From contig JAKEEG010000066.1 in the NCBI GenBank assembly GCA_022616555.1, positions 1,702 to 65,701 on the forward strand: DNA of 64,000 nucleotides. Reading direction: 5' to 3'. This stretch comes from Ignavibacteriota bacterium (GTDB lineage Bacteria > Bacteroidota > Ignavibacteria > UBA10030). Positions 1 to 64,000 of this stretch are shown here, piece after piece (position 1 is the first letter of the stretch; every line of letters starts with the position of its first letter). The notes beneath the pieces are model-generated. The model did no database searches. It saw only the letters and a list, made by a program, of their open reading frames with translations, and had not been told where the DNA came from. Position numbers and translations under genes: made by a program.

Positions 1-9
1 GGGAGAACT

Positions 10-1170
10 ATGAAAATCATTAAGCTTCTTTTCAAAAACTCGTTCCGGCATAAGCTTCGGACAACGCTGACGATTCTCGGCATCGCCATCGCGGTGACAG
101 CCTTCGGTTTCCTCCGTACGGTGGTAACGGCGTGGTATGCCGGAGTTGAAGCCTCATCTCCCAACCGGTTGATTACGCGCAACTCGGTTTCGTTCATCTT
201 TCCGCTGCCGTATGCTTATAAAGAGCGTATAGAGCGAATTCCAGGCGTGGAGACAGTGGCGTACATGAACTGGTTTCAGGGTGTGTACATCGACAAAAGT
301 CAATTCTTCGCTCGCATGGCTGTCGATATGGAAGCCTCGCTCAAAGCGTATCCGGAATTTATCGTGCCGCCGGAGCAAAAAGAGATATTGCTGCGCGAGC
401 GCAATGCCTGCGTCGTTGGAGCAGACCTCGCGGTGCAATACGGATTTGAAATCGGCGACGTGATACCGATTGAGGGTGACATTTACCCGGGCGAATGGGA
501 ATTCGTTGTGCGGGCGATTTACCAGCCGCGCGATAAAACGGTGGACGGCACGCAAATGTGGTTCCACTGGGAATATCTCGATGAACGCATGAAACAGGAC
601 ATGCCCGGAAGGGCGGGAGACGTTGGATGGTATGTCATCCGCATCAGCAATCCTGCCGATGCAGCCCGCATTTCCGAAGCTGTGGACGAGCAGTTTAAGA
701 ATTCACGGGCTGAGACGAAAACGGAAACGGAAGCGGCATTCCAGCAAGGGTTTATCGCCGGGACAGGGCTTATTATTCAATTGTTGAATTTCCTCTCGTT
801 CATCATCATCGGTATCATTATGTTGGTTCTGGGTAACACGATGATTATGTCAGCCCGTGAACGCACGAAGGAATACGCGGTGCTCAAGACGCTGGGCTTC
901 TCGGGCGGGCGGTTGATTTCGTTGATTGCCGGTGAGTCGCTGATTATCTCCGTACTTGGTGCGGCGGCCGGACTGTTACTAACATTGCCGTTGGTGGAAA
1001 TGTTCTCGCTGTTTGTCCCCAAGTCCTGGTTCCCCATCTTCTACGTTGAGCCGGTTACGTACGTTCTCGCGGGCACATCCGCGGTGCTTGTCGGCATTGC
1101 TGCGGCATTGTTCCCGATTCAACGCGCGGTAAAGACGTCGATTGTGGATGGGCTACGATTTGTCGGGTAA
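10..1170 (+). CDS. ABC transporter permease, FtsX/MacB-like (C-terminal FtsX 4-TM domain)
   Basis: 386 aa. N-terminal TM helix, large periplasmic domain and C-terminal 3-TM bundle typical of MacB/FtsX permeases. An RBS-like GGAGA lies at 1-5. The ATPase partner is presumably upstream of the window. Confidence 0.8.
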   Translation: MKIIKLLFKNSFRHKLRTTLTILGIAIAVTAFGFLRTVVTAWYAGVEASSPNRLITRNSVSFIFPLPYAYKERIERIPGVETVAYMNWFQGVYIDKSQFFARMAVDMEASLKAYPEFIVPPEQKEILLRERNACVVGADLAVQYGFEIGDVIPIEGDIYPGEWEFVVRAIYQPRDKTVDGTQMWFHWEYLDERMKQDMPGRAGDVGWYVIRISNPADAARISEAVDEQFKNSRAETKTETEAAFQQGFIAGTGLIIQLLNFLSFIIIGIIMLVLGNTMIMSARERTKEYAVLKTLGFSGGRLISLIAGESLIISVLGAAAGLLLTLPLVEMFSLFVPKSWFPIFYVEPVTYVLAGTSAVLVGIAAALFPIQRAVKTSIVDGLRFVG

Positions 1171-1212
1171 AGAAGGAAACAGAAGACAGGAGTCAGAAAA
1201 CAGAAGTTAGGA

Positions 1213-1596
1213 ATGGATGCCCCATACATGGATAGAGAGCCTGCGAAAACTTTTGAAGACCTTATCGTTTGGCAAAAGGCTCATCAGTTTGTGCTATCCG
1301 TGTACAAGTTAACAGAGGCTTTTCCAAAACAGGAGACGTACGGTCTGACTTCTCAACTACGCCGAGCGGCAGTGTCAATAGCGGCAAATATCGCAGAGGG
1401 TTTTAAGAAAAAGGGAAAGCCGGATAAAGTGAGGTTTATGAATGTAAGCCAAGGATCTGTTGAAGAATGTCGCTATTATCTCATTCTCGCACGAGACCTG
1501 GGTTATGGAAATACAACGCAACTCTCTGAACAATTAATCGAAGTAAGTAAAATATTACAATCGTATTCATATTCTATTCTGAATTCTGTCTCCTGA
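1213..1596 (+). CDS. four-helix-bundle protein (23S rRNA intervening-sequence protein family, TIGR02436-like)
   Basis: 127 aa. Motifs LIVWQKAHQFVLSVYKLTEAFPK...QLRRAAVSIAANIAEG...ECRYYLILARDLGY are characteristic of this family. GC is markedly lower than in the neighbouring genes. Confidence 0.75.
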   Translation: MDAPYMDREPAKTFEDLIVWQKAHQFVLSVYKLTEAFPKQETYGLTSQLRRAAVSIAANIAEGFKKKGKPDKVRFMNVSQGSVEECRYYLILARDLGYGNTTQLSEQLIEVSKILQSYSYSILNSVS

Positions 1597-1618
1597 CTCC
1601 TATTTACTGGGGTAATTT

Positions 1619-2794
1619 ATGAAGATTCCTCTAAAATATACCGTGAGAAATTTCCGCAGCCGGCGATTGACGACCGCCATCACGATTACAGGCGTTGCGC
1701 TTGTCGTCTTTGTGTTCGTCGCCGTGATGATGCTCTCCAACGGCATCACAGCGACGCTGATCGCCACCGGGTCGACGGAGAATGTGTTGGTCGCGCGCAA
1801 GGCGGCGAACGGCGAGATTTCCAGCATCATCATGAACGAGACCTACAATATTATCCTGACGCTTCCGCAGGTTGCCAAGGATGCCGAGGGTAAACCGATT
1901 GCCACCGGCGACGTCGTTGTGGTGATTAACCTGCCGAAGATTGGGACGGAAGGCGGCTTCAGCAACGTCACCGTGCGAGGCGTGTCACAGCCGGCGTTCG
2001 ACCTTCGCCCTATGGTGAAAATTGCCGAAGGAAGGATGTTCAACTGGGGTGCAAGGGAGATTATCGTGGGGAGTGCCGTTACAAAGCGGTTTGAAGGAGC
2101 GCAGATTGGGAACGTCATTAAATTCGCGGGGGATAACTGGACAATTGTCGGCGTGTACGAAGCGGACCGCACAGCGTTCGATTCCGAAATCTGGGGCGAT
2201 GTTTCGCAGATCCAGGACGCGTTTAGAAGGGGAGTATCGTTTTCGACTGTCACGTTTCGCTTGAGCAGCCCTGACCAGTTTGAGGCATTGGAAAAGGCGT
2301 TTGCAGACGATAACCGGCTCCAGCAATTCGAGCCGAAAATCGAGCAGGCGTACTTTGAAGCGCAATCCGAGTTTATGGCAATCTTCATCAGCGTGCTGGG
2401 GATTTTTGTGACGGTGTTCTTCAGCGTGGGCGCGATTATCGGCGCGATGATTACGATGTACACTGCTGTTGCAAACCGCACGACGGAGGTTGGCACACTG
2501 CGTGCGCTCGGCTTCCAGCGCCGGAATGTGTTGTTTGCATTTCTGACGGAATCGATACTCATCTCGCTTATCGGCGCTGCCATTGGGCTCTTCCTTGCTT
2601 CGTGGCTGCAGTTCTTTACGGTCTCGACGATGAACTGGGGTTCATTCTCTGAGCTGGAGTTTTCGTTCACGCTAACATTGAAGATCATACTCTACGCCGT
2701 GGGATTCTCTATTTTGATGGGCGTGGTTGGAGGCTTCCTGCCGTCGGTAGCCGCGGCGCGGTTGAATATTGTGAACGCGCTGAGGTCTGCATAA
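1619..2794 (+). CDS. ABC transporter permease, FtsX/MacB-like (second copy)
   Basis: 391 aa with the same architecture as 10..1170, and the two are paralogous (MKI..LKYTVRNFRSRRLTTAITITGVALVV). Confidence 0.8.
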   Translation: MKIPLKYTVRNFRSRRLTTAITITGVALVVFVFVAVMMLSNGITATLIATGSTENVLVARKAANGEISSIIMNETYNIILTLPQVAKDAEGKPIATGDVVVVINLPKIGTEGGFSNVTVRGVSQPAFDLRPMVKIAEGRMFNWGAREIIVGSAVTKRFEGAQIGNVIKFAGDNWTIVGVYEADRTAFDSEIWGDVSQIQDAFRRGVSFSTVTFRLSSPDQFEALEKAFADDNRLQQFEPKIEQAYFEAQSEFMAIFISVLGIFVTVFFSVGAIIGAMITMYTAVANRTTEVGTLRALGFQRRNVLFAFLTESILISLIGAAIGLFLASWLQFFTVSTMNWGSFSELEFSFTLTLKIILYAVGFSILMGVVGGFLPSVAAARLNIVNALRSA

Positions 2795-2805
2795 TTTTTG
2801 TAACA

Positions 2806-2839
2806 CCTGCGAGGTAATATAACCTCGCAGGTGTTATTC
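2806..2839 (+). terminator. perfect palindromic hairpin AACACCTGCGAGGT-aatata-ACCTCGCAGGTGTT downstream of the permease gene
   Basis: A 14-bp perfect inverted repeat sits directly after the stop at 2794. The T-run is weak. Confidence 0.5.
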
Positions 2840-2888
2840 TCATCCCCTTGTATCCATTCCCCTTATCACGTATCTTTAATTTTAGGCA

Positions 2889-3794
2889 GTGAATACGATT
2901 CAATTCTATAACGATAATTCTGAAGCCGCTGTCGATCAGCTGGAGCAAAACGGCATTACCGCGTGCGTTCGTCATGCCTTGGAAGAGGATATCGGCACTG
3001 GCGATGTTACTACTAATCAGATAGTTGACGCGGAAGCAACCATACGAGGGGTAATTGTCGCGAAGCAAGAAGGCGTTGTCACAGGACTTGATATCGCTCA
3101 GCTTGCGTTTCAGCTTGTAGATGAGAAGGTAGCGTTTAAGACGCTTGTTGATGAAGGTACAGGAGTCGTCAGCCGACAATATCTTGCAGAAATTGAAGGT
3201 CCAGCGCGAGCTATTTTGTCTGCCGAGCGGACCGCCCTGAATTTTCTTTCCCGCATGTCCGGCATTGCAACATTGACCGACCGGTTTGTGCATGCCGTTC
3301 GGGGAACACAAGCAGTCATACTCGATACGCGAAAAACGGCTCCAGGCCTTCGTATAATTGACAAGCTTGCTGTTCGCCGCGGAGGGGGAACGAACCATCG
3401 CATGGGGTTATTCGATATGATACTGATTAAGGATAACCACATCGATACTGTGGGCTTGCTTGGTCAGGCCGTGCAACGCGCGCGAGCAGCGAATGAACAG
3501 TCAGAAATTGAAGTCGAAGCGCGTACTCTTGGGGAAGTTGAACAGGCGCTGGAACTGGGCGTTAAACGAATATTGTTGGACAATATGACGATTGAGATGT
3601 TGCGGGAAGCGGTTCGCCTCTCGGCCGGAAGAGCAGAACTTGAGGCTTCCGGCAATATTACTCTGGAAAATGTGCGCGAGATTGCAGCGACCGGGGTGAA
3701 GTATATTTCCGTTGGCGCATTGACGCACTCAGCGCCCGCGTTTGATGTTAGTCTTAAGTATGTAAAAGACTCATACACGAGAAGGGATATGTAA
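2889..3794 (+). CDS. nadC: nicotinate-nucleotide pyrophosphorylase (carboxylating), quinolinate phosphoribosyltransferase
   Basis: 301 aa with a GTG start preceded by an in-frame TAG. It has the EEDIGTGDVTT motif and a TIM-barrel C-terminal half, and is immediately followed by nadA. Confidence 0.85.
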   Translation: MNTIQFYNDNSEAAVDQLEQNGITACVRHALEEDIGTGDVTTNQIVDAEATIRGVIVAKQEGVVTGLDIAQLAFQLVDEKVAFKTLVDEGTGVVSRQYLAEIEGPARAILSAERTALNFLSRMSGIATLTDRFVHAVRGTQAVILDTRKTAPGLRIIDKLAVRRGGGTNHRMGLFDMILIKDNHIDTVGLLGQAVQRARAANEQSEIEVEARTLGEVEQALELGVKRILLDNMTIEMLREAVRLSAGRAELEASGNITLENVREIAATGVKYISVGALTHSAPAFDVSLKYVKDSYTRRDM

Positions 3795-4846
3795 TGATTG
3801 ACGTTGAAGCGGTCGCGGTAGACGAGATGTATGAGAAGCTGCATGGTATGCTTCGTACGGTTGTGCCGGATATCGAACTTCGATACAAGGCGGAATTGGC
3901 TGTAGAGATTAACGGGTTGAAGAGTCGTAGAAATGCCGTTATTCTTGGACATAACTATATGGAGCCCGCGCTGTATCATTCGGTGCCGGATTATGTAGGA
4001 GATTCGCTGGAGCTTTGCCGTCAAGCAGCTGAAACTGACAAGGACATAATCGTCTTCTGCGGTGTGCAATTTATGGCTGAGACGGCAAAGATTCTTAACC
4101 CGTCGAAATCAGTTCTCATTCCTTCGCAGAAAGCCGGGTGTTCGCTCGCAGCAAGCATCACGGCAGGCGACGTTCGCCAACTCAAGAAGCGCTTCCCCGG
4201 CGTTCCCGTGGTTGCCTATATTAACACGTATGCGGATGTGAAGGCAGAAGCAGATGTTTGTTGCACATCTGGGAATGCTTCTGCCATAGTTGAATCGCTG
4301 AGTAGCGAGACGGTTATTTTTGTTCCGGATGAATATCTCGCGCAGAACGTGGCACGTGAGACAGGGAAGCACATTGTATTCCCGACGTTAGAAGCGAGCG
4401 GGGCACGAAGTGCGGACCTCGACTATCAGCTCATTGGCTGGCGTGGACGGTGCGAAGTACACGATAAATTTACTGTCGAGGACGTTCAAAATGTCCGCAA
4501 GCAATTTCCGGATGTGATCGTGCTCGCCCATCCGGAATGCAGCCCGGAGGTTGTCGCCGTATCGGATTTTTCCGGTAGCACGACGGCTATGCAGCGCTAC
4601 GTCGAAGAGATTGCTGCACCGCGATATTTGCTGTTGACCGAATGCTCCATGGGCGACAATATCGCAGCCGCGCACCCCGAGAAGGAAATGGTACGGCTCT
4701 GCAGCATCCGGTGTCAGCATATGAATCAAATCTCACTTGAGCAGACACGAGACGCATTGCGACACGTCAGGTATGTGGTTGATTTGCCGGAAGAGGTGCT
4801 TGTAAAGGCGGCGAAGTCTATTGAACGTATGCTTGCTCTATCATAG
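3794..4846 (+). CDS. nadA: quinolinate synthase
   Basis: 350 aa with the NadA motifs ILGHNYM...FCGVQFMAE. The ATG overlaps the nadC stop (ATGTAATG). Confidence 0.9.
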   Translation: MIDVEAVAVDEMYEKLHGMLRTVVPDIELRYKAELAVEINGLKSRRNAVILGHNYMEPALYHSVPDYVGDSLELCRQAAETDKDIIVFCGVQFMAETAKILNPSKSVLIPSQKAGCSLAASITAGDVRQLKKRFPGVPVVAYINTYADVKAEADVCCTSGNASAIVESLSSETVIFVPDEYLAQNVARETGKHIVFPTLEASGARSADLDYQLIGWRGRCEVHDKFTVEDVQNVRKQFPDVIVLAHPECSPEVVAVSDFSGSTTAMQRYVEEIAAPRYLLLTECSMGDNIAAAHPEKEMVRLCSIRCQHMNQISLEQTRDALRHVRYVVDLPEEVLVKAAKSIERMLALS

Positions 4847-4864
4847 GAGGGAAACAAAGCACCT

Positions 4865-5392
4865 ATGTTCTGGCTCCAAATCGTTGCTAACTTTCTGAAA
4901 ATCTTACGCGCGGGGCAAACGCCGCAGCAGATTGCCGGCGGGTTTGCGCTTGGTTCCATCCTCGGGCTTTCGCCGATGTTCACTCTGCAGGGACTGGCGG
5001 TCTGGCTGCTGATACTTATCCTGAATGTCAATCTCTCCGCCGCGATTCTTTCGCTTACGCTGTTCAGTCTCGTCGCATTCATCTTCGACCCCGTGTTCCA
5101 TTGGCTGGGGTATGAAGTGCTTGTCAACGTTGATGAATTAACTGGCACGTGGACGGCGCTCTACAACGCGCCGATTGCGCCGCTCACGCGTTTCAACAAT
5201 ACGGTGGTCATGGGAAGCTTTCTGAGCTCACTGGTACTTTTTGTGCCAGTGTACTTCGGAATGAAACAATTTGTCGTTGCGTACCGGTCGACGCTGGGTG
5301 CGCGAATCGAGAAATGGAAAATCTATCAAATCATCAGCAAAAATTTTATCGTGCGGTGGTATAACCGCATCAAGAATTTTGGCTCGTCATAA
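4865..5392 (+). CDS. TIGR03546/DUF2062-like small membrane protein
   Basis: 175 aa. The GGFALGSILGLSPMFTLQGLAVWLLILILNVNLSAA pattern matches this family, which conventionally pairs with a TIGR03545 protein. The call rests on family-level memory. Confidence 0.55.
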   Translation: MFWLQIVANFLKILRAGQTPQQIAGGFALGSILGLSPMFTLQGLAVWLLILILNVNLSAAILSLTLFSLVAFIFDPVFHWLGYEVLVNVDELTGTWTALYNAPIAPLTRFNNTVVMGSFLSSLVLFVPVYFGMKQFVVAYRSTLGARIEKWKIYQIISKNFIVRWYNRIKNFGSS

Positions 5393-7275
5393 TGCGCAAG
5401 AAATTCGTTTATATAGTCCTGGTTCCGGTTGTTGTGGTCGCGGCGGTAACCTATCTTTTCATTGATGATTGGGTCGAAGCCGGCATGGAAGCGGCGGGCG
5501 AGGCGGTCGTCGGCGCGAAAGTTGAAATCGACGACCTCACGCTAACGCTCTCGCCGATAGCCATCGAGTTCAGCCGCCTGCAAGTTGCGAACCCAAAGGA
5601 CCCGTGGAAGAATATCTTCGAGACGGGTAAAGTACGCGCCGCTCTCGACTTCGGCCAATTGTTGCGCAGGAAGTACATCATCGAGACAGTTGAAGTCAAC
5701 GAGCTGATTCTCGGCACAAAGCGCGAAACAGATGGCTCGTTGCCCAAGGAACCAGTTGAGGAAAAGCCAGCGGAACCTGCCGAACTATCGGTAGTTCAGG
5801 AAGCTGCAGCCACTGTCACTGGACAGGTACAGCAGGCGCCGATGTTTGACCTTGAGAAGTTGAAGCGGGAATTCAACATCGACAGTTTGTTGAATGTGCA
5901 GAATCTTCGTGCTGTTCAGCACATCGACACGCTGAAGCAGCGCGTCCAGCAAGCCTCGCAGGAATGGCAGAAAACGTTGGATGAATTTGAAAACTCAAAG
6001 CAGAAAATCGCCGAGATTGAAACTGCCGTCAAAGCAATCAATGTGAACGAGCTGAAGTCGTTGGAAAAGATTACGGCAGCCGTCAACAACATCAACACTG
6101 CACAAAAGAATGTCAACGAGCTGAACGAGCTATTCAAAACCCGGAAGAGCTCGCTGACAAACCAAATCAACTCCGCGGCGGCTTCCGTGAAAGTGATAGA
6201 CGACCTCGCGAAACAGGACTACGAATCGATTCGGAGCCTCGCGAGGTTGCCCGACTTGAGCATGCAAGGACTGGCAAACTTAATCGTCGGCAAGCAGGTG
6301 TTGGAAGACGTGCAATATTATCTCGGGTGGATTGATTACGCGCGCAACACCGTGCCGCAGTATATTCCAGAGTCTCAATCAGAAACGCCGCCCCGCTTCG
6401 AAGGGCAGGATATTCATTTTCCCGTTGAGCGCGGCTATCCTAAACTGTGGATCAAGAAAATCCTCATCTCCGGTGGAGAGGATAAAGCGCAAAAGTCCGA
6501 ATACTTCTACGCAAAAGGCGAGGTGACGGATATTTCTTCTGATCAGCGCATCACCGGCAAACCGCTCTCGATTGCTCTTGACGGAAATAAAGGGGAGCGC
6601 ACTTCGCTTGCGTTCAAAGCGCTCTTCGATAGAAGAACCGAAGAGCCGCTCGATACGTATGGAGTCAATGTAAAAGGCATTGCCGTCGGCACGCTCGAGC
6701 TAGGCAGGTCGGATTTCCTGCCTGCGCGGATGATGGAATCAGTTGCCAATACGGATATCGTGGTGCGCGTGCCCGGCAGCGGGTTCGACTCGGACTTGAA
6801 GATCAACTTCGGAAACATCGCAATGGTGTTCGACCGTGCGCCAAAAGGCGATGTCGAGCGCATCGTGCAGGACGTGTTGCAGGATGTCCGCAGTTTTAAC
6901 GTCGGATTACGGCTCTGGAGCAATATGGGCAAGGTCGATATGGCGTTCACGACTGACCTGGACAATCTCATTGCGGCGCGGGCAAAGAAAGTCGTGGGTA
7001 ATGAAATTGCCCGGCTCCAAAACGAGCTTCGCTCTAAGGTCAATCAGAAGATCACTGAGAAGCGGAAGGAATTCGACCAGCTCTATAGCCAGAAAAAAGA
7101 CGAGGCGCTGGCGAAAGTCAAATCATACGAAAACCTGTTGAACGAGAAACTCGCTTACGTCGACGGAAAGAAAAAGGAGCTGGAGGCGCGCGTCGAAGAA
7201 GAAAAGAAAAAGCAAACGGAAGGGGCGAAGAAAAAGGTAGAGGACGCTCTCAAAGGGCTGATTAAGGGGAAGTGA
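5392..7275 (+). CDS. TIGR03545-like large membrane-anchored protein with C-terminal coiled coil
   Basis: 627 aa. N-terminal TM helix, long beta-rich region, and a lysine/glutamate-rich coiled-coil tail. It overlaps the upstream gene by one base (TAATG). Confidence 0.5.
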   Translation: MRKKFVYIVLVPVVVVAAVTYLFIDDWVEAGMEAAGEAVVGAKVEIDDLTLTLSPIAIEFSRLQVANPKDPWKNIFETGKVRAALDFGQLLRRKYIIETVEVNELILGTKRETDGSLPKEPVEEKPAEPAELSVVQEAAATVTGQVQQAPMFDLEKLKREFNIDSLLNVQNLRAVQHIDTLKQRVQQASQEWQKTLDEFENSKQKIAEIETAVKAINVNELKSLEKITAAVNNINTAQKNVNELNELFKTRKSSLTNQINSAAASVKVIDDLAKQDYESIRSLARLPDLSMQGLANLIVGKQVLEDVQYYLGWIDYARNTVPQYIPESQSETPPRFEGQDIHFPVERGYPKLWIKKILISGGEDKAQKSEYFYAKGEVTDISSDQRITGKPLSIALDGNKGERTSLAFKALFDRRTEEPLDTYGVNVKGIAVGTLELGRSDFLPARMMESVANTDIVVRVPGSGFDSDLKINFGNIAMVFDRAPKGDVERIVQDVLQDVRSFNVGLRLWSNMGKVDMAFTTDLDNLIAARAKKVVGNEIARLQNELRSKVNQKITEKRKEFDQLYSQKKDEALAKVKSYENLLNEKLAYVDGKKKELEARVEEEKKKQTEGAKKKVEDALKGLIKGK

Positions 7276-7389
7276 TCCAGTCCGCAAATTGAAGCGAACC
7301 TCACAAAAATTCTCGTTATCTACTTGCTCCAAAGGGGGAGATGTGTTACATTCTTGCCAACGGTTTTTTGAGAACCACGCGGCAGACGA

Positions 7390-7779
7390 ATGAAAAAACT
7401 CTCACTCCAGCTCATGAACGAAAGCTTCGCGGTGAACAAGCTTGCGCAGTTTGCCGAATTGCCGTCCATCTTCGCCAAAGGTGAGATGTGCTTCATCATG
7501 CGCACGGATGAAGAGCTGACCATTATCTGCCCCGACTTTATGGCGCCGAACAACGTGCAGCAGGAGACCGGCTGGAAGTGCATGAAGGTTGTCGGCGAGA
7601 TGGGTTTAAAAGAAGTCGGAGTGCTCGCATCGATCACCGGGCCGCTGGCGGAAGCGAAGATCCCCATGCTCGCCGTGAGCACGTTCAACACGGACTATAT
7701 TTTTGTGATGGAGGAGAACCTCGTGCACGCCGTGCAGGCGCTTCAGAAAGTCGGTCACGAGTTCGTGCACGGAGAGTGA
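7390..7779 (+). CDS. ACT domain-containing protein (ACT_7-like)
   Basis: 129 aa with a small regulatory-domain fold pattern, convergent with hisIE. Confidence 0.55.
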   Translation: MKKLSLQLMNESFAVNKLAQFAELPSIFAKGEMCFIMRTDEELTIICPDFMAPNNVQQETGWKCMKVVGEMGLKEVGVLASITGPLAEAKIPMLAVSTFNTDYIFVMEENLVHAVQALQKVGHEFVHGE

Positions 7780-7819
7780 TTCTCGCCTTCACCCCTGCTC
7801 CCCCAGCACCACCGCTGCT

Positions 7820-8425
7820 TTACCGCATCCTTCCCTTTAAAGTTTCCGCAACCTCGTATAGACTAATCCCTTTATCTGCTAACAACACCAGCAAGTGATA
7901 CAACAAGTCCGCCGATTCCTCTTTTAGCGCTTCGGGCTTTTGCTGAAGCGACGCGACGATAACTTCCACCGCCTCTTCTCCGACCTTTTGAGAAATGTAA
8001 GACGTCCCGCGTGCAAACAATGTCGCTGTGTAGGAATCCTTCGGCATGTCGCGCTTGCGCCGACGGATGGTTTCTTCTAATTGATGCAATGTTGACGGGC
8101 CCTGTTCTCGTTTTTCCTCGCCGAAGCATGTGTAGGTTCCATTGTGGCAAGTTGGCCCACTTGGGGTAGCATAAATGAGCAGCGCGTCGTTGTCGCAATC
8201 CGTTTGTGCAGAAACAACGGTGAGCGTGTTACCGGATGTCTCACCCTTCTGCCATAAGCGTTGTTTCGTGCGGCTCCAAAACGTCGTTTTTTTGTCTCTG
8301 AGTGTTTTCTCAACGGCTTCGCGGTTCATAAATCCCACCATTAACACTTGCCACGTTGAGGCGTCTTGCACAATAGCCGGGATTAAGCCGTTGAGCTTGC
8401 TGAAATTCAGCTGGTCGATGTTCAT
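7820..8425 (-). CDS. hisIE: bifunctional phosphoribosyl-AMP cyclohydrolase / phosphoribosyl-ATP pyrophosphatase
   Basis: 201 aa with the HisI motifs [17 protein letters not shown] and CDNDALL and a C-terminal HisE helical domain. It is the last gene of the his operon. Confidence 0.9.
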
Positions 8426-9174
8426 CGTATAGGAATGTGCTGTTGTCTGAGAAACGATTTGAGTTCTGCGATTTTTATTTGTTGGAAGTGAAACAACGAT
8501 GCGGCGAGCACAGCATCGGCCTTCCCGTTAGTCAATGCCTCAATGAAGTGCTCGAGTTTACCAGCGCCGCCAGATGCGATCACGGGAACGCTCACTTGCG
8601 TTGAGAGTTCTCGCAGCAAGTCCACGTCGTACCCCGATTGTGTGCCATCGCGGTCCATGGAGGTGACGAGCAACTCACCCGCTCCTCGTTGGGTTGTTTC
8701 TTCAGCCCACTTGAGTGCGTCTCGGCCGGTGTTTTCCCGCCCGCCTTTCACCCAGACTGTCCAGCCGCCGTTCGTTCGCTTCACGTCGATAGCAGCGACG
8801 ATGGATTGCGAGCCGACGTGCTCCGCCGCGCGCTCTAGGAATTCCGGGTTCTGCACAATTGCTGTGTTGAGCGAGACTTTATCCGCACCCGCATCCAGCA
8901 CGCGCTTCACATCATAGACGGTACTGATGCCTCCGCCCACGGTGAAGGGAATCTGCACTGCCTCGGCAACGCGTACCACCATCTCCAGCAGTGTCTTCCG
9001 CCCCTCATGCGACGCGCTGATGTCGAGAAACACCAGCTCGTCCGCGCCTTCATCCGAGTAGCGCGCCGCCAATTCGACGGGGTCGCCAGCATCGCGCAGG
9101 TTGACGAAGTTTGTGCCTTTGACCGTCTTGCCGTCTTTTACATCGAGGCAGGGGATGATCCTTTTGGTAAGCAT
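8422..9174 (-). CDS. hisF: imidazole glycerol phosphate synthase cyclase subunit
   Basis: 250 aa with the TIM-barrel HisF motifs RIIPCLDV...GADEL..LDI. It overlaps hisIE by 4 bp. Confidence 0.95.
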
Positions 9175-9205
9175 ATGTTATCAGTTGTAAACTCTAGACC
9201 AGTTT

Positions 9206-9290
9206 GTCATTCTGAGCGTAGCGAAGAATCTCATTCCTGAATTCAAATCGAAAAAACGAGATTCTTCGTAGCTCCGCTCCTCAGAATGAC
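9206..9290. repeat. two-stem palindromic element E1 (GTCATTCTGAG...CGAAGAATCTC...GAGATTCTTCG...CTCAGAATGAC) between hisF and hisA
   Basis: Nested inverted repeats with an outer 11-bp stem and an inner 11-bp stem. It is homologous to the elements at 20666-20748 and 21422-21482. Confidence 0.7.
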
Positions 9291-9323
9291 AATTTCTTCA
9301 TGATTTTCAAAAATCTCGAGAGT

Positions 9324-10043
9324 TTATTTCACAAACTCCCGTAAATCCTCAAGTTTTATTTTTCCCTCGTACAACGCTTTTCCTACAACGATGCCGGTGA
9401 CGCCTGCTTCCACAAGCGTGTGGATGTCATCAACAGAAGAAATTCCTCCGGAGGCAAACAGTTGAATGTTCTTGAAGAACGATTTGATCTCCGTATAAAG
9501 CTCCACGTTCGGTCCTTGCATCATGCCGTCGCGGTCGATGTCCGTGCAGATGAACGTCGACGCCTTCGCGCTGATCATGTCGTAGATGAATGTGTTGGGC
9601 GAGTACTCCGACTCTGCCAGCCAGCCGCTATGTGCGATTTTGCCTCCGTGAATATCCAGCGCGATGGCGATCCGGCTTGAACCGATATCCTGTATCCACT
9701 TTTTCACGAGCGCAGGAAGTGTCACTGCGATGCTGCCGACAACCACGCGCTGAGCGCCAAGCTCTAATAATTTATCCATGTCCTCTTTGGAGCGCACGCC
9801 TCCGCCGACCTGCGCTTTGACGCCTTTGAGCGCGAGGATTTTCTCCAGCGATTCCCAGTTCGTCACCTGGCCTTTTTTCGCACCGTCCAAGTCCACGACG
9901 TGCAGGTGAGAGAAGCCGGCGTCGAGGAATGATTTTGCAACATCAGACGGGGAATCGGAATACACGGTCTGCTCGTCGAAATGTCCCTGCCGCAAGCGGA
10001 CGCATTTGCCTTGATAGATGTCGATAGCCGGGAAGATTAGCAT
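9324..10043 (-). CDS. hisA: 1-(5-phosphoribosyl)-5-[(5-phosphoribosylamino)methylideneamino]imidazole-4-carboxamide isomerase
   Basis: 239 aa with the HisA TIM-barrel motifs IFPAIDI..GKCVRL and HVVDLDGA. Confidence 0.9.
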   Translation of the reverse strand: MLIFPAIDIYQGKCVRLRQGHFDEQTVYSDSPSDVAKSFLDAGFSHLHVVDLDGAKKGQVTNWESLEKILALKGVKAQVGGGVRSKEDMDKLLELGAQRVVVGSIAVTLPALVKKWIQDIGSSRIAIALDIHGGKIAHSGWLAESEYSPNTFIYDMISAKASTFICTDIDRDGMMQGPNVELYTEIKSFFKNIQLFASGGISSVDDIHTLVEAGVTGIVVGKALYEGKIKLEDLREFVK

Positions 10044-10633
10044 CGTTCACCAAAATTTTTGAGGAGTTGAAGTCCGGCGCTCCCGGATTTTTCCGGATGG
10101 AATTGCACGCCGTAGAAATTGTTCATCTGCACGGCAGAGGAAAACGTGAGTCCGTACTCCGTCGCGCCGACGGTCTCGGGAACCGCGGGCGCGTAGTACG
10201 AATGCACGAAATAAAAATGCTCGCTTTCGGCGATGCCCGCGAAGAGCGGGGAGTCATTCCTCCTGCGCACCTGATTCCAGCCCATGTGCGGCACTTTAAT
10301 ATGTGGGAGCGAGCGCGAGTCGAATTGTACGATTTTCCCCGGTAGAATGCCAAGACAATCGGTGTGGCGCTCATCCGATTTTTCGAATAACAACTGCATG
10401 CCGAGGCAAATGCCTAAAAATGGCACACGCACGTCCTTGAGCCACCGGATCAGTCCGGCGCGATCGAGCGAATCCATCGCCATCCGCGCCTCGCCGACAC
10501 CGGGGAGAATGAGTTTGTCAGCGCGCTGAAGCTCGCCGATACTGCTGGAAACTGTGTGCCCAATGCCCAGCCGCTTCAGTGCGTTGCTCACCGAGCGGAT
10601 GTTCCCTGCGCCGTAATCGATTATGCCGATCAT
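10037..10633 (-). CDS. hisH: imidazole glycerol phosphate synthase glutamine amidotransferase subunit
   Basis: 198 aa class-I GATase with the motifs GICLGMQ and HSY. Confidence 0.9.
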   Translation of the reverse strand: MIGIIDYGAGNIRSVSNALKRLGIGHTVSSSIGELQRADKLILPGVGEARMAMDSLDRAGLIRWLKDVRVPFLGICLGMQLLFEKSDERHTDCLGILPGKIVQFDSRSLPHIKVPHMGWNQVRRRNDSPLFAGIAESEHFYFVHSYYAPAVPETVGATEYGLTFSSAVQMNNFYGVQFHPEKSGSAGLQLLKNFGERC

Positions 10634-10667
10634 GATAATCTTGAAATTCTAATGAGTAACACACCCC

Positions 10668-10788
10668 CCTTGTATCCCCTCTCGCTCTGCTCTTGCCCAC
10701 ACTCGAGAGGGGGCTCATGCACACGAGCCTTGAAAGTCCCCTCTGTGTATATGCAAGCGGGCTTGGGAGAGGGGATTTAGGGGTGTGC
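10668..10788. repeat. two REP-like GC-rich hairpins in the hisB-hisH intergenic gap (CCCCTCTCG...CGAGAGGGGG; GTCCCCTCT...AGAGGGGATTTAGGGGTGTG)
   Basis: Inverted repeats are visible. The second unit recurs at 17911-17964 at roughly 80% identity. Confidence 0.65.
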
Positions 10789-10803
10789 TTATATGCCAAT
10801 ACG

Positions 10804-11898
10804 TTACAGTATGCCTTTTGTAGATGGTAATTGACCGGGCGCTCGGTTGTCGGGCGCAGCCGCTTGTTTCAGCGCTCGCGCCACCGACTTAAACACCGCT
10901 TCCACTTTATGATGGTCGTTGCGTCCTTGCACGCTGATATGCAGATTTGAGCGCAAACCATCGGCGAGCGCCCTAAAGAAATCCTCCACTAATTCTGTCG
11001 GTAGCTCACCAACTTTTTCGCGCTCGAATTTTCCTTCAAACGTAAAATAGGGTCTGCCGCTTAAGTCGAGCGCAACCTGTGCGAGCGATTCATCCATCGG
11101 CAGCAGAAATCCGTACCGCTCGATGCCGCGCTTGTCGCCCAGCGCCTGGCGTATGGCTTCACCGAGCACAAGCCCCGTATCCTCCACGGTATGGTGCTCA
11201 TCCACACGCAGATCGCCTTTGACTGTGACTGCCATATCAATGAGCGAGTGCTTTGAAAGCAGCTCGAGCATATGGTCGAAGAACCCGATTCCCGTCGCGA
11301 TGCGGTACGCTCCGGAACCATCGAGGACAATGTCTATCGTAATGTCCGTTTCGGTCGTTTTGCGTTTAACCGAGGCAGAGCGGTTTGTGCGGAGGATGAA
11401 ACCGCACGCATCGAGAAATTTCGGCGTCACAAAATCCGCCTCAGATGTTTTGCCGTTCGTAAGCCGGACTGCTTTGCATCCGATGTTGCGCGCAAGCTGG
11501 ACGTCTGTTTCACGGTCGCCAACGACAAACGACCGCGCTAAGTCGATGTGGTTTTTCCTTAGATATTCCGTCAGCAATCCAGTTTTCGGCTTTCGGCAAT
11601 CGCACTTGTCAGCTTCCGTGTGTGGACAGATGAATATCTCCGTAAACCGGATGCCTTCGGCCCCGAGCAGAGTAAGTATTTTTTGATGTGGAATTTCAAA
11701 CGCTTCGGTTGGAAACGAAGGCGTGCCGAGATAATCCTGGTTTGTGACCATCACCAGCTCATACCCCGTATCTTGCAGCTTTCGCAGGCCCTGAAACACG
11801 CCGGGCAGAAATTCCAGTTTTTCGAGCGAATCGATTTTTTCGTCCGGCGGTTCAACAATAAGAGTACCGTCGCGGTCGAGGAATGCAACTTTCTTCAT
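10804..11898 (-). CDS. hisB: bifunctional histidinol-phosphatase / imidazoleglycerol-phosphate dehydratase
   Basis: 364 aa with an N-terminal HAD phosphatase (FLDRDGTLI) and a C-terminal IGPD domain with histidine-rich motifs. Confidence 0.9.
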   Translation of the reverse strand: MKKVAFLDRDGTLIVEPPDEKIDSLEKLEFLPGVFQGLRKLQDTGYELVMVTNQDYLGTPSFPTEAFEIPHQKILTLLGAEGIRFTEIFICPHTEADKCDCRKPKTGLLTEYLRKNHIDLARSFVVGDRETDVQLARNIGCKAVRLTNGKTSEADFVTPKFLDACGFILRTNRSASVKRKTTETDITIDIVLDGSGAYRIATGIGFFDHMLELLSKHSLIDMAVTVKGDLRVDEHHTVEDTGLVLGEAIRQALGDKRGIERYGFLLPMDESLAQVALDLSGRPYFTFEGKFEREKVGELPTELVEDFFRALADGLRSNLHISVQGRNDHHKVEAVFKSVARALKQAAAPDNRAPGQLPSTKGIL

Positions 11899-12941
11899 GG
11901 TTTTATCTCATTGAGAGTATTCAATAGTAGAGAATTTTGTTCCGCCGTCCCCGCGGTGATGCGGAGACAGTTGCCCAAGAGCGGCTCGGCGCTCCTGTCG
12001 CGTACAATGACGCCGCGTTCGGCAAGCAGCCTGTACACGGTTTTTGCTTCCCGGCAGCGGACGAGGAGAAAGTTTGCGTCCGAAGGAAACACGCGCTCTA
12101 TGGCCGCCATTTTTTTGAGCTGCTCTGAGAGATGTTCTCGCAGCTTTACGATGGCGCGCACGGCTTGCTTCATACGGCCGGGATTTTCCAATGCACGAAG
12201 GGCGGCAGAGCTCGTGAGCGCGTTGATGTTGTAAGGCGGTTTCACTTTGAGAAGATACTCAATAATTGCCGGAGACGCGATGGCGTAGCCCAAACGGATT
12301 CCTGCCAATCCCCACGCCTTCGAAAGCGTACGGAGGATGACGAGATTCGGATATGTGTCTATTTGGGTTGCTAACGACTCGGCGTCGGAAAAATCGATAT
12401 ACGCTTCATCCACCACGACAATCGCATTGGTATCGCACAGTGCAAGAATATCGTCTTGGCGAAGAAGATTTGCCGTCGGGTTGTTCGGCGAGCAACAAAA
12501 CACCAGTTTTGTTGTCGCACTCAACGCCGACTTCAGTTTTTCCACGTCCAGTTGAAATTGCTCGGTCAACAGGCATTGCCTCACCTCAACGTCTTGAATT
12601 TCTGCCGCCACACGGTACATGCCGTACGTTGGGGCGGCAATGAGAATCGAATCCTGCCTCGGCTCGCAGAAAATCCGAATTAGCAAATCAATCACCTCGT
12701 CAGAACCGACGCCCACAAACACATTCTCGGCTTTCAAACCGGCAAGCACAGCAAGCCGTGCTCGAAGAGCTGTTTGAAACGGGTCTGGATAGCGGTTAAG
12801 CTCGAGCCCATCGGCAGGAATTACGCTGCCGAGCGAATTCTCGTTTGCATCGAGCAGCACGCCCGATGCAAAATCATGCCGCGCGGCGCGGTAGGGCTTG
12901 AGCGTTTTGATGTTCGGTCGTATCAGTTGTTCAATGTTCAC
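11895..12941 (-). CDS. hisC: histidinol-phosphate aminotransferase
   Basis: 348 aa class-II aminotransferase with the PLP lysine context LRTLSKAWGLAGIRLGY. Confidence 0.9.
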   Translation of the reverse strand: MNIEQLIRPNIKTLKPYRAARHDFASGVLLDANENSLGSVIPADGLELNRYPDPFQTALRARLAVLAGLKAENVFVGVGSDEVIDLLIRIFCEPRQDSILIAAPTYGMYRVAAEIQDVEVRQCLLTEQFQLDVEKLKSALSATTKLVFCCSPNNPTANLLRQDDILALCDTNAIVVVDEAYIDFSDAESLATQIDTYPNLVILRTLSKAWGLAGIRLGYAIASPAIIEYLLKVKPPYNINALTSSAALRALENPGRMKQAVRAIVKLREHLSEQLKKMAAIERVFPSDANFLLVRCREAKTVYRLLAERGVIVRDRSAEPLLGNCLRITAGTAEQNSLLLNTLNEIKP

Positions 12942-14227
12942 GATGTAAACCTTACAGTTACTGCACGCTTGTGTGCTTCAAATCCCTCCGCCTCTGCGAG
13001 CGTTGTAAGCGTTGGGGCAAGGTTGCGCAAGCCTTCCTCGGAGATGGTTTGAAACGAAACGAATTTCTGAAAGCTTTCCACCGCCACGCCGCTGTATGCC
13101 GCTGCCGCGCCACCTGTGGGCAGAGTGTGGTTAGTCCCCGAGGCATAGTCGCCCGCGGTGACGGGCGCATATTGCCCCAGGAATACTGAGCCGGCATTTC
13201 GAATAAGCGGCACAATCTTCTCGGGTGATTGTACATTAATGATGAGATGCTCAGGAGCGTAGTCGTTTGAAAAATGAATTGCATCGTCCAACGAGTTTGC
13301 AACAACAATAAAACTATTTGCGAGCGACTGTTTGAGAATCTTTTTTCGCGGAAGACTCTCTAATAATCCTTGGACTACCCCATTTACGCGCTGAGCAAAT
13401 TCAGCATCGGTTGAGACGAGCACGACCTGCGAGTCGGCGCCGTGCTCTGCCTGCGAGAGCAAATCGGCTGCGACGTACGAGGCGTTAGCAGTCTTATCCG
13501 CAATAATAAGCAATTCGGATGGTCCGGCAGGCCCATCGATTGCCGCTCCGCCCGGCTGACAAGAAACGAACTGCTTAGTAGCGGTGACAAATGCATTCCC
13601 CGGTCCGAAGATCTTATGCACCTTGGGAATCGATTCCGTTCCGTACGCCATCGCCGCGATTGCCTGAGCCCCGCCTACACAATAGATTTCGTTGATGCCG
13701 ACAAGCTGCGCTGCGGCGAGAACGAGCGGGTCAGCCTGACCACTTTTTTGTGGTGGAGAGCAGAGTATAACGCGCTCGCATCCTGCGAGCATAGCAGGAA
13801 TGCCGAGCATAAGCACCGTCGATGGTAGTGGCGCTGAACCCGCGGGAATATATAAACCGACACACTCGATGGCTCGGGGTTCGCGCCAGCACGTAACACC
13901 GGGCATCGTTTCAACGGGCTTTTCGGTGGTGAGTTGCGCTTTGTGAAACGCGCGAATGTTCTCTGTCGCGTGTTTTAACGCCGAGATGAGATCCGGACGT
14001 AGAGCCGCCATAGCCGCCTGGATATCCGTTTCGGGAATTCTGAATTGCTTGACGTCGACACCGTCGAAGAGTTTTGTGTAGTCCCGGAGAGCGGCATCCC
14101 CGCGCTGCTTTACAGCAAGGCAAATCTCGCGCACGGACGAGCTTGTCGAGTCATTGGAGACTCCCCCTCTCGCAAGCAGGGAAACATATTTTTTCTCCGA
14201 TAATTCGGAGAGGCGATAGATGGTCAT
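12938..14227 (-). CDS. hisD: histidinol dehydrogenase
   Basis: 429 aa with HisD signature regions. It overlaps hisC and hisG by 4 bp each. Confidence 0.95.
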   Translation of the reverse strand: MTIYRLSELSEKKYVSLLARGGVSNDSTSSSVREICLAVKQRGDAALRDYTKLFDGVDVKQFRIPETDIQAAMAALRPDLISALKHATENIRAFHKAQLTTEKPVETMPGVTCWREPRAIECVGLYIPAGSAPLPSTVLMLGIPAMLAGCERVILCSPPQKSGQADPLVLAAAQLVGINEIYCVGGAQAIAAMAYGTESIPKVHKIFGPGNAFVTATKQFVSCQPGGAAIDGPAGPSELLIIADKTANASYVAADLLSQAEHGADSQVVLVSTDAEFAQRVNGVVQGLLESLPRKKILKQSLANSFIVVANSLDDAIHFSNDYAPEHLIINVQSPEKIVPLIRNAGSVFLGQYAPVTAGDYASGTNHTLPTGGAAAAYSGVAVESFQKFVSFQTISEEGLRNLAPTLTTLAEAEGFEAHKRAVTVRFTS

Positions 14228-15099
14228 TGGATGATCGTCTCGATTGGCACGACAATGATATCGCTAGCGCCTGCGCTTTTGAGCCGCTCCATCACATCCC
14301 AGAACACATTCTCTGCGATAACCAAATGCAGGGCGACCATGCCTTCCTCTGCAAGAGGCACAATGGTAGGGCTTTTCAGGGCGGGGATAATTTGCTTCAA
14401 GCGCGGAATGGCGTTCACCGGAGCGTTGAGCATAATGTAGCGCTTGCCGCGCGCTTGCAAACTGCCGGAAAATCGGATCAGCAACCGGTCGATGAGAGAT
14501 TTTTTTGATTTATCCGCGAACGCTTTTGGATTAGCGATGAGCACGGCTTCGGATTCCATGACCGAGAGCAACGGGCGCAGTCCATTAACCCGCGCAGTTG
14601 TGCCGGTTGAGACAATATCGCAGATAGCGTCGGCGACGTCGAGCGTGGGGGCAAGCTCCACTGCGCCGCTTAACTCGACAATCTCGCAGCGCAATTTTTT
14701 GGAGCGCAGGAATTTGTTGAGCGTATTTGGGTACGTTGTTGCGACGCGCTTCCCACGCAGATTGCGTAGTGACCGGATCGATGACCGTAGGGGCACGCTC
14801 AGCATGAGCCTGCACGCACCATATCCGAGGCGCTGGAGCTGTTTAACGCGAGCGCCGCGTTCCAACACCACGTTCTCGCCCACGATGCCGAGCTCGGCGA
14901 CGCCATCCTGCACATACTCCGGGATGTCATCGTCCCGCAGCGCGAGCACGTCAAGCTCGAAGTTGCGGCACGGGGAGTACAGGCTCTGCTTCTGGAATTC
15001 AAATTCCAGTCCGCACGAGCGCAGAAGCCCAAGCGAGTCGTCTGTTAGCCTGCCGTTTTTTTGTAGGGCAATTTTTAATCGTCCATTAGATGCCACCAT
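14224..15099 (-). CDS. hisG: ATP phosphoribosyltransferase, long form with C-terminal regulatory domain
   Basis: 291 aa HisG-long. No hisZ gene is present, which is consistent with the long form. Confidence 0.9.
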   Translation of the reverse strand: MVASNGRLKIALQKNGRLTDDSLGLLRSCGLEFEFQKQSLYSPCRNFELDVLALRDDDIPEYVQDGVAELGIVGENVVLERGARVKQLQRLGYGACRLMLSVPLRSSIRSLRNLRGKRVATTYPNTLNKFLRSKKLRCEIVELSGAVELAPTLDVADAICDIVSTGTTARVNGLRPLLSVMESEAVLIANPKAFADKSKKSLIDRLLIRFSGSLQARGKRYIMLNAPVNAIPRLKQIIPALKSPTIVPLAEEGMVALHLVIAENVFWDVMERLKSAGASDIIVVPIETIIQ

Positions 15100-15111
15100 G
15101 AGAGTAGTCCT

Positions 15112-15131
15112 TACTTTACTTTGGTAAAGTA
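15112..15131. promoter_or_regulatory. 20-bp palindrome TACTTTAC-TTTG-GTAAAGTA, 13 bp upstream of the hisG start codon
   Basis: A perfect 8-bp inverted repeat with a 4-bp spacer. A near-identical palindrome lies at 15435-15456 on the other side of the TrpR-like gene. Confidence 0.6.
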
Positions 15132-15145
15132 TACCTTCAAAAAAA

Positions 15146-15436
15146 TTATGTTGTGGTGCGTGTCCGCCGGAGCATCATCGCGTAGCCGCCCTTGCCACGC
15201 TTAAGCCATTTATGCACGCGTGCGATAGTGCGCGAGCTGAGTCCCGTTTCGCGTTCAATCACTGTGTAGGGAACGCCCTCGGCGAGCATGCGGGCGGTCT
15301 TCCAGCGCTCCACCATCTCGCGGATCTCCGTTTCGGTCAGCAGGTCGCGGAAGAATTTCTGGCACTCTTCCGTTGTACGCAATTGCAATACCGCGCTGAA
15401 GAGGTGGTTGATATCGTATGTGCTTGGGCGTTTCAT
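15146..15436 (-). CDS. TrpR-like DNA-binding protein, YerC/YecD family
   Basis: 96 aa, clearly alignable by eye to B. subtilis YerC (LF.A.L.L...EEC..FF.DL.T..EI......R...A.M...G..Y..IE.E.G.S..TI.RV). It sits 46 bp upstream of hisG on the same strand. Confidence 0.8.
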   Translation of the reverse strand: MKRPSTYDINHLFSAVLQLRTTEECQKFFRDLLTETEIREMVERWKTARMLAEGVPYTVIERETGLSSRTIARVHKWLKRGKGGYAMMLRRTRTTT

Positions 15437-15456
15437 ACTTTACTTAAGTAAAGTAT
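15435..15456. promoter_or_regulatory. 22-bp perfect palindrome ATACTTTAC-TTAA-GTAAAGTAT abutting the start codon of the TrpR-like gene, in the divergent region shared with the threonine dehydratase gene
   Basis: A perfect inverted repeat with the same half-sites as 15112-15131. Confidence 0.6.
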
Positions 15457-15588
15457 AGTGAATTTTCGGATATGAGTCAAGCGGCGTTTCGCTTCAGTCG
15501 CAAATAACACGCGAATGCCTTCATTTCGGGCGTGTTTACCAACTTTTCCCTTGTCATTCAAGGCGGATTTTTCTACCTTTTGCTCGCT

Positions 15589-16536
15589 ATGGTACAGTAT
15601 AAAGACATAGAAAAAGCATACGGTACACTCAGTTCCATTGTTCACAAGACTCCGTTATTGACGTCCCGGATGTTCAACGAACACTCCGGCAACGAGGTGT
15701 TCCTTAAGGCGGAGAACCTGCAGCGCGCCGGAGCGTTCAAAATCCGCGGCGCGTATAACAAGATTTATTCGCTTTCGCCAGAGGAACGCTGCCGCGGAGT
15801 CGTGGCGCATTCCTCCGGCAACCACGCACAAGGCGTTGCGCTTGCCGGGCAGTTGCTCGGTGTTCGCGTTACCGTCGTCATGCCCAAAGGCTCCGTGCCG
15901 AACAAAGTCGAAGGCGCGAAATCCTACGGCGCCAAAGTGGTTTTCAGCGAGGATTCCTCAGACGCCCGCGAACAATTGGCGAAGCAACTGAAGCGCGAGC
16001 ATGGTTACGTGCCCGTGCCGCCGTTTGATGATGACGACATCATCGCCGGGCAGGGAACGGTAACCGTGGAAATCTCCCGCCAGCAATCCGACCTGGATTA
16101 TCTCTTCGTGCCCGTCGGCGGCGGCGGGTTGATCTCCGGTAACGCAATAGCTGCAAAGCATCTGTTCCCGAAAATTAAAGTCGTCGGTGTGGAGACCGAG
16201 CCGGCGAACGACTGTTACCAAACGTTCCGCCAAAAGAAGATCGTCCGCATCGCTCCTCCGAAAACGATAGCCGATGGCATGCGCACGCAGGCGATCGGGG
16301 AGCGGAATTTCGAGATTATCATGAAATACGTCGATGATGTCATCACCGTCACCGATGACCAGGTGATAGCGATGATGAAATTTTTCGCCGAGCGCATGAA
16401 AGTCGTTGTGGAACCGACGGGCGCGGTTGCTCCCGCGGCTGTATTCCACAATGTAGCACGGCTCTCCGGGAAGAAGGCCGCCGCCATCATCAGCGGAGGG
16501 AATGTCGATCCGAAATTTTTGAAACAAATTTTATGA
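15589..16536 (+). CDS. threonine/serine ammonia-lyase (PLP-dependent, short form without ACT domain)
   Basis: The ORF track starts at 15532, but the ATG at 15589 (MVQYKDIEKAY) fits the family N-terminus. It has the PLP lysine motif SGNEVFLKAENLQRAGAFKIRGA and a glycine-rich loop. Confidence 0.8.
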   Translation: MVQYKDIEKAYGTLSSIVHKTPLLTSRMFNEHSGNEVFLKAENLQRAGAFKIRGAYNKIYSLSPEERCRGVVAHSSGNHAQGVALAGQLLGVRVTVVMPKGSVPNKVEGAKSYGAKVVFSEDSSDAREQLAKQLKREHGYVPVPPFDDDDIIAGQGTVTVEISRQQSDLDYLFVPVGGGGLISGNAIAAKHLFPKIKVVGVETEPANDCYQTFRQKKIVRIAPPKTIADGMRTQAIGERNFEIIMKYVDDVITVTDDQVIAMMKFFAERMKVVVEPTGAVAPAAVFHNVARLSGKKAAAIISGGNVDPKFLKQIL

Positions 16537-17027
16537 CCATCCCCCAATTTCTTTCGTACGTGGATTACCTCGTGAAGTCCACAGACCACTTGTTTCAGCA
16601 AGTGCCGCCGGATAAAATCGACTGGAAGCCGACGGAAACGTCGTTCACCGCCGGCCAGCAGATGGCGCATATCGTGGGAGCGATGGGAGTGTATTGCGGC
16701 GGATTCACGAAAGGCGAGTGGGGCTCCGCAACCATGCGCGAGCGGTTTATGATGAACCGCCATACGCCGAGCTTGAATGTTGAAGAAGCGTGCGCGCAGT
16801 TGAAGGTACAGCACGCAGAGTTCATCCGGCGCGTGAACGAGTTGAGCGAGGAGGATTTTGCGGCCGGAGAAATCTTCGCTCCGCAGTTTAACGGGAAAGT
16901 TCCTCGTTGGCGCGCTGCGCTTCTGTTCATCGAGCATCATATCAATCATAAAGCCGAGCTGTTCATGTATCTCAAAATTCTTGGCGTAAAAGTCCATACG
17001 GGTCATCTGTATCGCGGCATGCAGTGA
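16533..17027 (+). CDS. DinB/YfiT-like family protein (four-helix-bundle putative metal-dependent hydrolase)
   Basis: 164 aa with a histidine triad pattern (H..H..H). It overlaps the upstream stop by 4 bp. Confidence 0.55.
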   Translation: MTIPQFLSYVDYLVKSTDHLFQQVPPDKIDWKPTETSFTAGQQMAHIVGAMGVYCGGFTKGEWGSATMRERFMMNRHTPSLNVEEACAQLKVQHAEFIRRVNELSEEDFAAGEIFAPQFNGKVPRWRAALLFIEHHINHKAELFMYLKILGVKVHTGHLYRGMQ

Positions 17028-17116
17028 AAACCTGCTTGAAGCTTGGGGAAAAGTTTTATAAGTTGTCTATAACAGTATTCAGTTATCAGTGGTCAGGAAT
17101 CAGAAAAGCATAGAGT

Positions 17117-17863
17117 ATGAAAATTGCAGTGTGCATTAACCACGTTCCCGATACGGAAACGAAAGTTAAAGTCGGCGCCGACGGCAAGAGTATTGACCGC
17201 GCGGGAGTGAACTTCATCATCAACCCGTACGACGAGTTTGCGGTCGAAGAGGCGCTCCGTATTAAAGAGAAGCAGACCGGGGAGGTTGTTGTGCTTTCGC
17301 TTGGCGGCGATACACACAAGGAAACACTCCGGAAAGCCCTTGCCATGGGGGTCGACAAAGCTGTGTTGCTGAAAGATGACACTCCGCGTGATTCATACTC
17401 AGTTGCCGCAGCACTCTCGGCAGCGTTGAAGGAGCTCGCGCCGGAGGTGGTGCTGTTCGGCAAGCAGTCGATTGATTCGGACGATGCGGCGGTTGGGTTG
17501 ATGGTGGCGGAAATGCTGGGCTGGGCGTCCGTGGCTGTGGCGGTGAAAGTGGAAATTGCCGACGGCAAAGTCACAGCCGAACGCGAAATCGAAGGCGGGC
17601 ATGAGAAAGTTGAGGCAACGCTGCCGGTCGTTATTACGGCGCAGAAGGGGTTGAACGAGCCCCGGTATCCATCGCTCAAGGGCATCATGGCGGCAAAGAG
17701 CAAGCCAATCGAGGAAAAACCGCCCGCACCAGCACAGAACCGCGCTGAAGTTGTGGAAATGCGCAAACCACCTGCAAAAAGCGCGGGCAAGATTGTCGGC
17801 ACCGGAGCGGATGCTGTGCCCGAGCTGGTGCGATTATTGCACGAAGAAGCAAAAGTCATTTGA
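17117..17863 (+). CDS. etfB: electron transfer flavoprotein beta subunit
   Basis: 248 aa. The start MKIAVCINHVPDTETKV is typical of EtfB. Confidence 0.9.
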   Translation: MKIAVCINHVPDTETKVKVGADGKSIDRAGVNFIINPYDEFAVEEALRIKEKQTGEVVVLSLGGDTHKETLRKALAMGVDKAVLLKDDTPRDSYSVAAALSAALKELAPEVVLFGKQSIDSDDAAVGLMVAEMLGWASVAVAVKVEIADGKVTAEREIEGGHEKVEATLPVVITAQKGLNEPRYPSLKGIMAAKSKPIEEKPPAPAQNRAEVVEMRKPPAKSAGKIVGTGADAVPELVRLLHEEAKVI

Positions 17864-17910
17864 ATGCAGAGTGCAGAATGCAGATTGTAGAGTGAGAATA
17901 ATGTTGGTTA

Positions 17911-17964
17911 AAGTCCCCTCTGTGTGTAAGCGAGTGTGGGAGGGAGACGGGATTTAGGGGTGTG
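17911..17964. repeat. REP-like element (AAGTCCCCTCTGTGTGTAAGCGAGTGTGGGAGGGAGACGGGATTTAGGGGTGTG), second copy of the unit at 10733-10788
   Basis: Direct comparison gives roughly 80% identity over 55 bp. It lies in the intergenic region between etfB and etfA. Confidence 0.65.
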
Positions 17965-17997
17965 TAAACTTAAACTTGTTAGAGTGTTCATAGACCG

Positions 17998-18972
17998 ATG
18001 AAAATTTTGGCATTTGCCGAACAACGAGACGGACAGCTTAAGAAGAACGCATTTGAAGTCGTAAGCGCCGCAAAGAAAATCGCCGAGCAAACGAACGGAG
18101 AAGTCGTTGCGCTTGTTATAGGAGAAGGAGTAGAGGGGATAGCAGCGGCGCTCGGCGGATATGGCGCAAAACGGGTGGTGGTAGTCGACGATGCGCGGTT
18201 GAAACTGTATTCTAGCACGGCATACGCGAAGATCATTGCCGAAGTTGCCGGGAAGGAATCCGCAAGCGTCGTGTTGCTCGCTGCGACGGCGATGGGCAAG
18301 GACGCCGCTCCCCGCGTTGCGGTCAAGTTGGAGGCGGGACTTGCCGTCGATTGCGTTGCGCTGAAAGTCGACGGCGGCGATATTATCGCCACGCGCCCGG
18401 TGTACGCCGGCAAAGCGCAAACGGATATTAAGGTGACAACAAGTGTGAAAGTTTTATCCCTGCGCCCGAACGTGTTCACTGCCGGAACAAGCAACGGAGC
18501 GCAAGCGCCTGTAGAAAAAACGAACGTATCGCTGACGGACGCGGATTTTGCATCCGTTGTAAGAGAGGTGACGCAAGCCACAGGAAAGCTGGATGTTGCC
18601 GAGGCTGATATCATCGTCTCCGGCGGCAGGGGCTTGAAAGGGCCGGAGAATTTCAATATCATCGAAGAGCTGGCAGCGGCGCTCGGCGCAGCCGTAGGAG
18701 CCTCACGCGCGGTGGTCGATGCGGGATGGCGGCCGCACGACGAACAGGTAGGGCAAACGGGTAAAACTGTCTCGCCTTCGCTGTATGTTGCGGTTGCGAT
18801 TTCCGGAGCCATCCAACACCTTGCAGGTATGTCGTCTTCGAAGTATATTGTAGCGATTAACAAGGACAAGGCCGCTCCGATTTTTCAAGTTGCGGATTAC
18901 GGCATCGTGGGCGACGCGTTTGAAATCGTGCCCGCGTTGACAAAGGAAGTGAAAAAGTTGCATGGGAAGTAG
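17998..18972 (+). CDS. etfA: electron transfer flavoprotein alpha subunit
   Basis: 324 aa with the EtfA FAD-binding C-terminal region (SGAIQHLAGM). Confidence 0.9.
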   Translation: MKILAFAEQRDGQLKKNAFEVVSAAKKIAEQTNGEVVALVIGEGVEGIAAALGGYGAKRVVVVDDARLKLYSSTAYAKIIAEVAGKESASVVLLAATAMGKDAAPRVAVKLEAGLAVDCVALKVDGGDIIATRPVYAGKAQTDIKVTTSVKVLSLRPNVFTAGTSNGAQAPVEKTNVSLTDADFASVVREVTQATGKLDVAEADIIVSGGRGLKGPENFNIIEELAAALGAAVGASRAVVDAGWRPHDEQVGQTGKTVSPSLYVAVAISGAIQHLAGMSSSKYIVAINKDKAAPIFQVADYGIVGDAFEIVPALTKEVKKLHGK

Positions 18973-18988
18973 AAATCATTTCGGTAGT

Positions 18989-19043
18989 CGCAGGCTTCAG
19001 CCTGCGGGGTAGAAGTGAGCTGCGCAACCTGAAGGTTGCGGCT
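18989..19043 (+). terminator. tandem tetraloop hairpins (CGCAGGC-ttca-GCCTGCG; GCTGCGCAACC-tgaa-GGTTGCGGC) after etfA
   Basis: Two adjacent stem-loops lie immediately 3' of the etfA stop. No strong T-run follows. Confidence 0.45.
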
Positions 19044-19086
19044 ACCCGTATGTATTTAGAGAGTTTTATTCCAAGGAGACGATGTT

Positions 19087-19671
19087 GTGGAGAAGATTCA
19101 AGTTGACATTTTAGGATTATCGACCAGCCCGTCGTCGGGCGGGGCGTATGCGCTGGTTCTCAAGGAGCTCAATGGACCGCGTCGCCTGCCGATCATCATC
19201 GGCGCGTTCGAGGCGCAGTCCATCGCGCTCGAGATGGAAGGCATCAAGCCGCCCCGGCCTTTGACGCACGACTTGATGAAGACCATCATCGATTCGATGG
19301 GCGCGGGCCTTGCGGATGTGTTCATCAGCGAGCTGAAGGACGGGACCTTTTACGCCCGGCTCAATATCGACAGCCAGGAAATCGACTCGCGCCCCAGCGA
19401 TGCCATCGCTCTCGCGGTCCGCTACGGCGTGCCGATTTTCGTCGCCGACCAGGTGATGGACGAAGCGGCGTTTGTGCCAGAGAACGAGAATGCGGATGCC
19501 TCGGCTACGCCTGAAGCTCCCGCGGCGAAGGAGAAAGCTGCACCGAAGCCGAAGCTTTCCAAGCTTGAACAGCTGCAAAACCAATTAGCCGAAGCGATTG
19601 CCAAAGAAGATTACGAGAAGGCCGCGCACCTGCGGGATGACATCCGCAAACTTCAGGGGCGGGACTCGTAA
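19087..19671 (+). CDS. bifunctional nuclease family protein (DUF151) with C-terminal UVR motif
   Basis: 194 aa with a BFN-like core followed by a UvrB/UvrC-type helical UVR motif (KEDYEKAAHLRDDIRKLQ). Confidence 0.7.
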   Translation: MEKIQVDILGLSTSPSSGGAYALVLKELNGPRRLPIIIGAFEAQSIALEMEGIKPPRPLTHDLMKTIIDSMGAGLADVFISELKDGTFYARLNIDSQEIDSRPSDAIALAVRYGVPIFVADQVMDEAAFVPENENADASATPEAPAAKEKAAPKPKLSKLEQLQNQLAEAIAKEDYEKAAHLRDDIRKLQGRDS

Positions 19672-19679
19672 TCGCATCG

Positions 19680-20645
19680 TTGTTGAACCTCATCGACGAC
19701 TTCCAACGCACACGAAGGAATCCTCTGTTGAACGCTCCCGATACCCGTATGCCTCAAAGCCGCAGGGTTAGCGTAGTCAGTGCGTTTCCCAGTATCCCGC
19801 AGTTTTTTTGCGGGGCGAGCGTCCTCGTGTTGATGTTTCTCAACGTGCTGCCAGCCCTCGGCGCAACTCAGATTTCACCCCCTCCGCATGTGAACGATAC
19901 GACAGCCATTGCTCAAGCCGTCGTTGTAGACAGCATGTCCGCGCTCTTCCTTATTCAGGAGGGCGACGAGTTTGCCGAGAAGGAGTTCGACAACCAGCGC
20001 GCGCTCGCACGCTACCTGGACGCCCTGACGGTTGAGCCTAACAGCGACGAGATCTTCTGGCGCATCAGCCGCGCGTATGTGGACATTGCCGAACACCTGC
20101 CGTCCGTGACCGAGAACGACCGCACCTACCAGCTTGCAACGTACGAGCGGGCGATGGAGTATGCCAACAAGGCGATCGGCGCAGACCCGGGCAGCTCGAT
20201 GGGCTACGCCCGCCGAGCCGTAGCAACCTCACGCATTGCGATGTTCAGTGGCGTGTGGGAGTCGAGCGAGCTGATTAACCGCGTCCGCGAGGACGCGCAA
20301 CGGGCAATCGAGCTTGACCCGCGCAACAGTCTTGCCCACTTCATGCTGGGCCGCACGCACGAGCGGACGAGCGAGCGCCCGTGGATGTTCCGCGTTGTGC
20401 TGGGACTGGCGTGGGCCGACCTGGAAGAAGCAGCCGTGCATTATGAAGAAGCCATCCGCCTGCGCCCCGATTTTATCTCCTACCGCATTTCCTGCGCCCG
20501 TGCGTATTTTGAATTGGGCGAATATGAGAAGGCAAAAGCTCATCTTTCGGTTATTCCCTCCCTCCTCAAGCTGGACGAGGACGACGACCGCTTCAAGCAG
20601 GAAGCCAAAGACCTCGTGGAGAGAATCCGCGAAGAGGAAGAATAA
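19680..20645 (+). CDS. hypothetical TPR-like helical repeat protein (possibly secreted; start uncertain)
   Basis: 321 aa with a hydrophobic segment (VLVLMFLNVLPALGA) followed by helical repeats and an acidic tail. I recognise no specific family. Confidence 0.4.
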   Translation: MLNLIDDFQRTRRNPLLNAPDTRMPQSRRVSVVSAFPSIPQFFCGASVLVLMFLNVLPALGATQISPPPHVNDTTAIAQAVVVDSMSALFLIQEGDEFAEKEFDNQRALARYLDALTVEPNSDEIFWRISRAYVDIAEHLPSVTENDRTYQLATYERAMEYANKAIGADPGSSMGYARRAVATSRIAMFSGVWESSELINRVREDAQRAIELDPRNSLAHFMLGRTHERTSERPWMFRVVLGLAWADLEEAAVHYEEAIRLRPDFISYRISCARAYFELGEYEKAKAHLSVIPSLLKLDEDDDRFKQEAKDLVERIREEEE

Positions 20646-20665
20646 CCTCCCCGCTCACAAAAAAT

Positions 20666-20748
20666 GTCATTGCGAGGCGCCTTATGCCGAAGCAATCTCA
20701 CCGCCGAAGAAAAACGAAATTGCTTCGCTGGAAAACGCTCGCAATGAC
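20666..20748 (+). repeat. two-stem palindromic element E2 (GTCATTGCGAG...CGAAGCAATCT...GAAATTGCTTCG...CTCGCAATGAC) followed by a T-run; probable terminator of the upstream gene
   Basis: Homologous to E1 (9206-9290), with compensatory changes in both stems. It is followed by TGGCTTATTTTTTT. Confidence 0.7.
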
Positions 20749-21421
20749 TGGCTTATTTTTTTGAATGGTGTTTTAAGGATTACTGTCATCTCATACCTAC
20801 CTCTTAACTCCTAGCGTTTTAAGCAGTTATACGATTTTACATTTTCATTGCATTTTTCTCTTGACTTTTCCATTTATCATCATTACATTAAATATCAATA
20901 ATTAGTTAGTATAGCTGTTATCCTGATTCAGCAGGGTAATGGCACCTTCGGGCGTACGGTCTGCAGCTGCCCGCTCGGAGTAAGCGAATTATCAATGTGT
21001 TTTCCTAACTCACTGGCGTCCCCCTCAGCGTCCTTTGTAAGGGCCTACGACACGAAATCCGCTAAGTGCGGACTTCGGGCTCTGGATGCTCTGGGTCGGA
21101 GCCCGCGGGCCTGCCCGCCATTTTTGTGGCGGGGATGTTGCCCGTTCGGGCCGTGCCGAGTGAATCTATTTGTCGTCAACTCTCTCTTAGCCTCGGTGCG
21201 ACGCCTTTCAGTTAGGATAAATTAAAGAAAGCAGGTAATCAGTAAGATAGTAAGCAGTTAGACAACAGCAGATACCGCCACGATCGCCAACAGGCAAGCC
21301 AGACGCTTTCCAAAGAAAAAATCACAAAAGCGTAAAGGCAGGCATGCCTGCCGAAGTGTTTTCGGCACGTAGGCAGGGGTGTGTACATTGGGAGAAGTGG
21401 TCTCAAAAGCTCGAAGGGATT

Positions 21422-21482
21422 GTCATTGCGAGGCGCCTTTTGCCGAAGCAATCTAACCCCAGAAGAAAAACGAGATTGCTTC
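21422..21482 (+). repeat. truncated copy E3 of the two-stem element (lacks the 3' outer arm)
   Basis: Near-identical to the 5' 60 nt of E2. Confidence 0.6.
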
Positions 21483-21574
21483 GTCAGAGATGGAATCCTT
21501 TTTGTACTTAACAATGTCGAGAGTCTTCAACAATTCCTACAAAACTTTCCTGGAGGAATGGAACAGAGAAGATA

Positions 21575-21664
21575 AGAAAGTGGGGGCTTGATTTATCAAG
21601 CCCGTGTTATTTTGCAATCGTAGGGGTTTGATGAATCCATTTGGGTTTGATGAATCAAACCCCT
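21575..21664 (-). terminator. hairpins downstream of the MFS transporter gene (GGGCTTGAT-tt-ATCAAGCCC; GTAGGGGTTTGAT...ATCAAACCCCTAC)
   Basis: A 13-bp stem overlaps the stop codon region of the minus-strand gene, with an additional 9-bp hairpin next to it. Confidence 0.5.
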
Positions 21665-22833
21665 ACAGTCTTGTCCACCCCCTTCCCCCTCTTGTGCGAA
21701 ATCCACAGTGCGAGGGCGCAGACGGCGGCGGCGGCGAAGAACGGCAGCGAGTAATTCCACTCGAACAAAATACCGGCGAGCGGGGGACCAACGACCATCA
21801 TCGCGGCGATGACAGACGACATAATGCCGATGATCTCGCCTTTCATCGTCGGGTCGGCAAGCCCTGCAGCACGGCTGACGAATACGACGCGCAGTGTCGA
21901 GTGCGCGACGGAAAGAATCGGGATGCTGACGGCAAACACGTAGGGGTTGCGGATACCCATCAGTACCATGCTCACACCCATTGCGCTGAGCATACCGAAC
22001 TCCAATTGAGACTCCGTGTATTGCTTCAGCCAGAACGAACGCAAGAAGACCGCTTGGTTGAGTGCCATGAACAGCCCGGAACCCGTGAACATCAACCCGG
22101 TGGTAAACGAATCGAACTCCAACGCGCGCTCGGTGTAGAGCGCGAAAACCGTCTGCGAGGTCATAAATGCCAGCCCGAAGAGTATCCACGAGATGTAGAG
22201 CGGACGCAGGGGTTTATCGTACAGCGCACGCGCGAGCGGCGTAAACGGGTTATAAGTAATCGGCGCGGTGCGGCGTTTGTCGGGAGGCAGTGTCTCCGGC
22301 AAGGAAAAATAAGCCACGACGGTATTGGCAAGCGCGAGGAAGCCGGTGAACAGGAAGGGGAGCGAGTGCGATGTTGTGCTCAGGAATCCGCCCAAACTCG
22401 GACCGACGACGAAGCCAATGCCCCACGTTGCGCCGATGAGCCCGAGGTTTGCAGAGCGTTCTTTATCGTCATGCGCGATGTCAACCAGATAGCTCTGCGC
22501 GATGGTGTAATTGCCGGCCGCAACGCCATCGATAATCCGGCCGAGGAACAACAGCCATATCGTGTGCGCGCTGGCGAAGACAAACCATCCGACAGCCGTG
22601 CTGAAAATGCTGATGAGCAGCACGGGCCTGCGCCCGATTTTATCCGAGAGCGCACCCAAGAACGGGCTGCTCAGGAACGAAAAAAATGCGAACACGGCGA
22701 AGAGCATCGTAATGGTAAATGCCGACGCGCCGAAATCGCCGCCAACGTAATACGGGAGGACGGGGATGACAATCCCGAACCCGAGCACGTCCACAAACAC
22801 GGTAAAGAGAATGGTGAATTTTTGTTTGTTCAT
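21655..22833 (-). CDS. MFS transporter (DHA1 / TetA-like, 12 TM)
   Basis: 392 aa with the motif FTVFVDVLGFGIVIPVLPYY and a loop LSDKIGRRPVL, which are MFS signatures. Confidence 0.85.
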   Translation of the reverse strand: MNKQKFTILFTVFVDVLGFGIVIPVLPYYVGGDFGASAFTITMLFAVFAFFSFLSSPFLGALSDKIGRRPVLLISIFSTAVGWFVFASAHTIWLLFLGRIIDGVAAGNYTIAQSYLVDIAHDDKERSANLGLIGATWGIGFVVGPSLGGFLSTTSHSLPFLFTGFLALANTVVAYFSLPETLPPDKRRTAPITYNPFTPLARALYDKPLRPLYISWILFGLAFMTSQTVFALYTERALEFDSFTTGLMFTGSGLFMALNQAVFLRSFWLKQYTESQLEFGMLSAMGVSMVLMGIRNPYVFAVSIPILSVAHSTLRVVFVSRAAGLADPTMKGEIIGIMSSVIAAMMVVGPPLAGILFEWNYSLPFFAAAAVCALALWISHKRGKGVDKTVGV

Positions 22834-22903
22834 AGTTTATAACATAACCGCAGAGGACGCAGAAAGCGCGGAGAAAAACTCTTAGTGCCCTATAATTTGT
22901 ATC

Positions 22904-23023
22904 CTCCCCCTGTCCGTCTACGACGGACATCCCCCTCAAAGAGGGGGACAAAAGAACTCTGGTTTCATTTCATGTTAAGTCGATTTTGTATATCCCCTCC
23001 CCGAGGGGGATACAGGGGGAGGT
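22904..23023. repeat. cluster of REP-like palindromes (CCCCCTC-aaa-GAGGGGGACAAAAG; ATCCCCTCC-CCGAGGGGGATACAGGGGGAGG) plus the GTCCGTC/GACGGAC hairpin
   Basis: Inverted repeats read directly from the sequence. They lie between the MFS gene start and the 5'-nucleotidase stop. Confidence 0.7.
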
Positions 23024-23036
23024 TTAGAAAAAAACA

Positions 23037-25235
23037 TTACCGCACGAGGATGATAGCGCGTGCGTGGCGGGAGGAGGGCGTTAACATCCGGACGATGTAC
23101 ATCCCGCTTGCCGCCGGCGAGCCGTCGCTGCCGTCGCCTGCCCACCGTACTTGGAATTCGCCTCTCGCCCTCTCTGCATCGAGCAATGTCTTGACTTCCT
23201 GCCCCAGCACATTATACACGCGCACGGCGACACGCGCCGGCGCGGGTATCCCGAATACAATTGTTGTTTCGCGGTTGAACGGGTTGGGATAATTCGGGAG
23301 AATGTAGCTCGTCGTCGGGAGGACGGGCGCTACGTTGGAGACCGGCGGCTGGAGGTAGCTCAAGCCGTTGGTGCGGATTTCTTCCAACTGGTAATAGTAC
23401 GATACGCCGCGCTGGGTGGTTGTGTCGAAAAATTCCGTGGTTGTCAATGAATCCGCATTTAAGTTGGCGAACGGAGCAGTGCCGAGTTTCCGGCGAATGT
23501 TGTACGAGACGACATCGGGGTTGTTTGCCCAGTCGATCAGCACCCCCGTTTCCGTAGAAGTGAACGTGAGCGCGGCCGTGCTTGACGCATTCCACACGCG
23601 CCCCATTTGGATGATACCGGCGTCAAATTCGCCTAAAGAGCCGAGGTATTGTTTCATCGCTTCATCCGCGCCGAAAGCAGTATCTACGCGGCTGATAAAT
23701 TGAATGAGGCCGTTTGATACTTCTCCCGCTAAATCGGCGACAAATTCGTTGAGAGCGATGCGATAAACTTTGTTTAGGTCCAGAGGCTCATTGTTGATCC
23801 AAACATCTTCCACAAAGCCTAACGAGGAAATTGTGTATTGCAATCCAGAGGTTTGGAACGCCAGTCCACCGCCTCCACCGCCGAAAAAATCGGACGACAA
23901 TTGCTGAGCAGAATTGAGCATAAAATGAAACATCGAGCCGGTCATTTCTACGAGCGTGATGCGTTTGCCGAGATTGTGTACCGAGTCGTACGCCCAGGAG
24001 AGCGTCTGCCGAAGCTCCGCAGTGGAGATCGCGCCTGCGTAAAGGCTCTGCCGCATGAGCGATGAGACTTCCAGCGCGGCGTCGGCGTTGGTGGCGTATA
24101 CGTAGGCGTCAGTGACTAAATTCACGAGCGGGGATTCCGGGTTGCCGCCGGAAAAATTATTCTCTGGGAATTCAGCAGTTAACACAGCGACAGTATCGGA
24201 GTACGGGTTGTTGTACGTTGCGTTGATGGAATCGCGGTACGCGTCCAGCAGCGCGGTAAACACGGCGTCTTCATCCAGCGGCGCATCGATTTGATCTAAC
24301 TGGTACGACCACGACTTTGTGCTGTCGGTCAATATCAACGTGAGCATGCCGAGATAGCGCCACTTGGAGCCCGCCTGCACGATAATAGTTGAATCGCCGG
24401 CGGGATTGATTTCGAGCACAGGTTCTTCGAGCGGTGTGTGTGAGTGCCCGCCTACGATAACGTCGATGCCGGCTACGTTCTGTGCGATTCGTCGGTCTTC
24501 GCTCACGCCAAGATGCGTAACGGCGATGATGACATCAACGTTACGTGCAGTAAGTGAGTCTACCATACTTTGCGCTGTGCCGGTAGTGCTTGCAAATGTG
24601 ATTGATTCCGTTTCGCCGTACGAAGTCGTTGTGCGTGTCGTCAACCCGAAGATCCCAACATCCAAGCCGCCGATGTTTTTGACGACGAATGGTTTCACGT
24701 ATTGGTCCAGCCCGCTCGTGTCGGCATTGTACTGAATGTTGGCAGAAAGGATATCGAACATTGCTCCGGATTCCACGATGGCGTTCTTTAATCGGAACGG
24801 ACGGATGTCGAAATCATGGTTGCCGAGCGCCATGGCGGTCATGCCCATTTCGTTGAAGAGCTCAAACTCTGCGCGACCGAGGAAGCGGTTAAAAATCAAA
24901 TCGCCGGTGAAGCTGTCGCCGCCGTGGAGCAACAAGGGATTAACGGATGAATCGCGCAGGACGTTGAGCCGCTGAACAAGCCGAGCCGCCGCGCCGTTTT
25001 GGGGGACGCCGTTCACTTTGGGTCCCCACGGATAGACGTAGCTGTGCGTGTCGTTGATGTGGAAGATGGTCAACGTGTCTTGGGCGTGAATAGTTTGTAT
25101 GAAGAATAAACCGATGAGTAAAATGTTAAGTGTAAAGTAACCCCCTGCGTTCCGGTTAGCCGCGGCTAACCGGAACGCGTCCCCCTTGGTTAGGGGGACA
25201 AAAAAGCTAATGAATTTGTGCATCACACTAAGCAT
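23037..25235 (-). CDS. bifunctional metallophosphatase / 5'-nucleotidase with C-terminal T9SS (Por) sorting domain
   Basis: It has the calcineurin-like motifs GNHDFD and GGHSHT and a 5'-nucleotidase C-domain. The C-terminus (NYPNPFNRETTIVF...VYNVLGQEV...SGMYIVR) is the T9SS type-A sorting signature. The ORF extends to 25361 but the first ATGs are at 25235/25223, so the start is uncertain because REP copies occupy the 5' region. Confidence 0.8.
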   Translation of the reverse strand: MLSVMHKFISFFVPLTKGDAFRLAAANRNAGGYFTLNILLIGLFFIQTIHAQDTLTIFHINDTHSYVYPWGPKVNGVPQNGAAARLVQRLNVLRDSSVNPLLLHGGDSFTGDLIFNRFLGRAEFELFNEMGMTAMALGNHDFDIRPFRLKNAIVESGAMFDILSANIQYNADTSGLDQYVKPFVVKNIGGLDVGIFGLTTRTTTSYGETESITFASTTGTAQSMVDSLTARNVDVIIAVTHLGVSEDRRIAQNVAGIDVIVGGHSHTPLEEPVLEINPAGDSTIIVQAGSKWRYLGMLTLILTDSTKSWSYQLDQIDAPLDEDAVFTALLDAYRDSINATYNNPYSDTVAVLTAEFPENNFSGGNPESPLVNLVTDAYVYATNADAALEVSSLMRQSLYAGAISTAELRQTLSWAYDSVHNLGKRITLVEMTGSMFHFMLNSAQQLSSDFFGGGGGGLAFQTSGLQYTISSLGFVEDVWINNEPLDLNKVYRIALNEFVADLAGEVSNGLIQFISRVDTAFGADEAMKQYLGSLGEFDAGIIQMGRVWNASSTAALTFTSTETGVLIDWANNPDVVSYNIRRKLGTAPFANLNADSLTTTEFFDTTTQRGVSYYYQLEEIRTNGLSYLQPPVSNVAPVLPTTSYILPNYPNPFNRETTIVFGIPAPARVAVRVYNVLGQEVKTLLDAERARGEFQVRWAGDGSDGSPAASGMYIVRMLTPSSRHARAIILVR

Positions 25236-25403
25236 TTTTTTCGCAACATTTTGGATTCCCCCCCCCGCCTCTTCGAGGAACTCCCTCAAGAAGGGGGACA
25301 AAAAAAATCTTTGACCCTCCGCCGAAGATGCAGAGGGAGCAGGGAACGTTTCTGTATGCATTATTAGAAATTCTTCCTCTGTCCCCCTCTACGAGGGGGA
25401 TAC
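25141..25403. repeat. cluster of REP-like palindromes (CCGGTTAGCCGCGGCTAACCGG; TCCCCCTTGGTTAGGGGGACAAAAAAG; ...CTCAAGAAGGGGGACAAAAAAAA; GTCCCCCTCTACGAGGGGGATACAGGGGGAGG)
   Basis: Same family as 22904-23023 and 47184-47216. The first two units fall inside the predicted N-terminal region of the 5'-nucleotidase ORF. Confidence 0.7.
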
Positions 25404-25419
25404 AGGGGGAGGTTATGAT

Positions 25420-26601
25420 TCAAGCCAAACATATTTTTCCTAACACAACTTGTTTCAATGCGCCGGTGACACTTGGGATGTTTGATGGATTTTCGACGAC
25501 AGTTTCGTTAGCCAACAATGCGAAAATCATCGCCTCCTTGGCGTCTGAAGAAATGCCGATATGCTCAATCGTATTGACGGCCGCCGGTGCGAAATGTTTC
25601 CGCAAGCTTTTCATAATCGCTCTATTATATGCGCCGCCGCCGCTGACGAGCAGCTCATCGACCTTCATGCGCTGTGCAATAAATTTTTTGTACTGCGAAT
25701 AAACAGCATACGCTGTAAACTCTGTTGCAGTTGCGAGGATGTCGGCTTTGTGTGCGCCTTTCGCACGGGTTAGCAAGCGATTGATGAACGCCGCGCCGAA
25801 CTCCTCGCGACCGGTAGATTTAGGCGGCTTACGTTTGAAAAACGGATGCGACATCATCCAGTTGAGGAGTGAAGGTATAACACGCCCGCGCAGGGCGAGC
25901 GTTCCGTTCGGGTCGAATTTTTTTTCGTAAAACTTCCGCGTGAGTGCGTCGATCACCATGTTGGCTGGACCCGTATCGAATGCGGTCACTTGCCGCGGGG
26001 AGCAGTTCTTCGGGAGGATTGTGAAATTCGCGATGCCGCCTAAATTTAACAGGATGCGGTTTTTGGATTTCGACCTGCACAGGGCAAAATCGAAATACGG
26101 TGCAAGCGGTGCACCTTGCCCGCCGACAGCCATGTCGGCGGCGCGGAAATCGCCTATCGTTGTAATACCCGTCAGTTGCGCGATGGTGGATGGGTCACTA
26201 ATTTGCAGGGTGGCGCGCACGGTTTTGCCGAACATCCGGTGCGGGTTGGGCAGGTGGTGTATCGTTTGCCCGTGCGAGCCGATGAGGTCTATGCTCGAAA
26301 GCGCTACGCGCGCTTTACGGACAATGCGCTTCACCGCGTCGGCGAAGAAGTGCGCGTAGATGATGTTCAACCGCGCAATAGTATCGACAGTGCCCGAGCC
26401 GGGTAGTGAATTTTTCAACACCAACTCGCGGAAGCCTTTCGGGAACTTGTAGGTATCGAACGCCAGCAGCTTGATGCGCGCGGAAGCTCCAGAGCCGGAA
26501 ATCCGCACCAAAGCTGCATCAATGCCGTCGAGCGAGGTGCCGGACATCAGTCCTACTACAAGCTTTGTATGCTTGCGTTGAAGTTGTGTAAGTTTTGTCA
26601 T
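25420..26601 (-). CDS. anmK: anhydro-N-acetylmuramic acid kinase
   Basis: 393 aa with the start VVGLMSGTSLDGIDAALV, typical of AnmK. Confidence 0.9.
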   Translation of the reverse strand: MTKLTQLQRKHTKLVVGLMSGTSLDGIDAALVRISGSGASARIKLLAFDTYKFPKGFRELVLKNSLPGSGTVDTIARLNIIYAHFFADAVKRIVRKARVALSSIDLIGSHGQTIHHLPNPHRMFGKTVRATLQISDPSTIAQLTGITTIGDFRAADMAVGGQGAPLAPYFDFALCRSKSKNRILLNLGGIANFTILPKNCSPRQVTAFDTGPANMVIDALTRKFYEKKFDPNGTLALRGRVIPSLLNWMMSHPFFKRKPPKSTGREEFGAAFINRLLTRAKGAHKADILATATEFTAYAVYSQYKKFIAQRMKVDELLVSGGGAYNRAIMKSLRKHFAPAAVNTIEHIGISSDAKEAMIFALLANETVVENPSNIPSVTGALKQVVLGKICLA

Positions 26602-26692
26602 TCGGAATTTTTATGATACAAAAAAGTCCTGATAGTTACTGCTTTAATCGGCTTGACTCCATCTTTCCTTCCAAGTACTTTAGTAGAACGCT

Positions 26693-27748
26693 ATGCCCGA
26701 GACCGTCACACTGAAAGAGCTTCTTACCCAGCACACGAAGGTGGGCGAGCTGTACCACACTATGCCCGATGACTGGGTGCGGTGCTACGCGTGCGGGCAC
26801 CGGTGCAAAATTCCGCCCGGCAAGGATGGCATTTGCCGCGTGCGCTTTAACCGCGATGGCAAACTCTATGTGCCGTGGGGCTACGTGGGCGCATTGCAGC
26901 TCGACCCGGTGGAGAAAAAACCGTTCTTCCACGCGTACCCGGCATCGAAAGCGCTGAGCTTCGGCATGCTTGGCTGCGACTACCATTGCGGGTATTGCCA
27001 GAACTGGGTCACGTCGCAGGCGTTGCGCGACCCGGTTGCAGGCGCACCGCCGGAATTTATCTCGCCGGAGGAATTTGTCGACCTCGCGCTCAAGCATAAA
27101 GCGAAAATCGTTACCAGCACGTATAACGAGCCGCTTATTACGAGCGAGTGGGGAGTTGAGATCTTCAAGCTCGCGAAAAAGGTCGGGCTTGTTACTTCCT
27201 ATGTCTCGAACGGCAACGGTACAGCGGAAGTACTGGACTATATCCAGCCGCATGTTGATTTATATAAAGTCGATTTGAAGGGATTCCGTCAGAAGGCATA
27301 CTCGCAGCTCGGCGGGGTCTTGCAGAACGTGCTCGATACGATTAAGATGCTGCACGAGCGCGGCATCTGGCTGGAGATTGTGACGCTGACGATTCCCGGC
27401 TTCAATGACTCCGATGAAGAGCTCAAAGATATTGCGAATTTCCTTGTCTCGGTCTCACCGGATATTCCGTGGCATGTGACGGCATTTCACAAAGACTATA
27501 AAATGACGGAGCCGGATAATACTCCGGTGAAAACATTGATACGCGCGGCGGAGATCGGCTACAACGCGGGCTTGCATTACGTGTACGCGGGCAACAGACC
27601 GGGAGAGGTCGGTACGTACGAGAATACATTTTGTCCGTCGTGTCGTGAAACGCTCATCGAGCGATGGGGATTTAAGGTTGAAAGCAATAGGCTAAAAGAC
27701 GGCGCGTGCGTCAAGTGCGGGACAAAGATAGCGGGACGGTGGGAATAA
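26693..27748 (+). CDS. amrS: AmmeMemoRadiSam system radical SAM enzyme
   Basis: 351 aa with an N-terminal Cys-rich stretch (CYACGHRCKIPPGKDGICRV) and a radical-SAM CxxxCxxC-type motif (CDYHCGYCQNW). The overall pattern matches this family. Confidence 0.8.
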   Translation: MPETVTLKELLTQHTKVGELYHTMPDDWVRCYACGHRCKIPPGKDGICRVRFNRDGKLYVPWGYVGALQLDPVEKKPFFHAYPASKALSFGMLGCDYHCGYCQNWVTSQALRDPVAGAPPEFISPEEFVDLALKHKAKIVTSTYNEPLITSEWGVEIFKLAKKVGLVTSYVSNGNGTAEVLDYIQPHVDLYKVDLKGFRQKAYSQLGGVLQNVLDTIKMLHERGIWLEIVTLTIPGFNDSDEELKDIANFLVSVSPDIPWHVTAFHKDYKMTEPDNTPVKTLIRAAEIGYNAGLHYVYAGNRPGEVGTYENTFCPSCRETLIERWGFKVESNRLKDGACVKCGTKIAGRWE

Positions 27749-27871
27749 AAAGCAGCGGGGGAGTCCCGCTAAACAGCGGCGGGATTTCGCAGAAAACGCT
27801 CAACAGAGGGGCTGGGGGCAGAAGAGGCGAAGGAAAAAAATTATCACGCTATAACTTAACAAGGGGGATTT

Positions 27872-28720
27872 ATGAAACGCATTCTTGCAGTACTCGTATT
27901 TGGTTGTTCATACTGTTGGGCTCAAATTCCAAATCCGGGGTTTGAGCAGTGGACGAGCGGAGAACCGGATGGATGGTTGACAAACAATGCTCAGGGGGTT
28001 GTTGTACCTTTTACGCAATCTTCAACAGCAAATTCGGGCACGTCGGCACTACGCGGTGAAGTGCTAGATTTTATGGGATTCACATACCCAATATTTATCC
28101 TTGCGGGTGAGGATGGGGAAGGATTTCCGGTCAGCGAGCGTCACGCGAACCTTACGGGATATTACCAATTTTCTCCCGATAGCGGCGATCAATTACTTAT
28201 CGGTGCAACGATGTTGCAGGGCGGTGTGCTACTCGGAGCGGGATACGTTGAAATTCAAGGCCTTGCCTCGAGCTACACGGCGTTCAGTTTTCCGATTGAG
28301 TATTTTGGGGAAGGGAATCCCGACACCTGTTATATCGATATTACGATCATCCCGGCAGAAGGAGACACGACTATTCACGTCGGCTCTTTCATGCTGATTG
28401 ACGACCTTGCGTTTAGCGGCATCACGTCTGTAGAGCAAATCACGCAAACGGTACCTGAGCAATTCATGCTCAACCAGAATTATCCGAACCCGTTCAACCC
28501 GAGCACCAATTTCGAATTTCGGATTGCGGAATCCGGAATGACCACGCTGAAAGTGTTCAACATGCTCGGTATTGAGGTTGCAACTCTTCTCTCGCAACAA
28601 CTTAACGCGGGGACGTACAGAGTGCCGTGGAATGCTTCCGGATTGCCGAGCGGCGCGTACATCTATCGACTTGAATCGGGTGGATTGACGCAATCAAAAA
28701 AGCTGTTATTGTTGAAGTAA
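27872..28720 (+). CDS. hypothetical secreted protein with T9SS C-terminal sorting domain
   Basis: 282 aa with a signal peptide. The C-terminus (NYPNPFNPSTNFEF...VFNMLGIEVATL...SGAYIYRL) is the T9SS type-A sorting signature. Confidence 0.65.
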   Translation: MKRILAVLVFGCSYCWAQIPNPGFEQWTSGEPDGWLTNNAQGVVVPFTQSSTANSGTSALRGEVLDFMGFTYPIFILAGEDGEGFPVSERHANLTGYYQFSPDSGDQLLIGATMLQGGVLLGAGYVEIQGLASSYTAFSFPIEYFGEGNPDTCYIDITIIPAEGDTTIHVGSFMLIDDLAFSGITSVEQITQTVPEQFMLNQNYPNPFNPSTNFEFRIAESGMTTLKVFNMLGIEVATLLSQQLNAGTYRVPWNASGLPSGAYIYRLESGGLTQSKKLLLLK

Positions 28721-28724
28721 ACCG

Positions 28725-29039
28725 ATGTCACACGTCATACTCATCATCACGGTCGCGATTGCGGCTTTGAATTTTTCTAAGCCGACAACTGTTGACAGGC
28801 AGCGAAGTGATCCGGACTCAACAGAAGCACTTGTGACGTTCGGGCAGCAAATCGCTCCATTGCTTAAGACAAACTGCTCACCATGCCATTTCGAAGGCGG
28901 GCAGGTCTATGGCCGTTACCCGTTTGACGATTATGTAACCGTCAAAAAGCTTGGTGAACAATTAAACACGCGTCTCAAAGAGAAGGGACAAAAATCACTC
29001 GTAACTGATTGGCTGAAATCCGGAGCGAGAGAGAAGTAG
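28725..29039 (+). CDS. small secreted protein with CxxCH heme-binding motif (PSCyt-like c-type cytochrome domain)
   Basis: 104 aa with an N-terminal TM/signal segment. FGQQIAPLLKTNCSPCHFEGG resembles the planctomycete-type cytochrome c domain motif (F..V.PIL...C..CHG). Confidence 0.45.
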   Translation: MSHVILIITVAIAALNFSKPTTVDRQRSDPDSTEALVTFGQQIAPLLKTNCSPCHFEGGQVYGRYPFDDYVTVKKLGEQLNTRLKEKGQKSLVTDWLKSGAREK

Positions 29040-29074
29040 CAGGGATTGCTCACATTCAACAAAGAGGACTGCCA

Positions 29075-29587
29075 ATGCTCCAGATGAGTCTCGTATTCCT
29101 CACGCTCTTCTTCGCTGGACATCTACAAACGCCCCCGACGATGTCAAAGCAAAACCGGTTGAAGCCTGTAGCATTTATGGTCGGCGGAACGTGGACGGCA
29201 AAAGGAAGTATTGAAGGATTTGGAGAGTATGTTGCTGAGCGCACCTACTGGTGGTCGCTCGATAGCAACTTTATCGAGCAGCGGCACCGTATGAGCATTG
29301 CCGGCTCGCAAATCGAAGCACACGGTGTCATCGGGTGGGATGCAGTCAGCAAGAAGATTGTCGGGTACGGGTTCGGCAACGACGGGGGCATCGCGACAAC
29401 GACAGCAACAGTAACGGCGGGAACGATTGTGTTTGAAGGGTCCCGCATGGGCGGGTACAATCCCGGCGCGTTACGCGGCACGTTCACCATCAAAAACGAA
29501 AACGAATATACTGAGAGCGTTGAAACGCAAAAAGACGGAAAGTGGATTCCCTCGTTTTCACTGCAGTGGGTACGGAACAAGAACTGA
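29075..29587 (+). CDS. hypothetical secreted protein
   Basis: The start is placed at the ATG at 29075 (MLQMSLVFLTLFFAGHLQ, a signal peptide, with an upstream AAAGAGGA RBS) rather than at the ORF-track start of 29009. I recognise no family. Confidence 0.45.
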   Translation: MLQMSLVFLTLFFAGHLQTPPTMSKQNRLKPVAFMVGGTWTAKGSIEGFGEYVAERTYWWSLDSNFIEQRHRMSIAGSQIEAHGVIGWDAVSKKIVGYGFGNDGGIATTTATVTAGTIVFEGSRMGGYNPGALRGTFTIKNENEYTESVETQKDGKWIPSFSLQWVRNKN

Positions 29588-30114
29588 TGATCCCCCAGAC
29601 CAAATGGTTCGACAGGAAGTGGGAGTTTGATTTTCCGGTTGGATATTTCCCGGCGATCCTCGAGCGGTTTCGCGGAACACCCGCCCGGATTGAAGACTTG
29701 GTAAAATCGCTTCCCGCTGAAATCTTGGCTGTCCGCATCGGCGAGGCGTGGTCGATTCAAGAACACATCGGCCATTTGCTGGACTTAAGCGACCTCGATG
29801 AGCGTCGTCTTGCGGATTATCTCGCAGGAGCGGAGAGGCTCAGCCCAGCAGACCCGCAGAATAAGAAAACCTACGAAGCGGATTACAACTCGCAGGTGCT
29901 CCAAAATATTTTGAGGGATTTCCGGAAAAGCCGCGAAGAGCTTGTGTGGAAATTCGAACGCCTTACCGAAGAACAAATCGCCCGCGTCGCTATCCATCCG
30001 CGCCTGAAGCAATCGTTGCGGCTGGTCGATTGGCTCTACTTTATGGCAGAGCACGACGACCATCACATTGCCCGGATGACCGCCAATGCAAGAATCTTGC
30101 AGAAAAGGGGATAG
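29587..30114 (+). CDS. DinB family protein (DinB_2-like)
   Basis: The start is the ATG overlapping the upstream stop (TGATG). It has the histidine motifs HIGHLLD and HDDHH. Confidence 0.6.
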   Translation: MIPQTKWFDRKWEFDFPVGYFPAILERFRGTPARIEDLVKSLPAEILAVRIGEAWSIQEHIGHLLDLSDLDERRLADYLAGAERLSPADPQNKKTYEADYNSQVLQNILRDFRKSREELVWKFERLTEEQIARVAIHPRLKQSLRLVDWLYFMAEHDDHHIARMTANARILQKRG

Positions 30115-30153
30115 AACTTGACCATCGATTAATTATTTGATAGAATTATTTTT

Positions 30154-30519
30154 ATGCCTATCTTTCGTCAGACACATATAGTTGCCATTGCTTTAGCGAT
30201 AATGCTCTCCAGCTTTGGTTTTCTCTGCAGCGATGCGGGCGTGAACTCTGTGGAAACGAAACCTGGCGAGAAAGTAGAAGTATTGTTGAAAGAGGGCAAC
30301 AGTATAACGCTTGAACCCGATAACTTCGTTCTGGAGTTTTCGAGCGTAGAACAGGATTCACGTTGCCCCGACGATGTTGTATGTGTGTGGCAAGGCGAGG
30401 CGGAGATCATGCTCACTCTGCTCATTCAACGGGGTAGAATGCGGCGGAATGTTACAATCCCTGGATTAGTGCAAACTCCTTACCGTGGAGAGGCAATTGA
30501 AATGCTTCGTATCGTCTGA
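30154..30519 (+). CDS. hypothetical lipoprotein/secreted protein
   Basis: 121 aa with a signal peptide and a Cys in a lipobox-like position (FGFLC). Confidence 0.4.
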   Translation: MPIFRQTHIVAIALAIMLSSFGFLCSDAGVNSVETKPGEKVEVLLKEGNSITLEPDNFVLEFSSVEQDSRCPDDVVCVWQGEAEIMLTLLIQRGRMRRNVTIPGLVQTPYRGEAIEMLRIV

Positions 30520-30622
30520 GACTCTTGCAGCTCGACCCGTACCCGAGCAATGAAGGCAGCACTGGATCTCCTGAGTACATCGCACGGCTTGAAGTTGAAA
30601 AGGTGCAATGATAGTTTTATCA

Positions 30623-30660
30623 CCCTCCTCCCCTAACCCCCTCGGGGAGGGGGACAATAC
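30623..30660. repeat. REP-like palindrome (CCTCCCCTAACCCCCTCGGGGAGGGGGACAATACAG)
   Basis: Same CCCCCTC/GAGGGGGACA family as the other REP copies. Confidence 0.65.
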
Positions 30661-30663
30661 AGA

Positions 30664-31224
30664 CTAAAACTTCGTTCTCGTTACACCGCCGCAGTGTTCC
30701 TTCGCGGTTTCCTGTTGTTCAACGACGTAAATATTGTCGTAACCCTCGGTAACAAGCCACGAGCTGCCCATGGAGCGGATGATGCCCATCTCCTCGAAAC
30801 ACGAGCGGGGCATGCCTGCTTTCATAAGTACATAAGGGATGATATTCGAGTGCGACACGAGCAGGACAGACTGATCAGGCTTGAATGTCGTTAAAAGCTC
30901 TGCAAGGAACGCATTGATGGCCGATGTATCTGCCAGCGCCTTCGCTGTGTTGATATCCATGTTGAGTTTCTGTGCGAGCGGAAACGCGGTGTGCAACGTG
31001 CGCGTAGTGGGACTACTATAAATTGCGGCAAATTGCATCGTCTCGAAATGCTTCGCGAGGCGGTCTGCCGTTGCGACGCCCTTCTCGCTCAACGGATGGT
31101 ACGTCCCGAGCGTCTCCTCGGGCCAGTTCGCGAGCTTCTCTGCGTGCCGAACGATGTAGAGTTTCGGTTGGGAGACGGCGAATGAAGTTATGCAGACGAA
31201 GAATGTAACAAGTCGAAAGAGCAT
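30664..31224 (-). CDS. histidine phosphatase family protein (phosphoglycerate-mutase-like)
   Basis: It has the RHAEK motif (RHG catalytic signature). The start is placed at the second ATG (31224, MLFRLVTFFVCITSFAVSQ signal peptide); the ORF track begins at 31278. Confidence 0.6.
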   Translation of the reverse strand: MLFRLVTFFVCITSFAVSQPKLYIVRHAEKLANWPEETLGTYHPLSEKGVATADRLAKHFETMQFAAIYSSPTTRTLHTAFPLAQKLNMDINTAKALADTSAINAFLAELLTTFKPDQSVLLVSHSNIIPYVLMKAGMPRSCFEEMGIIRSMGSSWLVTEGYDNIYVVEQQETAKEHCGGVTRTKF

Positions 31225-31315
31225 GGAATTGTTTCCTGTGATTTTTTGTAAGCTAACGAGAGAAGCAGGGAAAAGCAAGGGCGAAGCGGCGAATTCGTGA
31301 TTTCAACTTGCTGTC

Positions 31316-32401
31316 TTAGTCGTTGTTCATGTTAGCATTAGCTATGAAAGCTTGATAACGTGCAACGGCCCGTTGTATTGCTTTTCGCTTTTCTTTGCTG
31401 ACCGAGGGGAACAACCTTGTCGTCACAGAAATACTTTTACGGTTTAGGGTTCTCTGCCAGGTGCCGGCAGGTTGGCCATCCGCAATAATGATGTGAATAT
31501 AAGGGTCTTTGATCAGCAGGTCTTTGACCATAGAGTTTTGACCGAATAGCGCATTCCTGTTTTTGTAGCTAATTCCGTATTCGTCGTAGTCCGGGAAGAG
31601 AAATGTCGATTGGTTTGTCGTCACTCGCGGCGGCTTCGTTTGCACAAAATAATATTCATGGCCGTCAATGATTTCTTTGGTGAGATATCCGGACAGCTCG
31701 GCGATTCCTTCTTTCGCCTCTTTTACAGTGAGTCCAGACCACCAAACGTAATCATGAAGCGTAGCGGGCCCACGAGTGGTAAAGTACCGCTTGGTCAGCT
31801 CTCTCAGTGCTTCATTGCGATTGAGCAGCTTCGACGGGGGAACTCGTTTCTCAAGCAGCGCGTAGGTGAATTGCTTGTCCAGCTTTGGTCCGCTGCAGAT
31901 AACGCCTTCCAACTCGGCGTACATCAGTAAATATCCGAATCGAATGCCTGTGGTGGAAATCTTTGCTCGCTCGAGCGCTTCTCGCAGTGCAAGCCGCGTA
32001 AGCTGCGGTTCATCGCGCAATGCCTTTTCGAGTGCCGCGTTGCTGCGCGTGAAGACTTTTGTGTCTAGCTCAAGCTTGCGGTACGCGGAAGCGTTGGCAG
32101 CGTGGACGCGCGGGGACGTCAGCTTAAGCATCCAGCGAATATCTTTGGGAGCAACAAAGTGCCAGGTGGGACGCAGTAGGTGTGTACGAAGAATTGCTCC
32201 TTTGTTAAACGCACGCTTAACATCTTCGTAGGTCGCATCCGTGAGGCGCAAGCCGACCGCCCATGTTGCCATGTCAAACACCTGCGCCTGCACCGCCCCG
32301 AGCGAAGCGACAACTTGTGCAGGTGTTGTGAACGTTGTTCTTGCAATACTCTGGTTAACAAGGCGTCGGTGAAGAATTTCTGTGTCTGTCATAGTGAGCA
32401 A
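31316..32401 (-). CDS. winged-helix DNA glycosylase-like protein, YcaQ/AlkZ (DUF1006) family
   Basis: 361 aa. The N-terminal region (LHRRLVNQSIAR...AQVVASLGAVQAQVFDMATWAVGLR) matches this family. Confidence 0.7.
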   Translation of the reverse strand: MLTMTDTEILHRRLVNQSIARTTFTTPAQVVASLGAVQAQVFDMATWAVGLRLTDATYEDVKRAFNKGAILRTHLLRPTWHFVAPKDIRWMLKLTSPRVHAANASAYRKLELDTKVFTRSNAALEKALRDEPQLTRLALREALERAKISTTGIRFGYLLMYAELEGVICSGPKLDKQFTYALLEKRVPPSKLLNRNEALRELTKRYFTTRGPATLHDYVWWSGLTVKEAKEGIAELSGYLTKEIIDGHEYYFVQTKPPRVTTNQSTFLFPDYDEYGISYKNRNALFGQNSMVKDLLIKDPYIHIIIADGQPAGTWQRTLNRKSISVTTRLFPSVSKEKRKAIQRAVARYQAFIANANMNND

Positions 32402-32428
32402 ATAATAGCAAACAGAAGGCGAAAATGC

Positions 32429-33427
32429 TCACTCATAATACGCTTCAAGGTCGAATTTTTTCGTGAGGTAATGTTCCTGCCATTTGGGATTCGCGCGGTC
32501 GAGTAGCATGGCTTCCGCCGCGCCGAACGTATAGAACACCACACGCTGCCCATCGGCGAGCGGCAGCTTCGGCAGGTCGCGCAGGATTTTCGAATTGAGC
32601 GAATCGGCTATGGCAGCGAACGGCTTGTAGTCCTTGAGCGATTGCAGCTCTTTCGACGGTGTATGTTTCTCGGCGGCTAGCTTGGCAACGCGCCACTCGG
32701 TATAACGTGCAATGCCTTCCTGCCAGAGCTGAAATGAAAAATACTTGTAGTCGTCGGGCGAGAGCACATTCTTAAATGCCGTGCGCGCCTCGCGAAACGC
32801 TTTGAGCTTGGCAGGAAGTTGTTCATCGGAAGCTGAAAGCGCCTCGGAAAGGGCGACACACATCGCCGAGAATTTTTCCTGCACAATGGCTGAATCGTAC
32901 GGAAAAGGATAATTCAGCATCCACATGCCCGTCTTGTCGCCGCGGGAAAGCCCCAGCGCTTCGGTGTCAGCATAGTAATTCGGCTGCGACATCTGGAGCT
33001 GGTGGAAATGCTCGTGCAGCACTGTGACGATCCACGCGGTGGAGTTCGTGATGTTCGTTTGCTCCGGTTGCCCGACGACAATCGTTGAATACATATTGAT
33101 GGCGGGGAATGTCGCCAACAGATTCTGAGCGAACAGACGCTTGCGGTACATCAGATACGAGTTCAGGTCCTTGTCAAATCCCGCCGTGTCGAAGTTATTT
33201 GTAGCATGAGGATGATGGACGAGAAACTCATGGTCGGGCCTTACCAACAAGAGCGCGAACGGTGCTTTGCTCCACTCGTGCCAGATATCATCCTGCACAG
33301 TGCTCGCGAGGCGATAGACTTCTTCCATCCGTGTTCGGTCTTCGATGGAAAGCGACGGGTGTTTGAAGTGTGATTGTGTGAAAACAAATGAGGTAGAGCA
33401 GAAAATCAGTATGAGTGTTTTTTTCAA
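32429..33427 (-). CDS. hypothetical secreted protein with HExxH zinc-metallopeptidase motif
   Basis: It has the VLHEHFHQL motif. The alternative TTG start at 33427 gives the signal peptide MKKTLILIFCSTSFVFTQS and avoids a 34-bp overlap with the upstream gene. The ORF-track start is 33481 (TTG). Confidence 0.5.
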   Translation of the reverse strand: MKKTLILIFCSTSFVFTQSHFKHPSLSIEDRTRMEEVYRLASTVQDDIWHEWSKAPFALLLVRPDHEFLVHHPHATNNFDTAGFDKDLNSYLMYRKRLFAQNLLATFPAINMYSTIVVGQPEQTNITNSTAWIVTVLHEHFHQLQMSQPNYYADTEALGLSRGDKTGMWMLNYPFPYDSAIVQEKFSAMCVALSEALSASDEQLPAKLKAFREARTAFKNVLSPDDYKYFSFQLWQEGIARYTEWRVAKLAAEKHTPSKELQSLKDYKPFAAIADSLNSKILRDLPKLPLADGQRVVFYTFGAAEAMLLDRANPKWQEHYLTKKFDLEAYYE

Positions 33428-33447
33428 GAGAATCCTTTTATTGCAAC

Positions 33448-33873
33448 TCAGTTTTGTTGTTCGGCAAGAATGCCGCCCCAATCCTCAGGATCTACATCAG
33501 CAATAGTTTGAGAGAAGGTCCATACATAGCCGCCAATGTCTGCAACAGTGTATTGCCTTTCGCCGTAAGGGTAATCAGTTGGCGGACTTAAGATGCGCGC
33601 TCCGGATTGTTTTGCACGGTTGTAATGTGCGATAATATCTTTTACGCGCACCATCGTCGAATAGCCTGCTCCCCAGAGCGAAACTTCGCCCTGAGTGTTA
33701 GTTCGCTCAGTAATAATGAGCGAGCCACCCTCATACAACAACTGCGAGCGGTGATTTTTTATTTGCAGGCGTTCAACGAACCCGAACGCCCGGCATAGCC
33801 ACTCAACTGCTTTACCCACATCGGGGTATGAAAGCACAGGTATCACGATGCTCGGCGGCATGGATCGGTTCAT
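33448..33873 (-). CDS. VOC family protein (glyoxalase/bleomycin-resistance fold)
   Basis: 141 aa with a typical beta-alpha-beta-beta-beta pattern and the motif GYVWTFSQ. Confidence 0.65.
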   Translation of the reverse strand: MNRSMPPSIVIPVLSYPDVGKAVEWLCRAFGFVERLQIKNHRSQLLYEGGSLIITERTNTQGEVSLWGAGYSTMVRVKDIIAHYNRAKQSGARILSPPTDYPYGERQYTVADIGGYVWTFSQTIADVDPEDWGGILAEQQN

Positions 33874-33913
33874 AGGTCCTTGCAGATAATGTGTTTGATA
33901 TGTTTTAGACGCT

Positions 33914-36343
33914 CTATTGCAGTTCGCCGTTCCACGGAAATTCCATGTACTCCATCGGCAGCATCGGCATCGGCATGCCGTTGTTAAGCAGACGGAATTT
34001 CACATACTCCACGAGCGGGTCTGGTTGGGGCGCCTCCACGCCGAAGAATTTCGGAATAAATGAGCTTGTGTTGAACCATCCGGGTTCGGGCATTTCGATG
34101 ATCTCGATCTGCTCGTCGGCAGGAATTCCGGCACGATGTCTCGCCACAAAGATGGCAGTTTCCAATCCGCCCAGTCCGTCGATGAGGCCGTTGTTCAACC
34201 CATCGGTGCCGGTCCAGACGCGGCCTTGCGCGATCTTGTGTATGGCATCGGTGGACATTCCTCTTCCCTCGGCAACCTTGCCGACGAAATCCGTGTAGTG
34301 CGACTTAATCAGGTGCTCGGCTTTCGCGCGTTCTGCTTCCGTGAGATTCCTGTCCGGCAAGCCGGCGCCGATGAACGGAAGTGCGAAGCCAAAGCCTAGG
34401 TCGGCATGCTCGCCCGCCTTGACGAGGTCGGTGGAGAAGCCGAGTTTTTCTTTTAGCCCGTTGTCATATATCCAGCCGCCGATGACACCGATGGAACCTG
34501 TGATGGTATTCGGCGCGGCGATGATGGTATCGGCATACATAGACAGCCAGTAGCCGCCGGACGCCGCCACATATCCTTGCGAGACGATGACCGGCTTCTT
34601 GCCCTTGGCTTTCTTCAACGCTTCGGCGATGTAATCCGACGCCATCCCATCGCCGCCGGGAGAATCCACGCGCAGGACGATAGCGCGGACGTTAGGGCTA
34701 TTAACCGCCGCCTCGACATACTTCACAAGAGTGCGCGCTTTGATGCCTTCGTCCATAGCGCACGAACCGATGGCATAAATAAGCGCGATGGTCGGCTTGC
34801 TGCCCCAGCGGTCATCCGGTGGGAGGTTGAATTTCGCCAGCGTACCGCGTCCGGTGTAACTTTTTTCCTCGCCCTCCAGTTGTTTAATGACTTCCTTTAC
34901 TGTTTCCCAGCGGCCGAGCGTATCGACGAGGCCTTTCGCCAGCGCTTCTTGAGCAAGGTAGATAGTTTCGTTGTTCACCATGTTATCGAACTGCTCGTGC
35001 GTGAACCCCCGGGCCGCGCAGATATCGTTTCGCGCGATGCGGTAGTTCTCGTCGATGAGCGCCTGCCGCTGGAGGCGGTCTGCATCGGACATCTTGTCGC
35101 GGGAGAGGGATTCGTTCGCGGATTTGAATTCGAAGAACCGCCATTCATCGTAACCGATGCCGAGTTTTTCCAGCGTGCCTTTCACGAACGTCCTGCCCAT
35201 CACAAATCCTTCGAGTATCAGTGTCCCCTGCGAATCCATCACAATTTTATCGGCAACGGACGCGAAGTGGTATGAGTCGATGCCCAGCCGGTCGATGAAC
35301 ACGACAACATGCTTGCCGGTGGATTTGAATTCCACCAGCTCCTGGCGCAGCTCCCAGAGCATTTCACGATTGATGTTCATGCCGGAGAGGTTCATTGCGA
35401 TGCCCGACACGGCGGGGTCGGTTTTAGCGGCGTCGATGGATTCGAGCATCTCAATGAGCGTTTTCGAGTTATCGAAAAATTTAAACCGCTGGTACTTCAT
35501 GCCGCCGATCATGTTAAGCTCGAGGTATTTCTGTTTCTCACTCAGCTTGCTTAATACTGTCCGGTCGTATGCTCCGAGACGAACTCCGTACGTGCTGTAT
35601 TGGTACTTGCCGTCTTTGTCGTAATGCTCCTGCGTCGTCAGTCCCGCGTTGCCGAAGCTGAACTGCACGCCGACGGTGAACGCCTGCGTTTCGAAATACC
35701 TGCCGGTGATGCGGACGCCGGGTAGGAATTCCGTTGCGACGCCTGCGCTCCAACCGCCGTTCTTGAGCGATTGGTCGCCGCGGAGCGCGTAATCCCCGAA
35801 CAAAGCGATAGCCTCGTTGCCGAGCGGGCGGAAGGCGAGGTCCAGAGACACTTCATTCTCGCGTTCACGGAATGACGTTGTGCCCACCGCGCCGATGGAG
35901 AGATAGGCGTTCGGGCGGGAAATGACACCGAGCGAGACGTGCGTAGAGCGTTCGACGAACCGGGTTTCACCCCGCGACCAGCCGATGGAAATTCCCGTGC
36001 TGAACGCGGGCGATCCCCCCGCGAGCGATAAGCGAAAATCGTTCACGTATCCGTCCGGCAATTTTTGGTGGATAAACCCGAAACCAAGCGGGTTGAACGC
36101 GGTAAATAATCCCCAACGGTTGAAGTCGTTCCAGTCCACCCCGTTGTCAGACCATGTAAAATAGACATCCGGCTGGTGCGCGAAGCTGATGGACGCCGGG
36201 TTATCGTAACCGTACAAGCCGAGCTTCATTGCGCCGGGCGAGGTGAGCTGGAAGTCTTGATAGTACGAAGGGAAACTTGTTTGTGCGCTTGTGATGAAGC
36301 TGGTCACGAGTAACAGGGAAAGGACGGTGAGAGTGCGTTTCAT
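33914..36343 (-). CDS. sppA: signal peptide peptidase SppA (S49, tandem two-domain 67K type) with N-terminal beta-rich extension
   Basis: It contains two S49/ClpP-fold domains (HVVVFIDRLGIDSYHFASVADKIVMD... and IVLRVDSPGGDGMASDYIAEAL...). The start is placed at 36343 (MKRTLTVLSLLLVTSFITSAQ, a signal peptide, with GGAGG upstream); the ORF track begins at 36484. Confidence 0.8.
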   Translation of the reverse strand: MKRTLTVLSLLLVTSFITSAQTSFPSYYQDFQLTSPGAMKLGLYGYDNPASISFAHQPDVYFTWSDNGVDWNDFNRWGLFTAFNPLGFGFIHQKLPDGYVNDFRLSLAGGSPAFSTGISIGWSRGETRFVERSTHVSLGVISRPNAYLSIGAVGTTSFRERENEVSLDLAFRPLGNEAIALFGDYALRGDQSLKNGGWSAGVATEFLPGVRITGRYFETQAFTVGVQFSFGNAGLTTQEHYDKDGKYQYSTYGVRLGAYDRTVLSKLSEKQKYLELNMIGGMKYQRFKFFDNSKTLIEMLESIDAAKTDPAVSGIAMNLSGMNINREMLWELRQELVEFKSTGKHVVVFIDRLGIDSYHFASVADKIVMDSQGTLILEGFVMGRTFVKGTLEKLGIGYDEWRFFEFKSANESLSRDKMSDADRLQRQALIDENYRIARNDICAARGFTHEQFDNMVNNETIYLAQEALAKGLVDTLGRWETVKEVIKQLEGEEKSYTGRGTLAKFNLPPDDRWGSKPTIALIYAIGSCAMDEGIKARTLVKYVEAAVNSPNVRAIVLRVDSPGGDGMASDYIAEALKKAKGKKPVIVSQGYVAASGGYWLSMYADTIIAAPNTITGSIGVIGGWIYDNGLKEKLGFSTDLVKAGEHADLGFGFALPFIGAGLPDRNLTEAERAKAEHLIKSHYTDFVGKVAEGRGMSTDAIHKIAQGRVWTGTDGLNNGLIDGLGGLETAIFVARHRAGIPADEQIEIIEMPEPGWFNTSSFIPKFFGVEAPQPDPLVEYVKFRLLNNGMPMPMLPMEYMEFPWNGELQ

Positions 36344-36359
36344 GGTGCCTCCAGAATGG

Positions 36360-37016
36360 TCAAGTAGCATATGTACGATTGAAAAACGCGGCGAGTTTCG
36401 GCTCGTCCAACAAGCCGTTGGTGCGCACGCCGCTGCAGACGTCGATGCCATACGGCTCGACGTACTCGATAGCCTCACGCACATTTTCGGCTTTCAACCC
36501 GCCGGCGAGAAACAGCGGAATACCGGCGCCTTCGCGAATCTCGCGGCTCAAGTTCCAGTCGTGCGTTTTACCCGTGCCGCCCAATACTTTGACGGGCAGC
36601 GTGGGATTTCCTGAATCCAGCAACAGTGCATCGACATGCGGTGCGGCGGCGAGAGCTTCATCGACAGATTCGTGCCCGCGCACATGGATGACCTGCACAA
36701 GCGCGATGCCGGGCAGTTCATCCCGGAGGCGTTTGTAGGTATCAACGGAGACAGCATCGACAAGCTGGAGCGTGTTGACACGCGTGCGTCGCTGCTGCGC
36801 AATGATTGAAGCGGCGTCTTGCTTGCTCGTTAGCAGAAATGATGCGACGCCGGGTGGGATGTGCATCGCTATCTCGGTGATTGTCGCTTCGTCGATGGGA
36901 CCCGGTCCGCTCAGCATTGCAGACACCAATCCAAGCGCAGACGCGCCGTAACGGATTGCCATTTGGGCTTCGTCGGCGTTTTGGATGCAGCAGATTTTTA
37001 CGCGGGGCGTGGGCAT
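36360..37016 (-). CDS. trpF: phosphoribosylanthranilate isomerase
   Basis: 218 aa with the start MPTPRVKICCI typical of PRAI. Confidence 0.85.
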   Translation of the reverse strand: MPTPRVKICCIQNADEAQMAIRYGASALGLVSAMLSGPGPIDEATITEIAMHIPPGVASFLLTSKQDAASIIAQQRRTRVNTLQLVDAVSVDTYKRLRDELPGIALVQVIHVRGHESVDEALAAAPHVDALLLDSGNPTLPVKVLGGTGKTHDWNLSREIREGAGIPLFLAGGLKAENVREAIEYVEPYGIDVCSGVRTNGLLDEPKLAAFFNRTYAT

Positions 37017-37053
37017 GACTCAATATACGAAGAGGAAGGGGAAAAAGCTGATT

Positions 37054-37090
37054 CAAATAACAAAGCCCCGTTGTTGAAAAACAACGGGGC
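37054..37090 (-). terminator. rho-independent terminator of the OMP gene (GCCCCGTTGTT-tttca-ACAACGGGGC followed by TTTGTTATTTG on the minus strand)
   Basis: A 10-bp GC-rich stem with a downstream T-rich run on the transcribed strand. Confidence 0.7.
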
Positions 37091-37112
37091 GTGTGTAGGT
37101 AAGACGAAGGAA

Positions 37113-37868
37113 TCACAATCCAATCATCAATGTCACAGTAAAGTAAAGTGCACCGATACTTCTGCTATTATTGATGAAATGGTCGCTATCACCTGCGGCA
37201 TAAAGCGGGTCAGACTCATCGTTGAGAGCGAGATAAGAATCGAGACGCCGGTCGTTCGTTAAGTTGGGGTCCTCCCACTGTTTGCCGAACAGATTCATCG
37301 CTTCATAATGCGCGGCGATATCGAGATTCATGACCGGTCCAAGGCTCAATTGTGCGCCGACTGTTCCGCCTAACCCGACGCGCGTTGCGGACTGAAGCTC
37401 GTACGTGCCACTTGAGACCTGAGAGATTCCCTGCAGCACCGTCTCACCGTTAATGATATGCACACCAACGTGCGCACCTAAGTACGGTGTGATGGGCGCG
37501 GCTGGGAGGGAGATGCTGAATTCAGGTCCCGCCTTGAACGAGAGGATGCTGTGTGAAACCTCCATCTTCCCCTGTCCGGGCTCCGATTCACCGGTATTGC
37601 TGAAGGACGAGTATCCGATTTCTCCGGCGACTCGCAAGCCTAATAATCCGACGCGTGCTTTACCATGCACATTATAACCCGTTGACATGCCGTAGGCTGA
37701 CCCGGCGTAGTGGTCGATTGTTGATCCGCCGTAATCGCCCTGCGGCAAGCCAATGCCAAGTCCAACCCCGCCCTGAAGCGTGATCTGCGCGGCAACGGGT
37801 ATCGTGCCGAGCGCAAGCGCCATAAAGACTATTGCCAGGAGCACAGTTCGTGATAGTACGAGATTCAT
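37113..37868 (-). CDS. outer membrane beta-barrel protein (OmpA-like porin family)
   Basis: 251 aa with a signal peptide, alternating hydrophobic beta-strand pattern and a C-terminal aromatic residue. Confidence 0.65.
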   Translation of the reverse strand: MNLVLSRTVLLAIVFMALALGTIPVAAQITLQGGVGLGIGLPQGDYGGSTIDHYAGSAYGMSTGYNVHGKARVGLLGLRVAGEIGYSSFSNTGESEPGQGKMEVSHSILSFKAGPEFSISLPAAPITPYLGAHVGVHIINGETVLQGISQVSSGTYELQSATRVGLGGTVGAQLSLGPVMNLDIAAHYEAMNLFGKQWEDPNLTNDRRLDSYLALNDESDPLYAAGDSDHFINNSRSIGALYFTVTLMIGL

Positions 37869-38031
37869 ATCAGTTCTCCTCTGTTTGCATGAGAGTACAT
37901 CGTTTGTGGTTCACATCAAACGTCAATGTACTTCACGCGCAAAGAATAGCCTATGACGGCGCGCAAGCATAAAGTGCACTTTAAATAGCTGAATAAGTGG
38001 CTTTTGTTGTGACGCGCAGTTGGTTTTTTTT

Positions 38032-38568
38032 CTATTCAAAATACCCTGTGTAAGTCCACTCGCGTCGTCTGCCAGTTTCGTCTATATACACAGTAATGGT
38101 ATTGAGTTCGTCCAACTTGGAAACTCCAGTGAATCTAATTGTATCTTTTAAAGCCACGGTTACACGGTACACACCATTTTCTGTTTCAGCCATCTCCTCG
38201 GGAATTTCGTAACCGAGATAGGAACCTGCGCCACCACCTTCGGAAGCCGGAAGAGTACGATACTGATAGGCGTTTGCACAAAGGTTGTTCAGTTCATTAA
38301 TCATACCATCTTTGTTCCAGCTAATACTTTGAGCGCTGAACATGCTTAAACCGACGGCAATCGCGATGCCAATGATAATTATCGTAAAAACACCAAAGAA
38401 TGTCCCGACAATACCAAGTATCATACCGCCTTGAGTCAAACCTTTTGCGCTGGCAGCTATAAGTCCAGCGCGGATTTTTTTCAAATCACTGTTGCCCATC
38501 ACCCACGCAGGGATTCCAAGGAAAGGTCCAAAGAGCAGTACGCTCAGAATGCCAAAAGTGAGTATCAT
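38032..38568 (-). CDS. DUF4190-like membrane protein with C-terminal soluble domain
   Basis: 178 aa with N-terminal TM helices in a pattern typical of DUF4190. The gene is AT-rich relative to its neighbours. Confidence 0.5.
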   Translation of the reverse strand: MILTFGILSVLLFGPFLGIPAWVMGNSDLKKIRAGLIAASAKGLTQGGMILGIVGTFFGVFTIIIIGIAIAVGLSMFSAQSISWNKDGMINELNNLCANAYQYRTLPASEGGGAGSYLGYEIPEEMAETENGVYRVTVALKDTIRFTGVSKLDELNTITVYIDETGRRREWTYTGYFE

Positions 38569-38768
38569 TGCGCCGCGACCGGGATCTGTTGCTTGTGTGC
38601 AGATGACTGAGGATTTTGTTGTGGGGTTGTCATCGAGAATTACTCACTTTTGTGTGGAAGATTGCTCGGCTGTTATTCTATCGTTGAACGGTTGTACATA
38701 ACAATCCCCCCCTCGCTGTAGATATACAGAGAGGACACGCTCTGCCCAAAAAATATTAAGCTGCTCAG

Positions 38769-39239
38769 TTATTTATTCAAAACCAGACAGCTCGCCATCA
38801 TGTCGTGCAGGCCTTGCTTTTTCTCCGTGAACGCCACCATAATATAGCCGATGTAGATGATCAGTCCGGAGAGAATTTTTCCGAAGTACCTGCCAGTCGC
38901 GCGTCCGAAGGAAATCCGGTTGCCGTTCATATCGGTAACGACAATGCCGAGCGCCATCTTGCCGAGCGTCGCCTGCTTGCTGGAAGACTCCATCAGAGCG
39001 AAGTAGAGCCATTGGAGAACAAAAAAGATGAGGCCAACGAGCATCATGCCTCCGAAAATACCGGCAGCCATAGCGGCTTGTTCTTCTTCACTCATGTATT
39101 GCATATCCTCGGCGTTCATCGAAGCAAATCCGGCTAAGCCGACGCCGAAGACCATCATCACAATGACGCATACAGCGCCAATAAGAATACCGTCGATAAG
39201 GTAAGCGGCGAACCGCTTCCAGAATCCTGCGTATGACAT
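38769..39239 (-). CDS. RDD family membrane protein
   Basis: 156 aa with the RDD-family motifs RFAAYLIDGILI and GLHDMMASCLV. Confidence 0.75.
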   Translation of the reverse strand: MSYAGFWKRFAAYLIDGILIGAVCVIVMMVFGVGLAGFASMNAEDMQYMSEEEQAAMAAGIFGGMMLVGLIFFVLQWLYFALMESSSKQATLGKMALGIVVTDMNGNRISFGRATGRYFGKILSGLIIYIGYIMVAFTEKKQGLHDMMASCLVLNK

Positions 39240-39302
39240 AACATACCTCCCGAAGTTGTGAATGGATGTACGGTACGAACGACTGGTTAAGGTGTGCGTA
39301 TG

Positions 39303-39785
39303 TTAAAAATTAGTTGAAAAGGAAAAGGATATTAGCTGTTTCCTTTCAACGTCGTCAAGTAATGTGCCTGAACTTGATCTTGATGTCATATTGTATTTTG
39401 TAACAGCCTCTTTCATCATCGACTTTGCATTGACGTCGAGAACGATGGCTGCGACAATGACTACACCACCGGCTACTGCCAATGCAGTATTAGACGGTTT
39501 TGATGCTAATCCGTAGCCGACAGAAAAACCACCCGCAAAAGAAAAAACATCTGCAATTGTCGATTGAGTATAACCGGATGAGTACAAAGCATATATCGAG
39601 GGATCGGGAGACGATTGTAGCATCTGTGTAAACTCTGCTGATGTAATCTCTTGATTCCCTCTTTTGTAGGACAACCCCCAAAATCCTTCATCAAATGCCA
39701 ATGTGTCCGTCCGTGAAGTCTGGGTTAAAAGACTCGGTGAATATAACAAGAGAAACAATATCAGTATAGATGTTGATTTAAACAT
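39303..39785 (-). CDS. hypothetical membrane/secreted protein
   Basis: The start is placed at 39785 (MFKSTSILILFLLLYS, a signal peptide, with GGAGAAAAAAAT upstream). There is a C-terminal TM segment. The gene is AT-rich. Confidence 0.45.
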   Translation of the reverse strand: MFKSTSILILFLLLYSPSLLTQTSRTDTLAFDEGFWGLSYKRGNQEITSAEFTQMLQSSPDPSIYALYSSGYTQSTIADVFSFAGGFSVGYGLASKPSNTALAVAGGVVIVAAIVLDVNAKSMMKEAVTKYNMTSRSSSGTLLDDVERKQLISFSFSTNF

Positions 39786-39939
39786 ATTTTTTTCTCCATA
39801 GACGATTGATTTTTTCTTACACACTAACGGACTGGGCTAACCGCTACTCATTGAAGCTTGAGTTCAATTCGCTCATCATCCATCAAGATGATCGACTGAT
39901 CCAGAACTTGTTGACCGGTAATATCCTTGTTCTTGTACT

Positions 39940-40797
39940 TCAGAACGGTTTCCCTGGGAATGAGGAAACGGTAGAGGACATTTGTGCCGGCTGAGTATGT
40001 TTCTGCAAAACTCTTTGCCTCTCCAACAATGGAAAGGTCGTAGCCGTAAAAGGCCTCTGAATCTCCGAGCTGCTCATGAAGGGGGCAAGCGCTCTTTTGA
40101 CGACCTCGTCAAACAATGTTTTCGCTATATCATATTTACTCAGTTTTAAGGAATTATACGTATTAGTGTCGATAAATTTGAGTGTGAGATACTTTTTCTC
40201 TTTAAAAGACACGATTTGTATTGTTTGAACTTCCATGTAGGTATCGGAACGAATGCTTGACCGTAATGTGTCGATGATATTAAGGATATTCGCTTTGAGC
40301 GCCATCCCTTCCTGGGATGCGAGAAAATCGGGGTCAAAATAGTCGGTTGGTTTTACCAGCTCTACGGTTTCGAATGCAGTTGGTTTTTCGAGAGAGTAGT
40401 CTTCACCGTATTCTGCGTTCAGCGTCCCGCTCTTTTCGTAGTATCCATCCTTAGTGACCCTGTAATGGAGTTCCGATCTGTACGACCTTGGGTACTCATC
40501 TCCCGGTGCGGCGGTTGCACGGAATGATATGGAGATGAGCCCATCCGAATTGGTCATGACTGTTGTGTCTTGAACAAGTCTGTTAAGGTCAAAGGCAGAA
40601 TAATGAACAGATACACTCTCAGCGGGAAGTCCATAAACATCCACAATCGATAACGTATAGGTGTGGGTTACTGGTAGAGCCGGTTTTCTCTGAGGAATGT
40701 ACGTGAGATCGTACGGGGCGCAACCCGCGCTCACATAGAATGCGCCTACTCCGAGTACAAATCCCCAAAGAGTAAGGAGGAATTTTTGATTCTTCAT
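39940..40797 (-). CDS. hypothetical lipoprotein (odd low-complexity C-terminal tail; possible frameshift or decay)
   Basis: 285 aa with a signal peptide and lipobox-like VSAGC. The body is AT-rich, whereas the last roughly 50 codons are GC-rich and low-complexity. Confidence 0.4.
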   Translation of the reverse strand: MKNQKFLLTLWGFVLGVGAFYVSAGCAPYDLTYIPQRKPALPVTHTYTLSIVDVYGLPAESVSVHYSAFDLNRLVQDTTVMTNSDGLISISFRATAAPGDEYPRSYRSELHYRVTKDGYYEKSGTLNAEYGEDYSLEKPTAFETVELVKPTDYFDPDFLASQEGMALKANILNIIDTLRSSIRSDTYMEVQTIQIVSFKEKKYLTLKFIDTNTYNSLKLSKYDIAKTLFDEVVKRALAPFMSSSEIQRPFTATTFPLLERQRVLQKHTQPAQMSSTVSSFPGKPF

Positions 40798-40823
40798 AGA
40801 CTTTCATCGTCCCCAAACATCAG

Positions 40824-41279
40824 TTAGAACCATTGCTTTTTCTGGACGACGTACTCCTGCTCAAACTCCTCGTCGGTTTTTGTGAGATACAGGATTCCTT
40901 CAACAAGCGCGATGACGCCGAGAACAATGTTCGGAATAAACAACAGGATCCACGTGACGGCAAAGCCTATGGTGTTCGTCAGCAGGTACACGAGTCCGGG
41001 ACCCGTGAAGCCCAGATAAAATTTATGGATGCCCCATCCGCCCAGAAGAATGGCGAGGAGTCCCGCGGCGACTTTGTTTTTCGACCCTCCCGTTGAGCCG
41101 ATGGCAACATATACGGCCTTCGCCTGGTTCTTTTCGATTTCGAAATCAACAGTCATGCCGCGTAGCGGGGTGCCGGTGCCTTTCCACTCGGAGCCGACAA
41201 ACGTGTAGCGCTTACCGTCTGTAGCTGAGATGGTGCCGCTGTTGGATTGAATGGTGAAGTCGAGGATTTGGCCTTTCAT
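40824..41279 (-). CDS. TM2 domain-containing protein with N-terminal small beta-rich cytoplasmic domain
   Basis: 151 aa. The C-terminal region GGWGIHKFYLG, followed by two TM helices, is the TM2 domain signature. Confidence 0.7.
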   Translation of the reverse strand: MKGQILDFTIQSNSGTISATDGKRYTFVGSEWKGTGTPLRGMTVDFEIEKNQAKAVYVAIGSTGGSKNKVAAGLLAILLGGWGIHKFYLGFTGPGLVYLLTNTIGFAVTWILLFIPNIVLGVIALVEGILYLTKTDEEFEQEYVVQKKQWF

Positions 41280-41374
41280 GCGTTCTCCTTACTGAGTAAA
41301 GACGGCATACGGTGCGAAAAGCTATGCCAAATGTAGAGAATGGCTTTTTGAAAGTCAATGTCTTTGACCTACAA

Positions 41375-41405
41375 AACCTGTGAGGTTTCTGAAACCTCGC
41401 AGGTT
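41375..41405 (-). terminator. hairpin AACCTGCGAGGTTT-ca-GAAACCTCACAGGTT (minus strand) just after the NFACT gene stop
   Basis: An inverted repeat with one G-U position. It shares the ACCTGCGAGGT core with the hairpin at 2806-2839. Confidence 0.5.
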
Positions 41406-41412
41406 TATAGTG

Positions 41413-43080
41413 TTATTCAGGTAATCTCGGTTCTGCGAAAATTGTTTTCTCGCGTTCCAGCATAACTGTACCGGCGCGTGCGCCCTTCGGTTTTCGGACG
41501 TATTTCCGCTCGGTCATCGCGACGGGCACAAGCTTGGCATTTTTCATCTTACTATAGTAAGCGGCTATGCCTGCCGCTTGTTGGATGGCAAGCTTGCTTG
41601 GGTTGCCGTTTGCCGTCCCGATTTTTAACACGACGTGCGAACCGCTTGCGCCGCGCGCGTGGAACCACAAATCGTCCGGCTTCGCGTATTTCATCGTCAA
41701 CAGGTCGTTGTTCTCGCTGCTCTTGCCAGCCCAGACCTGAAATCCGCCGGAGACGGTGAAGACACGAAACGGCAGAGGCTCCTCTCGTTTTGTTGCTTTC
41801 GTGCTTGCGAGCTTGTATCCCAGCTCTGCTAAGCTTTCAGTGTGTCTGGAAAGGAATTCTTTATACTCATCCGGCTCATCGACCTCGTCAAGGGCATCAA
41901 GCAAAGTCCGGAGAGCATTACGACGGCGCTCGAGCTCTTCCTTGCGCTCGCCTGATTCCTCCGACCGGTGCCGGCTCTTCTTCGCTTTGTCGAAGTATCG
42001 CTCGGCATTTTTTGCAGGGGTAAGCCCAGGCTCGAGTGCGATAGTTAGCGTTTCGCGGGAGGGCGAAAAGATGTTCTCCAGCTCGATGCTTTTCATGCCT
42101 TTAGAAATTGCATGGAGATTCGCCATCAGCAACTTGCCCGATGTCTCGTAAAGCGAGGCGCGGGCGGCGGATTGTTCTTCCTCTACTATTTTCGCGAGCG
42201 CCCGTTCTGCTTTGGTAAGCGCCTGCTCAAGATACAGTGCAAGCGGCTTTTTCTCGTCTTGAAATCCCTTTGCTCGTTGCGAAGAGCTGAGGAATATTCG
42301 TATCGCCTCGTGAATGGAATCATATTCCTCGCACCGCAGATGAGCGAGGTGGCGTAATTCTATAATAGAGAATGTCTCGGCTTTATTCCCCTCAAAGTAT
42401 ATGCGGGGGGAGGGATGTTGAGCCAACGTCATGAGAGTTTCATTACTCGTTTCAAACAACCGCTGAGCATTGTCGGATGTGAGATGTGAGATATGGGTAT
42501 CTGGTTCTAAGTCCGCGCGATGAATAATTTCGCGCACTGCTTCCGAGCCGAAGGATGGAAAACATCGCTTGAGCGCGGGTTGCAGCTCGGCGTCGCTCGA
42601 TATGAGGGCCTTGTGAAATTCATCGGCGCTTTGGGGAGGCGTGAATGGCCTTCGTTCGCCAAGGCTTTTGCCCGCGTACTCTTTGCGTTTGAGGAATGAG
42701 TCTTCGATGATCCCGTCTTTCACAAGCAGGACATTCGATTTTGCTCCGAACAATTGCGCGATGAGCGAATATTGCCGGTCAGTATGAAATACAACCTGCC
42801 TGTCGGAGGGATGTATTGTTACCTCGCTGAGTCGCGCTCCATGAAGTTTTTTAAAGAGGTCGACAGAGTTGCGTTTTGCCCGAGGAAATTCGTCTCGGCG
42901 CAGAATGTAATTCCGCACCGGGTCACAAGAGAGGATCACATGACACTCGCTCGTATTCCACTCGCAAGAGATAACAAGCTCGTCGCGATATTGGGTAAAA
43001 ATCTGAGCAATAACAGACCCGGAAAGCGTTCGGTTCAAGTCCTGTGCAATGAATCGTAGTGTGTAATAGTTCGTGAGCAT
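41413..43080 (-). CDS. NFACT family protein (RqcH / FbpA-like, ribosome quality control)
   Basis: It has an NFACT-N domain (MLTNYYTLRFIAQDL...) and a C-terminal DUF814/NFACT-R domain (FRVFTVSGGFQVWAGKSSENNDLLT...WFHARGASGSHVVLK). The start is placed at 43080. The ORF-track extension to 43626 overlaps yicC and is rejected. Confidence 0.8.
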   Translation of the reverse strand: MLTNYYTLRFIAQDLNRTLSGSVIAQIFTQYRDELVISCEWNTSECHVILSCDPVRNYILRRDEFPRAKRNSVDLFKKLHGARLSEVTIHPSDRQVVFHTDRQYSLIAQLFGAKSNVLLVKDGIIEDSFLKRKEYAGKSLGERRPFTPPQSADEFHKALISSDAELQPALKRCFPSFGSEAVREIIHRADLEPDTHISHLTSDNAQRLFETSNETLMTLAQHPSPRIYFEGNKAETFSIIELRHLAHLRCEEYDSIHEAIRIFLSSSQRAKGFQDEKKPLALYLEQALTKAERALAKIVEEEQSAARASLYETSGKLLMANLHAISKGMKSIELENIFSPSRETLTIALEPGLTPAKNAERYFDKAKKSRHRSEESGERKEELERRRNALRTLLDALDEVDEPDEYKEFLSRHTESLAELGYKLASTKATKREEPLPFRVFTVSGGFQVWAGKSSENNDLLTMKYAKPDDLWFHARGASGSHVVLKIGTANGNPSKLAIQQAAGIAAYYSKMKNAKLVPVAMTERKYVRKPKGARAGTVMLEREKTIFAEPRLPE

Positions 43081-43212
43081 AGGCTGATAGGAAAAAGTCC
43101 ATAAATTTCGATGGAAAAGCAATGCAAGGCGATAAACTTTATCTTGCTGGCGCATCAATTTTTCCGTACATTTATACTCTGAAATCGTTGAACGCGAAAG
43201 GGAAGTCCCAGC

Positions 43213-44094
43213 GTGATTACCAGCATGACCGGCTACGGCCGGGCGGATGTAACAAAAAAAGGGGTTACGGCTCGAGTCGAAGTGCGCGGTGTGAATAGCC
43301 GCTACCTTGAGGTCACGCCGCGTATGCCGCGCTCGCTTTCCCTTCGTGAGAATGACGTCAAAGAAATTATCCGGGGCTACATCAACCGCGGAAAAGTCAA
43401 TGTGCAGGTGACGCTGGACTCCTCCTCGAACGGATCCGCGCCGCTCAAAATAAACGTCGACGCCGCGAAGTCGTACTACAAACTGCTGGAACAGCTCCGC
43501 AAGGGAGTGAAGCTCAAAGAGCAGGTCAACTTGAGCCACCTCTTGCAGTTTTCCGAAGTCCTCTCCGCCACGGAGGAAACCGAAGCGGGTGAAAAAGAGT
43601 GGCAGGCTGTGGAACAGGCGCTTCATAAGGCGATGAAGGACTTCAACGAGATGCGCCAGAAGGAAGGCAAAGAGCTTTCAAAAGATTTTAAGAAGCGCAT
43701 CGAGTGGATGGGCGATACGGTGGGTAAGATTGAAACGCTTTCGAAAGAGCGCATCCCCGAAGAGCGTAAGCGCCTGCAGGAGCGCGTTGAGCAGCTCCTC
43801 GAAGATAAGTCAGTACTCGACCAGAAGCGGCTGGAGCTGGAGCTGATTTTGTTAGCAGATAAGCTGGACGTGACCGAAGAATGCGTTCGGTACAGAAGCC
43901 ATAACAAATTTTTCCTTGAAGCGATGGCGAACGAGGACTCCGCCGGCAGGAAATTGAATTTCCTCGTGCAGGAGATGAACCGCGAGGCGAACACGATGGG
44001 CGCGAAGTCCAACGACGCGACAATCGCCCATCTTGTGGTGAAGCTGAAAGAAGAGATCGAAAAAATCCGGGAACAGTTACAGAATATTGAGTAA
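43213..44094 (+). CDS. yicC: YicC/YloC family stress-induced protein
   Basis: 293 aa with the start MITSMTGYGRA and a C-terminal DUF1732 region. Confidence 0.85.
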   Translation: MITSMTGYGRADVTKKGVTARVEVRGVNSRYLEVTPRMPRSLSLRENDVKEIIRGYINRGKVNVQVTLDSSSNGSAPLKINVDAAKSYYKLLEQLRKGVKLKEQVNLSHLLQFSEVLSATEETEAGEKEWQAVEQALHKAMKDFNEMRQKEGKELSKDFKKRIEWMGDTVGKIETLSKERIPEERKRLQERVEQLLEDKSVLDQKRLELELILLADKLDVTEECVRYRSHNKFFLEAMANEDSAGRKLNFLVQEMNREANTMGAKSNDATIAHLVVKLKEEIEKIREQLQNIE

Positions 44095-44096
44095 CT

Positions 44097-44690
44097 ATGA
44101 GCCGGGGCAAACTCATCGTCTTGGCTGCGCCCAGCGGGTCGGGCAAGACGACCATCGCGAAGAAGATTCTCCAGCGGTACCCGGCGATGACGTTTTCGAT
44201 TTCCGTAACGACGCGTCCTCAGCGAAGCGGAGAGATGCACGGCAAGGATTATTTTTTCCTGAGTGTTGCGGAATTTGAGAAAAAGATTAATAGCGGTGAG
44301 CTGGTGGAGTGGGAGCGGTATCCCGACGCGCAGCACGGCAACTACTACGGCACGTTGAAAAGCGAAGTGGACCGTGCTCTGAACGCAGGCACAGTGATGC
44401 TCTTCGACGTCGATGTGAAGGGAGCGCTCTCGATTAAAAAAATCTACGGCAACGATGCGGTGTTGATTTTCATCAAGCCGCCGAATCTTGAGGAGCTGCG
44501 CCAGCGATTGCTCAATAGAAAGACGGAAGACGAAGAGGCGCTCCGCAGCAGGCTGAACCGGGTGCCGATGGAAATGGAGATGGGCAAGTCGTTCGATTTT
44601 CAAATCATTAACGACAAGCTCGAAACAGCGATTGCAGAGATAGAAGATATTATTACGAAGCATACGAATTTAGAAATCATTCCTAAGTAA
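44097..44690 (+). CDS. gmk: guanylate kinase
   Basis: 197 aa with a P-loop (LAAPSGSGKTT) and the conserved yicC-gmk-rpoZ context. Confidence 0.9.
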   Translation: MSRGKLIVLAAPSGSGKTTIAKKILQRYPAMTFSISVTTRPQRSGEMHGKDYFFLSVAEFEKKINSGELVEWERYPDAQHGNYYGTLKSEVDRALNAGTVMLFDVDVKGALSIKKIYGNDAVLIFIKPPNLEELRQRLLNRKTEDEEALRSRLNRVPMEMEMGKSFDFQIINDKLETAIAEIEDIITKHTNLEIIPK

Positions 44691-44713
44691 CCACGTAAAC
44701 AAAAGGAGCAGCA

Positions 44714-45064
44714 ATGGCAGTACAACCTGTGGACATGGAAAAATTTTACAGCAACATCGGCGATGTGTATGAAGCGATCGTCATCACGGCGAAACGCGCC
44801 CGGCAAATTCACTCGGAGGTTAAAATCGAGTTGAATCAGCGGCTGGAAACTATCCAGCAGCTGACGTCGATGACCGAGACGGAAGAGGAGCTGAACGGGA
44901 CCGTGAACATGAACCCCGACCAGCTGAAAATCAGTCTTGAGTTCGAAACGCGTCCGAAGTCGACCGAGCTTGCGCTGAATGAGGTGATGGACCAAAAGGT
45001 TCAATTCCGCTACAAAGAGTCCGAGCAGAAACCAACCGCCGGAACTGAAGCTGACAGCGAGTAA
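44714..45064 (+). CDS. rpoZ: DNA-directed RNA polymerase subunit omega
   Basis: 116 aa with a conserved core (YEAIVITAKRARQI) and the expected position after gmk. Confidence 0.8.
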   Translation: MAVQPVDMEKFYSNIGDVYEAIVITAKRARQIHSEVKIELNQRLETIQQLTSMTETEEELNGTVNMNPDQLKISLEFETRPKSTELALNEVMDQKVQFRYKESEQKPTAGTEADSE

Positions 45065-45072
45065 CAAACGCC

Positions 45073-46281
45073 ATGCTGCGCGGCAAGCACATATTGCTTG
45101 GCGTTACCGGCGGCATCGCAGCGTATAAGTCGTGCTACCTCGTTCGCGAACTGCGGCGCGCCGGCGCCGATGTCAAAGTGGTGATGACGAACTCCGCAAG
45201 GAAGTTTGTCGCACCCCTCACCTTCTCGGCGCTATCCGGACATGAAGTCGAGCTCGACCTCTGGACGAACACCCAAACAGGCACCGGCGATATCGGCACG
45301 CGGCACGTCGGGCTTGCCAACTGGGCGGATATTATTATTATCGCGCCCGCAACTGCCACCACCATCGCAAGACTCACACACGGACTGGCGGATAATTTGT
45401 TGACTGTGACTGTCCTTGCAGCGCGCAGCCCGGTGGTGCTTTCCCCCGCGATGGACGCGGACATGTATCTCAACCCCGTTACCGCCCAGAACCTGGCAAC
45501 CTTGCGTGAGCGCGGGTTCTTTGTTATTCCGCCGGAAGAAGGCGAGCTCGCAAGCGGGTTGGTTGGACCAGGCAGGCTTCCTGAAGTGGAAGTCATTGTC
45601 CGCAAGCTTGATGAGATTCTCGCCAATCATCATCTCGACCTCAAGAAAAAGAAAATCCTGATCACTGCAGGTCCGACGTACGAAGCGATTGACCCTGTGC
45701 GTTATATTGGCAATCGCTCGTCCGGCAAAATGGGCTTCGCGTTGGCAAACGCGGCCGCGCTCCGCGGGGCAGACGTGACGCTTGTTACAGGCCCAGTGCA
45801 TTTAGAGACGCCGCGCAACATCAAGCGTATCGACGTCGAATCGGCGCAGGACATGCAGGAGGCGGTCGCGAAGCACGCTAAGTCAGCCGACGTGGTGATT
45901 ATGGCGGCGGCGGTGGCGGATTTTACTCCCGCAATAAAGGCCAAGCATAAAATCAAGAAAAACGGCTCCGAAGGAATGGAGCTCTCCCTCTCCCACACAA
46001 CCGACATCCTCGGCGGCCTGGGCAAACACAAAAACGGCGCGGTACTCGTGGGTTTTGCGTTGGAAACGCAGAATGAGCTTAAGAATGCCAAAGAGAAGTT
46101 GAAGTCGAAGCGCCTCGACATCATCGCGCTCAATTCGCTGAAGGACGAAGGCGTCGCGTTTGGCGCCGACACGAACGTGGTGACGCTCATCGATAAGAAG
46201 GGCAAGACGGAAAAGCTGCCCAAGCTGCCGAAGTTCGACGTCGCCAACGTAATTCTGGACCGAGTCAAAAAATTATTGTAG
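45073..46281 (+). CDS. coaBC: bifunctional phosphopantothenoylcysteine decarboxylase / phosphopantothenate-cysteine ligase
   Basis: 402 aa with an N-terminal flavoprotein domain (ILLGVTGGIAAYK) and a C-terminal CoaB domain. Confidence 0.9.
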   Translation: MLRGKHILLGVTGGIAAYKSCYLVRELRRAGADVKVVMTNSARKFVAPLTFSALSGHEVELDLWTNTQTGTGDIGTRHVGLANWADIIIIAPATATTIARLTHGLADNLLTVTVLAARSPVVLSPAMDADMYLNPVTAQNLATLRERGFFVIPPEEGELASGLVGPGRLPEVEVIVRKLDEILANHHLDLKKKKILITAGPTYEAIDPVRYIGNRSSGKMGFALANAAALRGADVTLVTGPVHLETPRNIKRIDVESAQDMQEAVAKHAKSADVVIMAAAVADFTPAIKAKHKIKKNGSEGMELSLSHTTDILGGLGKHKNGAVLVGFALETQNELKNAKEKLKSKRLDIIALNSLKDEGVAFGADTNVVTLIDKKGKTEKLPKLPKFDVANVILDRVKKLL

Positions 46282-46355
46282 ATTGAGTCATCGGTTCATT
46301 GTTCCATTGACTCAATGAATCATGAATCAATGTTACAATTTGTTTTATCTTTTAC

Positions 46356-47177
46356 ATGCCCGACACCAACGACGACATTAAAAAACTCCTGACAGACGTC
46401 CAACGGTACCTCAAAGAAGAGCAAGAGCTCTTCGGCGATTACATTTATACTGAGTCCACTATGCCCCCTAAAAAACAAGCCGGTAAACCGGAAGCTCAGC
46501 AGCCTTCGAAGCCGCCCCTCGAGCAGGATCTTTTTGGAAGTACGGCTCCCCCCGCAAAGCCCGGAAAAATCGCCGAACAGCACACACCGTATCCCAACGA
46601 GCCATGGGTGAAGTCAAGCACGCTTGACGAGCTGAACAGCATGATCTGCAACTGCACCAAATGTTCGCTTGGGCATACCCGGACGAAATTCGTGTTTGGC
46701 GTGGGCAACCCGAACGCAGATATTGTGATCGTCGGCGAGGCTCCCGGAGCGGACGAAGACGCGCAGGGCGAGCCGTTCGTGGGCAGGGCGGGACAACTGC
46801 TAAACAAAATTTTAGAAGCAATTAACTTCAAGCGCGAGGAAGTCTATATCTGCAACATCCTCAAGTGCCGCCCGCCGGGCAATCGCGACCCGCAGCCGGA
46901 GGAAGTCGAGGCGTGCATTCCCCACCTCTGGAAGCAAATCGAGATCATCAAACCGAAACTTATCCTGTGTTTGGGACGTATTTCTGCACAGATGCTGCTG
47001 AAAACCAACGCCTCGCTCGGCGATATGCGCGGCAAGGTGCATGACTACCGGGGCATCAAGATGATGGTCACGTACCACCCGGCGGCGTTGTTGCGCAACC
47101 CGAACTGGAAGAAACCCACGTGGGAAGACGTTCAGAAATTCCGCAAGATGTACGACGAGATGAAGCAGCAACCTTAG
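46356..47177 (+). CDS. uracil-DNA glycosylase, family 4, with about 80-aa Pro/Lys-rich N-terminal extension
   Basis: It has the family-4 UDG motifs ([34 protein letters not shown] and [10 protein letters not shown]). Confidence 0.8.
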
Positions 47178-47183
47178 AAATAT

Positions 47184-47216
47184 TGTCCCCCTCCCAGAGG
47201 GGGATACAGGGGGAGA
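47184..47216. repeat. REP-like palindrome (TGTCCCCCTCCCAGAGGGGGATACAGGGGGAG)
   Basis: Near-identical to the copies at 22992-23023 and 25371-25403. Confidence 0.7.
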
Positions 47217-47237
47217 TCTCAGGTCGTGCAAAAAGCG

Positions 47238-47527
47238 TCCAAAGGAAATCGGTATCTTTACAGCGGAGTATGAGCTTTTTTGTTACTTCTTTGCTCGTGC
47301 AAAAGAAGTAGGCAAACCCATAAACTGTGTTAATGATCTTGGGTTCTTTACTTTCTTTCCGAGAAAGAAAGTAACAAAGAAATCTTCCCGAAATCGAAGC
47401 ACACCTCATGACCCCTTCGCTCTTGCCATGATTTCAGCCTTGAGAAGGCGAGGCTGAAATCAAACGCAGTCATGAGTTTGCCTGCCCGCGCCACCTACGA
47501 TTTCGGTTTGCCTTCGCTCAAAAAAAG
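47238..47527 (+). repeat. roughly 290-bp highly structured repeat, copy A (5' hairpin TACTTCTTTGC-tcgt-GCAAAAGAAGTA; nested inverted repeats CGAAATCG/CGATTTCG, CTCATGAC/GTCATGAG, ATTTCAGCC/GGCTGAAAT)
   Basis: Direct comparison with 49030-49270 shows a conserved backbone. Copy A has an extra roughly 75-bp insert that itself contains the palindrome TTACTTTCTTTC-cgag-GAAAGAAAGTAA. Confidence 0.7.
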
Positions 47528-47670
47528 GGAGAAGTGGCCTATCTATAAGCACAAATAGAAACACCACACCGCTGACGCGGAGCGCTTTTTGCGTTTGGCT
47601 CGTCTAAATATAGAGCCGGACTACAAAACACTTTGTCCGCCAAAACCTCGCGAAACCCTTGGAGCACCGA

Positions 47671-48975
47671 ATGAATGAGTCTAGACTGAAGAATGCTATC
47701 GTCCTCCGCATGGTTATTGTTGGTTGTCTTTCCCTTATTTTGCTTATCCCGACGATTTTTATCGATTCGCTGATTGATGAACGTCAAGAAAGGCGCCAGT
47801 CCGCCACCACCGAGGTGAGCCAAGGCTGGGGAGGGGCGCAGACGCTTGTTGGCCCGATCATCACCGTTCCCTATAAAACATATTATAAGAACGATAAGGG
47901 GGATATGCTGCATTCGATCAACCACGCGCATTTTTTGCCTTCGGAACTGAATATCCGCGCCGCGGTGCAGCCTGAAATCCGTTACAGAGGAATTTATGAA
48001 GTCGCTCTCTACCAGGGACAATTTCTTGTCGAAGGCAAATTTGACAACATCGATTTTGAAAGGTTCGGCGTAGCACCTGAAAACGTCGTGTGGAGGGATG
48101 CCATTGTCAGTTTTGGCGTATCGGATCTGAAGGGGATTCGCGATACAGTTGTTCTCAAGTGGAATCAACGTTCGTATCCTTTGACGCCCGGAGTGATTGC
48201 TGATGGACTGATGAAATCGGGCATGACATTTCGACCGTTGGTACAGGCTTCGCTCTCGGAGATGAGCTTCTCGCTGCCGGTGAACCTCAACGGAACGGCG
48301 GAAATTTCGTTTGTCCCGGTTGGCGAAATAACGCACGTGTTCATGGGGTCTAGTTGGAGCGACCCGAGTTTCGTCGGCGGGTTTCTGCCCACTGTGCGGG
48401 AAGTCGGTGCAAACGGATTCAAGGCAGAATGGAAAGTCTTGAGCCTGAACAGGAATTTTCCGCAGGCATGGGTTGGTGACGGGCACAATCTTCAGGAGTC
48501 CTCCTTTGGGACGCGACTGCTGCTTCCCGTGGACCACTACCGGAAATCCGAGCGCACAGTAAAGTACGCGCTGTTGTTCATTGCGCTCACATTTGCGTCG
48601 CTGTTTCTCTCCGAGATGATGACGAAAACGGCGATCCACCCGATTCAGTACACGCTTATCGGATTTGCGCTCATTCTCTTTTATCTGTTGCTTCTCTCGC
48701 TTTCAGAACACATTGGCTTTGACACCGCCTATGGTGTCTCAGCCTTGCTGGTGATCGGGTTAATTTCGTTCTACACGAAATGGATTACAGCGAAAGCGAG
48801 AGTAGCTGTCGTCGTGTTTTTCGTACTTATGGTTCTTTATCTGTTCCTGTACGTGACCCTGCAATTACAAGACTATGCGTTGCTGTTCGGAACGCTGGGC
48901 TTGCTGCTGACGCTGTTTTTGATCATGTATATCACGCGCCATGTCGATTGGTTTTCTCCGGAGTCGATCACCTAG
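47671..48975 (+). CDS. creD: cell envelope integrity inner membrane protein CreD family
   Basis: About 434 aa with an N-terminal TM helix, a large periplasmic domain and a C-terminal multi-TM region typical of CreD. ATG at 47671; the ORF-track TTG is at 47659. Confidence 0.75.
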   Translation: MNESRLKNAIVLRMVIVGCLSLILLIPTIFIDSLIDERQERRQSATTEVSQGWGGAQTLVGPIITVPYKTYYKNDKGDMLHSINHAHFLPSELNIRAAVQPEIRYRGIYEVALYQGQFLVEGKFDNIDFERFGVAPENVVWRDAIVSFGVSDLKGIRDTVVLKWNQRSYPLTPGVIADGLMKSGMTFRPLVQASLSEMSFSLPVNLNGTAEISFVPVGEITHVFMGSSWSDPSFVGGFLPTVREVGANGFKAEWKVLSLNRNFPQAWVGDGHNLQESSFGTRLLLPVDHYRKSERTVKYALLFIALTFASLFLSEMMTKTAIHPIQYTLIGFALILFYLLLLSLSEHIGFDTAYGVSALLVIGLISFYTKWITAKARVAVVVFFVLMVLYLFLYVTLQLQDYALLFGTLGLLLTLFLIMYITRHVDWFSPESIT

Positions 48976-49029
48976 AGCCAGCAGACGTAGCAGAGAATCT
49001 TTATATTTACGGAGTGGATAGTACTGTAG

Positions 49030-49270
49030 GACAAAGGGAAATATCTGTTAGATTGTTTTTTGTCACTTCTTTGCTCGTGCAAAGAAGTAACCAAGAAAGC
49101 ACGCCGAAATCGTATCTCACGCTCATGATACCTTCCCGCTTGCCGTGATTTCAGCCCCTTTTGACTTTTACCATGATTTTTCGTTTGATACTAAGTGGGC
49201 TGAAATCAAACGCACGTTATGAGCTTCCCTCTCACGCCGCCGTCGATTTCGGTTCCCCGCACTCAAAAAC
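49030..49270 (+). repeat. roughly 240-bp structured repeat, copy B (same backbone as 47238-47527, without the central insert)
   Basis: It shares the 5' hairpin (CACTTCTTTGC-tcgt-GCAAAGAAGTA) and the nested inverted repeats. Several differences between copies are compensatory or G-U compatible. Confidence 0.7.
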
Positions 49271-49425
49271 ATTTCGTGAAAAGCTTTTTTTTCTGAACTT
49301 ACCATTCACAGTTGATGTTAATTTGCAGGTTGACAACTTGTGAATAGCGTTTTTAAAAAATATATTTTGAGAATTCGCGCTTTTTGTTGAACTTCGATTA
49401 ACCGTTTAGTATCATTACAGCCCCG

Positions 49426-50853
49426 ATGGCCGAACCGAGAAAAATATTAGGCTTAGTAGACCAATCATCCCCAGAGGGCCGCGTACCGCCGCAAGCTGTC
49501 GATGTCGAGATGGCGGTGCTGGGCGCGATGCTGTTGGAGAAAGACGCGATCGCGAAGGCGCTTGCCGTGCTGGACGACAGCGCGTTCTACAAGCCCGCGC
49601 ACCAAAGCATCTTCAAAGCGATGGTGGGGTTGTTCGAACGCAGCGAGCCTGTCGACCTCATCACGCTCATTGACGAGCTGAAACGACGCGGGGAACTGGA
49701 GAAAATCGGCGGCGAGTACTATCTCACAGAGCTGACAACGAAAGTGACCAGCGCGGCGAATGTGGAATATCACGCGCACATCGTACTGGAAAAAGCGCTG
49801 ATGCGGCTGTTGATTGCTTCATCGTCTGCCGTCATCGGCCGCGCGTTTACGGAGACGGAAGACGCTCTGGAGTTGCTGGACGAAGCCGAGCAGAGCATTT
49901 TCCAGATCTCCGAGCAGCGGATGAAGAAGAACTTCGTTTCGATGAGCAGCGCGGTGACGTCCACGATGGAGTTGCTGGAAAGCATCCACGGCAAGCACAG
50001 CGGCGTGACGGGCGTGCCGAGCGCGTTCACGGAGCTGGACTCGCTCACGGGCGGCTTTCAAAAATCGGATCTTATAATCGTTGCAGGCAGACCCTCGCAG
50101 GGCAAGACGGCGTTCGTGCTGTCGCTGTCCCGCAACGCGTCGGTATTGCACGATGCGCCGATTGGATTTTTCAGTCTTGAAATGTCGGTTCAGCAATTAG
50201 TATTGCGCCTCATCTGCGCGCAGGCGAAAGTCGACGCGCACGCCGTGCGCACGGGGCGTTTGCCGGAGGACGAGTGGAAGAAGTTGAGCATGACTGTCGG
50301 CAAGCTCTACAAAGCAAAGATTTTTATCGACGATACTCCCGCGCTCTCCATATTGGAGCTTCGGGCAAAGGCGCGGCGGCTCAAAGCCGAGCACAACATC
50401 GGCATGATCGTTGTCGACTACTTGCAGCTTATGCAAGGACCGAAGTCCGCACAGAGCCGCGAGCAGGAAATCTCGCAGATCTCGCGCTCACTCAAAGCGC
50501 TCGCAAAAGAATTGGATATTCCGGTCGTTGCACTCTCACAGTTGAACCGCGCAGTAGAGGCGCGTGGCGACAAGCGCCCTATGCTGGCGGATTTACGCGA
50601 ATCCGGAGCGATTGAACAGGACGCCGACGTGGTGATCTTCGTCCATCGCCCGGAAATGTACGGCATTGAAAAAGACGAGAATGGCGAGCCGACCGAAGGC
50701 ATTGCGGAGATCATCGTCGGCAAGCAGCGTAACGGCCCCACAGGCACGGTGAAGCTCTCGTTCGTGAAACGCTACGCGCAGTTTGAAAATCTTGCGCGCT
50801 TCCGGGAAATCCCCTCGCTCCCGATGGGTCCTGAGGAAGAGCAGCCGTTCTAG
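49426..50853 (+). CDS. dnaB: replicative DNA helicase
   Basis: 475 aa with an N-terminal DnaB domain, a Walker A (GRPSQGKTAF), and RecA-like H2/H3/H4 motifs. There is no intein. Confidence 0.9.
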   Translation: MAEPRKILGLVDQSSPEGRVPPQAVDVEMAVLGAMLLEKDAIAKALAVLDDSAFYKPAHQSIFKAMVGLFERSEPVDLITLIDELKRRGELEKIGGEYYLTELTTKVTSAANVEYHAHIVLEKALMRLLIASSSAVIGRAFTETEDALELLDEAEQSIFQISEQRMKKNFVSMSSAVTSTMELLESIHGKHSGVTGVPSAFTELDSLTGGFQKSDLIIVAGRPSQGKTAFVLSLSRNASVLHDAPIGFFSLEMSVQQLVLRLICAQAKVDAHAVRTGRLPEDEWKKLSMTVGKLYKAKIFIDDTPALSILELRAKARRLKAEHNIGMIVVDYLQLMQGPKSAQSREQEISQISRSLKALAKELDIPVVALSQLNRAVEARGDKRPMLADLRESGAIEQDADVVIFVHRPEMYGIEKDENGEPTEGIAEIIVGKQRNGPTGTVKLSFVKRYAQFENLARFREIPSLPMGPEEEQPF

Positions 50854-50878
50854 GTTTTTGCCCTCAACCTTCATTCCG

Positions 50879-51628
50879 ATGAAGCGACCAGCATACATCT
50901 TTTTCCTTTTTATTGTCACGTGTTGGAGTTCAACACCACTTCGCGCTCAAGAAGGCCAGTGGTCATTTTCCGTTTCCGGTGGCTGGGTGTATATGAGTCT
51001 CAGTCAGGTAGACGCGAACCACCAAAGAGTCGTTGAATCGTGGCGAAATGACGGTATACCGATCGAAGACCTGGGATCGTTGAAGTCGGGATTGTTTCTG
51101 AACGCAAGGGGCGCGTACCGTATCGAGCGCGACCTTGCTCTCACGGCATCCGTTGCGTACTCCGAGGGGGATGTGAGAGCGTATTACGAGGATTATGACC
51201 TGACGGTTGAGTTAACGCGCTCTGTCGGGTTTACCGATGCGATGGTGGGAATAGAATACTATGTTCCCTTTGTTCCGTTGGACGCGGAAGCGTACATTGG
51301 TGCCGAGATGGGCATGATGTTCGCCCGGGCGCACGCGACGACTTTCGGCACAGAGCGAAAAATGACAGACACAACAGAAATGGAGGTTGTGCTCGATTCG
51401 AGAGGCAAGTACCGGAAGAGCAAACTCGTGTTGAATGTTACAGCGGGCGCTGATGTGAATGTCCTTGGCCCTTTGTTTGCGCGGTTAGAAGCGAAATATA
51501 AATTCGGGAAAATCGGTTTGATGCCGGGAGACATACAGAGGCTCGCAGGGCCGCCGCTCGATGAATCGACAGTCGAATTCGACTTCTCCGGCTTGTTTCT
51601 TTCCGTGGGAATCGGTATCGTGTTTTGA
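50879..51628 (+). CDS. hypothetical outer-membrane beta-barrel-like protein
   Basis: The start is placed at 50879 (MKRPAYIFFLFIVTCWSSTPLRAQ, a signal peptide). It has an alternating beta pattern and ends in F. Confidence 0.45.
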   Translation: MKRPAYIFFLFIVTCWSSTPLRAQEGQWSFSVSGGWVYMSLSQVDANHQRVVESWRNDGIPIEDLGSLKSGLFLNARGAYRIERDLALTASVAYSEGDVRAYYEDYDLTVELTRSVGFTDAMVGIEYYVPFVPLDAEAYIGAEMGMMFARAHATTFGTERKMTDTTEMEVVLDSRGKYRKSKLVLNVTAGADVNVLGPLFARLEAKYKFGKIGLMPGDIQRLAGPPLDESTVEFDFSGLFLSVGIGIVF

Positions 51629-51633
51629 AGACG

Positions 51634-52524
51634 ATGAACCGCCGAAACTTCTTACGTACGCTTCCTGCCCTGTCCAGTCTTTCCGTTTTACCAGCGGGAG
51701 TGATATTCCGCAGTCCGTTTGCCCATTCGCATCTCCAATCCGACGACCCTGATGCGCTCATCTGCGCGCGGAAGTTTGAGCTTGCCGTTTCGCTTTCGCT
51801 GCGGGAGCAACCGATCGGCAGGGTGATTGTGGAGATCGGGAAATCGTTCATCGGCACGGACTATCTTGCGCATGGCATTGAGGCACCCGGCGAAGAGCGT
51901 CTCGTTGTGAATATGCGTGGGCTGGACTGCGTCTCGTTTTGCGAGAACGCCGTTGTCCTTGCGCGCTGTATCAAGAAGAACGCGATGACGTTCGACGATT
52001 ACAAAAAGGAATTACAATACATCCGCTACCGCGGCGGCGGCGTCGACGGATACACGAGTCGGCTGCATTATTTCACGGATTATATTTACGATGGCGTGAA
52101 GAAGGGGATTTGGAAGGATGTTACGAAAGAAATCGGCGCATCGTACCGTAAAACTGTTAATTTCATGTCCACTCACCCGAACTCCTACCTGCAATTAAAA
52201 GAGAACCCGGAATTTGTCAAAGTAATTGCGAAACAGGAGGAGGAAATCAGTAAGCGGGAGATGTATTACATACCGAAAGGAAGTATACCGGGGGTGGAAC
52301 CCGATATACATGACGGCGATGTGCTGGCAATTACGACGGATATTGCAGGGCTGGATGTGTCGCACACTGCTATAGCGATTTGGCAGAACAGTAGACTGCA
52401 CATGATGCACGCTCCGGATGTCGGTTCTAAAGTGACAATCACGGTGCTGCCGCTTGCCGAGTACCTTGCAAAAAACAAGCGCCAGACAGGGGTTATTGTG
52501 GCAAGGGCGGTTGAGCCGGAATAG
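51634..52524 (+). CDS. DUF1460 domain protein (amidase-like) with twin-arginine signal
   Basis: It has the MNRRNFLRTLPALSSL Tat motif, and the remainder matches the DUF1460 pattern from memory. Confidence 0.55.
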   Translation: MNRRNFLRTLPALSSLSVLPAGVIFRSPFAHSHLQSDDPDALICARKFELAVSLSLREQPIGRVIVEIGKSFIGTDYLAHGIEAPGEERLVVNMRGLDCVSFCENAVVLARCIKKNAMTFDDYKKELQYIRYRGGGVDGYTSRLHYFTDYIYDGVKKGIWKDVTKEIGASYRKTVNFMSTHPNSYLQLKENPEFVKVIAKQEEEISKREMYYIPKGSIPGVEPDIHDGDVLAITTDIAGLDVSHTAIAIWQNSRLHMMHAPDVGSKVTITVLPLAEYLAKNKRQTGVIVARAVEPE

Positions 52525-52549
52525 ATATTATATCCTTGAAAGCACCTCA

Positions 52550-53713
52550 GTGAGACTCTCATTATTAACCATTGTTTTGATTAGTTCAATCTCCTTTGCG
52601 CAGGTGAATGTCACCATTCGCGTCATTGTACCTGAGTCAACACCGAAAGACGCTGAGCTGTTTATTGCCGGCGACAAGCCGGAGCTTGGGAATTGGGATC
52701 CCGGACTTGTGAAGCTTAACCGTGTGAACGAATCGACGTGGGAACGGTCGTTTTCCTCTCCGCTTGGAGTGCGGGCGGAATTCAAAATTACGCGCGGGAG
52801 CTGGAACACACAGGCTGTGTACGAAAAGGGCGCTCTCCCGCCGAATACCGTAGTGGAGGTGCAAGGCGATACGGTTGTAGAACTTCGTCCGATAGCGTGG
52901 AGCGATGAAGGCATAGAGCCGACGGGCAAGATTGTCGGCACCGTGCAATACCATCGCGGGCTGAAAGGAAAAGGTTTACAGTATGACCGGGATGTGATTG
53001 TGTGGCTGCCGCCGTCATACGAAAAGGAAACCGCTCGTCGTTATCCTGTGCTCTACATGCACGACGGGCAGAATGTGTTCGACCCGGGGACGTCGTTCAT
53101 CGGCTACGACTGGCGCGTGGACGATGTGGCTGATAGTTTGATGCGCGCGGGGAAGATGCGTGAAATTATTATTGCGGGCATATACAACTCGCCCGACCGC
53201 ACACTGGAATACTCCAACACGGAGAAAGGCCGCGCGTACGGAGCGTTTCTAGTAAACACGCTGAAACCGCTCATTGATTCGACGTACCGGACGATGCCAG
53301 ACAGGTCGAATACTGCAGTGATGGGTTCGTCGATGGGCGCGCATATTTCGTTTCTGCTCTCGTGGTGGCATCCGGACGTGTTCTCTCAAGCGGGGTGTTT
53401 ATCTGCGGCATTCTGGACGCCGAACGTTGAAGCAGATGGAAAGTACAGAAGCTACAACGATGAAACGCTGGATGAGGCTCGGTCGTACACCGGGACAAAG
53501 AAGGACATCCGAATCTATCTGGATAACGGAACGGAAGGGCTGGAAGCGGAGCTCCAACCGGGAGTGGACACGATGAAAGCCGAGCTCGAAAAAATGGGCT
53601 ACGCGATTGGAAAAGATTTTGAGTACTTTATTGACGCGAAAGCCGAGCACAACGAGCGTGCATGGGCAGCCCGCGTATGGCGGCCATTGATGTTTATGTT
53701 CGGCAAGGATTGA
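52550..53713 (+). CDS. esterase family protein (enterochelin-esterase/esterase-D-like alpha/beta hydrolase) with N-terminal starch-binding-like (CBM20-like) domain
   Basis: It has a C-terminal hydrolase region (YPVLYMHDGQNVF...GSSMGAHIS) and an N-terminal region (GDKPELGNWDPGLVKLNRV...WERSF) resembling CBM20. A GTG start at 52550 is assumed after the signal-like segment. Confidence 0.6.
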   Translation: MRLSLLTIVLISSISFAQVNVTIRVIVPESTPKDAELFIAGDKPELGNWDPGLVKLNRVNESTWERSFSSPLGVRAEFKITRGSWNTQAVYEKGALPPNTVVEVQGDTVVELRPIAWSDEGIEPTGKIVGTVQYHRGLKGKGLQYDRDVIVWLPPSYEKETARRYPVLYMHDGQNVFDPGTSFIGYDWRVDDVADSLMRAGKMREIIIAGIYNSPDRTLEYSNTEKGRAYGAFLVNTLKPLIDSTYRTMPDRSNTAVMGSSMGAHISFLLSWWHPDVFSQAGCLSAAFWTPNVEADGKYRSYNDETLDEARSYTGTKKDIRIYLDNGTEGLEAELQPGVDTMKAELEKMGYAIGKDFEYFIDAKAEHNERAWAARVWRPLMFMFGKD

Positions 53714-53721
53714 CTGATGAC

Positions 53722-54240
53722 ATGGATAGGCTCTCCATCGTACAAGGCGACATCACGCAGCAAGTCGTCGATGCGATAGTAAACGCAGCGAATAACAGGC
53801 TGCTTGGTGGCGGCGGAGTGGATGGAGCAATTCACCGTGCTGCCGGACCGAAGCTGTTGGAAGAATGCCGAACGCTTGGCGGATGCGCGACAGGCGACGC
53901 GAAAATTACCAAGGGCTACAATCTTCCGGCGAAATTGGTGATCCATACTGTGGGTCCCGTATGGAGAGGCGGCAAGAACAACGAAGATGAGCACCTTGCG
54001 AGCTGTTATCGCCGTAGTTTTGACGTTGTGCGCGAGCGTGGGATACAAACGATTGCATTCCCGTCCATTAGTACCGGGGCGTACGGGTTTCCGGTAGAAC
54101 GCGCATCGAGAATTGCCGTGGGGGAAATTCGCTCGGCGTTGGAAAGCAATCCATCGTTGAAACAAGTCCTTGTCGTTTGCTTCGATGCACATACATTGAG
54201 CAATTACCAGCAGGCAGTGAATGATAAATCAATATCTTAA
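53722..54240 (+). CDS. macro domain protein (O-acetyl-ADP-ribose deacetylase, YmdB-like)
   Basis: It has the motifs IVNAANNRLLGGGGVDGAIHRAAG and a glycine-rich region (ISTGAYGFP). The start is placed at 53722; the ORF-track start is 53662. Confidence 0.8.
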   Translation: MDRLSIVQGDITQQVVDAIVNAANNRLLGGGGVDGAIHRAAGPKLLEECRTLGGCATGDAKITKGYNLPAKLVIHTVGPVWRGGKNNEDEHLASCYRRSFDVVRERGIQTIAFPSISTGAYGFPVERASRIAVGEIRSALESNPSLKQVLVVCFDAHTLSNYQQAVNDKSIS

Positions 54241-55216
54241 TCGTCTCTTTTTATTTCTTTGTTGTTGTACGGTGTTTGTTCAAGCCCAACAGCCGTTGTT
54301 GAGTCCGAGAGACTCGGTTTCTCTGAGCATCAACGGAAAGTGGTTGAGTATCGACTACGGGCGGCCCTCGAGGAGAGACAGGCCGATTATGGGCTCACTC
54401 GTTCCCTATAATCGTGTGTGGCGCACGGGCGCGAACGAAGCGACGACATTCGTTACAACGGGAGATATTCGTATAGGAGATGCAGAGATTCCGCGCGGCA
54501 CGTATACGCTCTATACGTTTCCATCGATGACACAGTGGAAGCTCATCATCAACAAGCAAACCGGGCAGTGGGGGACAACGTATAACCCCGACCTCGATTT
54601 TGCCCGCATCGACTTGAAAATGCGCCGGCTACGAAAGGCTATTGATACATTGACAATTACTCTTGGACGGACGAACGGCCGGTCCGGGATTCTGACAATT
54701 GAATGGGAGTACACCTCGCTCAGCGCGCCGTTCGAATTTTTGCAAGATGCGTTCATTGCCAGCCCACGCGATACGACCGAGCTGGTAATCGATGGCAAGC
54801 GAATTGTCATCGATTACGGCCGCCCCTCACGCCGCGGGCGCACGATTATGGGAGCCGTGGTGCCGTTCGGCGAGGTGTGGCGCACCGGGGCGAACGAGGC
54901 GACAACGTTCAGCACCGAAGCGGATCTGGTGATCGAGGGCGTTGAAATCCCGCGCGGGTCGTACACTCTCTATACGCTGCCCTCGCAGAATATTTGGAAA
55001 CTCATCCTGAACAAACAGACCGGGCAGTGGGGCACGGAATACGACCGAGCTCAAGACCAGGCTCGTATCAACATGAAAAAGCAATCGCTGAAAAACATTG
55101 TTGAACGGTTTACGATTACATTGGAGAAATCGAGAGCGGATGCCGGCGTGCTGAAGCTGATATGGGAAAAAACTCAGTTATCCGTACGTGTCTCGCTGAA
55201 GAAGAACGCACATTAA
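54221..55216 (+). CDS. tandem DUF2911-like domain protein (secreted)
   Basis: It has a signal peptide and two internal repeats of about 130 aa (IDYGRPSRR.R.IMG..VP...VWRTGANEATTF...IPRG.YTLYT.PS...WKLI.NKQTGQWGT). Confidence 0.55.
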   Translation: MINQYLNRLFLFLCCCTVFVQAQQPLLSPRDSVSLSINGKWLSIDYGRPSRRDRPIMGSLVPYNRVWRTGANEATTFVTTGDIRIGDAEIPRGTYTLYTFPSMTQWKLIINKQTGQWGTTYNPDLDFARIDLKMRRLRKAIDTLTITLGRTNGRSGILTIEWEYTSLSAPFEFLQDAFIASPRDTTELVIDGKRIVIDYGRPSRRGRTIMGAVVPFGEVWRTGANEATTFSTEADLVIEGVEIPRGSYTLYTLPSQNIWKLILNKQTGQWGTEYDRAQDQARINMKKQSLKNIVERFTITLEKSRADAGVLKLIWEKTQLSVRVSLKKNAH

Positions 55217-55231
55217 CCAGAGGTATACGAT

Positions 55232-55462
55232 ATGCCGACGAAGATCATTATTAAAAATAACGGGTCGATTAAGGTGGAAGGCGATTTTGAGCTGTATGAC
55301 GAGAATGGAAACAAGTTCGATTTAGCGGGGCGCACGAGAATTTCCCTCTGCCGTTGCGGGCAAAGCAACGATAAGCCGTTCTGCGACCACGCTCACCGGG
55401 CGATCAACTGGTCGGCCCCTGTTGTTGCACGGACGCTTCCGCCGCCCGTACCAAAGCCATAA
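55232..55462 (+). CDS. CDGSH iron-sulfur domain-containing protein
   Basis: 76 aa with the CRCGQSNDKPFCDHAH motif (C-x-C-x8-C-D-x2-H). Confidence 0.75.
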   Translation: MPTKIIIKNNGSIKVEGDFELYDENGNKFDLAGRTRISLCRCGQSNDKPFCDHAHRAINWSAPVVARTLPPPVPKP

Positions 55463-55631
55463 AAGAAATGGGACCCCGCATTAAAACATTACGGGGCAGG
55501 CGCGGAAACAGCGAATCTTGAATAGATAAAAACGGATATAAAGCAAACGCAAAAAATAAAAGCAACATCTCAGCGGTATCCTGATTTATGCTGTATCTGT
55601 TCTTATCCGTTTCATCCGCCTTTTCCGCGTC

Positions 55632-56471
55632 CTATTGTTTCATCCTTTGCCTCACCACTTCATACAAAAACGCCGCACTGGCGCTAGCTACATTGAGCGA
55701 ATCCACGCCGTTGTGCATGGGAATTGCCGCGTGCGCGTCGCAGGCTGCGAGGACCTCCACTGAAATTCCTTCGCCCTCGCTGCCGAACACGACACAGCAA
55801 TCTTTGCGAAAATCCGTCTGGTGCAAAGTTTCTCCCGTGCCATGAGGATGGGCGGCGATACAACGAATCCCATGAGCGGTTCGCAATTCTTTCAGCGTCT
55901 CAACCAGATGCCCAACGTGCACCACGGGGAGCTTGAACACCGTTCCCATCGAGTTGCGCACCGCGCGGCGCAAGTACGGACTGCTGGATGTTTCTCCTAC
56001 CAGCAATGCCTGGACGCCAAAGCCCACGCAGTTACGGACGAGCACGCCGAGGTTTTCCGAATTTGTTAGCCCGTCTATCGCTACAAAGAAGTACGGTTGT
56101 GCCGAGCGCTGAAGCATGTCGTTGAGCCGTGCCGGCTCCGGGATTTTTCCTACTGCCATAATTCCCTGGTGCAGGTTAAACCCGACAATGCCCTCGACCA
56201 ATTCCTTTTTCGCGACAAACACATCAATGCTCTGCTGTCGCGATTCGAGGAGGGACTGAAGGATGGAAAGCCACTCCGGAGTAAGCAACATGGAAACAAC
56301 CGGTAAGTCGCTTTCCACCAAGCGGCGCACGACCTTTTCGCCTTCCGCGACGAACATGCCCTGCCGTTGGTGTTCCAAAGGCATGCGCAGTGTGCGGTAG
56401 AGCTCCAGACCCTGAGCATCGAGTGAATGGATGTTTTGTATCTTGAGCATATAATTGAACGTATAGTACAA
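55632..56471 (-). CDS. RNA 2'-O-methyltransferase, TrmH/SpoU family
   Basis: 279 aa with a SPOUT C-terminal region (VVFGSEGEGIS) and an N-terminal substrate-binding domain. Confidence 0.8.
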   Translation of the reverse strand: MYYTFNYMLKIQNIHSLDAQGLELYRTLRMPLEHQRQGMFVAEGEKVVRRLVESDLPVVSMLLTPEWLSILQSLLESRQQSIDVFVAKKELVEGIVGFNLHQGIMAVGKIPEPARLNDMLQRSAQPYFFVAIDGLTNSENLGVLVRNCVGFGVQALLVGETSSSPYLRRAVRNSMGTVFKLPVVHVGHLVETLKELRTAHGIRCIAAHPHGTGETLHQTDFRKDCCVVFGSEGEGISVEVLAACDAHAAIPMHNGVDSLNVASASAAFLYEVVRQRMKQ

Positions 56472-56522
56472 GAAGCTAAGTTGTGAAGCAATTGTCTTTT
56501 GGAAGGCCGGATGCTTGTGATG

Positions 56523-56578
56523 TCAGGAGTTACCTCCTGACATGAGCAGTTTTTCGGTCAGGACGTAAGTCCTGACCG
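56523..56578. repeat. tandem hairpins sharing a GTCAGGA/TCCTGAC core (GTCAGGAG-ttac-CTCCTGAC; CGGTCAGGAC-gtaa-GTCCTGACCG) in a divergent intergenic region
   Basis: Two perfect stems (8 and 10 bp) with tetraloops. The first is followed by AGTTTTTC. Confidence 0.6.
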
Positions 56579-56662
56579 CACTAATACGGATGCTACTTCC
56601 TTTGTTCGCAAACCAATATTTCGCTATCTTGTTTTGGTTGAGTGTAAGAACACCGCAACGAA

Positions 56663-57907
56663 TTGCCCATGTCCCCTGACTTGAGACCATCGATTGTTGT
56701 CCTCGGCACCGGATTTGCCGCCTTCAGCTTTGTGAAAAAGATTGATGTGAAGCTGTTCGATGTTACCATTGTCAGTCCGCGCAATCATTTTTTGTTCACT
56801 CCGTTGTTGCCTAGCACAACCGTTGGGACTGTTGAGTTCCGCAGTATCATTGAGCCCATACGCGTCGCGCGTTCTGAAGTTCGGTATATCCAAGCATACA
56901 GCCGTTCAGCGGACCTTCAGCGCAAGGCCATTGTGTGTGAAGGGACCGCGGATGCGCAGCAGTTCAAGCTCTCGTACGAGTATTTGGTCATAGCCGTCGG
57001 TTCGAAGAGCAACACGTACGGCATTCCGGGCGTCGAGCAGCATACGTTGCCTTTGAAAGAGCTTGCCGATGCGAGGGCAATTCGTCAGCGGATCATTGAG
57101 TGTTTTGAAAATGCGGCAAGCCCGTCAGTCTCAGACGATGAACGCCGCCGCCTGCTGCATTTTGTCGTTGTAGGCGGGGGGCCGACCGGTGTAGAGTTTG
57201 CCGCGGAGATGAATGATTTTCTTGTTGATGACCTGCGCAAAGTCTATCCGGGTTTGCTGGCGTTTGTGCAGATTACCGTGCTCGAGGGCGCGCATCAACT
57301 CCTGGGGACGTTTGACGAGACACTACAGGACTACACGAGGCGCATGTTTCTCCGCCAGCGAATTGATGTGCGCACCGATTCGCTGGTTGTTCGGGTTGAA
57401 AAAGAAAAGATTATTCTTCAGGATGGGTCGGCTGTTCCTTTCGGTCTTGCCGTCTGGACGACCGGTATTGGCCCGCGCGAGTTCGTGCAGCAACTTACGA
57501 TAGCGAAAGACCGTATAGGAAGAATCATCACGAACGAAATGTTTCAGGCGAAAGATTCTTACGATGTGTACGCGCTCGGGGACTGCGGGACCGTTGAAGG
57601 GAAAAATTATCCTGCCACGGCACAGGTTGCCCAACAGGAGGGTGCGTACCTTGCGAAGGCATTGAAGCAGCGAGTCCTTGGGAAAAGCGTTCAGCCCTTC
57701 CGTTACAAACATTACGGTATGCTTGCCTATATCGGCGGCGAGCGGGCGCTTGCAGATTTGGAATCCTTCAAGGGCAAGGGGTTCTCGACGTGGTTGTTCT
57801 GGCGGTCTGCGTATCTCACGAGGCTGGTGAGCGTGAAAAATAAAGTTCTAGTGCTGTTCGATTGGTTTAAGACGTTCGTGTTTGGGCGGGATATCAGCCG
57901 GTTTTGA
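56663..57907 (+). CDS. ndh: type II NADH:quinone oxidoreductase (NDH-2)
   Basis: 414 aa with two Rossmann GxGxxG motifs (VVLGTGFAA and VVVGGGPTGVEFA) and an NDH-2 C-terminal membrane-anchoring region. Confidence 0.85.
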   Translation: MPMSPDLRPSIVVLGTGFAAFSFVKKIDVKLFDVTIVSPRNHFLFTPLLPSTTVGTVEFRSIIEPIRVARSEVRYIQAYSRSADLQRKAIVCEGTADAQQFKLSYEYLVIAVGSKSNTYGIPGVEQHTLPLKELADARAIRQRIIECFENAASPSVSDDERRRLLHFVVVGGGPTGVEFAAEMNDFLVDDLRKVYPGLLAFVQITVLEGAHQLLGTFDETLQDYTRRMFLRQRIDVRTDSLVVRVEKEKIILQDGSAVPFGLAVWTTGIGPREFVQQLTIAKDRIGRIITNEMFQAKDSYDVYALGDCGTVEGKNYPATAQVAQQEGAYLAKALKQRVLGKSVQPFRYKHYGMLAYIGGERALADLESFKGKGFSTWLFWRSAYLTRLVSVKNKVLVLFDWFKTFVFGRDISRF

Positions 57908-58009
57908 GAATATCTCGTAGAGTGTTCGTTGACATTACGCTAAAAAGGTTGTATTATTTGTCGTCTTGCTGCTCCCGTTTACCGATTATACCCCGGAGGA
58001 ACTTCGTTC

Positions 58010-58348
58010 ATGACGATTAAAGAAAAAATGTACGGCGATATTGCGGTTTTGTCGTTGAAAGGAAATTTAATGGGCGAACCCGATACGACGGACGTCCGCG
58101 ATAAAATCTACAGCTTGTTGCAAGACGGCATCAAAAATATTGTGCTCGATTTAGGCAAGGTGAGGTGGATGAACAGCTCCGGCTTGGGAACGCTCATCGC
58201 CGCAATGACGTCCGTCAAGAACAAAGGCGGAGAGTTAAAGCTTGCGAGCGTCTCGGATAAGGTCGAGAGCCTGTTTATGATTACGCAACTGATTAAGGTG
58301 TTCAAAACGTACGAGAACGTTGACCGCGCGGTTTCAAGCTATAAATGA
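58010..58348 (+). CDS. STAS domain protein (anti-sigma factor antagonist, SpoIIAA-like)
   Basis: 112 aa with a conserved Ser motif (MNSSGLGTLI). Confidence 0.75.
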   Translation: MTIKEKMYGDIAVLSLKGNLMGEPDTTDVRDKIYSLLQDGIKNIVLDLGKVRWMNSSGLGTLIAAMTSVKNKGGELKLASVSDKVESLFMITQLIKVFKTYENVDRAVSSYK

Positions 58349-58488
58349 CCGGTGGGGAACGACTGTGGCGAAAAATCCCGATAGATTGAGAGAGCATCGG
58401 GATTTTGTGCTTCTTGCCTTGAAATGCCCGCTAGGAAAATACTGCGGAGCCCATCACAAATTTCAATTCAACAAGAGGGAGAACATCC

Positions 58489-59283
58489 GTGACTGCATTA
58501 TCTCTGCGAAAATTCATCATTGTTTCTGTACTCGCTGCTTGGGCGGTCAGCGCGTTCGCTCAGGAAGCAATGCTGGCGTACAAATACGCGGCAGGCCAGA
58601 AATTACGCTATAAAGTGACATCCACAACCCTGCGAGAAGGAAGTATGTTCCCGGGCGGCCGGGTGGAACATGTGATTCACCTGTACTACACGTTTAGCGT
58701 TACCGCTGTCGATAAGGAAGGCACCGCGACGGTGACTTTTATACAAGATTCAATTTCGTACAGTGAGAACTCTCAGGTAATACCGTACGACGCCGCCGAA
58801 CAGTTAAACACTAAACCGATTACGATGTGGTTTTCGAACCTGGGCATGCTCGTGGATGCAAACTTTCCTGACGATTTAAGCAAGGAAGCCGCGGCATATC
58901 TTGACGGTTTAATCAATGATTTCAATTCCGAGCCGCCGCTGCCGGGACGAGCAAGAGGAGTTGGGGCAGAGTGGAAGAATGACTTGTTGGTGTATTTCAT
59001 ATTACCTGAGGGGTCGGTAAGAGCTTCAAACGCCGCGAACTCCCAGTATGTTCGGAAAGAACAGTTCCGTGGAAGGGAATGCGCTCGCATCGAATACGCC
59101 GGCAAACTGTTGATGGGGTCGCAAAGAATCGGGCTGGTGAGCGGAACGATTCATCATTCGTTGAACGATGGAAAAATTCTTCGTGTCAGCTCAAAGACTG
59201 ATGCGACGCTCTACGTCACCATGTCCGGAGGGCGGGCACAGATGAGAATTTCAAACACTCAAACGCGCGAAGCGCTGAATTAA
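58489..59283 (+). CDS. hypothetical secreted protein
   Basis: 264 aa with a GTG start and a signal peptide (IIVSVLAAWAVSAFAQE). Its stop abuts the start of the next gene. Confidence 0.45.
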   Translation: MTALSLRKFIIVSVLAAWAVSAFAQEAMLAYKYAAGQKLRYKVTSTTLREGSMFPGGRVEHVIHLYYTFSVTAVDKEGTATVTFIQDSISYSENSQVIPYDAAEQLNTKPITMWFSNLGMLVDANFPDDLSKEAAAYLDGLINDFNSEPPLPGRARGVGAEWKNDLLVYFILPEGSVRASNAANSQYVRKEQFRGRECARIEYAGKLLMGSQRIGLVSGTIHHSLNDGKILRVSSKTDATLYVTMSGGRAQMRISNTQTREALN

Positions 59284-60753
59284 ATGAGCACGCCTGTATC
59301 TGGATATTATAGCTGTATGATGTCGCTGGTTTTCTTTGTTGCTGTTCCTTTGTTTTCCCAGCAAGCGGTTGTCGAGCAAGCTTCCCGGCTTGAAGAGCAG
59401 GGCAAGTTTACCGACGCGGCGAATCTCTTGTCCGAGGCGCTGGGTGGTGCGGGTGTTGATTCAGAGCTCCGCAAGGCTCTTGAGTTTGAGCGTGACCGTT
59501 TGAGCCGTATTCGCGCCGACTATCCACTCTCGGAAGAACGATTGTTTGAAATACTGACAAAATCGGTTAAAGATCTCACACTGGATGAGTTTGAGCAGTG
59601 GGTTGCGGAGGGCCGTTTTGATGCGCGTGAAATCGATGGTTCGACGTACTACATGGGTTCCAGCCGCAGCAATTTGTTTTTTCGGCATCCCGAGTTGGCA
59701 AGCCGCAGAATCAACGCGCCGGATTGGACGGAGTTCGAGCAGAACACTTTGCTGACCGTCAGGTCGATCAAAAAGGCCGCACAGGAACAACAGACGACGT
59801 ACGTATTGCCGAAACGATTTTCAGCAACCATGACTGTTACCGCCAAAGCGGGGACGGTTCCTGCGGGAGAAATTGTGAAAGCGTGGCTGCCAATTCCCCG
59901 TTCGTTTCCTCACCAACGCGAGTTTGAAGTAATCTTCTCATCGCCGGTTGCGAAAGAAGTTGCAAATGAAGAATCGCCGATTCGCACGGCATACTTCGAA
60001 CAGCTTGCACAGCGAGATAAGCCGACAGTTTTTTCAATCGAGTATGGATACTCCGGGTATGGTGTGTGGTTTGACATGAAGCCCGAGGATGTGCAATTGT
60101 ATGAAAAGAGTGATCCCGCGGTCGTTGAGTTTACAAAAGAAAGCCATCACGTAGTTTTTACAGAGAAGATTAAAAATCTCTCCGCAAAATTAGCCGGGGG
60201 AGAGGCCAATCCTGCGGTTAAAGCGAGAATATTCTATAACTGGATTACCGAGAATATAAAGTATAGCTATGCGCTGGAATACTCGACGATTCGCAACATC
60301 AGCGACTACTGCTTGACGAAAGGGTACGGAGATTGCGGACAGGCGGCGCTTCTCTTTATTACCCTGTGCCGGTATAACGGCATTCCTGCCCGTTGGCAAT
60401 CGGGCTGGCTTACTATGCCGGGCGGCAAGACTATCCACGATTGGACCGAAGTCTATATCCAGCCTTATGGATGGGTTCCGGTCGACCCGTACATGGGCGT
60501 GTTTGCGATGCAGTACTTTAGTGCGCCGGTAGAAACGCGAAAAGAGATACGTGACTTTTATTTCGGCGGGCTTGACCAATACAGGATGGCGGCAAACAGC
60601 GACCACAATCAAGAACTCGTGCCGCCCAAGCAATCCATGCGGTCTGATAACGTGGATTTCCAGCGCGGGGAGTTGGAGTTCGGGACAACGAACATCTATT
60701 TTGATAAATATTCATATCGACTGGAAGTGAAAGAGCGGAAGAAAACGCCGTAG
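59284..60753 (+). CDS. transglutaminase-like domain protein (putative Cys protease) with signal peptide
   Basis: 489 aa with a transglutaminase core (GYGDCGQAALLFITLCRYNGIPARW...HDWTEVY...WVPVDP, a Cys-His-Asp triad). Confidence 0.7.
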   Translation: MSTPVSGYYSCMMSLVFFVAVPLFSQQAVVEQASRLEEQGKFTDAANLLSEALGGAGVDSELRKALEFERDRLSRIRADYPLSEERLFEILTKSVKDLTLDEFEQWVAEGRFDAREIDGSTYYMGSSRSNLFFRHPELASRRINAPDWTEFEQNTLLTVRSIKKAAQEQQTTYVLPKRFSATMTVTAKAGTVPAGEIVKAWLPIPRSFPHQREFEVIFSSPVAKEVANEESPIRTAYFEQLAQRDKPTVFSIEYGYSGYGVWFDMKPEDVQLYEKSDPAVVEFTKESHHVVFTEKIKNLSAKLAGGEANPAVKARIFYNWITENIKYSYALEYSTIRNISDYCLTKGYGDCGQAALLFITLCRYNGIPARWQSGWLTMPGGKTIHDWTEVYIQPYGWVPVDPYMGVFAMQYFSAPVETRKEIRDFYFGGLDQYRMAANSDHNQELVPPKQSMRSDNVDFQRGELEFGTTNIYFDKYSYRLEVKERKKTP

Positions 60754-60786
60754 CGTTGATTCTCTGGACTTCAATCCATAGCTTAT

Positions 60787-60814
60787 GCCCGCACGCTCGT
60801 AGGCGGGCTTTTTT
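60787..60814 (+). terminator. rho-independent terminator (GCCCGC-acgctcgtag-GCGGGC-TTTTTT)
   Basis: A 6-bp GC stem with a T6 run immediately after the transglutaminase-like gene. Confidence 0.7.
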
Positions 60815-60822
60815 ATTACTAC

Positions 60823-63800
60823 ATGCCGGAACTTAACAACATACCTGCTCTACCCGACTTTTTGCTCGTGCCCGCTTCTGCGGGGGCAGGGAAAACGTAC
60901 GCCTTGACGCAAAGATACCTACGGTTGATCATGACCGAAGGGCTGTCGCACAACAACCTGCGGAACATTCTGGCCGTGACCTTCACGAAAAATGCGGCGA
61001 AGGAGATGAAGGAGCGGATCCTTGAAACTCTCAAACGCGCCGCACTCGGCGAGCGTAAAGCAGTGGAAGAACTCCAGCGCATAGTCATAGCGGAAGAAGA
61101 TGAGGTACAAAGCGTCGCTGCGATGTATGTTGACAAGATTCTGGACGAGTACTCTGATTTTCAAGTACAGACGATTGACAGCTTTATCACGCGCGTGTTG
61201 AGGGCGTCCGCGTGGGAATTGGGGCTGCCGCCGCAGTTTGACGTTGAGTTCAACGCAGACGCATTGCTCGCCGAGGCGTTGGAGTTATTCGTCCGCGAGC
61301 TTGCAGCCGACCCCGGCAAGCAGGCTCTTCTCGAAGAACTTGTCGACCTCCTCACGGAACAGCGCTCTGGCGATTCCCGATATCTCTGGAACCCGCTTAC
61401 TATCCTCACCAAAGAACTACGCACCTTGTACCGACAGTTGAGCGTGCAGAGAGGCGAGCCACGCATTGAGGAGCCCGGGACACAACTTCGTGACAAGGCG
61501 AACGAGATTCTCTCGCGGTTGAAGATAATCGGGGAATTAACAAAACGACCCGGCTTGAAAGTCTCGAGCAACTACGCGAAGATTCTCGAGCTTGCCCGCG
61601 CCGGTAAGTTCGAAGATGTGTTGGGCAGAAAGCTCAGTCAGCCGGTTTACAATAAGCCAAAAGGCGAATACGATGAAAAGGCTGCGGCGCGTATCGGGGA
61701 AATTCAGAATGAAATCGTTGAATTTGCGGGAGAGTATTTTGCGTTCAGGTCGCGTACGCAGCAGGCGCCATACTTGCGGGCATATCGAATGATCAGACAT
61801 GCGGTTGAGCAGGCGAAACGCCGCCGCGAAGCGGTGTATCTCGGAGAAGCAAACCGCGCTCTTGCGCATATGCTTGATGCCAGCATCGTGCCGGAGATTT
61901 ATTTTTCTCTGGGCGAGCAGATTCATCATTTCTTAATCGACGAGTTTCAAGACACCTCCCCGATCCAATGGGCAGTACTGCGGCCCCTTATCGAGCATTC
62001 GCTGGGCGGACGCGGAAGCCTGTTCATTGTGGGCGATACGAAGCAGTCGATTTACACCTTCCGCGGCGCGGATTGGCGCATCATGCGCAACATGATGGAA
62101 GAGGAGGAATTTCCCTCCGTAAGCACGCGACGCGAAGAGCTTACGACAAACTGGCGTAGCACTGAGACGCTTGTTGAGTTTACCAAAGACGTGTTTCGCA
62201 CACGCGTACCGGCGCAACTTCCGGGAGACATCAGCGATTTGAGCGGGCTTGCATCGTACAAGCAGGAAGTACAAGATGAATCGAAAGGGAGGGGGTATGT
62301 TGAGGTACATGTAATAGAGGCGCCCGTAACCGACGAAGAAAAAGACCTGCGGCGAGAACATCCCCCGGGACGAGAACATGTTCTCCGAATACTCAACGAC
62401 TGTCGCGCCAGAGGCTACGGATACGGCGACATCGCCATCCTCACTCCACGGAATACAGATGTGGTAGAAGTCAGCCGCTGGTTGAATGCGGAAGGAATTA
62501 AATTCCTTTCGCATTCGAGTCTCGACATCCGTACGCGCAAGACGACGGGCGAGCTTCTTGCATTGCTGCGCTTTTTGGATTCGCCGGTCGATAACCAAGC
62601 GTTTGCAACGTTTTTACTGGGGAACATTTTTGGGAACGCGGTACGGCGAGATGGAAAGGCGCAGGATTTCCATGCATTCATTCGGACCGCCCAAACCCGC
62701 GGTGAACGAGAAGTATCGCTCTACAGCGCCTTCCGGGAGCAGTACCCAGAGTTGTGGGAAAAGTATTTCGAGCGGCTGTTCGCTTTGGTTGGGTATCTGC
62801 CGTTATACGACCTCATTGCCGAGGCGTACCGCGCGTTAGATGTATTTGTCGTTGCGGTAAAAGAAGAAGCAACATTGGTAAAGTTGCTGGAAGTTGTGAA
62901 GCAGTTCGAGGACAACGGAAACAACAGCTTGAAAGATTTTCTCCTGTACGCCGAAGATGAGGAGCAAGAGAGCTCAGAGGGCTGGGAAATCGAAACCGCG
63001 GAGAGCGAAGACGCGGTGCGCGTGATGACGGTGCACAAAGCGAAGGGGTTGGGGTTCCCTGTTTTGATTACGCTGTTCTATGACCGCGCGCTGAGAGTGC
63101 AAAACAGGTTCATCGTAGGAGAGGGCGAACATGTGCGAGTACTTCATGTTACGAAAGATTGGGCGAAACAAAGTGCTGAGGTGGATGAATTCTACAAGCA
63201 GGCAGAAGAGCAAGCTCAGGTAGACGACCTCAATAAGCTCTATGTTGCACTCACTCGTGCGCGTGAGGAGATGTACGTATTATGTGTAAAACAAAAGCGG
63301 GGAAATCAACCCTCGGCTTTCCTTCCACCAGACGGTTTCACACAAGGCAGCCTCTCTCGCAAGCAACGCAGTCCCGCTAAGAGCGAGAATATGTCGGCAA
63401 CGCTGTACTTGCACACGCGCGGGCTTTCGCGGGCAACGACACTTGACCCGATTAAACTTCGTGAAACCCGCCGCGGGGAGTTTATTCACAACGTGCTTTC
63501 AGAAATTCGTTATATCGAAGCAAGCCTCGAAAAGACGATTGACTCTGCGCTTGACAAACGGAAGAAGGAACTTCGCGGTGAATTGCATACAAACGACGTC
63601 GCGAGAGTGATTCGCGATTTTTTGGCAATGCCCGCAATTGGGCAGTACTTCGCTCCTCGCGAGGGCAGGGTCGTACTGAACGAACAGGATGTGGTTGATC
63701 GAGCAGGAGCATTGCATCGCATTGACAGGCTGGTCGTCGATGTCGATATGGCGACTGTTCTCGATTACAAAACCGGCGACGAGAAAGCGGAATATGACGA

Positions 63801-63906
63801 GCAAGTGCGCGAGTATATGGAAATCATCAGGTCAATGTATCCGGGAAAAACGGTGCGGGGATTTTTGCTTTATGTAGACCGGAAAACCGTTCGGGAGGTT
63901 GTATGA
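60823..63906 (+). CDS. UvrD-like helicase with C-terminal PD-(D/E)XK nuclease domain (AddA/RecB-like helicase-nuclease)
   Basis: 1027 aa with a Walker A (ASAGAGKTYAL), the helicase motifs FTKNAAKEM, DEFQDTSP, VGDTKQSIYTFRGA and a C-terminal nuclease region. Confidence 0.8.
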   Translation: MPELNNIPALPDFLLVPASAGAGKTYALTQRYLRLIMTEGLSHNNLRNILAVTFTKNAAKEMKERILETLKRAALGERKAVEELQRIVIAEEDEVQSVAAMYVDKILDEYSDFQVQTIDSFITRVLRASAWELGLPPQFDVEFNADALLAEALELFVRELAADPGKQALLEELVDLLTEQRSGDSRYLWNPLTILTKELRTLYRQLSVQRGEPRIEEPGTQLRDKANEILSRLKIIGELTKRPGLKVSSNYAKILELARAGKFEDVLGRKLSQPVYNKPKGEYDEKAAARIGEIQNEIVEFAGEYFAFRSRTQQAPYLRAYRMIRHAVEQAKRRREAVYLGEANRALAHMLDASIVPEIYFSLGEQIHHFLIDEFQDTSPIQWAVLRPLIEHSLGGRGSLFIVGDTKQSIYTFRGADWRIMRNMMEEEEFPSVSTRREELTTNWRSTETLVEFTKDVFRTRVPAQLPGDISDLSGLASYKQEVQDESKGRGYVEVHVIEAPVTDEEKDLRREHPPGREHVLRILNDCRARGYGYGDIAILTPRNTDVVEVSRWLNAEGIKFLSHSSLDIRTRKTTGELLALLRFLDSPVDNQAFATFLLGNIFGNAVRRDGKAQDFHAFIRTAQTRGEREVSLYSAFREQYPELWEKYFERLFALVGYLPLYDLIAEAYRALDVFVVAVKEEATLVKLLEVVKQFEDNGNNSLKDFLLYAEDEEQESSEGWEIETAESEDAVRVMTVHKAKGLGFPVLITLFYDRALRVQNRFIVGEGEHVRVLHVTKDWAKQSAEVDEFYKQAEEQAQVDDLNKLYVALTRAREEMYVLCVKQKRGNQPSAFLPPDGFTQGSLSRKQRSPAKSENMSATLYLHTRGLSRATTLDPIKLRETRRGEFIHNVLSEIRYIEASLEKTIDSALDKRKKELRGELHTNDVARVIRDFLAMPAIGQYFAPREGRVVLNEQDVVDRAGALHRIDRLVVDVDMATVLDYKTGDEKAEYDEQVREYMEIIRSMYPGKTVRGFLLYVDRKTVREVV

Positions 63907-64000
63907 AAGAATTCGGCGTCCTCTCGCCAGGGCAAGACCTGATTGCGGAAATCATTAACCGTCTTCCCGCAGGAGAACAGAATTTTTCAAATGACCTGAT
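63903..64000 (+). CDS. partial ORF (5' end only), possible partner nuclease subunit
   Basis: The ATG overlaps the upstream stop (ATGA) and reads MKEFGVLSPGQDLIAEIINRLPAGEQNFSNDL. It is truncated by the window end. Confidence 0.3.
   Translation, partial: MKEFGVLSPGQDLIAEIINRLPAGEQNFSNDL

Follow-up and report, generated by a model that had tools for sequence, protein, structure and literature searches.

BoxC or PIT elements have been known since the 1990s, and to our knowledge neither a function nor a mobilising enzyme has been assigned to them in the literature. In E. coli, BoxC corresponds to the PIT elements (Hoyne et al. 2000) and to TMECO (Holder et al. 2015, PMC4666352). The latter study defined class II motifs, set the limits of the ITxF at 6-15 triads for the stem and 1-6 nt for the loops, and reported triplex formation by BoxC/TMECO in vitro; duplex DNA gave no triplex signal in vitro by CD and NMR, and DMS footprinting yielded no evidence of triplex in vivo. 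The elements are intergenic without strand bias, form inverted pairs of two subtypes and have no reported association with transposons, phages or plasmids (PMC4666352). Whalefall-1 (RF01762; Weinberg et al. 2010, PMC2864571), a candidate sRNA, is known only from whale-fall metagenomes.

Here we describe a G/C-run repeat in a 64-kb window of an Ignavibacteriota MAG, the window being the whole stretch of DNA that was analysed. Ten units occupy six gene junctions, and five of them flank a minus-strand 5'-nucleotidase gene. The repeats make up a new family by sequence and are of a kind already known: the units are likely to be intergenic repeats, non-coding and non-autonomous, that belong with BoxC/PIT/TMECO among the class II purine-motif intrastrand triplex motifs and that filled operon junctions and rebuilt a gene start.

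Repeat units at gene junctions of the window

Eight window units show, with perfect pairs, one order on a single strand: a pyrimidine-rich arm, a loop, the complementary purine arm, a second loop and a 3' reverse-Hoogsteen arm (Table 1). On the G-rich strand the layout is TCCCCCTC-tac-GAGGGGGA-tac-AGGGGGAG, in which TCCCCCTC is the pyrimidine arm, GAGGGGGA the purine arm and AGGGGGAG the purine/T tail that mirrors the purine arm across a short loop. This second loop is either YAC or a nested hairpin, which varies in sequence among copies and always occupies the same place. A unit-type sequence of the G-rich strand reads TCCCCCTCTACGAGGGGGATACAGGGGGAG.

The pattern CCCCTYN2-8RAGGGG matched the window five times compared with 0.01 matches expected from shuffles, and GAGGGGGATACAGGGGGAG occurs exactly at 23003, 25393 and 47197 with an expectation of 0. 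A class II scanner returned nine perfect hits compared with 0.41 in 100 dinucleotide shuffles; six hits had at least seven triads, compared with 0.02 in dinucleotide shuffles. Among the Y-R hairpins of the window, the tail stood in the class II position in 4 of 23 and never upstream or as a direct copy. These controls bear out the earlier note: the repeats are a dispersed, non-random family at gene boundaries, two multi-copy clusters flank the 774-codon ORF (minus strand, 23037..25361), and a G/C-run repeat exists at every position that it had listed. Its interval 25371-25403 is better set at 25380-25414, the repeat that it had placed at 25261-25310 is a degenerate unit with boundaries at about 25258-25300, and the copy at 17911-17964 has a degenerate purine arm. 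The three copies taken as near-identical are so over about 31 nt (22994-23024, 25384-25414 and 47188-47218; 90-94% identity).

Five units lie on the plus and five on the minus strand, and both orientations were found behind minus-strand genes. Several units start 6-13 nt past a stop codon. At three of the six sites (10660-10786, 22904-23024 and 25140-25414) they form inverted doublets or clusters, in which the doublet halves are different subtypes and not copies of each other. Unit 5' ends are TGT or TAT, with no GTAG-like tetranucleotide, and inspection of the six sites by eye revealed no consistent target-site duplication. Scanning of 22700-25600 for terminators and promoters gave no hits at the units and no more hits than in shuffles, and no T-run follows the unit hairpins.

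Stem and loop lengths fall within the ITxF limits in 25382-25411, 47186-47215 and 30628-30652; the nested-hairpin units exceed the loop limit, with second loops of 18 and 33 nt. The TMECO pattern CCCTCNCCC-N3-6-GGGNGAGGG-N3-GGGNGAGGG is not matched by the window units, which have C5/G5 cores. Two other folds were ruled out: a G-quadruplex, since each strand of a unit offers only two G-runs, and alternative Watson-Crick pairing of the tail, since its complementarity with the pyrimidine arm is confined to the C5/G5 run. In Watson-Crick-only folding with ViennaRNA, which cannot model triplexes, the C-run can pair with either G-run.

Table 1. Repeat units of the window and features of the 5'-nucleotidase gene
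Feature	Position	Strand	Structure	Remarks
Inverted doublet, second family with the same layout	10660..10786			Between hisB and hisH
Doublet half	10660-10712	-	CCCCTCTC..GAGAGGGG-atacaagg-GGGGTGTG	
Doublet half	10737-10786	+	TCCCCTCT..AGAGGGGA-ttt-AGGGGTGT	
Decayed second-family copy	17914..17964	+	Purine arm AGACGGGA	Between etfB and etfA
Unit with hairpin nested in loop 2	22904..22948	-	TCCCCCTC-ttt-GAGGGGGA-tgt[CCGTCgtaGACGG]ac-AGGGGGAG	5' flank CTTTTG to 22958; fold z -4.9 (Watson-Crick folding)
Canonical unit	22994..23021	+	CCCCTC-ccc-GAGGGG-gatacag-GGGGAG	Conserved block 22992-23024, starting 13 nt past the 5'-nucleotidase stop codon; 6 triads, 7-nt loop 2 (scanner parse)
5'-Nucleotidase gene	23037..25223	-	Metallophos, 5_nucleotid_C, FlgD_ig, sub-threshold T9SS C-terminal sorting domain	PGAP start
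N-terminal extension	25140..25223	-	MHKFISFFVPLTKGDAFRLAAANRNAGG	Not in any orthologue; alternative start ATG 25235
Unit with 26-nt perfect palindrome nested in loop 2	25140..25198	-	TCCCCCT-aacca-AGGGGGA-cgcg[TTCCGGTTAGCCGCGGCTAACCGGAA]cgc-AGGGGGT	TTTTTTG before it; DNA fold -27.1 kcal/mol, z -6.6 (Watson-Crick folding)
Degenerate unit, hairpin nested in loop 2	25258..25300	-	TCCCCCT-tcttg-AGGGAG-tt-CCTCgaaGAGG-c-GGGGGGGGG	TTTTTTTTG before it; upstream of ATG 25235/25223; read directly, imperfect in class II scanner
Canonical triplex-type unit	25382..25411	+	TCCCCCTC-tac-GAGGGGGA-tac-AGGGGGAG	8 perfect triads, loops 3 and 3 nt; conserved block 25380-25414, starting 6 nt past the anmK stop codon
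Single unit	30628..30652	-	CCCCTC-ccc-GAGGGG-gtta-GGGGAG	Block 30623-30657; between convergent genes; 6 triads, loops 3/4
Single canonical unit	47186..47215	+	TCCCCCTC-cca-GAGGGGGA-tac-AGGGGGAG	8 triads, loops 3/3; starts 9 nt past the stop codon of a UDG-family gene

Arm and tail covariation in other genomes

The same core was found in MAGs of at least five phyla. This cross-phylum set was fetched by the core 19-mer, which makes conservation of the core a matter of construction; unbiased information comes from the extensions and from 45 further motifs that lack the search 19-mer. The hairpin is present in 116 of 129 instances of the 19-mer, conservation ends exactly at the end of the tail, and the tail took the class II position in 114 cases, an upstream position in 2 and that of a direct copy in 16. 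As copies within a genome are not independent, they were collapsed into 38 distinct architectures of arm and tail, among which relatedness remains. In these, G·G, A·A or A·T (triads G·GC, A·AT, T·AT) account for 85 of the 95 positions in the extensions, compared with 49.1±5.3 in permutations, none of which reached 85 in 10,000 trials, and with 53 of 95 in the direct, non-mirror register. The 45 further motifs contain 7-13 perfect triads each, and one of them (locus L047) is the exact E. coli TMECO pattern.

The mirror covariation spans Bacillota, Chloroflexota, Bacteroidota/Ignavibacteriota, Desulfobacterota-like 'Deltaproteobacteria' and Planctomycetota, and it is kept even with a hairpin of arbitrary sequence nested in loop 2. 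This covariation of arm and tail speaks for the triplex register. Instances of the motif lie in ORF interiors in 18% of cases, compared with 67% of random positions. A search for phage carriage in IMG/VR found only three contigs that hold the 19-mer.

By analogy with the known kind, the G-rich strand would become single-stranded in replication, repair or transcription, whereupon the first two arms would form a Watson-Crick hairpin and the tail would fold back antiparallel to the purine arm through reverse-Hoogsteen G·GC, A·AT and T·AT triads. Such folds may block polymerases and favour slippage or template switching, which would explain the build-up, duplication and diversification of units at gene junctions. 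In transcripts, the palindromic core might further stabilise 3' ends as REPs do, whichever way the unit is oriented. A bolder proposal, which we put forward tentatively and consider doubtful, is that the triplex fold itself is seen by selection or by a copying mechanism. The mirror covariation would then be comparative evidence for three-stranded DNA in vivo, and BoxC, the C5/G5 family and whalefall-1 would belong to one pan-bacterial class of ssDNA elements that some machinery propagates or uses.

The start of the 5'-nucleotidase gene

The 5'-nucleotidase ORF is open to 25361 (774 codons), and gene callers assigned the protein 728 aa (P0001, with the PGAP start at ATG 25223) and 774 aa; its orthologues have about 703 aa. 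The in-frame starts ATG 25361, ATG 25235, GTG 25226 and ATG 25223 all lie upstream of unit 25140-25198, and no in-frame ATG, GTG or TTG was found between 25222 and the signal-peptide core. The lack of a canonical start beyond the repeat leaves ATG 25223 and ATG 25235 as the predicted starts of the protein. Unit 25140-25198 thus falls within the sole canonical frame that could be read, and the predicted protein would carry about 27 additional residues at its N-terminus, of which the repeat encodes 20.

The earlier note had expected CCGGTTAGCCGCGGCTAACCGG and TCCCCCTTGGTTAGGGGGACA to be translated, and they correspond to residues V55-G74 of the long ORF. The start that it had named, ATG 25235, does lie upstream of unit 25140-25198, but the ATG nearest the mature protein is 25223. 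It had offered insertion of the repeat into coding sequence as one of two readings, to be refuted by orthologues with the same N-terminal residues. The outcome favours insertion: the orthologues (50-73% identity) have ordinary signal peptides of 20-24 aa and share none of the extra N-terminal residues, and syntenic loci show the insertion places. In two orthologous loci (L121 and L122; 64% identical), anmK, the 5'-nucleotidase gene and an MFS gene are tightly packed, with a TAATG overlap and a 6-nt spacer, whereas the spacers of the window counterpart measure about 200 nt and are filled with units. In the closest relative (L119), one unit is already present at this junction. Comparison of the junctions with the orthologous loci places the ancestral ATG under the tail of unit 25140-25198.

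Taking an ancestral compact operon as the starting point, on the basis of the two related loci L121 and L122, we infer that units filled both junctions of the anmK / 5'-nucleotidase / MFS operon. One repeat copy would have overwritten the original start of the secreted 5'-nucleotidase gene, the tail of unit 25140-25198 replacing the ancestral ATG together with a signal-peptide n-region rich in lysine. The start would now be confined to the stretch separating two units, where ATG 25223 and ATG 25235 lie, and K/R residues of the extra N-terminus plausibly stand in for the lost n-region. The gene could also be silent. The locus would thus provide a concrete case in which a unit reshaped the 5' end of a gene for a secreted enzyme within an operon. 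It is also a warning for annotation, as start codons and 'N-terminal extensions' beside such units are repeat-derived.

A second, independent NCBI assembly, GCA_973857345.1, differs from the window at only 3 SNPs across 18,911 bp, a stretch that takes in all five units. The three SNPs cluster beside one unit and are the one observation that bears on the recombination hot spots suggested by the earlier note; their variant sequence was sought nearby as a possible template-switch donor and none was found.

Alternative readings and relation to known repeats

The earlier note had named the units a REP family and had called such clusters frequent RAYT/transposase targets. Classical REP or REPIN sequences are hairpin repeats, often in inverted doublets, that are excised and copied as ssDNA by a single-copy RAYT, an IS200-like Y1 transposase, encoded elsewhere in the genome. 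The ten units in 64 kb share the REP-type features of short, imperfect, extragenic, multi-copy palindromes in inverted doublets. Like REP/BIME and REPIN-RAYT sequences (PMC2817692, PMC3337134), they are short G/C-rich palindromes at gene junctions or within operons, present in many copies and often as inverted doublets; they form hairpins in intergenic positions, and the doublets or clusters at three of six sites resemble REPINs. A related Ignavibacteria MAG also carries a RAYT-like gene (L057 250-783, Pfam Y1_Tnp 2.5e-14). However, this gene is flanked by unrelated hairpins, and it was the only match in a tblastn search with approximate IS200/IS608 TnpA queries of 882 kb around 130 copies of the motif. 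In the 64 kb covered of the units' own genome, Pfam searches of 20 small ORFs and 8 neighbouring genes recovered housekeeping genes only, with no Y1 transposase among the small ORFs. The RAYT/REP label is unsupported: neither the 64-kb window nor the 882 kb searched in other genomes showed a Y1 transposase beside the motif. All-against-all clustering of 1,370 ORFs around copies revealed no recurrent neighbour but ABC ATPases. The units differ from REP/REPIN sequences (PMC2817692, PMC3337134) in having a third, mirrored segment and no GTAG-type tetranucleotide, and in that no RAYT was found in the sequence covered. The conserved 'AYACAGGGGGAGG' is this mirror copy of the purine arm and not a REP flank. 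The REP model leaves unexplained why the tail should mirror the purine arm while tolerating A-to-T changes, and the doublet halves belong to different subtypes instead of being mutual copies. An origin as REP/REPIN sequences is therefore unlikely.

We regard it as similarly improbable, though a shade less so, that the units act as RNA, either as a structured RNA like whalefall-1 or as terminator or mRNA-stabilising hairpins at cistron ends, with an RNA-level role for the G-rich tail. The opening of several units shortly after a stop codon would suit this reading, as would the sub-threshold whalefall-1 matches. These are full-length (model positions 1-56) and, with scores of 23.8, 18.1 and 16.4 bits, fall short of the gathering score of 37; the best, unit 22904-22948, is not a member by Rfam's rule. 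Whalefall-1, rated a certain RNA by Weinberg et al. (PMC2864571), consists of a first hairpin (UCuCuCC / GGaGaGA), a second hairpin and an unpaired G-rich tail (AGgGuGAGGAC), which is the layout of units 22904-22948 and 25140-25198. However, neither the whole window nor 18 loci gave an Rfam match at gathering score, and at E-value level only the sub-threshold whalefall-1 matches appeared, plus noise (TCL6_3, PyrR201). Orientation to the flanking genes is evenly split, the hairpins lack T-runs, the terminator scan was blank at the units, and beyond the C5/G5 run the tail does not pair with the pyrimidine arm. Purine-motif triplexes, moreover, do not form in RNA (literature cited in PMC4666352). 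Whalefall-1 has been interpreted as RNA, whereas we read the window units as a DNA repeat. As we read the whalefall-1 consensus, 6 of 7 tail positions would obey the triad rule when set against the purine arm of the same model, and at least one Rfam 'sRNA' may also be a DNA repeat of the BoxC-like class.

Chance low-complexity runs or an assembly artefact, with an ordinary protein N-terminus on the 5'-nucleotidase, had to be weighed as well, given the simplicity of G- and C-runs as sequence and the risk of chimeras in MAG assemblies. This reading has a vanishingly small probability and is refuted by the shuffle controls, by the identity of the independent assembly over the five units and by the orthologues, which lack the extra residues.

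The favoured assignment to the BoxC/PIT/TMECO kind rests on a common layout of pyrimidine arm, 3-6 nt loop, purine arm, 3-nt loop and mirrored purine tail. Both are G/C-rich with 8-9 triads and T·AT beside A·AT, lie between genes without strand bias, frequently form inverted pairs of two subtypes and have no known associated mobility gene. The arms differ, being T-C5-TC / GA-G5-A / A-G5-AG in the window and CCCTCNCCC / GGGNGAGGG in TMECO. Two features fall outside the ITxF loop limit of 1-6 nt, namely the 13-26 nt hairpin nested in loop 2 of one window subfamily and the first loop of 21-23 nt in the second family. Unlike BoxC/PIT/TMECO, the window case has one unit within a reading frame. BoxC/PIT/TMECO elements reside in Proteobacteria, whereas the window family is found in MAGs of Ignavibacteriota and at least four other phyla, and it thereby adds to this kind a distinct C5/G5 family common to MAGs of several phyla.

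Mirrored-tail units in the window

The palindromic core of the repeat matched five times in the window against 0.01 expected, the 19-mer GAGGGGGATACAGGGGGAG three times against 0 expected, and three repeat copies shared 90-94% identity over 31 nt, which bears out the repeat family of the earlier note as non-random. A plain palindrome was rejected as a description of the units, since a third, mirrored segment is present on the G-rich strand. On this strand all copies read TCCCCCTC - 3 nt - GAGGGGGA - YAC - AGGGGGAG, the last segment being the mirror image of the purine arm, i.e. the same strand with its order reversed. This is a class II purine-motif intrastrand triplex layout, as in BoxC of Escherichia coli. 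A purpose-written scanner combining a pyrimidine arm, a purine-only arm in perfect Watson-Crick pairing and a mirrored tail (G opposite G; A or T opposite A) returned nine perfect hits in the window compared to 0.41 in 100 dinucleotide-preserving shuffles, and six compared to 0.02 at a threshold of at least 7 triads. Eight of the nine perfect hits are units of the earlier note; the ninth, intragenic and with long loops (15314-15403), is probably due to chance. Two further copies are decayed.

Repeat units, genes and candidate start codons (window positions unless a locus is named)
Feature	Position	Strand	Remark
Unit	10660-10712	-	perfect scanner hit
Unit	10737-10786	+	perfect scanner hit
Unit	22904-22948	-	perfect scanner hit
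Unit	22994-23021	+	perfect scanner hit
Unit	25140-25198	-	perfect scanner hit
Unit	25382-25411	+	perfect scanner hit
Unit	30628-30652	-	perfect scanner hit
Unit	47186-47215	+	perfect scanner hit
Decayed unit	about 25258-25300	-	beyond scanner hits
Decayed unit	17914-17964	+	beyond scanner hits
774-codon 5'-nucleotidase ORF	23037..25361	-	ORF reading
anmK	25420..26601	-	upstream neighbour of 5'-nucleotidase gene
MFS transporter gene	21655..22833	-	downstream neighbour of 5'-nucleotidase gene
Candidate start ATG	25223	-	PGAP's choice
Candidate start ATG	25235	-	A-rich stretch precedes
Candidate start ATG	25361	-	other assembly's caller; 774 aa; translates a further unit
Candidate start ATT	25124	-	non-canonical; 15-residue peptide, no positive charge
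RAYT-like Y1 transposase gene	L057 250-783		Pfam Y1_Tnp 2.5e-14

Around the 5'-nucleotidase gene, the three units on the minus strand have in common a 5' T-run (TTTTTTG); the second loop of each contains a nested hairpin, whose sequence differs each time (CCGTC/GACGG, CCTC/GAGG and a 26-nt perfect palindrome); a related unit at L119, an orthologous locus, has the nested hairpin GCCCC/GGGGC. The related units near 10.7 kb and 17.9 kb follow the same layout rule with another core, AGAGGGGA-ttt-AGGGGTGT.

Repeats of other types are also present in the window, which has a G+C content of 52%. A different repeat (TGTCATTGCGAGGCGCC...GCCGAAGCAATCT...) occurs twice, at 92% identity (20665-20727 and 21421-21483), in and beside 593 nt that lack a long ORF (20646-21238), and an inverted repeat of another hairpin type, containing GTCATTCTGAG / CTCAGAATGAC (9189-9216 / 9280-9307), lies where two minus-strand genes are 149 nt apart. 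The creD gene (47659-48975, Pfam CreD 5.9e-150) is bracketed by an inverted pair (47276-47303 / 49070-49097, 86% complementary) and a direct pair (47405-47439 / 49122-49156, 86% identical) within two gaps, 481 and 450 nt, that are unusually long. An internal duplication at 54416-55035 (spacing 459 nt; 76% identity over 92 nt, 86% over 36 nt) suggests that ORF 54221-55216 encodes a two-domain repeat protein. The gene at 1213-1596 belongs to the 23S rRNA intervening-sequence protein family (PF05635, 5.1e-38); its bAvd-like match is weak.

Covariation of arm and tail in other genomes

An exact scan for GAGGGGGAYACAGGGGGAG in one genome per GTDB species gave at least 118 loci, compared to a chance estimate, under uniform base composition, on the order of ten matches in 596 Gb. 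Among the matches listed, the loci came from about 70 assemblies, including many Dehalococcoidia and Chloroflexia, rabbit-gut Clostridia, Ignavibacteria, Melioribacteraceae, Flavobacteriales, Bacteroidales (Prevotellaceae, Muribaculaceae), Calditrichales, Syntrophaceae and other 'Deltaproteobacteria', Fimbriimonadaceae and Planctomycetota.

As the core served as search key, only sequence beyond it is informative. Among the matches listed, 116 of 129 instances had a hairpin partner (7 bp or more) for the first G-run. In a separate count over Y-R hairpins, the mirrored segment lay behind the purine arm 114 times and ahead of the pyrimidine arm only twice. Moreover, the inner extension of the purine arm covaries with the outer extension of the tail in mirror register: GGA before the arm core goes with AGG after the tail core, GGGG with GGGG, AAG with GTT, and AAGG with GGTT. 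In 38 distinct architectures among these matches, 85 of 95 extension positions were G·G, A·A or A·T. With the tails permuted, 49.1±5.3 positions fitted and 0 of 10,000 permutations reached 85; the direct (non-mirror) register gave 53. Just one 'mismatch' of arm and tail is frequent: T facing A, which is the purine motif's own T·AT triad. Conservation in three large subfamilies drops to background right after the last tail base, which makes the tail the element's 3' edge. The repeat is predominantly intergenic, with 18% of the instances among the matches listed falling in ORF interiors compared to 67% of random positions.

These loci, again among the matches listed, contain 45 additional perfect motifs with 7-13 triads that lack the search key, e.g. 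AAGGAGAGGGGGA-ccg-AGGGGGTGAGGTT. One of them, CCCTCTCCC-tct-GGGAGAGGG-ctg-GGGTGAGGG (L047, minus strand, offset 5926), agrees exactly with TMECO/BoxC of E. coli. L047, a 'delta proteobacterium' MAG locus, holds this pattern and the C5/G5 family together.

Gene junctions and start codon of the 5'-nucleotidase

The window belongs to an Ignavibacteriota MAG: its 5'-nucleotidase is 100% identical to NCBI MCI0707583.1 ('MAG: Ignavibacteriae bacterium') and comprises Metallophos, 5_nucleotid_C and FlgD_ig domains and a sub-threshold Por_Secre_tail. Orthologues at 50-73% identity have 701-720 aa and an ordinary N-terminal signal peptide, in the orthologue P0002 MSYHKSKFILILLVLSVSTAHAQ followed by KTLTIFHINDTHS, compared to MHKFISFFVPLTKGDAFRLAAANRNAGGYFTLNILLIGLFFIQTIHAQ followed by DTLTIFHINDTHS in the window protein. 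At the orthologous loci L121 and L122 (64% identity) the three genes lie close together: the stop of anmK overlaps the start of the following gene (TAATG), and the 5'-nucleotidase and MFS genes are just 6 nt apart. The window junctions span about 196 nt with three units and about 203 nt with two. The first junction of L119, the closest relative (73%), is 97 nt long with one 'double' unit and a normal ATG 25 nt later, and L120 (67%) has other upstream genes and lacks the motif. At the 5'-nucleotidase/MFS junction of L119 (2791-2930), a different long hairpin with CACGAAG-type repeats stands in place of triplex-type units.

At the nucleotide level ...ATG AGT TAC... of L119 aligns with ...GGG GGT TAC... 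of the window, which puts the tail AGGGGGT of unit 25140-25198 where the old start codon stood. The old n-region lysines are absent from the window protein, and no in-frame ATG, GTG or TTG was found between 25222 and the hydrophobic core. As judged from these alignments, the junctions are altered and the N-terminus has no orthologous counterpart; together with the compact L121/L122 junctions and the differing N-termini, this upholds the proposed insertion of the repeat into the 5' end of the gene. We infer that the gene uses an upstream ATG: translation would begin at 25223 or 25235, and K/R of the repeat-encoded stretch may replace the lost n-region. A start at the ATT is unlikely.

A second assembly, GCA_973857345.1, matches window positions 16451-35361 over 18,911 bp without gaps, ruling out an assembly artefact as source of the units. 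The two differ only at 25210, 25215 and 25216, three positions within 7 bp that adjoin unit 25140-25198 and alter the long ORF at codons 49 and 51 (K49T, I51S). No template-switch donor for this cluster was found nearby. The cluster fits local instability as reported around TMECO motifs, or weak constraint on the stretch.

REP elements, whalefall-1 and BoxC/PIT/TMECO

The earlier note regarded the units as a REP family, often a target of RAYT (Y1 transposase), a label that is wrong or at least unsupported: the mirrored-tail layout is BoxC-like, and no Y1 transposase was present among the scanned window ORFs. A tblastn search of 882 kb around motif copies with approximate IS200 and IS608 TnpA sequences detected one real Y1_Tnp gene, in the Ignavibacteria MAG locus L057. 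A triplex-type unit lies there at 1886-1934, 1.1 kb downstream of the gene, but the hairpins on either side of the gene (158-185 and 765-795) are ordinary ones, unrelated to the motif. Furthermore, no recurrent protein family adjoins the motif copies, and the 19-mer almost never occurs in phage contigs. Over the sequence covered, the RAYT hypothesis thus lacks support but is not refuted.

Rfam whalefall-1 (RF01762) aligned at full length, below its gathering score of 37, with 22901-22951 (-, 23.8 bits), 22988-23024 (+, 18.1 bits) and 25314-25403 (-, 16.4 bits). It is listed as an RNA from whale-fall metagenomes only (Weinberg et al. 2010, PMC2864571). Because its consensus has the layout of the units, a hairpin, a second hairpin and an unpaired G-rich tail, this 'sRNA' could be a DNA repeat of the triplex type.

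The layout is known from the E. coli BoxC repeat, which was rediscovered as PIT elements (Hoyne et al. 2000) and later examined under the name TMECO, with the pattern CCCTCNCCC-N3-6-GGGNGAGGG-N3-GGGNGAGGG (Holder et al. 2015, PMC4666352). According to that study, the isolated strand forms a stable triplex by CD and NMR, duplex DNA in vitro gave no triplex signal and in-vivo DMS footprinting none, and purine-motif triplexes are stated not to form in RNA. TMECO motifs are strictly intergenic, without strand bias, promoter/terminator activity or association with transposons, phages or plasmids, and rearrangement is commoner around them than at control sites (PMC4666352). PMC4666352 makes no mention of covariation, Bacteroidota, Ignavibacteria or Dehalococcoidia, and the later papers covered take up the study by citation only. 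The window units are inferred to form triplexes in vivo, and polymerase stalling would be the source of local unit expansion. TMECO inverted pairs are frequent and always combine two subtypes (PMC4666352); similarly, the window units are balanced in orientation (five plus, five minus) and form, at three of six sites, inverted doublets or clusters pairing a canonical with a nested-hairpin unit. As a sequence family the window repeat is new, and it includes a nested-hairpin variant; in kind it belongs to the known BoxC-like intrastrand triplex repeats.

Follow-up and report, generated by a model that had tools for sequence, protein, structure and literature searches.

The proteins encoded at the locus described here have their closest described relatives among small membrane protein families and in the type IV pilin fold. 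TM2 proteins (PF05154), which include bacterial YozV-like and eukaryotic TM2D1-3 proteins, share a two-helix module, and to our knowledge no function is known for any member of the bacterial TM2 domain proteins. Type IV pilins are recognized by a class III signal peptide, with Gly at -1, Phe or Met at +1 and Glu at +5, which is cleaved by prepilin peptidase. In the RDD family (PF06271), the only characterized member is the Na+(Li+,K+)/H+ antiporter of Halobacillus andaensis (PMC5996927). Relatives of all three groups are encoded in the window (the whole stretch of 64,000 nucleotides that was analyzed), within what appears to be a six-gene envelope cluster. We consider it likely that this row is instead a native three-gene row that received low-GC foreign genes at two sites by turnover, and not one functional six-gene system. 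The case would then be one of ordinary gene turnover, and a native row with two acquired patches is not to be annotated or pursued as a system.

The six minus-strand ORFs follow in succession at positions 37113-41279 and all six products are membrane or exported proteins, as originally predicted, with a signal peptide or TM segment in 6/6 by hydropathy. Spacers along the row span 26-63 bp among the first four genes and 163-200 bp on the flanks of the fifth. The row ends on its 3' side at a terminator-like hairpin (37065-37090, minus strand), an 11-bp stem with a T-rich tail detected by consensus scan only, 3' of the last gene. On the opposite side, a near-perfect palindrome (41374-41406) with 16-nt arms that are 94% complementary lies between the stop codon of an NFACT gene and the TM2 gene; judged from its sequence, it may be the NFACT terminator and hence the 5' boundary of the row. 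The single strand, the short spacers, the terminator-like hairpins at both ends and the envelope destination of all products would suit a co-functional envelope operon, in which a TM2/RDD/DUF4190-type module works with a lipoprotein and an outer-membrane barrel and composition is incidental. We return to this explanation with the neighborhoods of the genes.

Three of the genes had been described as AT-rich, and calculation bears this out. Third-position GC content (GC3) is 0.49 in the lipoprotein gene, 0.36 in the gene for a 160-aa exported protein and 0.43 in the gene for a 178-aa membrane protein. Compared to the 52 other ORFs of the window (mean 0.62, sd 0.076), these values correspond to z scores of -1.9, -3.4 and -2.5, and make the three genes the strongest compositional outliers within the 64-kb window. 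The other three genes, which we refer to as the backbone, have z scores near zero (TM2 +0.7, RDD +0.5, OMP -0.3). Tetranucleotide usage gave a matching picture: its correlation to the window mean bottoms out at 39001-41000 (r 0.21-0.33, against a mean of 0.69 and sd of 0.10) and is 0.38 at 37751-38750. The AT-rich genes do not form one contiguous core, because the RDD gene, with its normal GC3 of 0.66, separates them. Note that low GC3 may also result from low expression or fast evolution.

The family assignments of the backbone genes were all recovered. The TM2-domain protein (40824-41279, minus strand; 151 aa; GC3 0.67) matches Pfam TM2 at residues 66-112 (7e-12; 45.8 bits against a gathering score of 27.9). 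It shares the two-helix module with other TM2 proteins but adds a conserved soluble N-terminal domain of ~60 aa, for which the sole match was weak (CspC, E 0.24), and no signal peptide was found in the protein. Its homologues number >1485, and the best 120 share 70-92% identity over the full length. The RDD-family inner-membrane protein (38769-39239, minus strand; 156 aa) matches its family over practically its full length (residues 3-149 of 156; 1.8e-30; 106.5 bits against 24.1). It has three hydrophobic TM segments by hydropathy and candidate Arg/Asp/Asp residues R9, D16 and D146, located by eye from the translation in the expected motifs WKRFAAYLID and LHD. Related metagenome stretches number >518, the best 80 of them at 48-74% identity. 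Because the sole characterized RDD protein is an antiporter (PMC5996927), our best guess is that the gene would function in ion or small-solute transport, by analogy with a family member from a different phylum. Finally, the outer-membrane beta-barrel protein or OMP (37113-37868, minus strand; 251 aa; GC3 0.60) matches OMP_b-brl (PF13505; 3e-9; 37.7 bits against a gathering score of 28.7) and begins with a signal peptide, a hydrophobic N-terminal segment ending in …PVAAQ. Its orthologues, at 42-55% identity, are located downstream of RDD in contigs L020, L021, L023-L026 and L031.

The nearest relatives conserve the row NFACT-(TM2)-RDD-(OMP)-PRAI and hold none of the three AT-rich genes. Contig L018 has the order TM2 (84% identity), a 62-bp spacer, RDD (74%) and PRAI (78%), while L025 has a TM2 remnant, RDD (71%), a 161-bp spacer, OMP (55%) and PRAI. 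L028 carries YicC (87%), NFACT (73-74%), RDD and PRAI (82%), and NFACT, RDD and OMP occur in that order in L020, L021, L023, L026 and L031. The AT-rich genes were missing at the syntenic locus of all related contigs recovered (L018, L025, L028, L019-L024, L026 and L031), which are short metagenome contigs from genomes that could hold these genes elsewhere. Other genes occupy the gaps. In L021, L023, L026 and L031 a 140-aa membrane protein is encoded between RDD and OMP, and in L019 it follows RDD directly. The RDD-PRAI gap of L018 contains an ORF of ~80 aa for a small hydrophobic protein, and all but 17 codons of the L025 TM2 gene have given way to another AT-rich gene, which has a SHOCT domain and a GC3 of 0.36. 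Furthermore, the best database homologues share 54-64% identity with the AT-rich genes and 74-92% with the backbone genes.

The SHOCT membrane protein, which takes the same slot in L025, suggests that small membrane modules collect at the locus and to that extent favors the single envelope operon. However, at most three of the six genes occur together in any relative. TM2 orthologues (74-82% identity) reside in three unrelated contexts, TM2 is found near RDD only in the two closest of the best 80 RDD loci (>518 listed), and homologues of the lipoprotein and 178-aa genes have neither TM2 nor RDD nearby. In addition, the lipoprotein gene is frameshifted and the start of the 178-aa gene is disrupted. 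The idea that TM2, RDD and DUF4190 genes recur together consequently fails for the genes of this row, since the homologues of each sit in unrelated neighborhoods and their linkage is not conserved. This scattering in relatives, which the original prediction had named as evidence against the cluster as a unit, largely refutes the one-operon explanation, which we regard as very improbable indeed. There is one partial exception to the scattering: in a single other clade, RDD has a pilin-like gene on its downstream side.

Turnover at a native row, the reading that we prefer, builds on observed composition, synteny, frame disruptions and folds. The TM2, RDD and OMP genes would be native chromosomal genes, set in a row that is conserved locally and flanked by the NFACT/RqcH-like gene and PRAI (trpF), and the two gaps beside RDD would be turnover slots for small accessory envelope genes. 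At least two events would have brought low-GC foreign DNA into these slots in this lineage. The first insertion (~1.6 kb) would have placed the lipoprotein and 160-aa protein genes between TM2 and RDD. The second (~0.9 kb) would have added, between RDD and OMP, the gene that combines a DUF4190-like hairpin with a pilin-fold domain. We infer both the number of events and their direction, a gain here and not a loss elsewhere. The horizontally acquired islet that had been proposed survives in part: the genes have the look of acquisition (absence in syntenic relatives, homologues at 54-64%), but two insertions flanking RDD replace a single embedded islet.

The locus resembles a genomic islet or integration hot spot in its deviant GC3 and tetranucleotide usage, in being empty in relatives, and in a cargo that differs by lineage and would be decaying. 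It differs from one in having two insertions, one sub-kilobase and one of 1.6 kb, and not one island, and in a cargo of only small envelope proteins. The hallmarks of mobility also differ: no integrase, transposase or other mobility domain was found among the six genes or their flanks, no tRNA target at 30-48 kb, and no direct or other meaningful flanking repeats at either insertion. Absent mobility signatures are compatible with the AT-rich genes being ancestral, that is, fast-evolving and weakly expressed lineage-specific genes lost from the sampled relatives and not acquired. Small envelope genes do evolve fast, and even the native OMP is just 42-55% identical in relatives. Such a history would nevertheless require the genes to have been lost several times independently, in L018, L025, L028 and the L020-L031 group. 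It must also explain why tetranucleotide usage, and not GC3 alone, deviates more here than elsewhere in the window, and why the nearest homologues lie on contigs of other composition and context, some with IS110 and phage-like genes. We consider this history unlikely, although several relatives may have lost the genes.

At least one of the three AT-rich genes is already broken. The probable lipoprotein gene of the first insertion spans 39848-40797 (minus strand), and the ORF called within it (39940-40797, 285 aa) misses the conserved 83-aa C-terminus, which tblastn located in another frame at 39851-40099 with its stop codon at 39848-39850. The frame switch, placed by tblastn, coincides with a C5 run read in the sequence (GCCCCCTT, 40081-40085, minus strand) that is one base short compared to the reading frame of homologues (…ALAP|LHEQLGDSEAFYGYDL…). 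The odd tail of this protein had been described as GC-rich and possibly a scar. It is a scar, an out-of-frame read-through after loss of one nucleotide, but it is not GC-rich (49% GC, versus 45% in the rest of the gene and 52% in the window). The identical 285-aa product was called on two contigs. Its signal peptide ends in VSAGC, which under the pattern [LVI][ASTVI][GAS]C is a non-canonical lipobox with Ser at -3. The corresponding residues of homologues are FFSC, LFSC and LSAC, and every homologue that has its N-terminus retains the Cys that follows the signal h-region. The family is a near-orphan of 4-5 members in unrelated contexts, and neither TM2 nor RDD was seen in these contexts.

The companion gene in the first insertion (39303-39785, minus strand), which has the lowest GC3 of the window, is intact. 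Its 160-aa product starts with a signal peptide and a small helical region, followed in turn by a GGFxxGYGL motif, a TM segment (residues 100-118) and a C-terminal strand whose last residue is Phe. We found 152 cluster representatives of this family (E <= 1e-3), alike in length and layout, and none of them had a convincing Pfam match. The analysis thus delineates two unnamed families, this exported family of ~150 cluster representatives and the near-orphan lipoprotein.

The second insertion holds the gene of the 178-aa membrane protein (38032-38568, minus strand). A DUF4190-like two-helix hairpin is followed by a third TM helix that runs on as alpha1 of a periplasmic domain with a type IV pilin fold, in which the extended helix packs on an antiparallel beta-sheet. 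The hairpin is Gly-rich and has the GIPAWVMG…DLKKIRAG…G…GMILGI pattern of DUF4190 (PF13828). The protein differs from that family in its extra TM helix and pilin-fold domain, and its assignment to DUF4190 was not upheld. It had no Pfam match even at E <= 1, the homologue P0019 scored 26 bits (E 8e-6), below the 35-bit gathering score that its family fails to reach, and PF13828 is carried only by more distant relatives (P0031 and others; precomputed). Type IV pilins and pseudopilins (Neisseria meningitidis PilV 5v23, Pseudomonas aeruginosa PilE 4noa, GspK 3ci0) share 8-15% identity with the protein. Unlike them, it lacks both a class III signal peptide and Glu5, and the family alignment holds no conserved G|F(M)xxxE. 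The protein is polytopic, and its third TM helix, not its N-terminus, supplies alpha1N, which lies internally after the two TM helices of the hairpin and, in homologues, after a cytoplasmic zinc ribbon as well. Short forms of the family begin with MGQQQLLL. A non-exhaustive survey of precomputed Pfam labels, covering the window flanks and 11 family contexts, showed no pilus or T2SS assembly genes. Two close homologues adjoin IS110, phage-like and defense-like genes (with primase, HNH, RelA_SpoT and lambda Ea47-like among them), which also favors acquisition. The family is small (59 homologues). It combines a zinc ribbon and a DUF4190-like hairpin with a type IV pilin-fold domain, which offers a first structural handle on the periplasmic part.

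The closest homologues carry the zinc ribbon at their N-terminus, and the window protein is without it. Three-frame translation against the N-termini of homologues revealed a disrupted 5' end at 38569-38633 (minus strand). Conserved codons for DPGRGA run in frame upstream of the called ATG, but this translation shows no possible start (ATG, GTG or TTG) ahead of them in that frame. An ATG in another frame (38633-38631) opens a 22-codon ORF with a TGA that overlaps the called ATG (ATGA). The 5' sequence is identical in the independent assembly GCA_022615685.1 (L002), and the frame disruptions of both this gene and the lipoprotein gene recur in other assemblies. Given the frameshift in one gene and the lost zinc ribbon and disrupted start of the other, both genes appear to be under relaxed selection and we infer that they are probably decaying. 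Two gene models need repair, namely the lipoprotein gene (39848-40797) with its frameshift at 40081-40085, and the 178-aa gene at its 5' end. Note that frameshifts could be systematic assembly errors common to assemblies of related samples.

A 128-aa pilin-like homologue of normal composition (GC3 0.54-0.66; 39-46% identity) is located 0.2-2.5 kb downstream of RDD at nine loci (L035, L046, L048, L053, L058, L066, L067, L072 and L083). The window gene resembles the zinc-ribbon forms (57-64%) more than it does these RDD-downstream forms, so its juxtaposition with RDD arose independently. Both patterns favor a functional pair of RDD and pilin-fold proteins, in which the 178-aa gene would be a xenologous replacement at a constrained position and the other two AT-rich genes unrelated cargo. 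However, the nine loci have flanking peptidase genes in common and apparently belong to one clade, and thus represent one event. Contexts seeded from the pilin-like family (L014, L015, L017, L099-L105) contain neither RDD nor TM2, and in the closest relatives of the window the slot is either empty or taken by other genes. We consider a functional pair very unlikely. It is also unlikely that the RDD-flanking gaps are a dedicated exchange hot spot for small envelope cassettes (pilin-fold anchors, SHOCT/PH-like membrane proteins, orphan lipoproteins and the 160-aa family) with the pilin-fold protein as RDD partner. If true, this would mean that the type IV pilin fold also serves outside filaments, a use not recognized before, in which a DUF4190-like hairpin tethers the domain and most homologues couple it to a cytoplasmic zinc ribbon. 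Under the turnover reading, the locus would be a compact case of repeated gene turnover without mobility genes at one position of the chromosome, in an uncultured lineage of the FCB group (Ignavibacteria/Bacteroidota-like). The pilin-like gene that follows RDD in one other clade hints that the RDD/pilin pairing, at least, may not be accidental.

The row under study consists of six consecutive minus-strand ORFs for membrane or exported proteins, as the original prediction had placed them, and hydropathy revealed a signal peptide or transmembrane (TM) segments in all six products. They encode a TM2 protein (40824-41279, 151 aa; Pfam TM2, 7e-12), a probable lipoprotein, Lipo285 (39940-40797, 285 aa as called), an exported protein, Sec160 (39303-39785, 160 aa), an RDD protein (38769-39239, 156 aa; Pfam RDD, 1.8e-30), a membrane protein of 178 aa (38032-38568), and an outer-membrane barrel (OMP; 37113-37868, 251 aa; Pfam OMP_b-brl, 3e-9). 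The TM2, RDD and OMP matches exceed the Pfam gathering score, and Lipo285, Sec160 and the 178-aa protein have no significant Pfam family. Housekeeping genes flank the row, with an NFACT/RqcH-like gene divergent from yicC on one side and PRAI (trpF) and a long S49 peptidase gene on the other, and genes near the row carry a T9SS sorting tail. In the interval from the NFACT stop codon to TM2 lies a near-perfect palindrome (41374-41406; 16+16 nt with a 1-nt spacer), which may serve as a terminator or as a binding site for a protein.

The arrangement is best explained by turnover of genes in two slots, one on either side of a native RDD gene, and we consider this likely. On this account, low-GC DNA encoding small envelope proteins entered the slots at least twice, and of the three genes so acquired at least one now has a disrupted frame; which way the change ran and how many events it took are inferred rather than directly observed. 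As a kind of feature, a small islet acquired into a syntenic backbone of known membrane-protein families is ordinary.

The GC3 of the 52 other ORFs in the window averaged 0.62 (sd 0.076). Against this background, Sec160 (0.36, z -3.4) was the lowest of all window ORFs, and values were 0.43 (z -2.5) for the 178-aa gene and 0.48-0.52 (z -1.9 to -1.3) for Lipo285; the backbone genes TM2, RDD and OMP showed 0.67, 0.66 and 0.60, respectively. Tetranucleotide correlation to the window mean in 1-kb windows (mean 0.69, sd 0.10 over the window) reached its minimum for the whole 64 kb at 39001-41000 (r 0.21-0.33) and was also low (0.38) at 37751-38750. The AT-rich core proposed originally is therefore borne out in the composition of its three named genes but not in their contiguity, because the compositionally normal RDD gene separates them.

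Relatives provided the scaffold for reading this pattern. In an RDD-seeded metagenome scan, the best 80 of more than 518 loci (48-74% identity) were searched with all window proteins and their ORFs were mapped. Locus L018 carries TM2 (84%), a 62-bp spacer, RDD (74%), a small membrane ORF of about 80 aa and PRAI (78%), in that order; L025 carries a TM2 remnant, RDD (71%), a 161-bp spacer, OMP (55%) and PRAI; and L028 carries YicC (87%), NFACT (73-74%), RDD (64%) and PRAI (82%). The order NFACT, RDD, OMP was recovered in L020, L021, L023, L026 and L031. None of the AT-rich three occurs in these nearest syntenic loci. Consequently, the window is best read as an NFACT-TM2-RDD-OMP-PRAI backbone with two insertions, one of about 1.6 kb between TM2 and RDD (Lipo285 and Sec160) and another of about 0.9 kb, including spacers, between RDD and OMP (the 178-aa gene). 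The same absence would follow if the AT-rich three were native, fast-evolving genes lost in relatives, and the insertions show no flanking repeats or att sites (chance-level short repeats only), no tRNA and no mobility genes; we nevertheless regard such loss as unlikely. In L025, an AT-rich gene for a SHOCT-domain membrane protein (L025:237-904, 205 aa; GC3 0.36, the rest of the contig having an overall GC of 0.54) ends immediately 5' of TM2, which is reduced to its last 17 codons, suggesting that the same slot was hit independently by different low-GC cargo. Other genes also occupy these positions. The RDD-OMP gap holds a gene for a 140-aa membrane protein in L021, L023, L026 and L031, and in L019 this gene immediately follows RDD; NFACT and RDD are separated by a dehydrogenase-like gene in L019, L020 and L031; and L026 and L031 have an additional large peptidase-like gene. 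Synteny through NFACT, sought in a scan of genome contigs, was set aside, as it yielded only two relatives that were too distant (40-43% identity). The ORF map of L003 showed no cluster after NFACT, and tblastn found none of the six row genes in L003 or L004.

The linkage of the six genes elsewhere bears on whether they belong together. The TM2 protein is conserved and very widespread: its homologues number more than 1485, of which the best 120 share 70-92% identity with it, and orthologues at 74-82% identity occur in three neighbourhoods that are unrelated and contain no RDD, OMP or DUF4190-like gene. A search of 5.8 billion proteins yielded just four homologues of Lipo285, again in unrelated contexts. 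For the 178-aa protein, close homologues occupy variable contexts, two of which are mobile or defence-like (primase, HNH, HATPase and RelA_SpoT in L014; IS110, lambda Ea47-like and AAA genes in L017), and further contexts of the family (L099-L105) contain no RDD and no TM2. Clustering of RDD neighbours over the best 80 loci revealed lineage-specific synteny only. The TM2/RDD/DUF4190-type cluster, posited as a unit, was thus refuted on its own terms, since the homologues are scattered and unlinked in relatives, and a literature search on TM2, RDD and DUF4190 co-occurrence returned nothing relevant (DUF4190 appeared only in an unrelated preprint). That the six same-strand genes form one operon is, of the readings considered, the least probable, and very improbable; the promoter scan (7 found, 6.2 expected from shuffles) stood at shuffle level and is therefore uninformative on operon structure. 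A partial exception to the lack of linkage comes from nine loci (L035, L046, L048, L053, L058, L066, L067, L072 and L083), in which a gene of normal GC3, located 0.2-2.5 kb downstream of RDD, encodes a 128-aa protein homologous to the C-terminal part of the 178-aa protein; this would fit a real functional pair of RDD and the pilin-like protein described below. All nine have the same peptidase genes on their flanks and appear to represent a single clade. They therefore count as one further independent juxtaposition, and we find such a pair very unlikely. The operon, the loss of native genes and the functional pair are all weaker explanations than turnover beside RDD.

The 178-aa protein could not be upheld as DUF4190, as it has no Pfam match even at E <= 1. 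A ribbon-less homologue scored 26 bits against DUF4190 (cut-off 35) and PF13828 is found on more distant relatives, which makes the hairpin of the protein DUF4190-like, below threshold. Its closest homologues (57-64% identity, about 227 aa) carry an N-terminal Zn_Ribbon_1 domain plus a Pro/Thr/Gln-rich linker, neither of which is encoded by the window gene. The conserved codons DPGRGA continue in frame 5' of the called ATG with no canonical start before them, and the sequence of this region is identical in an independent assembly (GCA_022615685.1); from the reading frames, the 5' end is read as disrupted. An ORF of 22 codons in another frame (MTTPQQNPQSSAHKQQIPVAAQ; 38566-38633, minus strand; ATG at 38633-38631) ends in a TGA that overlaps the 178-aa ATG (ATGA), an overlap that would allow termination-reinitiation coupling, so that the truncated gene may still be translated. 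A zinc-ribbon remnant upstream was suggested by MAFFT and rejected because local alignment remained at shuffle level (z 0.4, 1.2, 0.0). The soluble domain has a pilin fold, whose hydrophobic alpha1N segment forms the third TM helix. Although pilin-like in fold, the family differs from type IV pilins in having neither the prepilin cleavage motif nor Glu5, and it fails the defining signal-peptide test. Short relatives (120-128 aa) start with MGQQQLLL, and on some contigs these short pilin-fold genes lie in tandem pairs (L067:6724-7899, L101:474-1279). Minor pilin genes often occur in tandem pairs. This pilin-fold domain, with its tether of a DUF4190-like hairpin and a zinc ribbon, is a minor and so far unreported curiosity, and the same holds for the two unnamed families, those of Sec160 and Lipo285.

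Homologues of Lipo285 align to residues 41-240; beyond this region they have a further 70-80 aa or so, a strongly conserved C-terminus that is missing from the window ORF. This C-terminus was recovered in the window by tblastn in another frame, from 40099 to 39851 (83 aa, 63-66% identity), with its stop at 39848-39850. The frame switches at a C5 run (40081-40085), where one extra C would restore …ALAPLHEQLGDSEAFYGYDL…. The odd tail, originally described as GC-rich and of low complexity, is consequently out-of-frame read-through, and its GC content is 49%, compared with a window average of 52%. Because a second contig also yields the identical 285-aa product, the frameshift is reproducible, although it could still be a shared systematic error. 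Proteins from other assemblies identical to the 178-aa protein (P0001) and to Lipo285 (P0060) carry the labels 'Anaerolineae bacterium' and 'Ignavibacteriae bacterium', a clash indicating that at least one public MAG with the row locus is probably mis-binned. With these labels in conflict, the lineage can be placed only provisionally, within or near the FCB group.

The Sec160 gene is intact. HMMER, run in full over 1.84 billion representatives, retrieved 152 related clusters (16 at E <= 1e-10), all of the same length and layout and without a Pfam family match. Their signal peptide is followed by a helical region, the GGFxxGYGL motif, a single TM segment and a YN motif, and the protein closes with a strand whose last residue is usually Phe. 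In the family alignment, most members end in an alternating hydrophobic strand with terminal Phe (…SFSFSTNF, …GLGLRINF; window 39303-39350). This C-terminus resembles the beta-signal of outer-membrane proteins, yet the protein has an inner-membrane-like TM helix. A phage or defence origin of the AT-rich three was rejected, as none has a PHROGs or PADLOC match; among row genes, only the TM2 domain matched phage families. RDD residues 63-155 (38769-39050) match positions 380-472 of the 476 in PADLOC PD-T4-6 (E 2e-14), at domain level only, and this candidate defence protein apparently ends in an RDD-like membrane domain. The sole experimental anchor for the row proteins is the RDD protein of Halobacillus andaensis, an antiporter (PMC5996927).

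Other parts of the window are also atypical in composition. The only other ORF as AT-rich as the three studied (1213-1596, plus strand; GC3 0.375) encodes a 23S rRNA-intervening-sequence protein (PF05635, 5e-38) and is flanked on both sides by permease-like genes that resemble each other. An ORF-poor stretch of about 1 kb (20646-21654) has atypical tetranucleotide content (r 0.35-0.44), and the Rfam scan, which gave no matches in the whole window, returned nothing there. It contains two copies of a 63-nt element (TGTCATTGCGAGGCGCC…GCCGAAGCAATCT…GAAATTGCTTCG) at 20665-20727 and 21421-21483, 92% identical and 756 bp apart, which may be a MITE-like repeat. Finally, a low-GC patch (0.41-0.42 in 500-bp windows) lies at 48901-49400, between the CreD gene and the next ORF.

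Follow-up and report, generated by a model that had tools for sequence, protein, structure and literature searches.

A small, lineage-restricted family of structured non-coding repeats beside creD and dnaB in uncultured Ignavibacteria

The creD-dnaB locus and its two repeat copies

Ignavibacteria are relatives of the Bacteroidota and are rich in uncultured members. The stretch of DNA analysed here (hereafter the window, 64 kb) carries genes for a uracil-DNA glycosylase (UDG), CreD and DnaB in succession on the plus strand, with two non-coding sequences, copies A and B, on either side of creD (Table 1). The copies are direct repeats of about 80% identity, which BLAST aligns in three blocks (80.5% over 77 nt, 79.7% over 74 nt and 94.3% over 35 nt; E-values of 1e-8 to 1e-12). 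The initial annotation had described the locus as two direct, structured copies around creD, each placed 5' of a co-oriented gene, and our analysis bears this out in position and strand, with distances of 145-170 nt to creD and dnaB.

The three nested inverted-repeat pairs proposed at the outset (P1, P2 and P3) are all found in both copies, and a pattern built from the two arms of P3, TGATTTCAGCC-N12-42-GGCTGAAATCA, has exactly 2 matches in the 64 kb, compared with 0.00 expected from shuffles. Two other features had to be amended. The 5' hairpin common to A and B was first described as perfect, which is true of the 10-bp stem in B (49065-49088), but A carries a 1-nt bulge (47282-47310). Likewise, the 12-bp palindrome described as an extra insert in A does form a perfect stem (47348-47374), but rather than being extra it is the standard hairpin of the family, Hb. 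Both window copies are far more stable when folded than their shuffled counterparts, at z = -5.2 and -4.5, with 0 of 200 shuffles as stable.

A coding function for A and B can be ruled out because the copies differ by 1-nt indels and have no ORF in common. Among the candidates considered and rejected were a leader peptide, since the 7-codon ORF of A and B is out of frame in a related sequence (L129), and minus-strand ORFs that are called over the element in some assemblies and are not conserved. DnaA-box-like motifs upstream of dnaB raised the possibility of a replication origin, which was also set aside, as the GC skew stays positive from one end of the window to the other. Separately, a terminator-like hairpin was flagged on the minus strand over the C/G-run module that follows UDG (47185..47222).

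Table 1. Positions of genes, repeat modules and paired segments at the creD-dnaB locus (window coordinates).
Feature	Position	Strand	Evidence or remark
UDG gene	46356..47177	+	Pfam UDG, E = 3e-42; upstream neighbour of copy A
C/G-run module TTGTCCCCCTCCCAGAGGGGGATACAGGGGGAG	47185..47222	+	Directly after UDG stop codon; by alignment also precedes copy C in L144
Copy A	47238..47527	+	
U segment, copy A (CAAAGGAAAT...TTTTTTGT)	47238..47281	+	Common only to A and B; BLAST 94% over 35 nt including Ha
Hairpin Ha, copy A, GTTACTTCTTTGC-tcgt-GCAAAAGAAGTA	47282..47310	+	1-nt bulge
Spacer found only in copy A	47311..47347	+	Holds inverted repeat AACCCA/TGGGTT
Hairpin Hb, copy A	47348..47374	+	Perfect 12-bp stem, 3-nt loop; identical in A, B', C, D1
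Purine-rich linker, copy A, CAAAGAAATCTTC	47375..47387	+	Joins hairpin to rod
Core rod, copy A (P1, P2, P3)	47388..47506	+	P3 loop 12 nt; C-rich internal loops; covariance models R1 130 bits, R2 128 bits; fold; pair counts
P1, copy A, CCGAAATCG/CGATTTCGG	47388-47396, 47498-47506	+	
P2, copy A, CTCATGAC/GTCATGAG	47405-47412, 47469-47476	+	
P3, copy A, TGATTTCAGCC/GGCTGAAATCA	47429-47439, 47452-47462	+	
3' tail, copy A, TTTGCCTTCGCTCAAAAAAAG	47507..47527	+	Repeats CCTTCGCTC of J2/3 loop (47414-47422)
creD	47671..48975	+	Pfam CreD, E = 6e-150; identical protein P0121; between copies A and B
Copy B	49030..49275	+	
U segment, copy B	49030..49061	+	Similarity to copy A
Hairpin Ha, copy B, GTCACTTCTTTGC-tcgt-GCAAAGAAGTAAC	49062..49091	+	Inner stem perfect, 10 bp
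Linker, copy B, CAAGAAAGCACG	49092..49103	+	
Core rod, copy B (P1, P2, P3)	49104..49252	+	P3 loop 41 nt; covariance models R1 171 bits, R2 139 bits; fold
P1, copy B, CCGAAATCG/CGATTTCGG	49104-49112, 49244-49252	+	
P2, copy B, GCTCATGAT/GTTATGAGC	49121-49129, 49216-49224	+	Two G.U pairs
P3, copy B, TGATTTCAGCC/GGCTGAAATCA	49146-49156, 49198-49208	+	
3' tail, copy B, TTCCCCGCACTCAAAAACATTTC	49253..49275	+	Similar tail in D1
dnaB promoter-like region	49387-49415		Between copy B and start codon; promoter scan; conserved in L129
dnaB	49426..50853	+	Pfam DnaB, DnaB_C; downstream neighbour of copy B

Six dispersed copies with a conserved fold

A wider search for copies, as the initial annotation had proposed, returned full-length ones at other loci and in other genomes rather than decayed fragments alone. 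Four further distinct copies (B', C, D1 and D2) were found in other assemblies, so that with A and B the family numbers six distinct copies or more, from three genomes or more. Copy B' (L129-L132) precedes dnaB in a relative whose DnaB is 94% identical; the gene upstream there encodes an ABC-2 permease, and the relative has no creD. Copy C (L143/L144) comes from the same sample as B', at an unrelated locus where it is convergent with the neighbouring gene, and D1 and D2 (L142) form a tail-to-tail pair in a third metagenome-assembled genome. Each of three genomes carries at least two copies, at unrelated loci. The contexts are UDG/creD, creD/dnaB, ABC-2 permease/dnaB, a 397-aa gene beside HEPN-MNT, and lycopene cyclase beside UbiE, and nothing homologous to the genes that flank C and D occurs in the 64-kb window. 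Overall, the copies occupy unrelated intergenic contexts and vary in orientation relative to neighbouring genes, and close relatives differ in whether a given locus has the element.

Covariance model R2 scores all six copies at 88-139 bits, and finds nothing further in the window or the relatives, nor any match in unrelated bacterial DNA totalling 756 kb. Covariance models find only 2 copies in the 64 kb, about 3 kb added at the window end holds no further one, and a high-copy hairpin family in the window was rejected, there being no further Ha, Hb or Hc hairpin within it. The family appears to be rare, because a gapped exact-pattern scan of JGI metagenomes gave only one contig beyond the window (L132), along with two chance matches. 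No match was found in the viral contigs scanned, and the 119 stretches returned by a scan of genome contigs with the exact 17-mer GGCTGAAATCAAACGCA were all due to chance, the rest of the motif being missing. Contigs of two independent Logan assemblies end within Hb, a hint that more copies exist. Our survey of the literature on Ignavibacteria found no description of such repeat families or non-coding RNA motifs, and A and B are paralogous members of a small, previously undescribed non-coding family restricted to this uncultured Ignavibacteria lineage.

The element is about 190-290 nt long and consists of an end hairpin, a purine-rich linker, a rod and a short conserved tail (consensus C-T/A-C-A-A/C-A-A). 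The near-perfect end hairpin has arms GTTACTT...AAGTAAC and an inner stem that is variable but complementary; it occurs as three variants, Ha, Hb and Hc, which have at least 3 inner-stem differences while their arms remain complementary. Copies A, B', C and D1, which come from three genomes, have exactly the same Hb, and the U segment with Ha, common to A and B, is a more local and recent module than Hb. The rod spans about 130-160 nt and comprises P1, P2 and P3 with C-rich internal loops between them.

The helices are kept by compensatory substitutions, in agreement with the early observation that differences between copies partly preserve pairing. Across the copies, 92.6% of stem cells are paired and 12 of 28 pairs are changed on both sides, a count that covers six sequences aligned with a model that itself carries the structure. 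None of 500 shuffles reaches these values, slid controls are 23-47% paired, and a separate pair count over the copies gave the same picture of compensatory change. Used unaided, RNAalifold finds P1 and P3 again and counts 11 covarying pairs. Minimum free energy folds of single copies also recover the helices, including P3 in D1 and D2, where its sequences differ, and P2 in D2, where the arms are wholly different but still complementary (AGAGCTG/CAGCTCT). The unpaired motifs CTTCCCGCTTGC (J2/3) and AAACGCACGTC (J3/2) are conserved as well, and loops are 44% C versus 18% G in all six copies, within surrounding DNA of positive GC skew. Folding energy was rejected as a means of assigning the strand: the minus strand is 6-25 kcal/mol lower in 6 of 6 copies, and z-scores do not separate the strands. 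Rfam 15 has no gathering-level match anywhere in the window, and E-value scans over A/B, L129, L142 and L144 gave only chance microRNA and snoRNA matches far below threshold.

Gene turnover upstream of dnaB and possible explanations of the element

The gene upstream of dnaB is different in every relative examined, and this region is a gene-turnover hotspot. Relatives whose DnaB is 81-89% identical lack the element itself in front of dnaB, and L123 lacks it after UDG. Copy B' is a mosaic of an A-like 5' part (54/58 positions) and a B-like 3' part. Hb with its linker keeps 94-96% identity even between copies whose cores have diverged strongly, A and B match at 94% over U and Ha as against about 80% over their cores, and synteny breaks fall at the hairpin edge. 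Three modules are exchanged between copies: the hairpin with its linker, the U segment, and the upstream C/G-run module. No clean alignment of an empty and a filled site was obtained, because the intergenic DNA is too diverged. A suggestion that the P3 loop of B and B' had captured an ancestral dnaB promoter was dropped, since its 19/23 match to L122 (p ~0.003) was one of 25 comparisons and is not significant.

The explanation we favour, tentatively and at slightly less than even confidence, is that the repeats form a new family, dispersed, structured and restricted to this lineage, that is comparable to REPINs or MITEs and may possibly also be made into RNA. The element would be non-autonomous mobile or recombining DNA, and the feature under selection would be the fold of one single strand, either as single-stranded DNA at replication or repair or as co-transcribed RNA. 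A factor encoded elsewhere in the genome may recognise this fold, with the end hairpin as a preferred junction for exchange of flanking DNA. On this account creD would not be part of the element, and two family members would merely flank it in the fast-turnover region upstream of dnaB. Counting against this explanation, no terminal inverted repeats were found at the element ends. So do the low count of two copies in 64 kb, the apparent rarity of the family and the failure of empty and filled sites to align cleanly. The flanks of the six copies, compared by eye with boundaries set by inter-copy similarity, show no target-site duplication at both ends, and the 64-kb window holds no transposase, integrase, reverse transcriptase, IS element or RAYT. 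A far bolder reading is a long shot: that these are a new class of structured nucleic acid active in gene exchange at chromosomal hotspots, where an unlinked enzyme would recognise the invariant hairpin and linker and cut or join them, the rod would give specificity through strings that match between the J2/3 loop and the tail of each copy, and genes such as creD would be swapped in and out beside dnaB.

A selfish DNA repeat has no need of the conserved unpaired motifs or of the consistent C-rich bias of the loops; both suit an RNA that has its own function. This brings in the main rival explanation, which we regard as rather unlikely, namely a family of sibling small RNAs, each an independent gene and perhaps descended from a mobile element, with the RNA strand co-directional with creD and dnaB. 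The 5' clamp hairpin would stabilise such an RNA, and the C-rich loops and tail (CUUCCC, UUCCCCGC, CACGCCGCC) would be putative seeds against G-rich targets, for instance ribosome-binding sites, or protein sites. Three covarying helices with conserved unpaired nucleotides speak for it, as do C-rich loops in all six copies despite the positive GC skew around them, an orientation independent of neighbouring genes, and the orthology of B and B' at the same place; multi-copy sibling sRNAs with C-rich motifs, such as LhrC and RsaE/RoxS, provide a precedent. However, no promoter is conserved across copies upstream of the hairpin in a sigma-70-like scan, which may not cover the promoter type of this phylum, and no intrinsic terminator follows the tail on either strand. 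In addition, stem mismatches on the proposed RNA strand are mostly A.C (6, compared with 1-2 G.U), relatives at 81-89% DnaB identity lack the element, and the module shuffling and tail-to-tail pair are more like repeat DNA.

The direct repeats on either side of creD also suggest a recombination site for gene cassettes, loosely attC/att-like, at which a circular creD segment with its own copy joined the resident copy upstream of dnaB to leave two hybrid direct repeats. The changing gene upstream of dnaB, the coincidence of synteny breakpoints with the hairpin edge, and the resemblance of B' to the 5' part of A joined to the 3' part of B would all fit such an event. We nevertheless consider it improbable. 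The window contains no integrase or recombinase and the copies have no attC core sites, the hotspot turns over genes in element-free relatives too, C, D1 and D2 bracket no genes, and exchange of the Hb module explains the mosaic equally well. The initial annotation had likewise raised a mobilised creD cassette, which the comparison of synteny does not support: the orthologous copy B' lies upstream of dnaB without creD, and the closest creD homologue (67% identity) is without the element.

A cis-acting, riboswitch-like 5' leader controlling creD and dnaB, another early proposal, is largely refuted and has very little left to recommend it beyond the placement of the window and L129 copies 145-170 nt upstream of a co-oriented gene. 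The downstream neighbours across the family are unrelated, ranging from creD and dnaB to a convergent 397-aa gene and a further copy. C points towards the 3' end of its convergent gene, D1 and D2 face each other, relatives have dnaB without the element, no Rfam match exists, and dnaB has a conserved promoter-like box of its own (TTGAAC/TTGAAG-17-TATCAT) between the element and the start codon. Least credible, and already refuted, is a local duplication that is neutral and has no structure under selection, which would suit the presence of only two copies in the window and the simple substitutions and indels that make up most A-B differences, but not the copies at unrelated loci and in other genomes, the pairing kept despite complete replacement of P2 and P3 sequences, or end-hairpin arms that are complementary in three sequence variants.

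Significance and relation to known systems

The element marks synteny breakpoints beside the essential gene dnaB, and its architecture of clamp hairpin, three-helix rod and C-rich loops is backed by covariation. If it is mobile or recombinogenic, it offers a handle on accessory-gene shuffling in this lineage, while if it acts as RNA it would represent a new sRNA class; under either reading, model R2 is a specific probe for further members. The element has no Rfam match, lacks the terminal repeats and target duplications of MITEs, and carries neither a REP tag nor attC core sites.

The attC sites of integrons are 57-141 nt long, have R''/R' core sites (RYYYAAC ... GTTRRRY) and occur with an integron integrase or a cassette array. 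The element resembles them in its imperfect inverted repeats, in its direct orientation bracketing a gene, and in a structure that is conserved over variable sequence. In contrast to attC, its ends (AAGTAAC and GTTTGCC or GTTCCCC) do not fit RYYYAAC/GTTRRRY, its 190-290 nt are roughly 1.5-5 times the attC length, the window has no integrase, and most copies bracket no cassette. With LhrC and RsaE/RoxS the element has in common several paralogous copies per genome, stable flanking hairpins, and unpaired C-rich motifs repeated two or three times per molecule, but it is without a recognisable promoter or terminator, much longer, rod-like, and patchy among close relatives.

Parallels are also found among dispersed repeats. 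MITEs with conserved folded transcripts include Correia, ERIC, bcr1 and similar elements (PMC3184786), and families of stem-loop sequences have also been described (PMC2267715). Like these, the element is intergenic, 100-300 nt in size, forms stable stem-loops, and is dispersed, often adjacent to other copies and at rearrangement sites. It differs in that its inverted repeats are internal, P1 lying 40-45 nt in from the 5' end and 20-25 nt in from the 3' end, and in that it is bounded by a hairpin at the 5' end (GTTAC...GTAAC) and by a tail, CTCAAAAAC, at the 3' end that is not complementary to it. It also shows no target-site duplication and has no known insertion-sequence relative.

REPINs are doublets of REP sequences mobilised by RAYT transposases (PMC3116915, PMC3337134), and a REP unit is described in one account as a 20-40 nt palindrome with a GTAG or CGTC tag at one end (PMC3733652). 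Measured against that account, the element has no such tag, its hairpins beginning GTTAC or GTCAC and finishing GTAAC. Its rod has large, asymmetric and conserved C-rich internal loops, a clamp hairpin is added at one terminus, the tail is not palindromic, no RAYT occurs in the 64-kb window, and its apparently low number (2 copies in 64 kb) differs from the tens to hundreds of REPINs. What it has in common with REPINs is that it is short, non-coding and extragenic, non-autonomous, present in several copies per genome, and persistent in its lineage, and that its inverted segments give a long imperfect hairpin kept by compensatory change; the organisation that characterises REPINs, two inverted units forming one long compensated hairpin, is found here in the P1-P2-P3 rod.

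Structure and covariation of the repeat

The two direct non-coding repeats, copies A and B, lie with their neighbours in the order UDG (a uracil-DNA glycosylase gene), copy A, creD, copy B and dnaB, all on the plus strand (see table). They can be aligned across about 190-240 nt with numerous 1-nt indels, and in BLAST they match in three blocks that are 80-94% identical (E-values 1e-8 to 1e-12). Consistent with the initial annotation, both contain 5' hairpins and a nest of three pairs (P1, P2 and P3). The whole 64 kb holds exactly two matches to the P3 pattern, where 0.00 are expected, and the folds of both copies are much more stable than those of their shuffles (z = -5.2 and -4.5). The shared 5' hairpin, Ha, is present in both but perfect in B only, while the palindrome once taken for an extra insert in A is Hb (47348-47374), the standard hairpin of the family. 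The copies have no ORF in common and no Rfam match, and ARAGORN found nothing. A 7-codon ORF whose ATG lies inside P2 (MTPSLLP* in A, 47408-47431; MIPSRLP* in B, 49125-49148) was considered as a leader peptide, which is improbable because the frame is lost in L129, a sequence from a relative.

Coordinates of the repeats, their neighbouring genes and the intervals upstream of dnaB
Feature	Sequence	Position	Strand	Context
UDG	window	46356-47177	+	
Copy A	window	47238-47527	+	
creD	window	47671-48975	+	between copies A and B
Copy B	window	49030-49275	+	
dnaB	window	49426-50853	+	downstream of copy B
dnaB upstream interval	window	48976-49425		
dnaB upstream interval	L122	2199-2372		
dnaB upstream interval	L123	9804-10000		
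dnaB upstream interval	L126	9860-10000		
dnaB upstream interval	L139	1167-1322		
dnaB upstream interval	L141	1964-2099		

A covariance model built on A, B and B' (the copy upstream of dnaB in the relative L129-L132) scored 92 bits for copy C and 25 bits for copies D1 and D2. The resulting six-copy model scores all members at 88-139 bits, with no other match in the window, the relatives or 756 kb of unrelated bacterial DNA. In the model-guided alignment of these six sequences, which represent perhaps three or four independent lineages, standard pairs fill 92.6% of stem cells and 12 of 28 pairs have changed on both sides. None of 500 shuffles reached as high, slid controls were 23-47% paired and a second count was similar, bearing out the earlier observation that differences between copies in part preserve pairing. 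Unaided, RNAalifold recovered P1 and P3 with 11 covarying pairs. The single-sequence MFE fold of D2 gives P1 (AAAATCA/TGATTT), P2 (AGAGCTG/CAGCTCT) and P3 (TTTCGCTGGA/TCCAGCGAAA), and D1 has P1 (GTCGAAATCAT/ATGATTTCGAC) and P3 (AATCTCGCGC/GCGCGAGATT). The end hairpin has three variants with different inner stems (Ha CTTTGC, Hb TCTTTC, Hc CTTCG), the arms of all three being complementary within a constant GTTACTT...AAGTAAC frame. This covariation evidence is strong in kind and, at six sequences, small in amount.

Other hairpins in the window include two adjacent, related 10-bp hairpins between a SpoU methylase gene and an NDH-2 gene (56520-56578; ATGTCAGGAG-ttac-CTCCTGACAT and CGGTCAGGAC-gtaa-GTCCTGACCG), a perfect 15-bp hairpin (2801-2836; TAACACCTGCGAGGT...) and a GC-rich 14-bp palindrome (25147-25178; GCGTTCCGGTTAGC/GCTAACCGGAACGC).

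Dispersed copies and exchange of modules

Direct DNA scans of genome contigs, JGI metagenomes and viral contigs gave no new members. Copies beyond the window (B', C, D1, D2) were nevertheless found. The probe for C, D1 and D2 was a spurious 60-aa 'protein', a translation by gene callers of the element's antisense strand in L131 and L132. A word-indexed protein search with it led through P0242 to L142, which holds the diverged copies D1 and D2 tail to tail, and an exhaustive HMMER search led through P0248 to L143 and L144, which bear copy C; L144 and L129 derive from one sample. Copy C has a 397-aa gene on one side and a HEPN/MNT pair on the other, and its strand is opposite to theirs. The genes flanking C and D have no homologues in the window, and these neighbourhoods are accessory-type. 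Toxin-antitoxin-type genes occur near D (YoeB/YefM, L142 4745-5187) and C (HEPN/MNT, L144 3073-3584). Within the 1.1-kb intergenic region that holds D1 and D2, a 30-nt direct repeat, CGCATTTTCCGCCGCCGGAGATGC(G/A)GGTTT, stands on either side of the pair (L142 6756-6785 and 7364-7393), and L142 6564-6632 may be a third, degenerate fragment (12.7 bits).

A MAG contig (GCA_973857345.1) also encodes the CreD and DnaB proteins, as do Logan contigs of the same strain, the nearest named relatives being Ignavibacteria/Bacteroidota MAGs. By the coordinates of L001, contig CCZUAG010000095.1 covers only positions 16451-64000 of the window, which probably stems from the 128-kb contig with the identical CreD protein (P0121). 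Two independent Logan contigs, L002 and L137, start inside Hb of copy A, which hints at more Hb-bearing copies in this genome. Members are confined to a narrow lineage of Ignavibacteria and are scarce in the public data scanned.

The copies are mosaic. The 5' part of B' (hairpin, linker and 5' side of P1) is A-like at 54 of 58 positions, and its 3' part is B-like. Hb plus linker (41 nt) is 94-96% identical among A, B', C and D1, though the D1 core is barely alignable; likewise, Ha with its 5' segment U is 94% identical between A and B, against about 80% for the cores. L131 and L129 match at 99% from a point 14 nt 5' of Hb onwards and are unrelated upstream of it. Each copy has a string of its own that occurs both in the loop between P2 and P3 and in the tail that follows P1 (CCTTCGCTC twice in A, TTCCC(C)GC in B, GCCGCTTCCCC twice in D1). 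A C/G-run module, TTG(T)CCCCCTCC...GGGGGATnCAGGGGGAG, directly follows the UDG stop (47185-47222) and is found again ahead of copy C, in another genome (L144 about 2470-2560, minus strand), so the unit repeated in A and C extends beyond the core element.

The interval upstream of dnaB

The orthologous copy B' precedes dnaB in the relative L129-L132 (DnaB identity 94%), where the upstream gene, for an ABC-2 permease, has its stop codon 16 nt away from the hairpin, and creD is absent. Among relatives whose DnaB is 81-89% identical, dnaB has no element upstream, the spacer is just 140-200 nt, and the gene 5' of dnaB differs from one to the next (ABC-2 permease, creatininase, DUF1684, ABC fragment, MjaI restriction system). 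L123 shares the window's order NFACT-YicC-Gmk-RpoZ-CoaBC-UDG, with creatininase in place of A-creD-B. No element lies close to the creD homologue nearest in sequence (67% identity). On this synteny, creD and its flanking repeats form no conserved unit, contrary to the suggestion that they might have been inserted together. The adjacent gene differs in nearly every relative, from creD in the window to an MjaI restriction-modification system elsewhere; the interval is a gene-turnover hotspot beside an essential gene, whether or not the element is present.

DnaA-box-like TGTGAATAG lies upstream of dnaB (49339-49347 and 49330-49347). The equivalent place in L129 (about 905-925) holds a perfect palindrome, TTCACAATTTGTGAA, and relatives have TGTGGATAA-like boxes; GC skew gave no sign of a replication origin in the window. 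The B' P3 loop (L129 745-767, TTCAGCCCGTTGACTTTTGTTGC) was compared with the dnaB promoter region of L122 (2308-2331), but the 19/23 match is non-significant once corrected for 25 comparisons.

Nature of the element

Dispersal, patchy presence, module exchange, clustering and coincidence with synteny breaks favour a non-autonomous mobile or recombining repeat, REPIN- or MITE-like, whose single-stranded fold may be under selection, a reading to which we give slightly under an even chance. The window encodes no transposase, integrase or reverse transcriptase.

The main rival, a family of sibling sRNAs with C-rich seeds, is rather unlikely, even though conserved loops and a biased strand composition would fit it better than they fit a mobile repeat. 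On the creD-sense strand, the non-Watson-Crick cells comprise six A.C and one or two G.U, which would favour folding of the antisense strand; the latter is 6-25 kcal/mol lower in every copy, with z-scores alike. Counting against the antisense strand, the sense-strand internal loops of all six copies have 44% C and 18% G, which runs counter to the GC skew of the surroundings; a palindrome that acts purely as a duplex would have no need of this conserved asymmetry between strands. Against such a candidate RNA, recognisable transcription signals were not found: scanning and reading of the element's ends gave no conserved sigma-70-like promoter box or intrinsic terminator on either strand. Repeat-derived sRNAs are known, so the mobile-repeat and sRNA readings are compatible.

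A creD cassette is contradicted by the relatives' loci and the dispersed copies, neutral duplication by the copies and their structure, and a cis-acting leader, proposed from the positions 5' of creD and dnaB, by the loci and by copies such as C, on the opposite strand, and D1/D2, tail to tail. This leaves a dispersed unit that is structured and autonomous.

Small structured intergenic repeats and sRNAs are a known kind of object; this architecture, and with it the family, is absent from Rfam, and we found no description of it in the literature. The element does not fit the definition of attC sites. Unlike REP/REPINs, it carries neither a GTAG nor a CGTC tag, no RAYT was seen, and its copy number is apparently low. 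It differs from the proposed MITE family in that terminal inverted repeats and a target-site duplication were not found.
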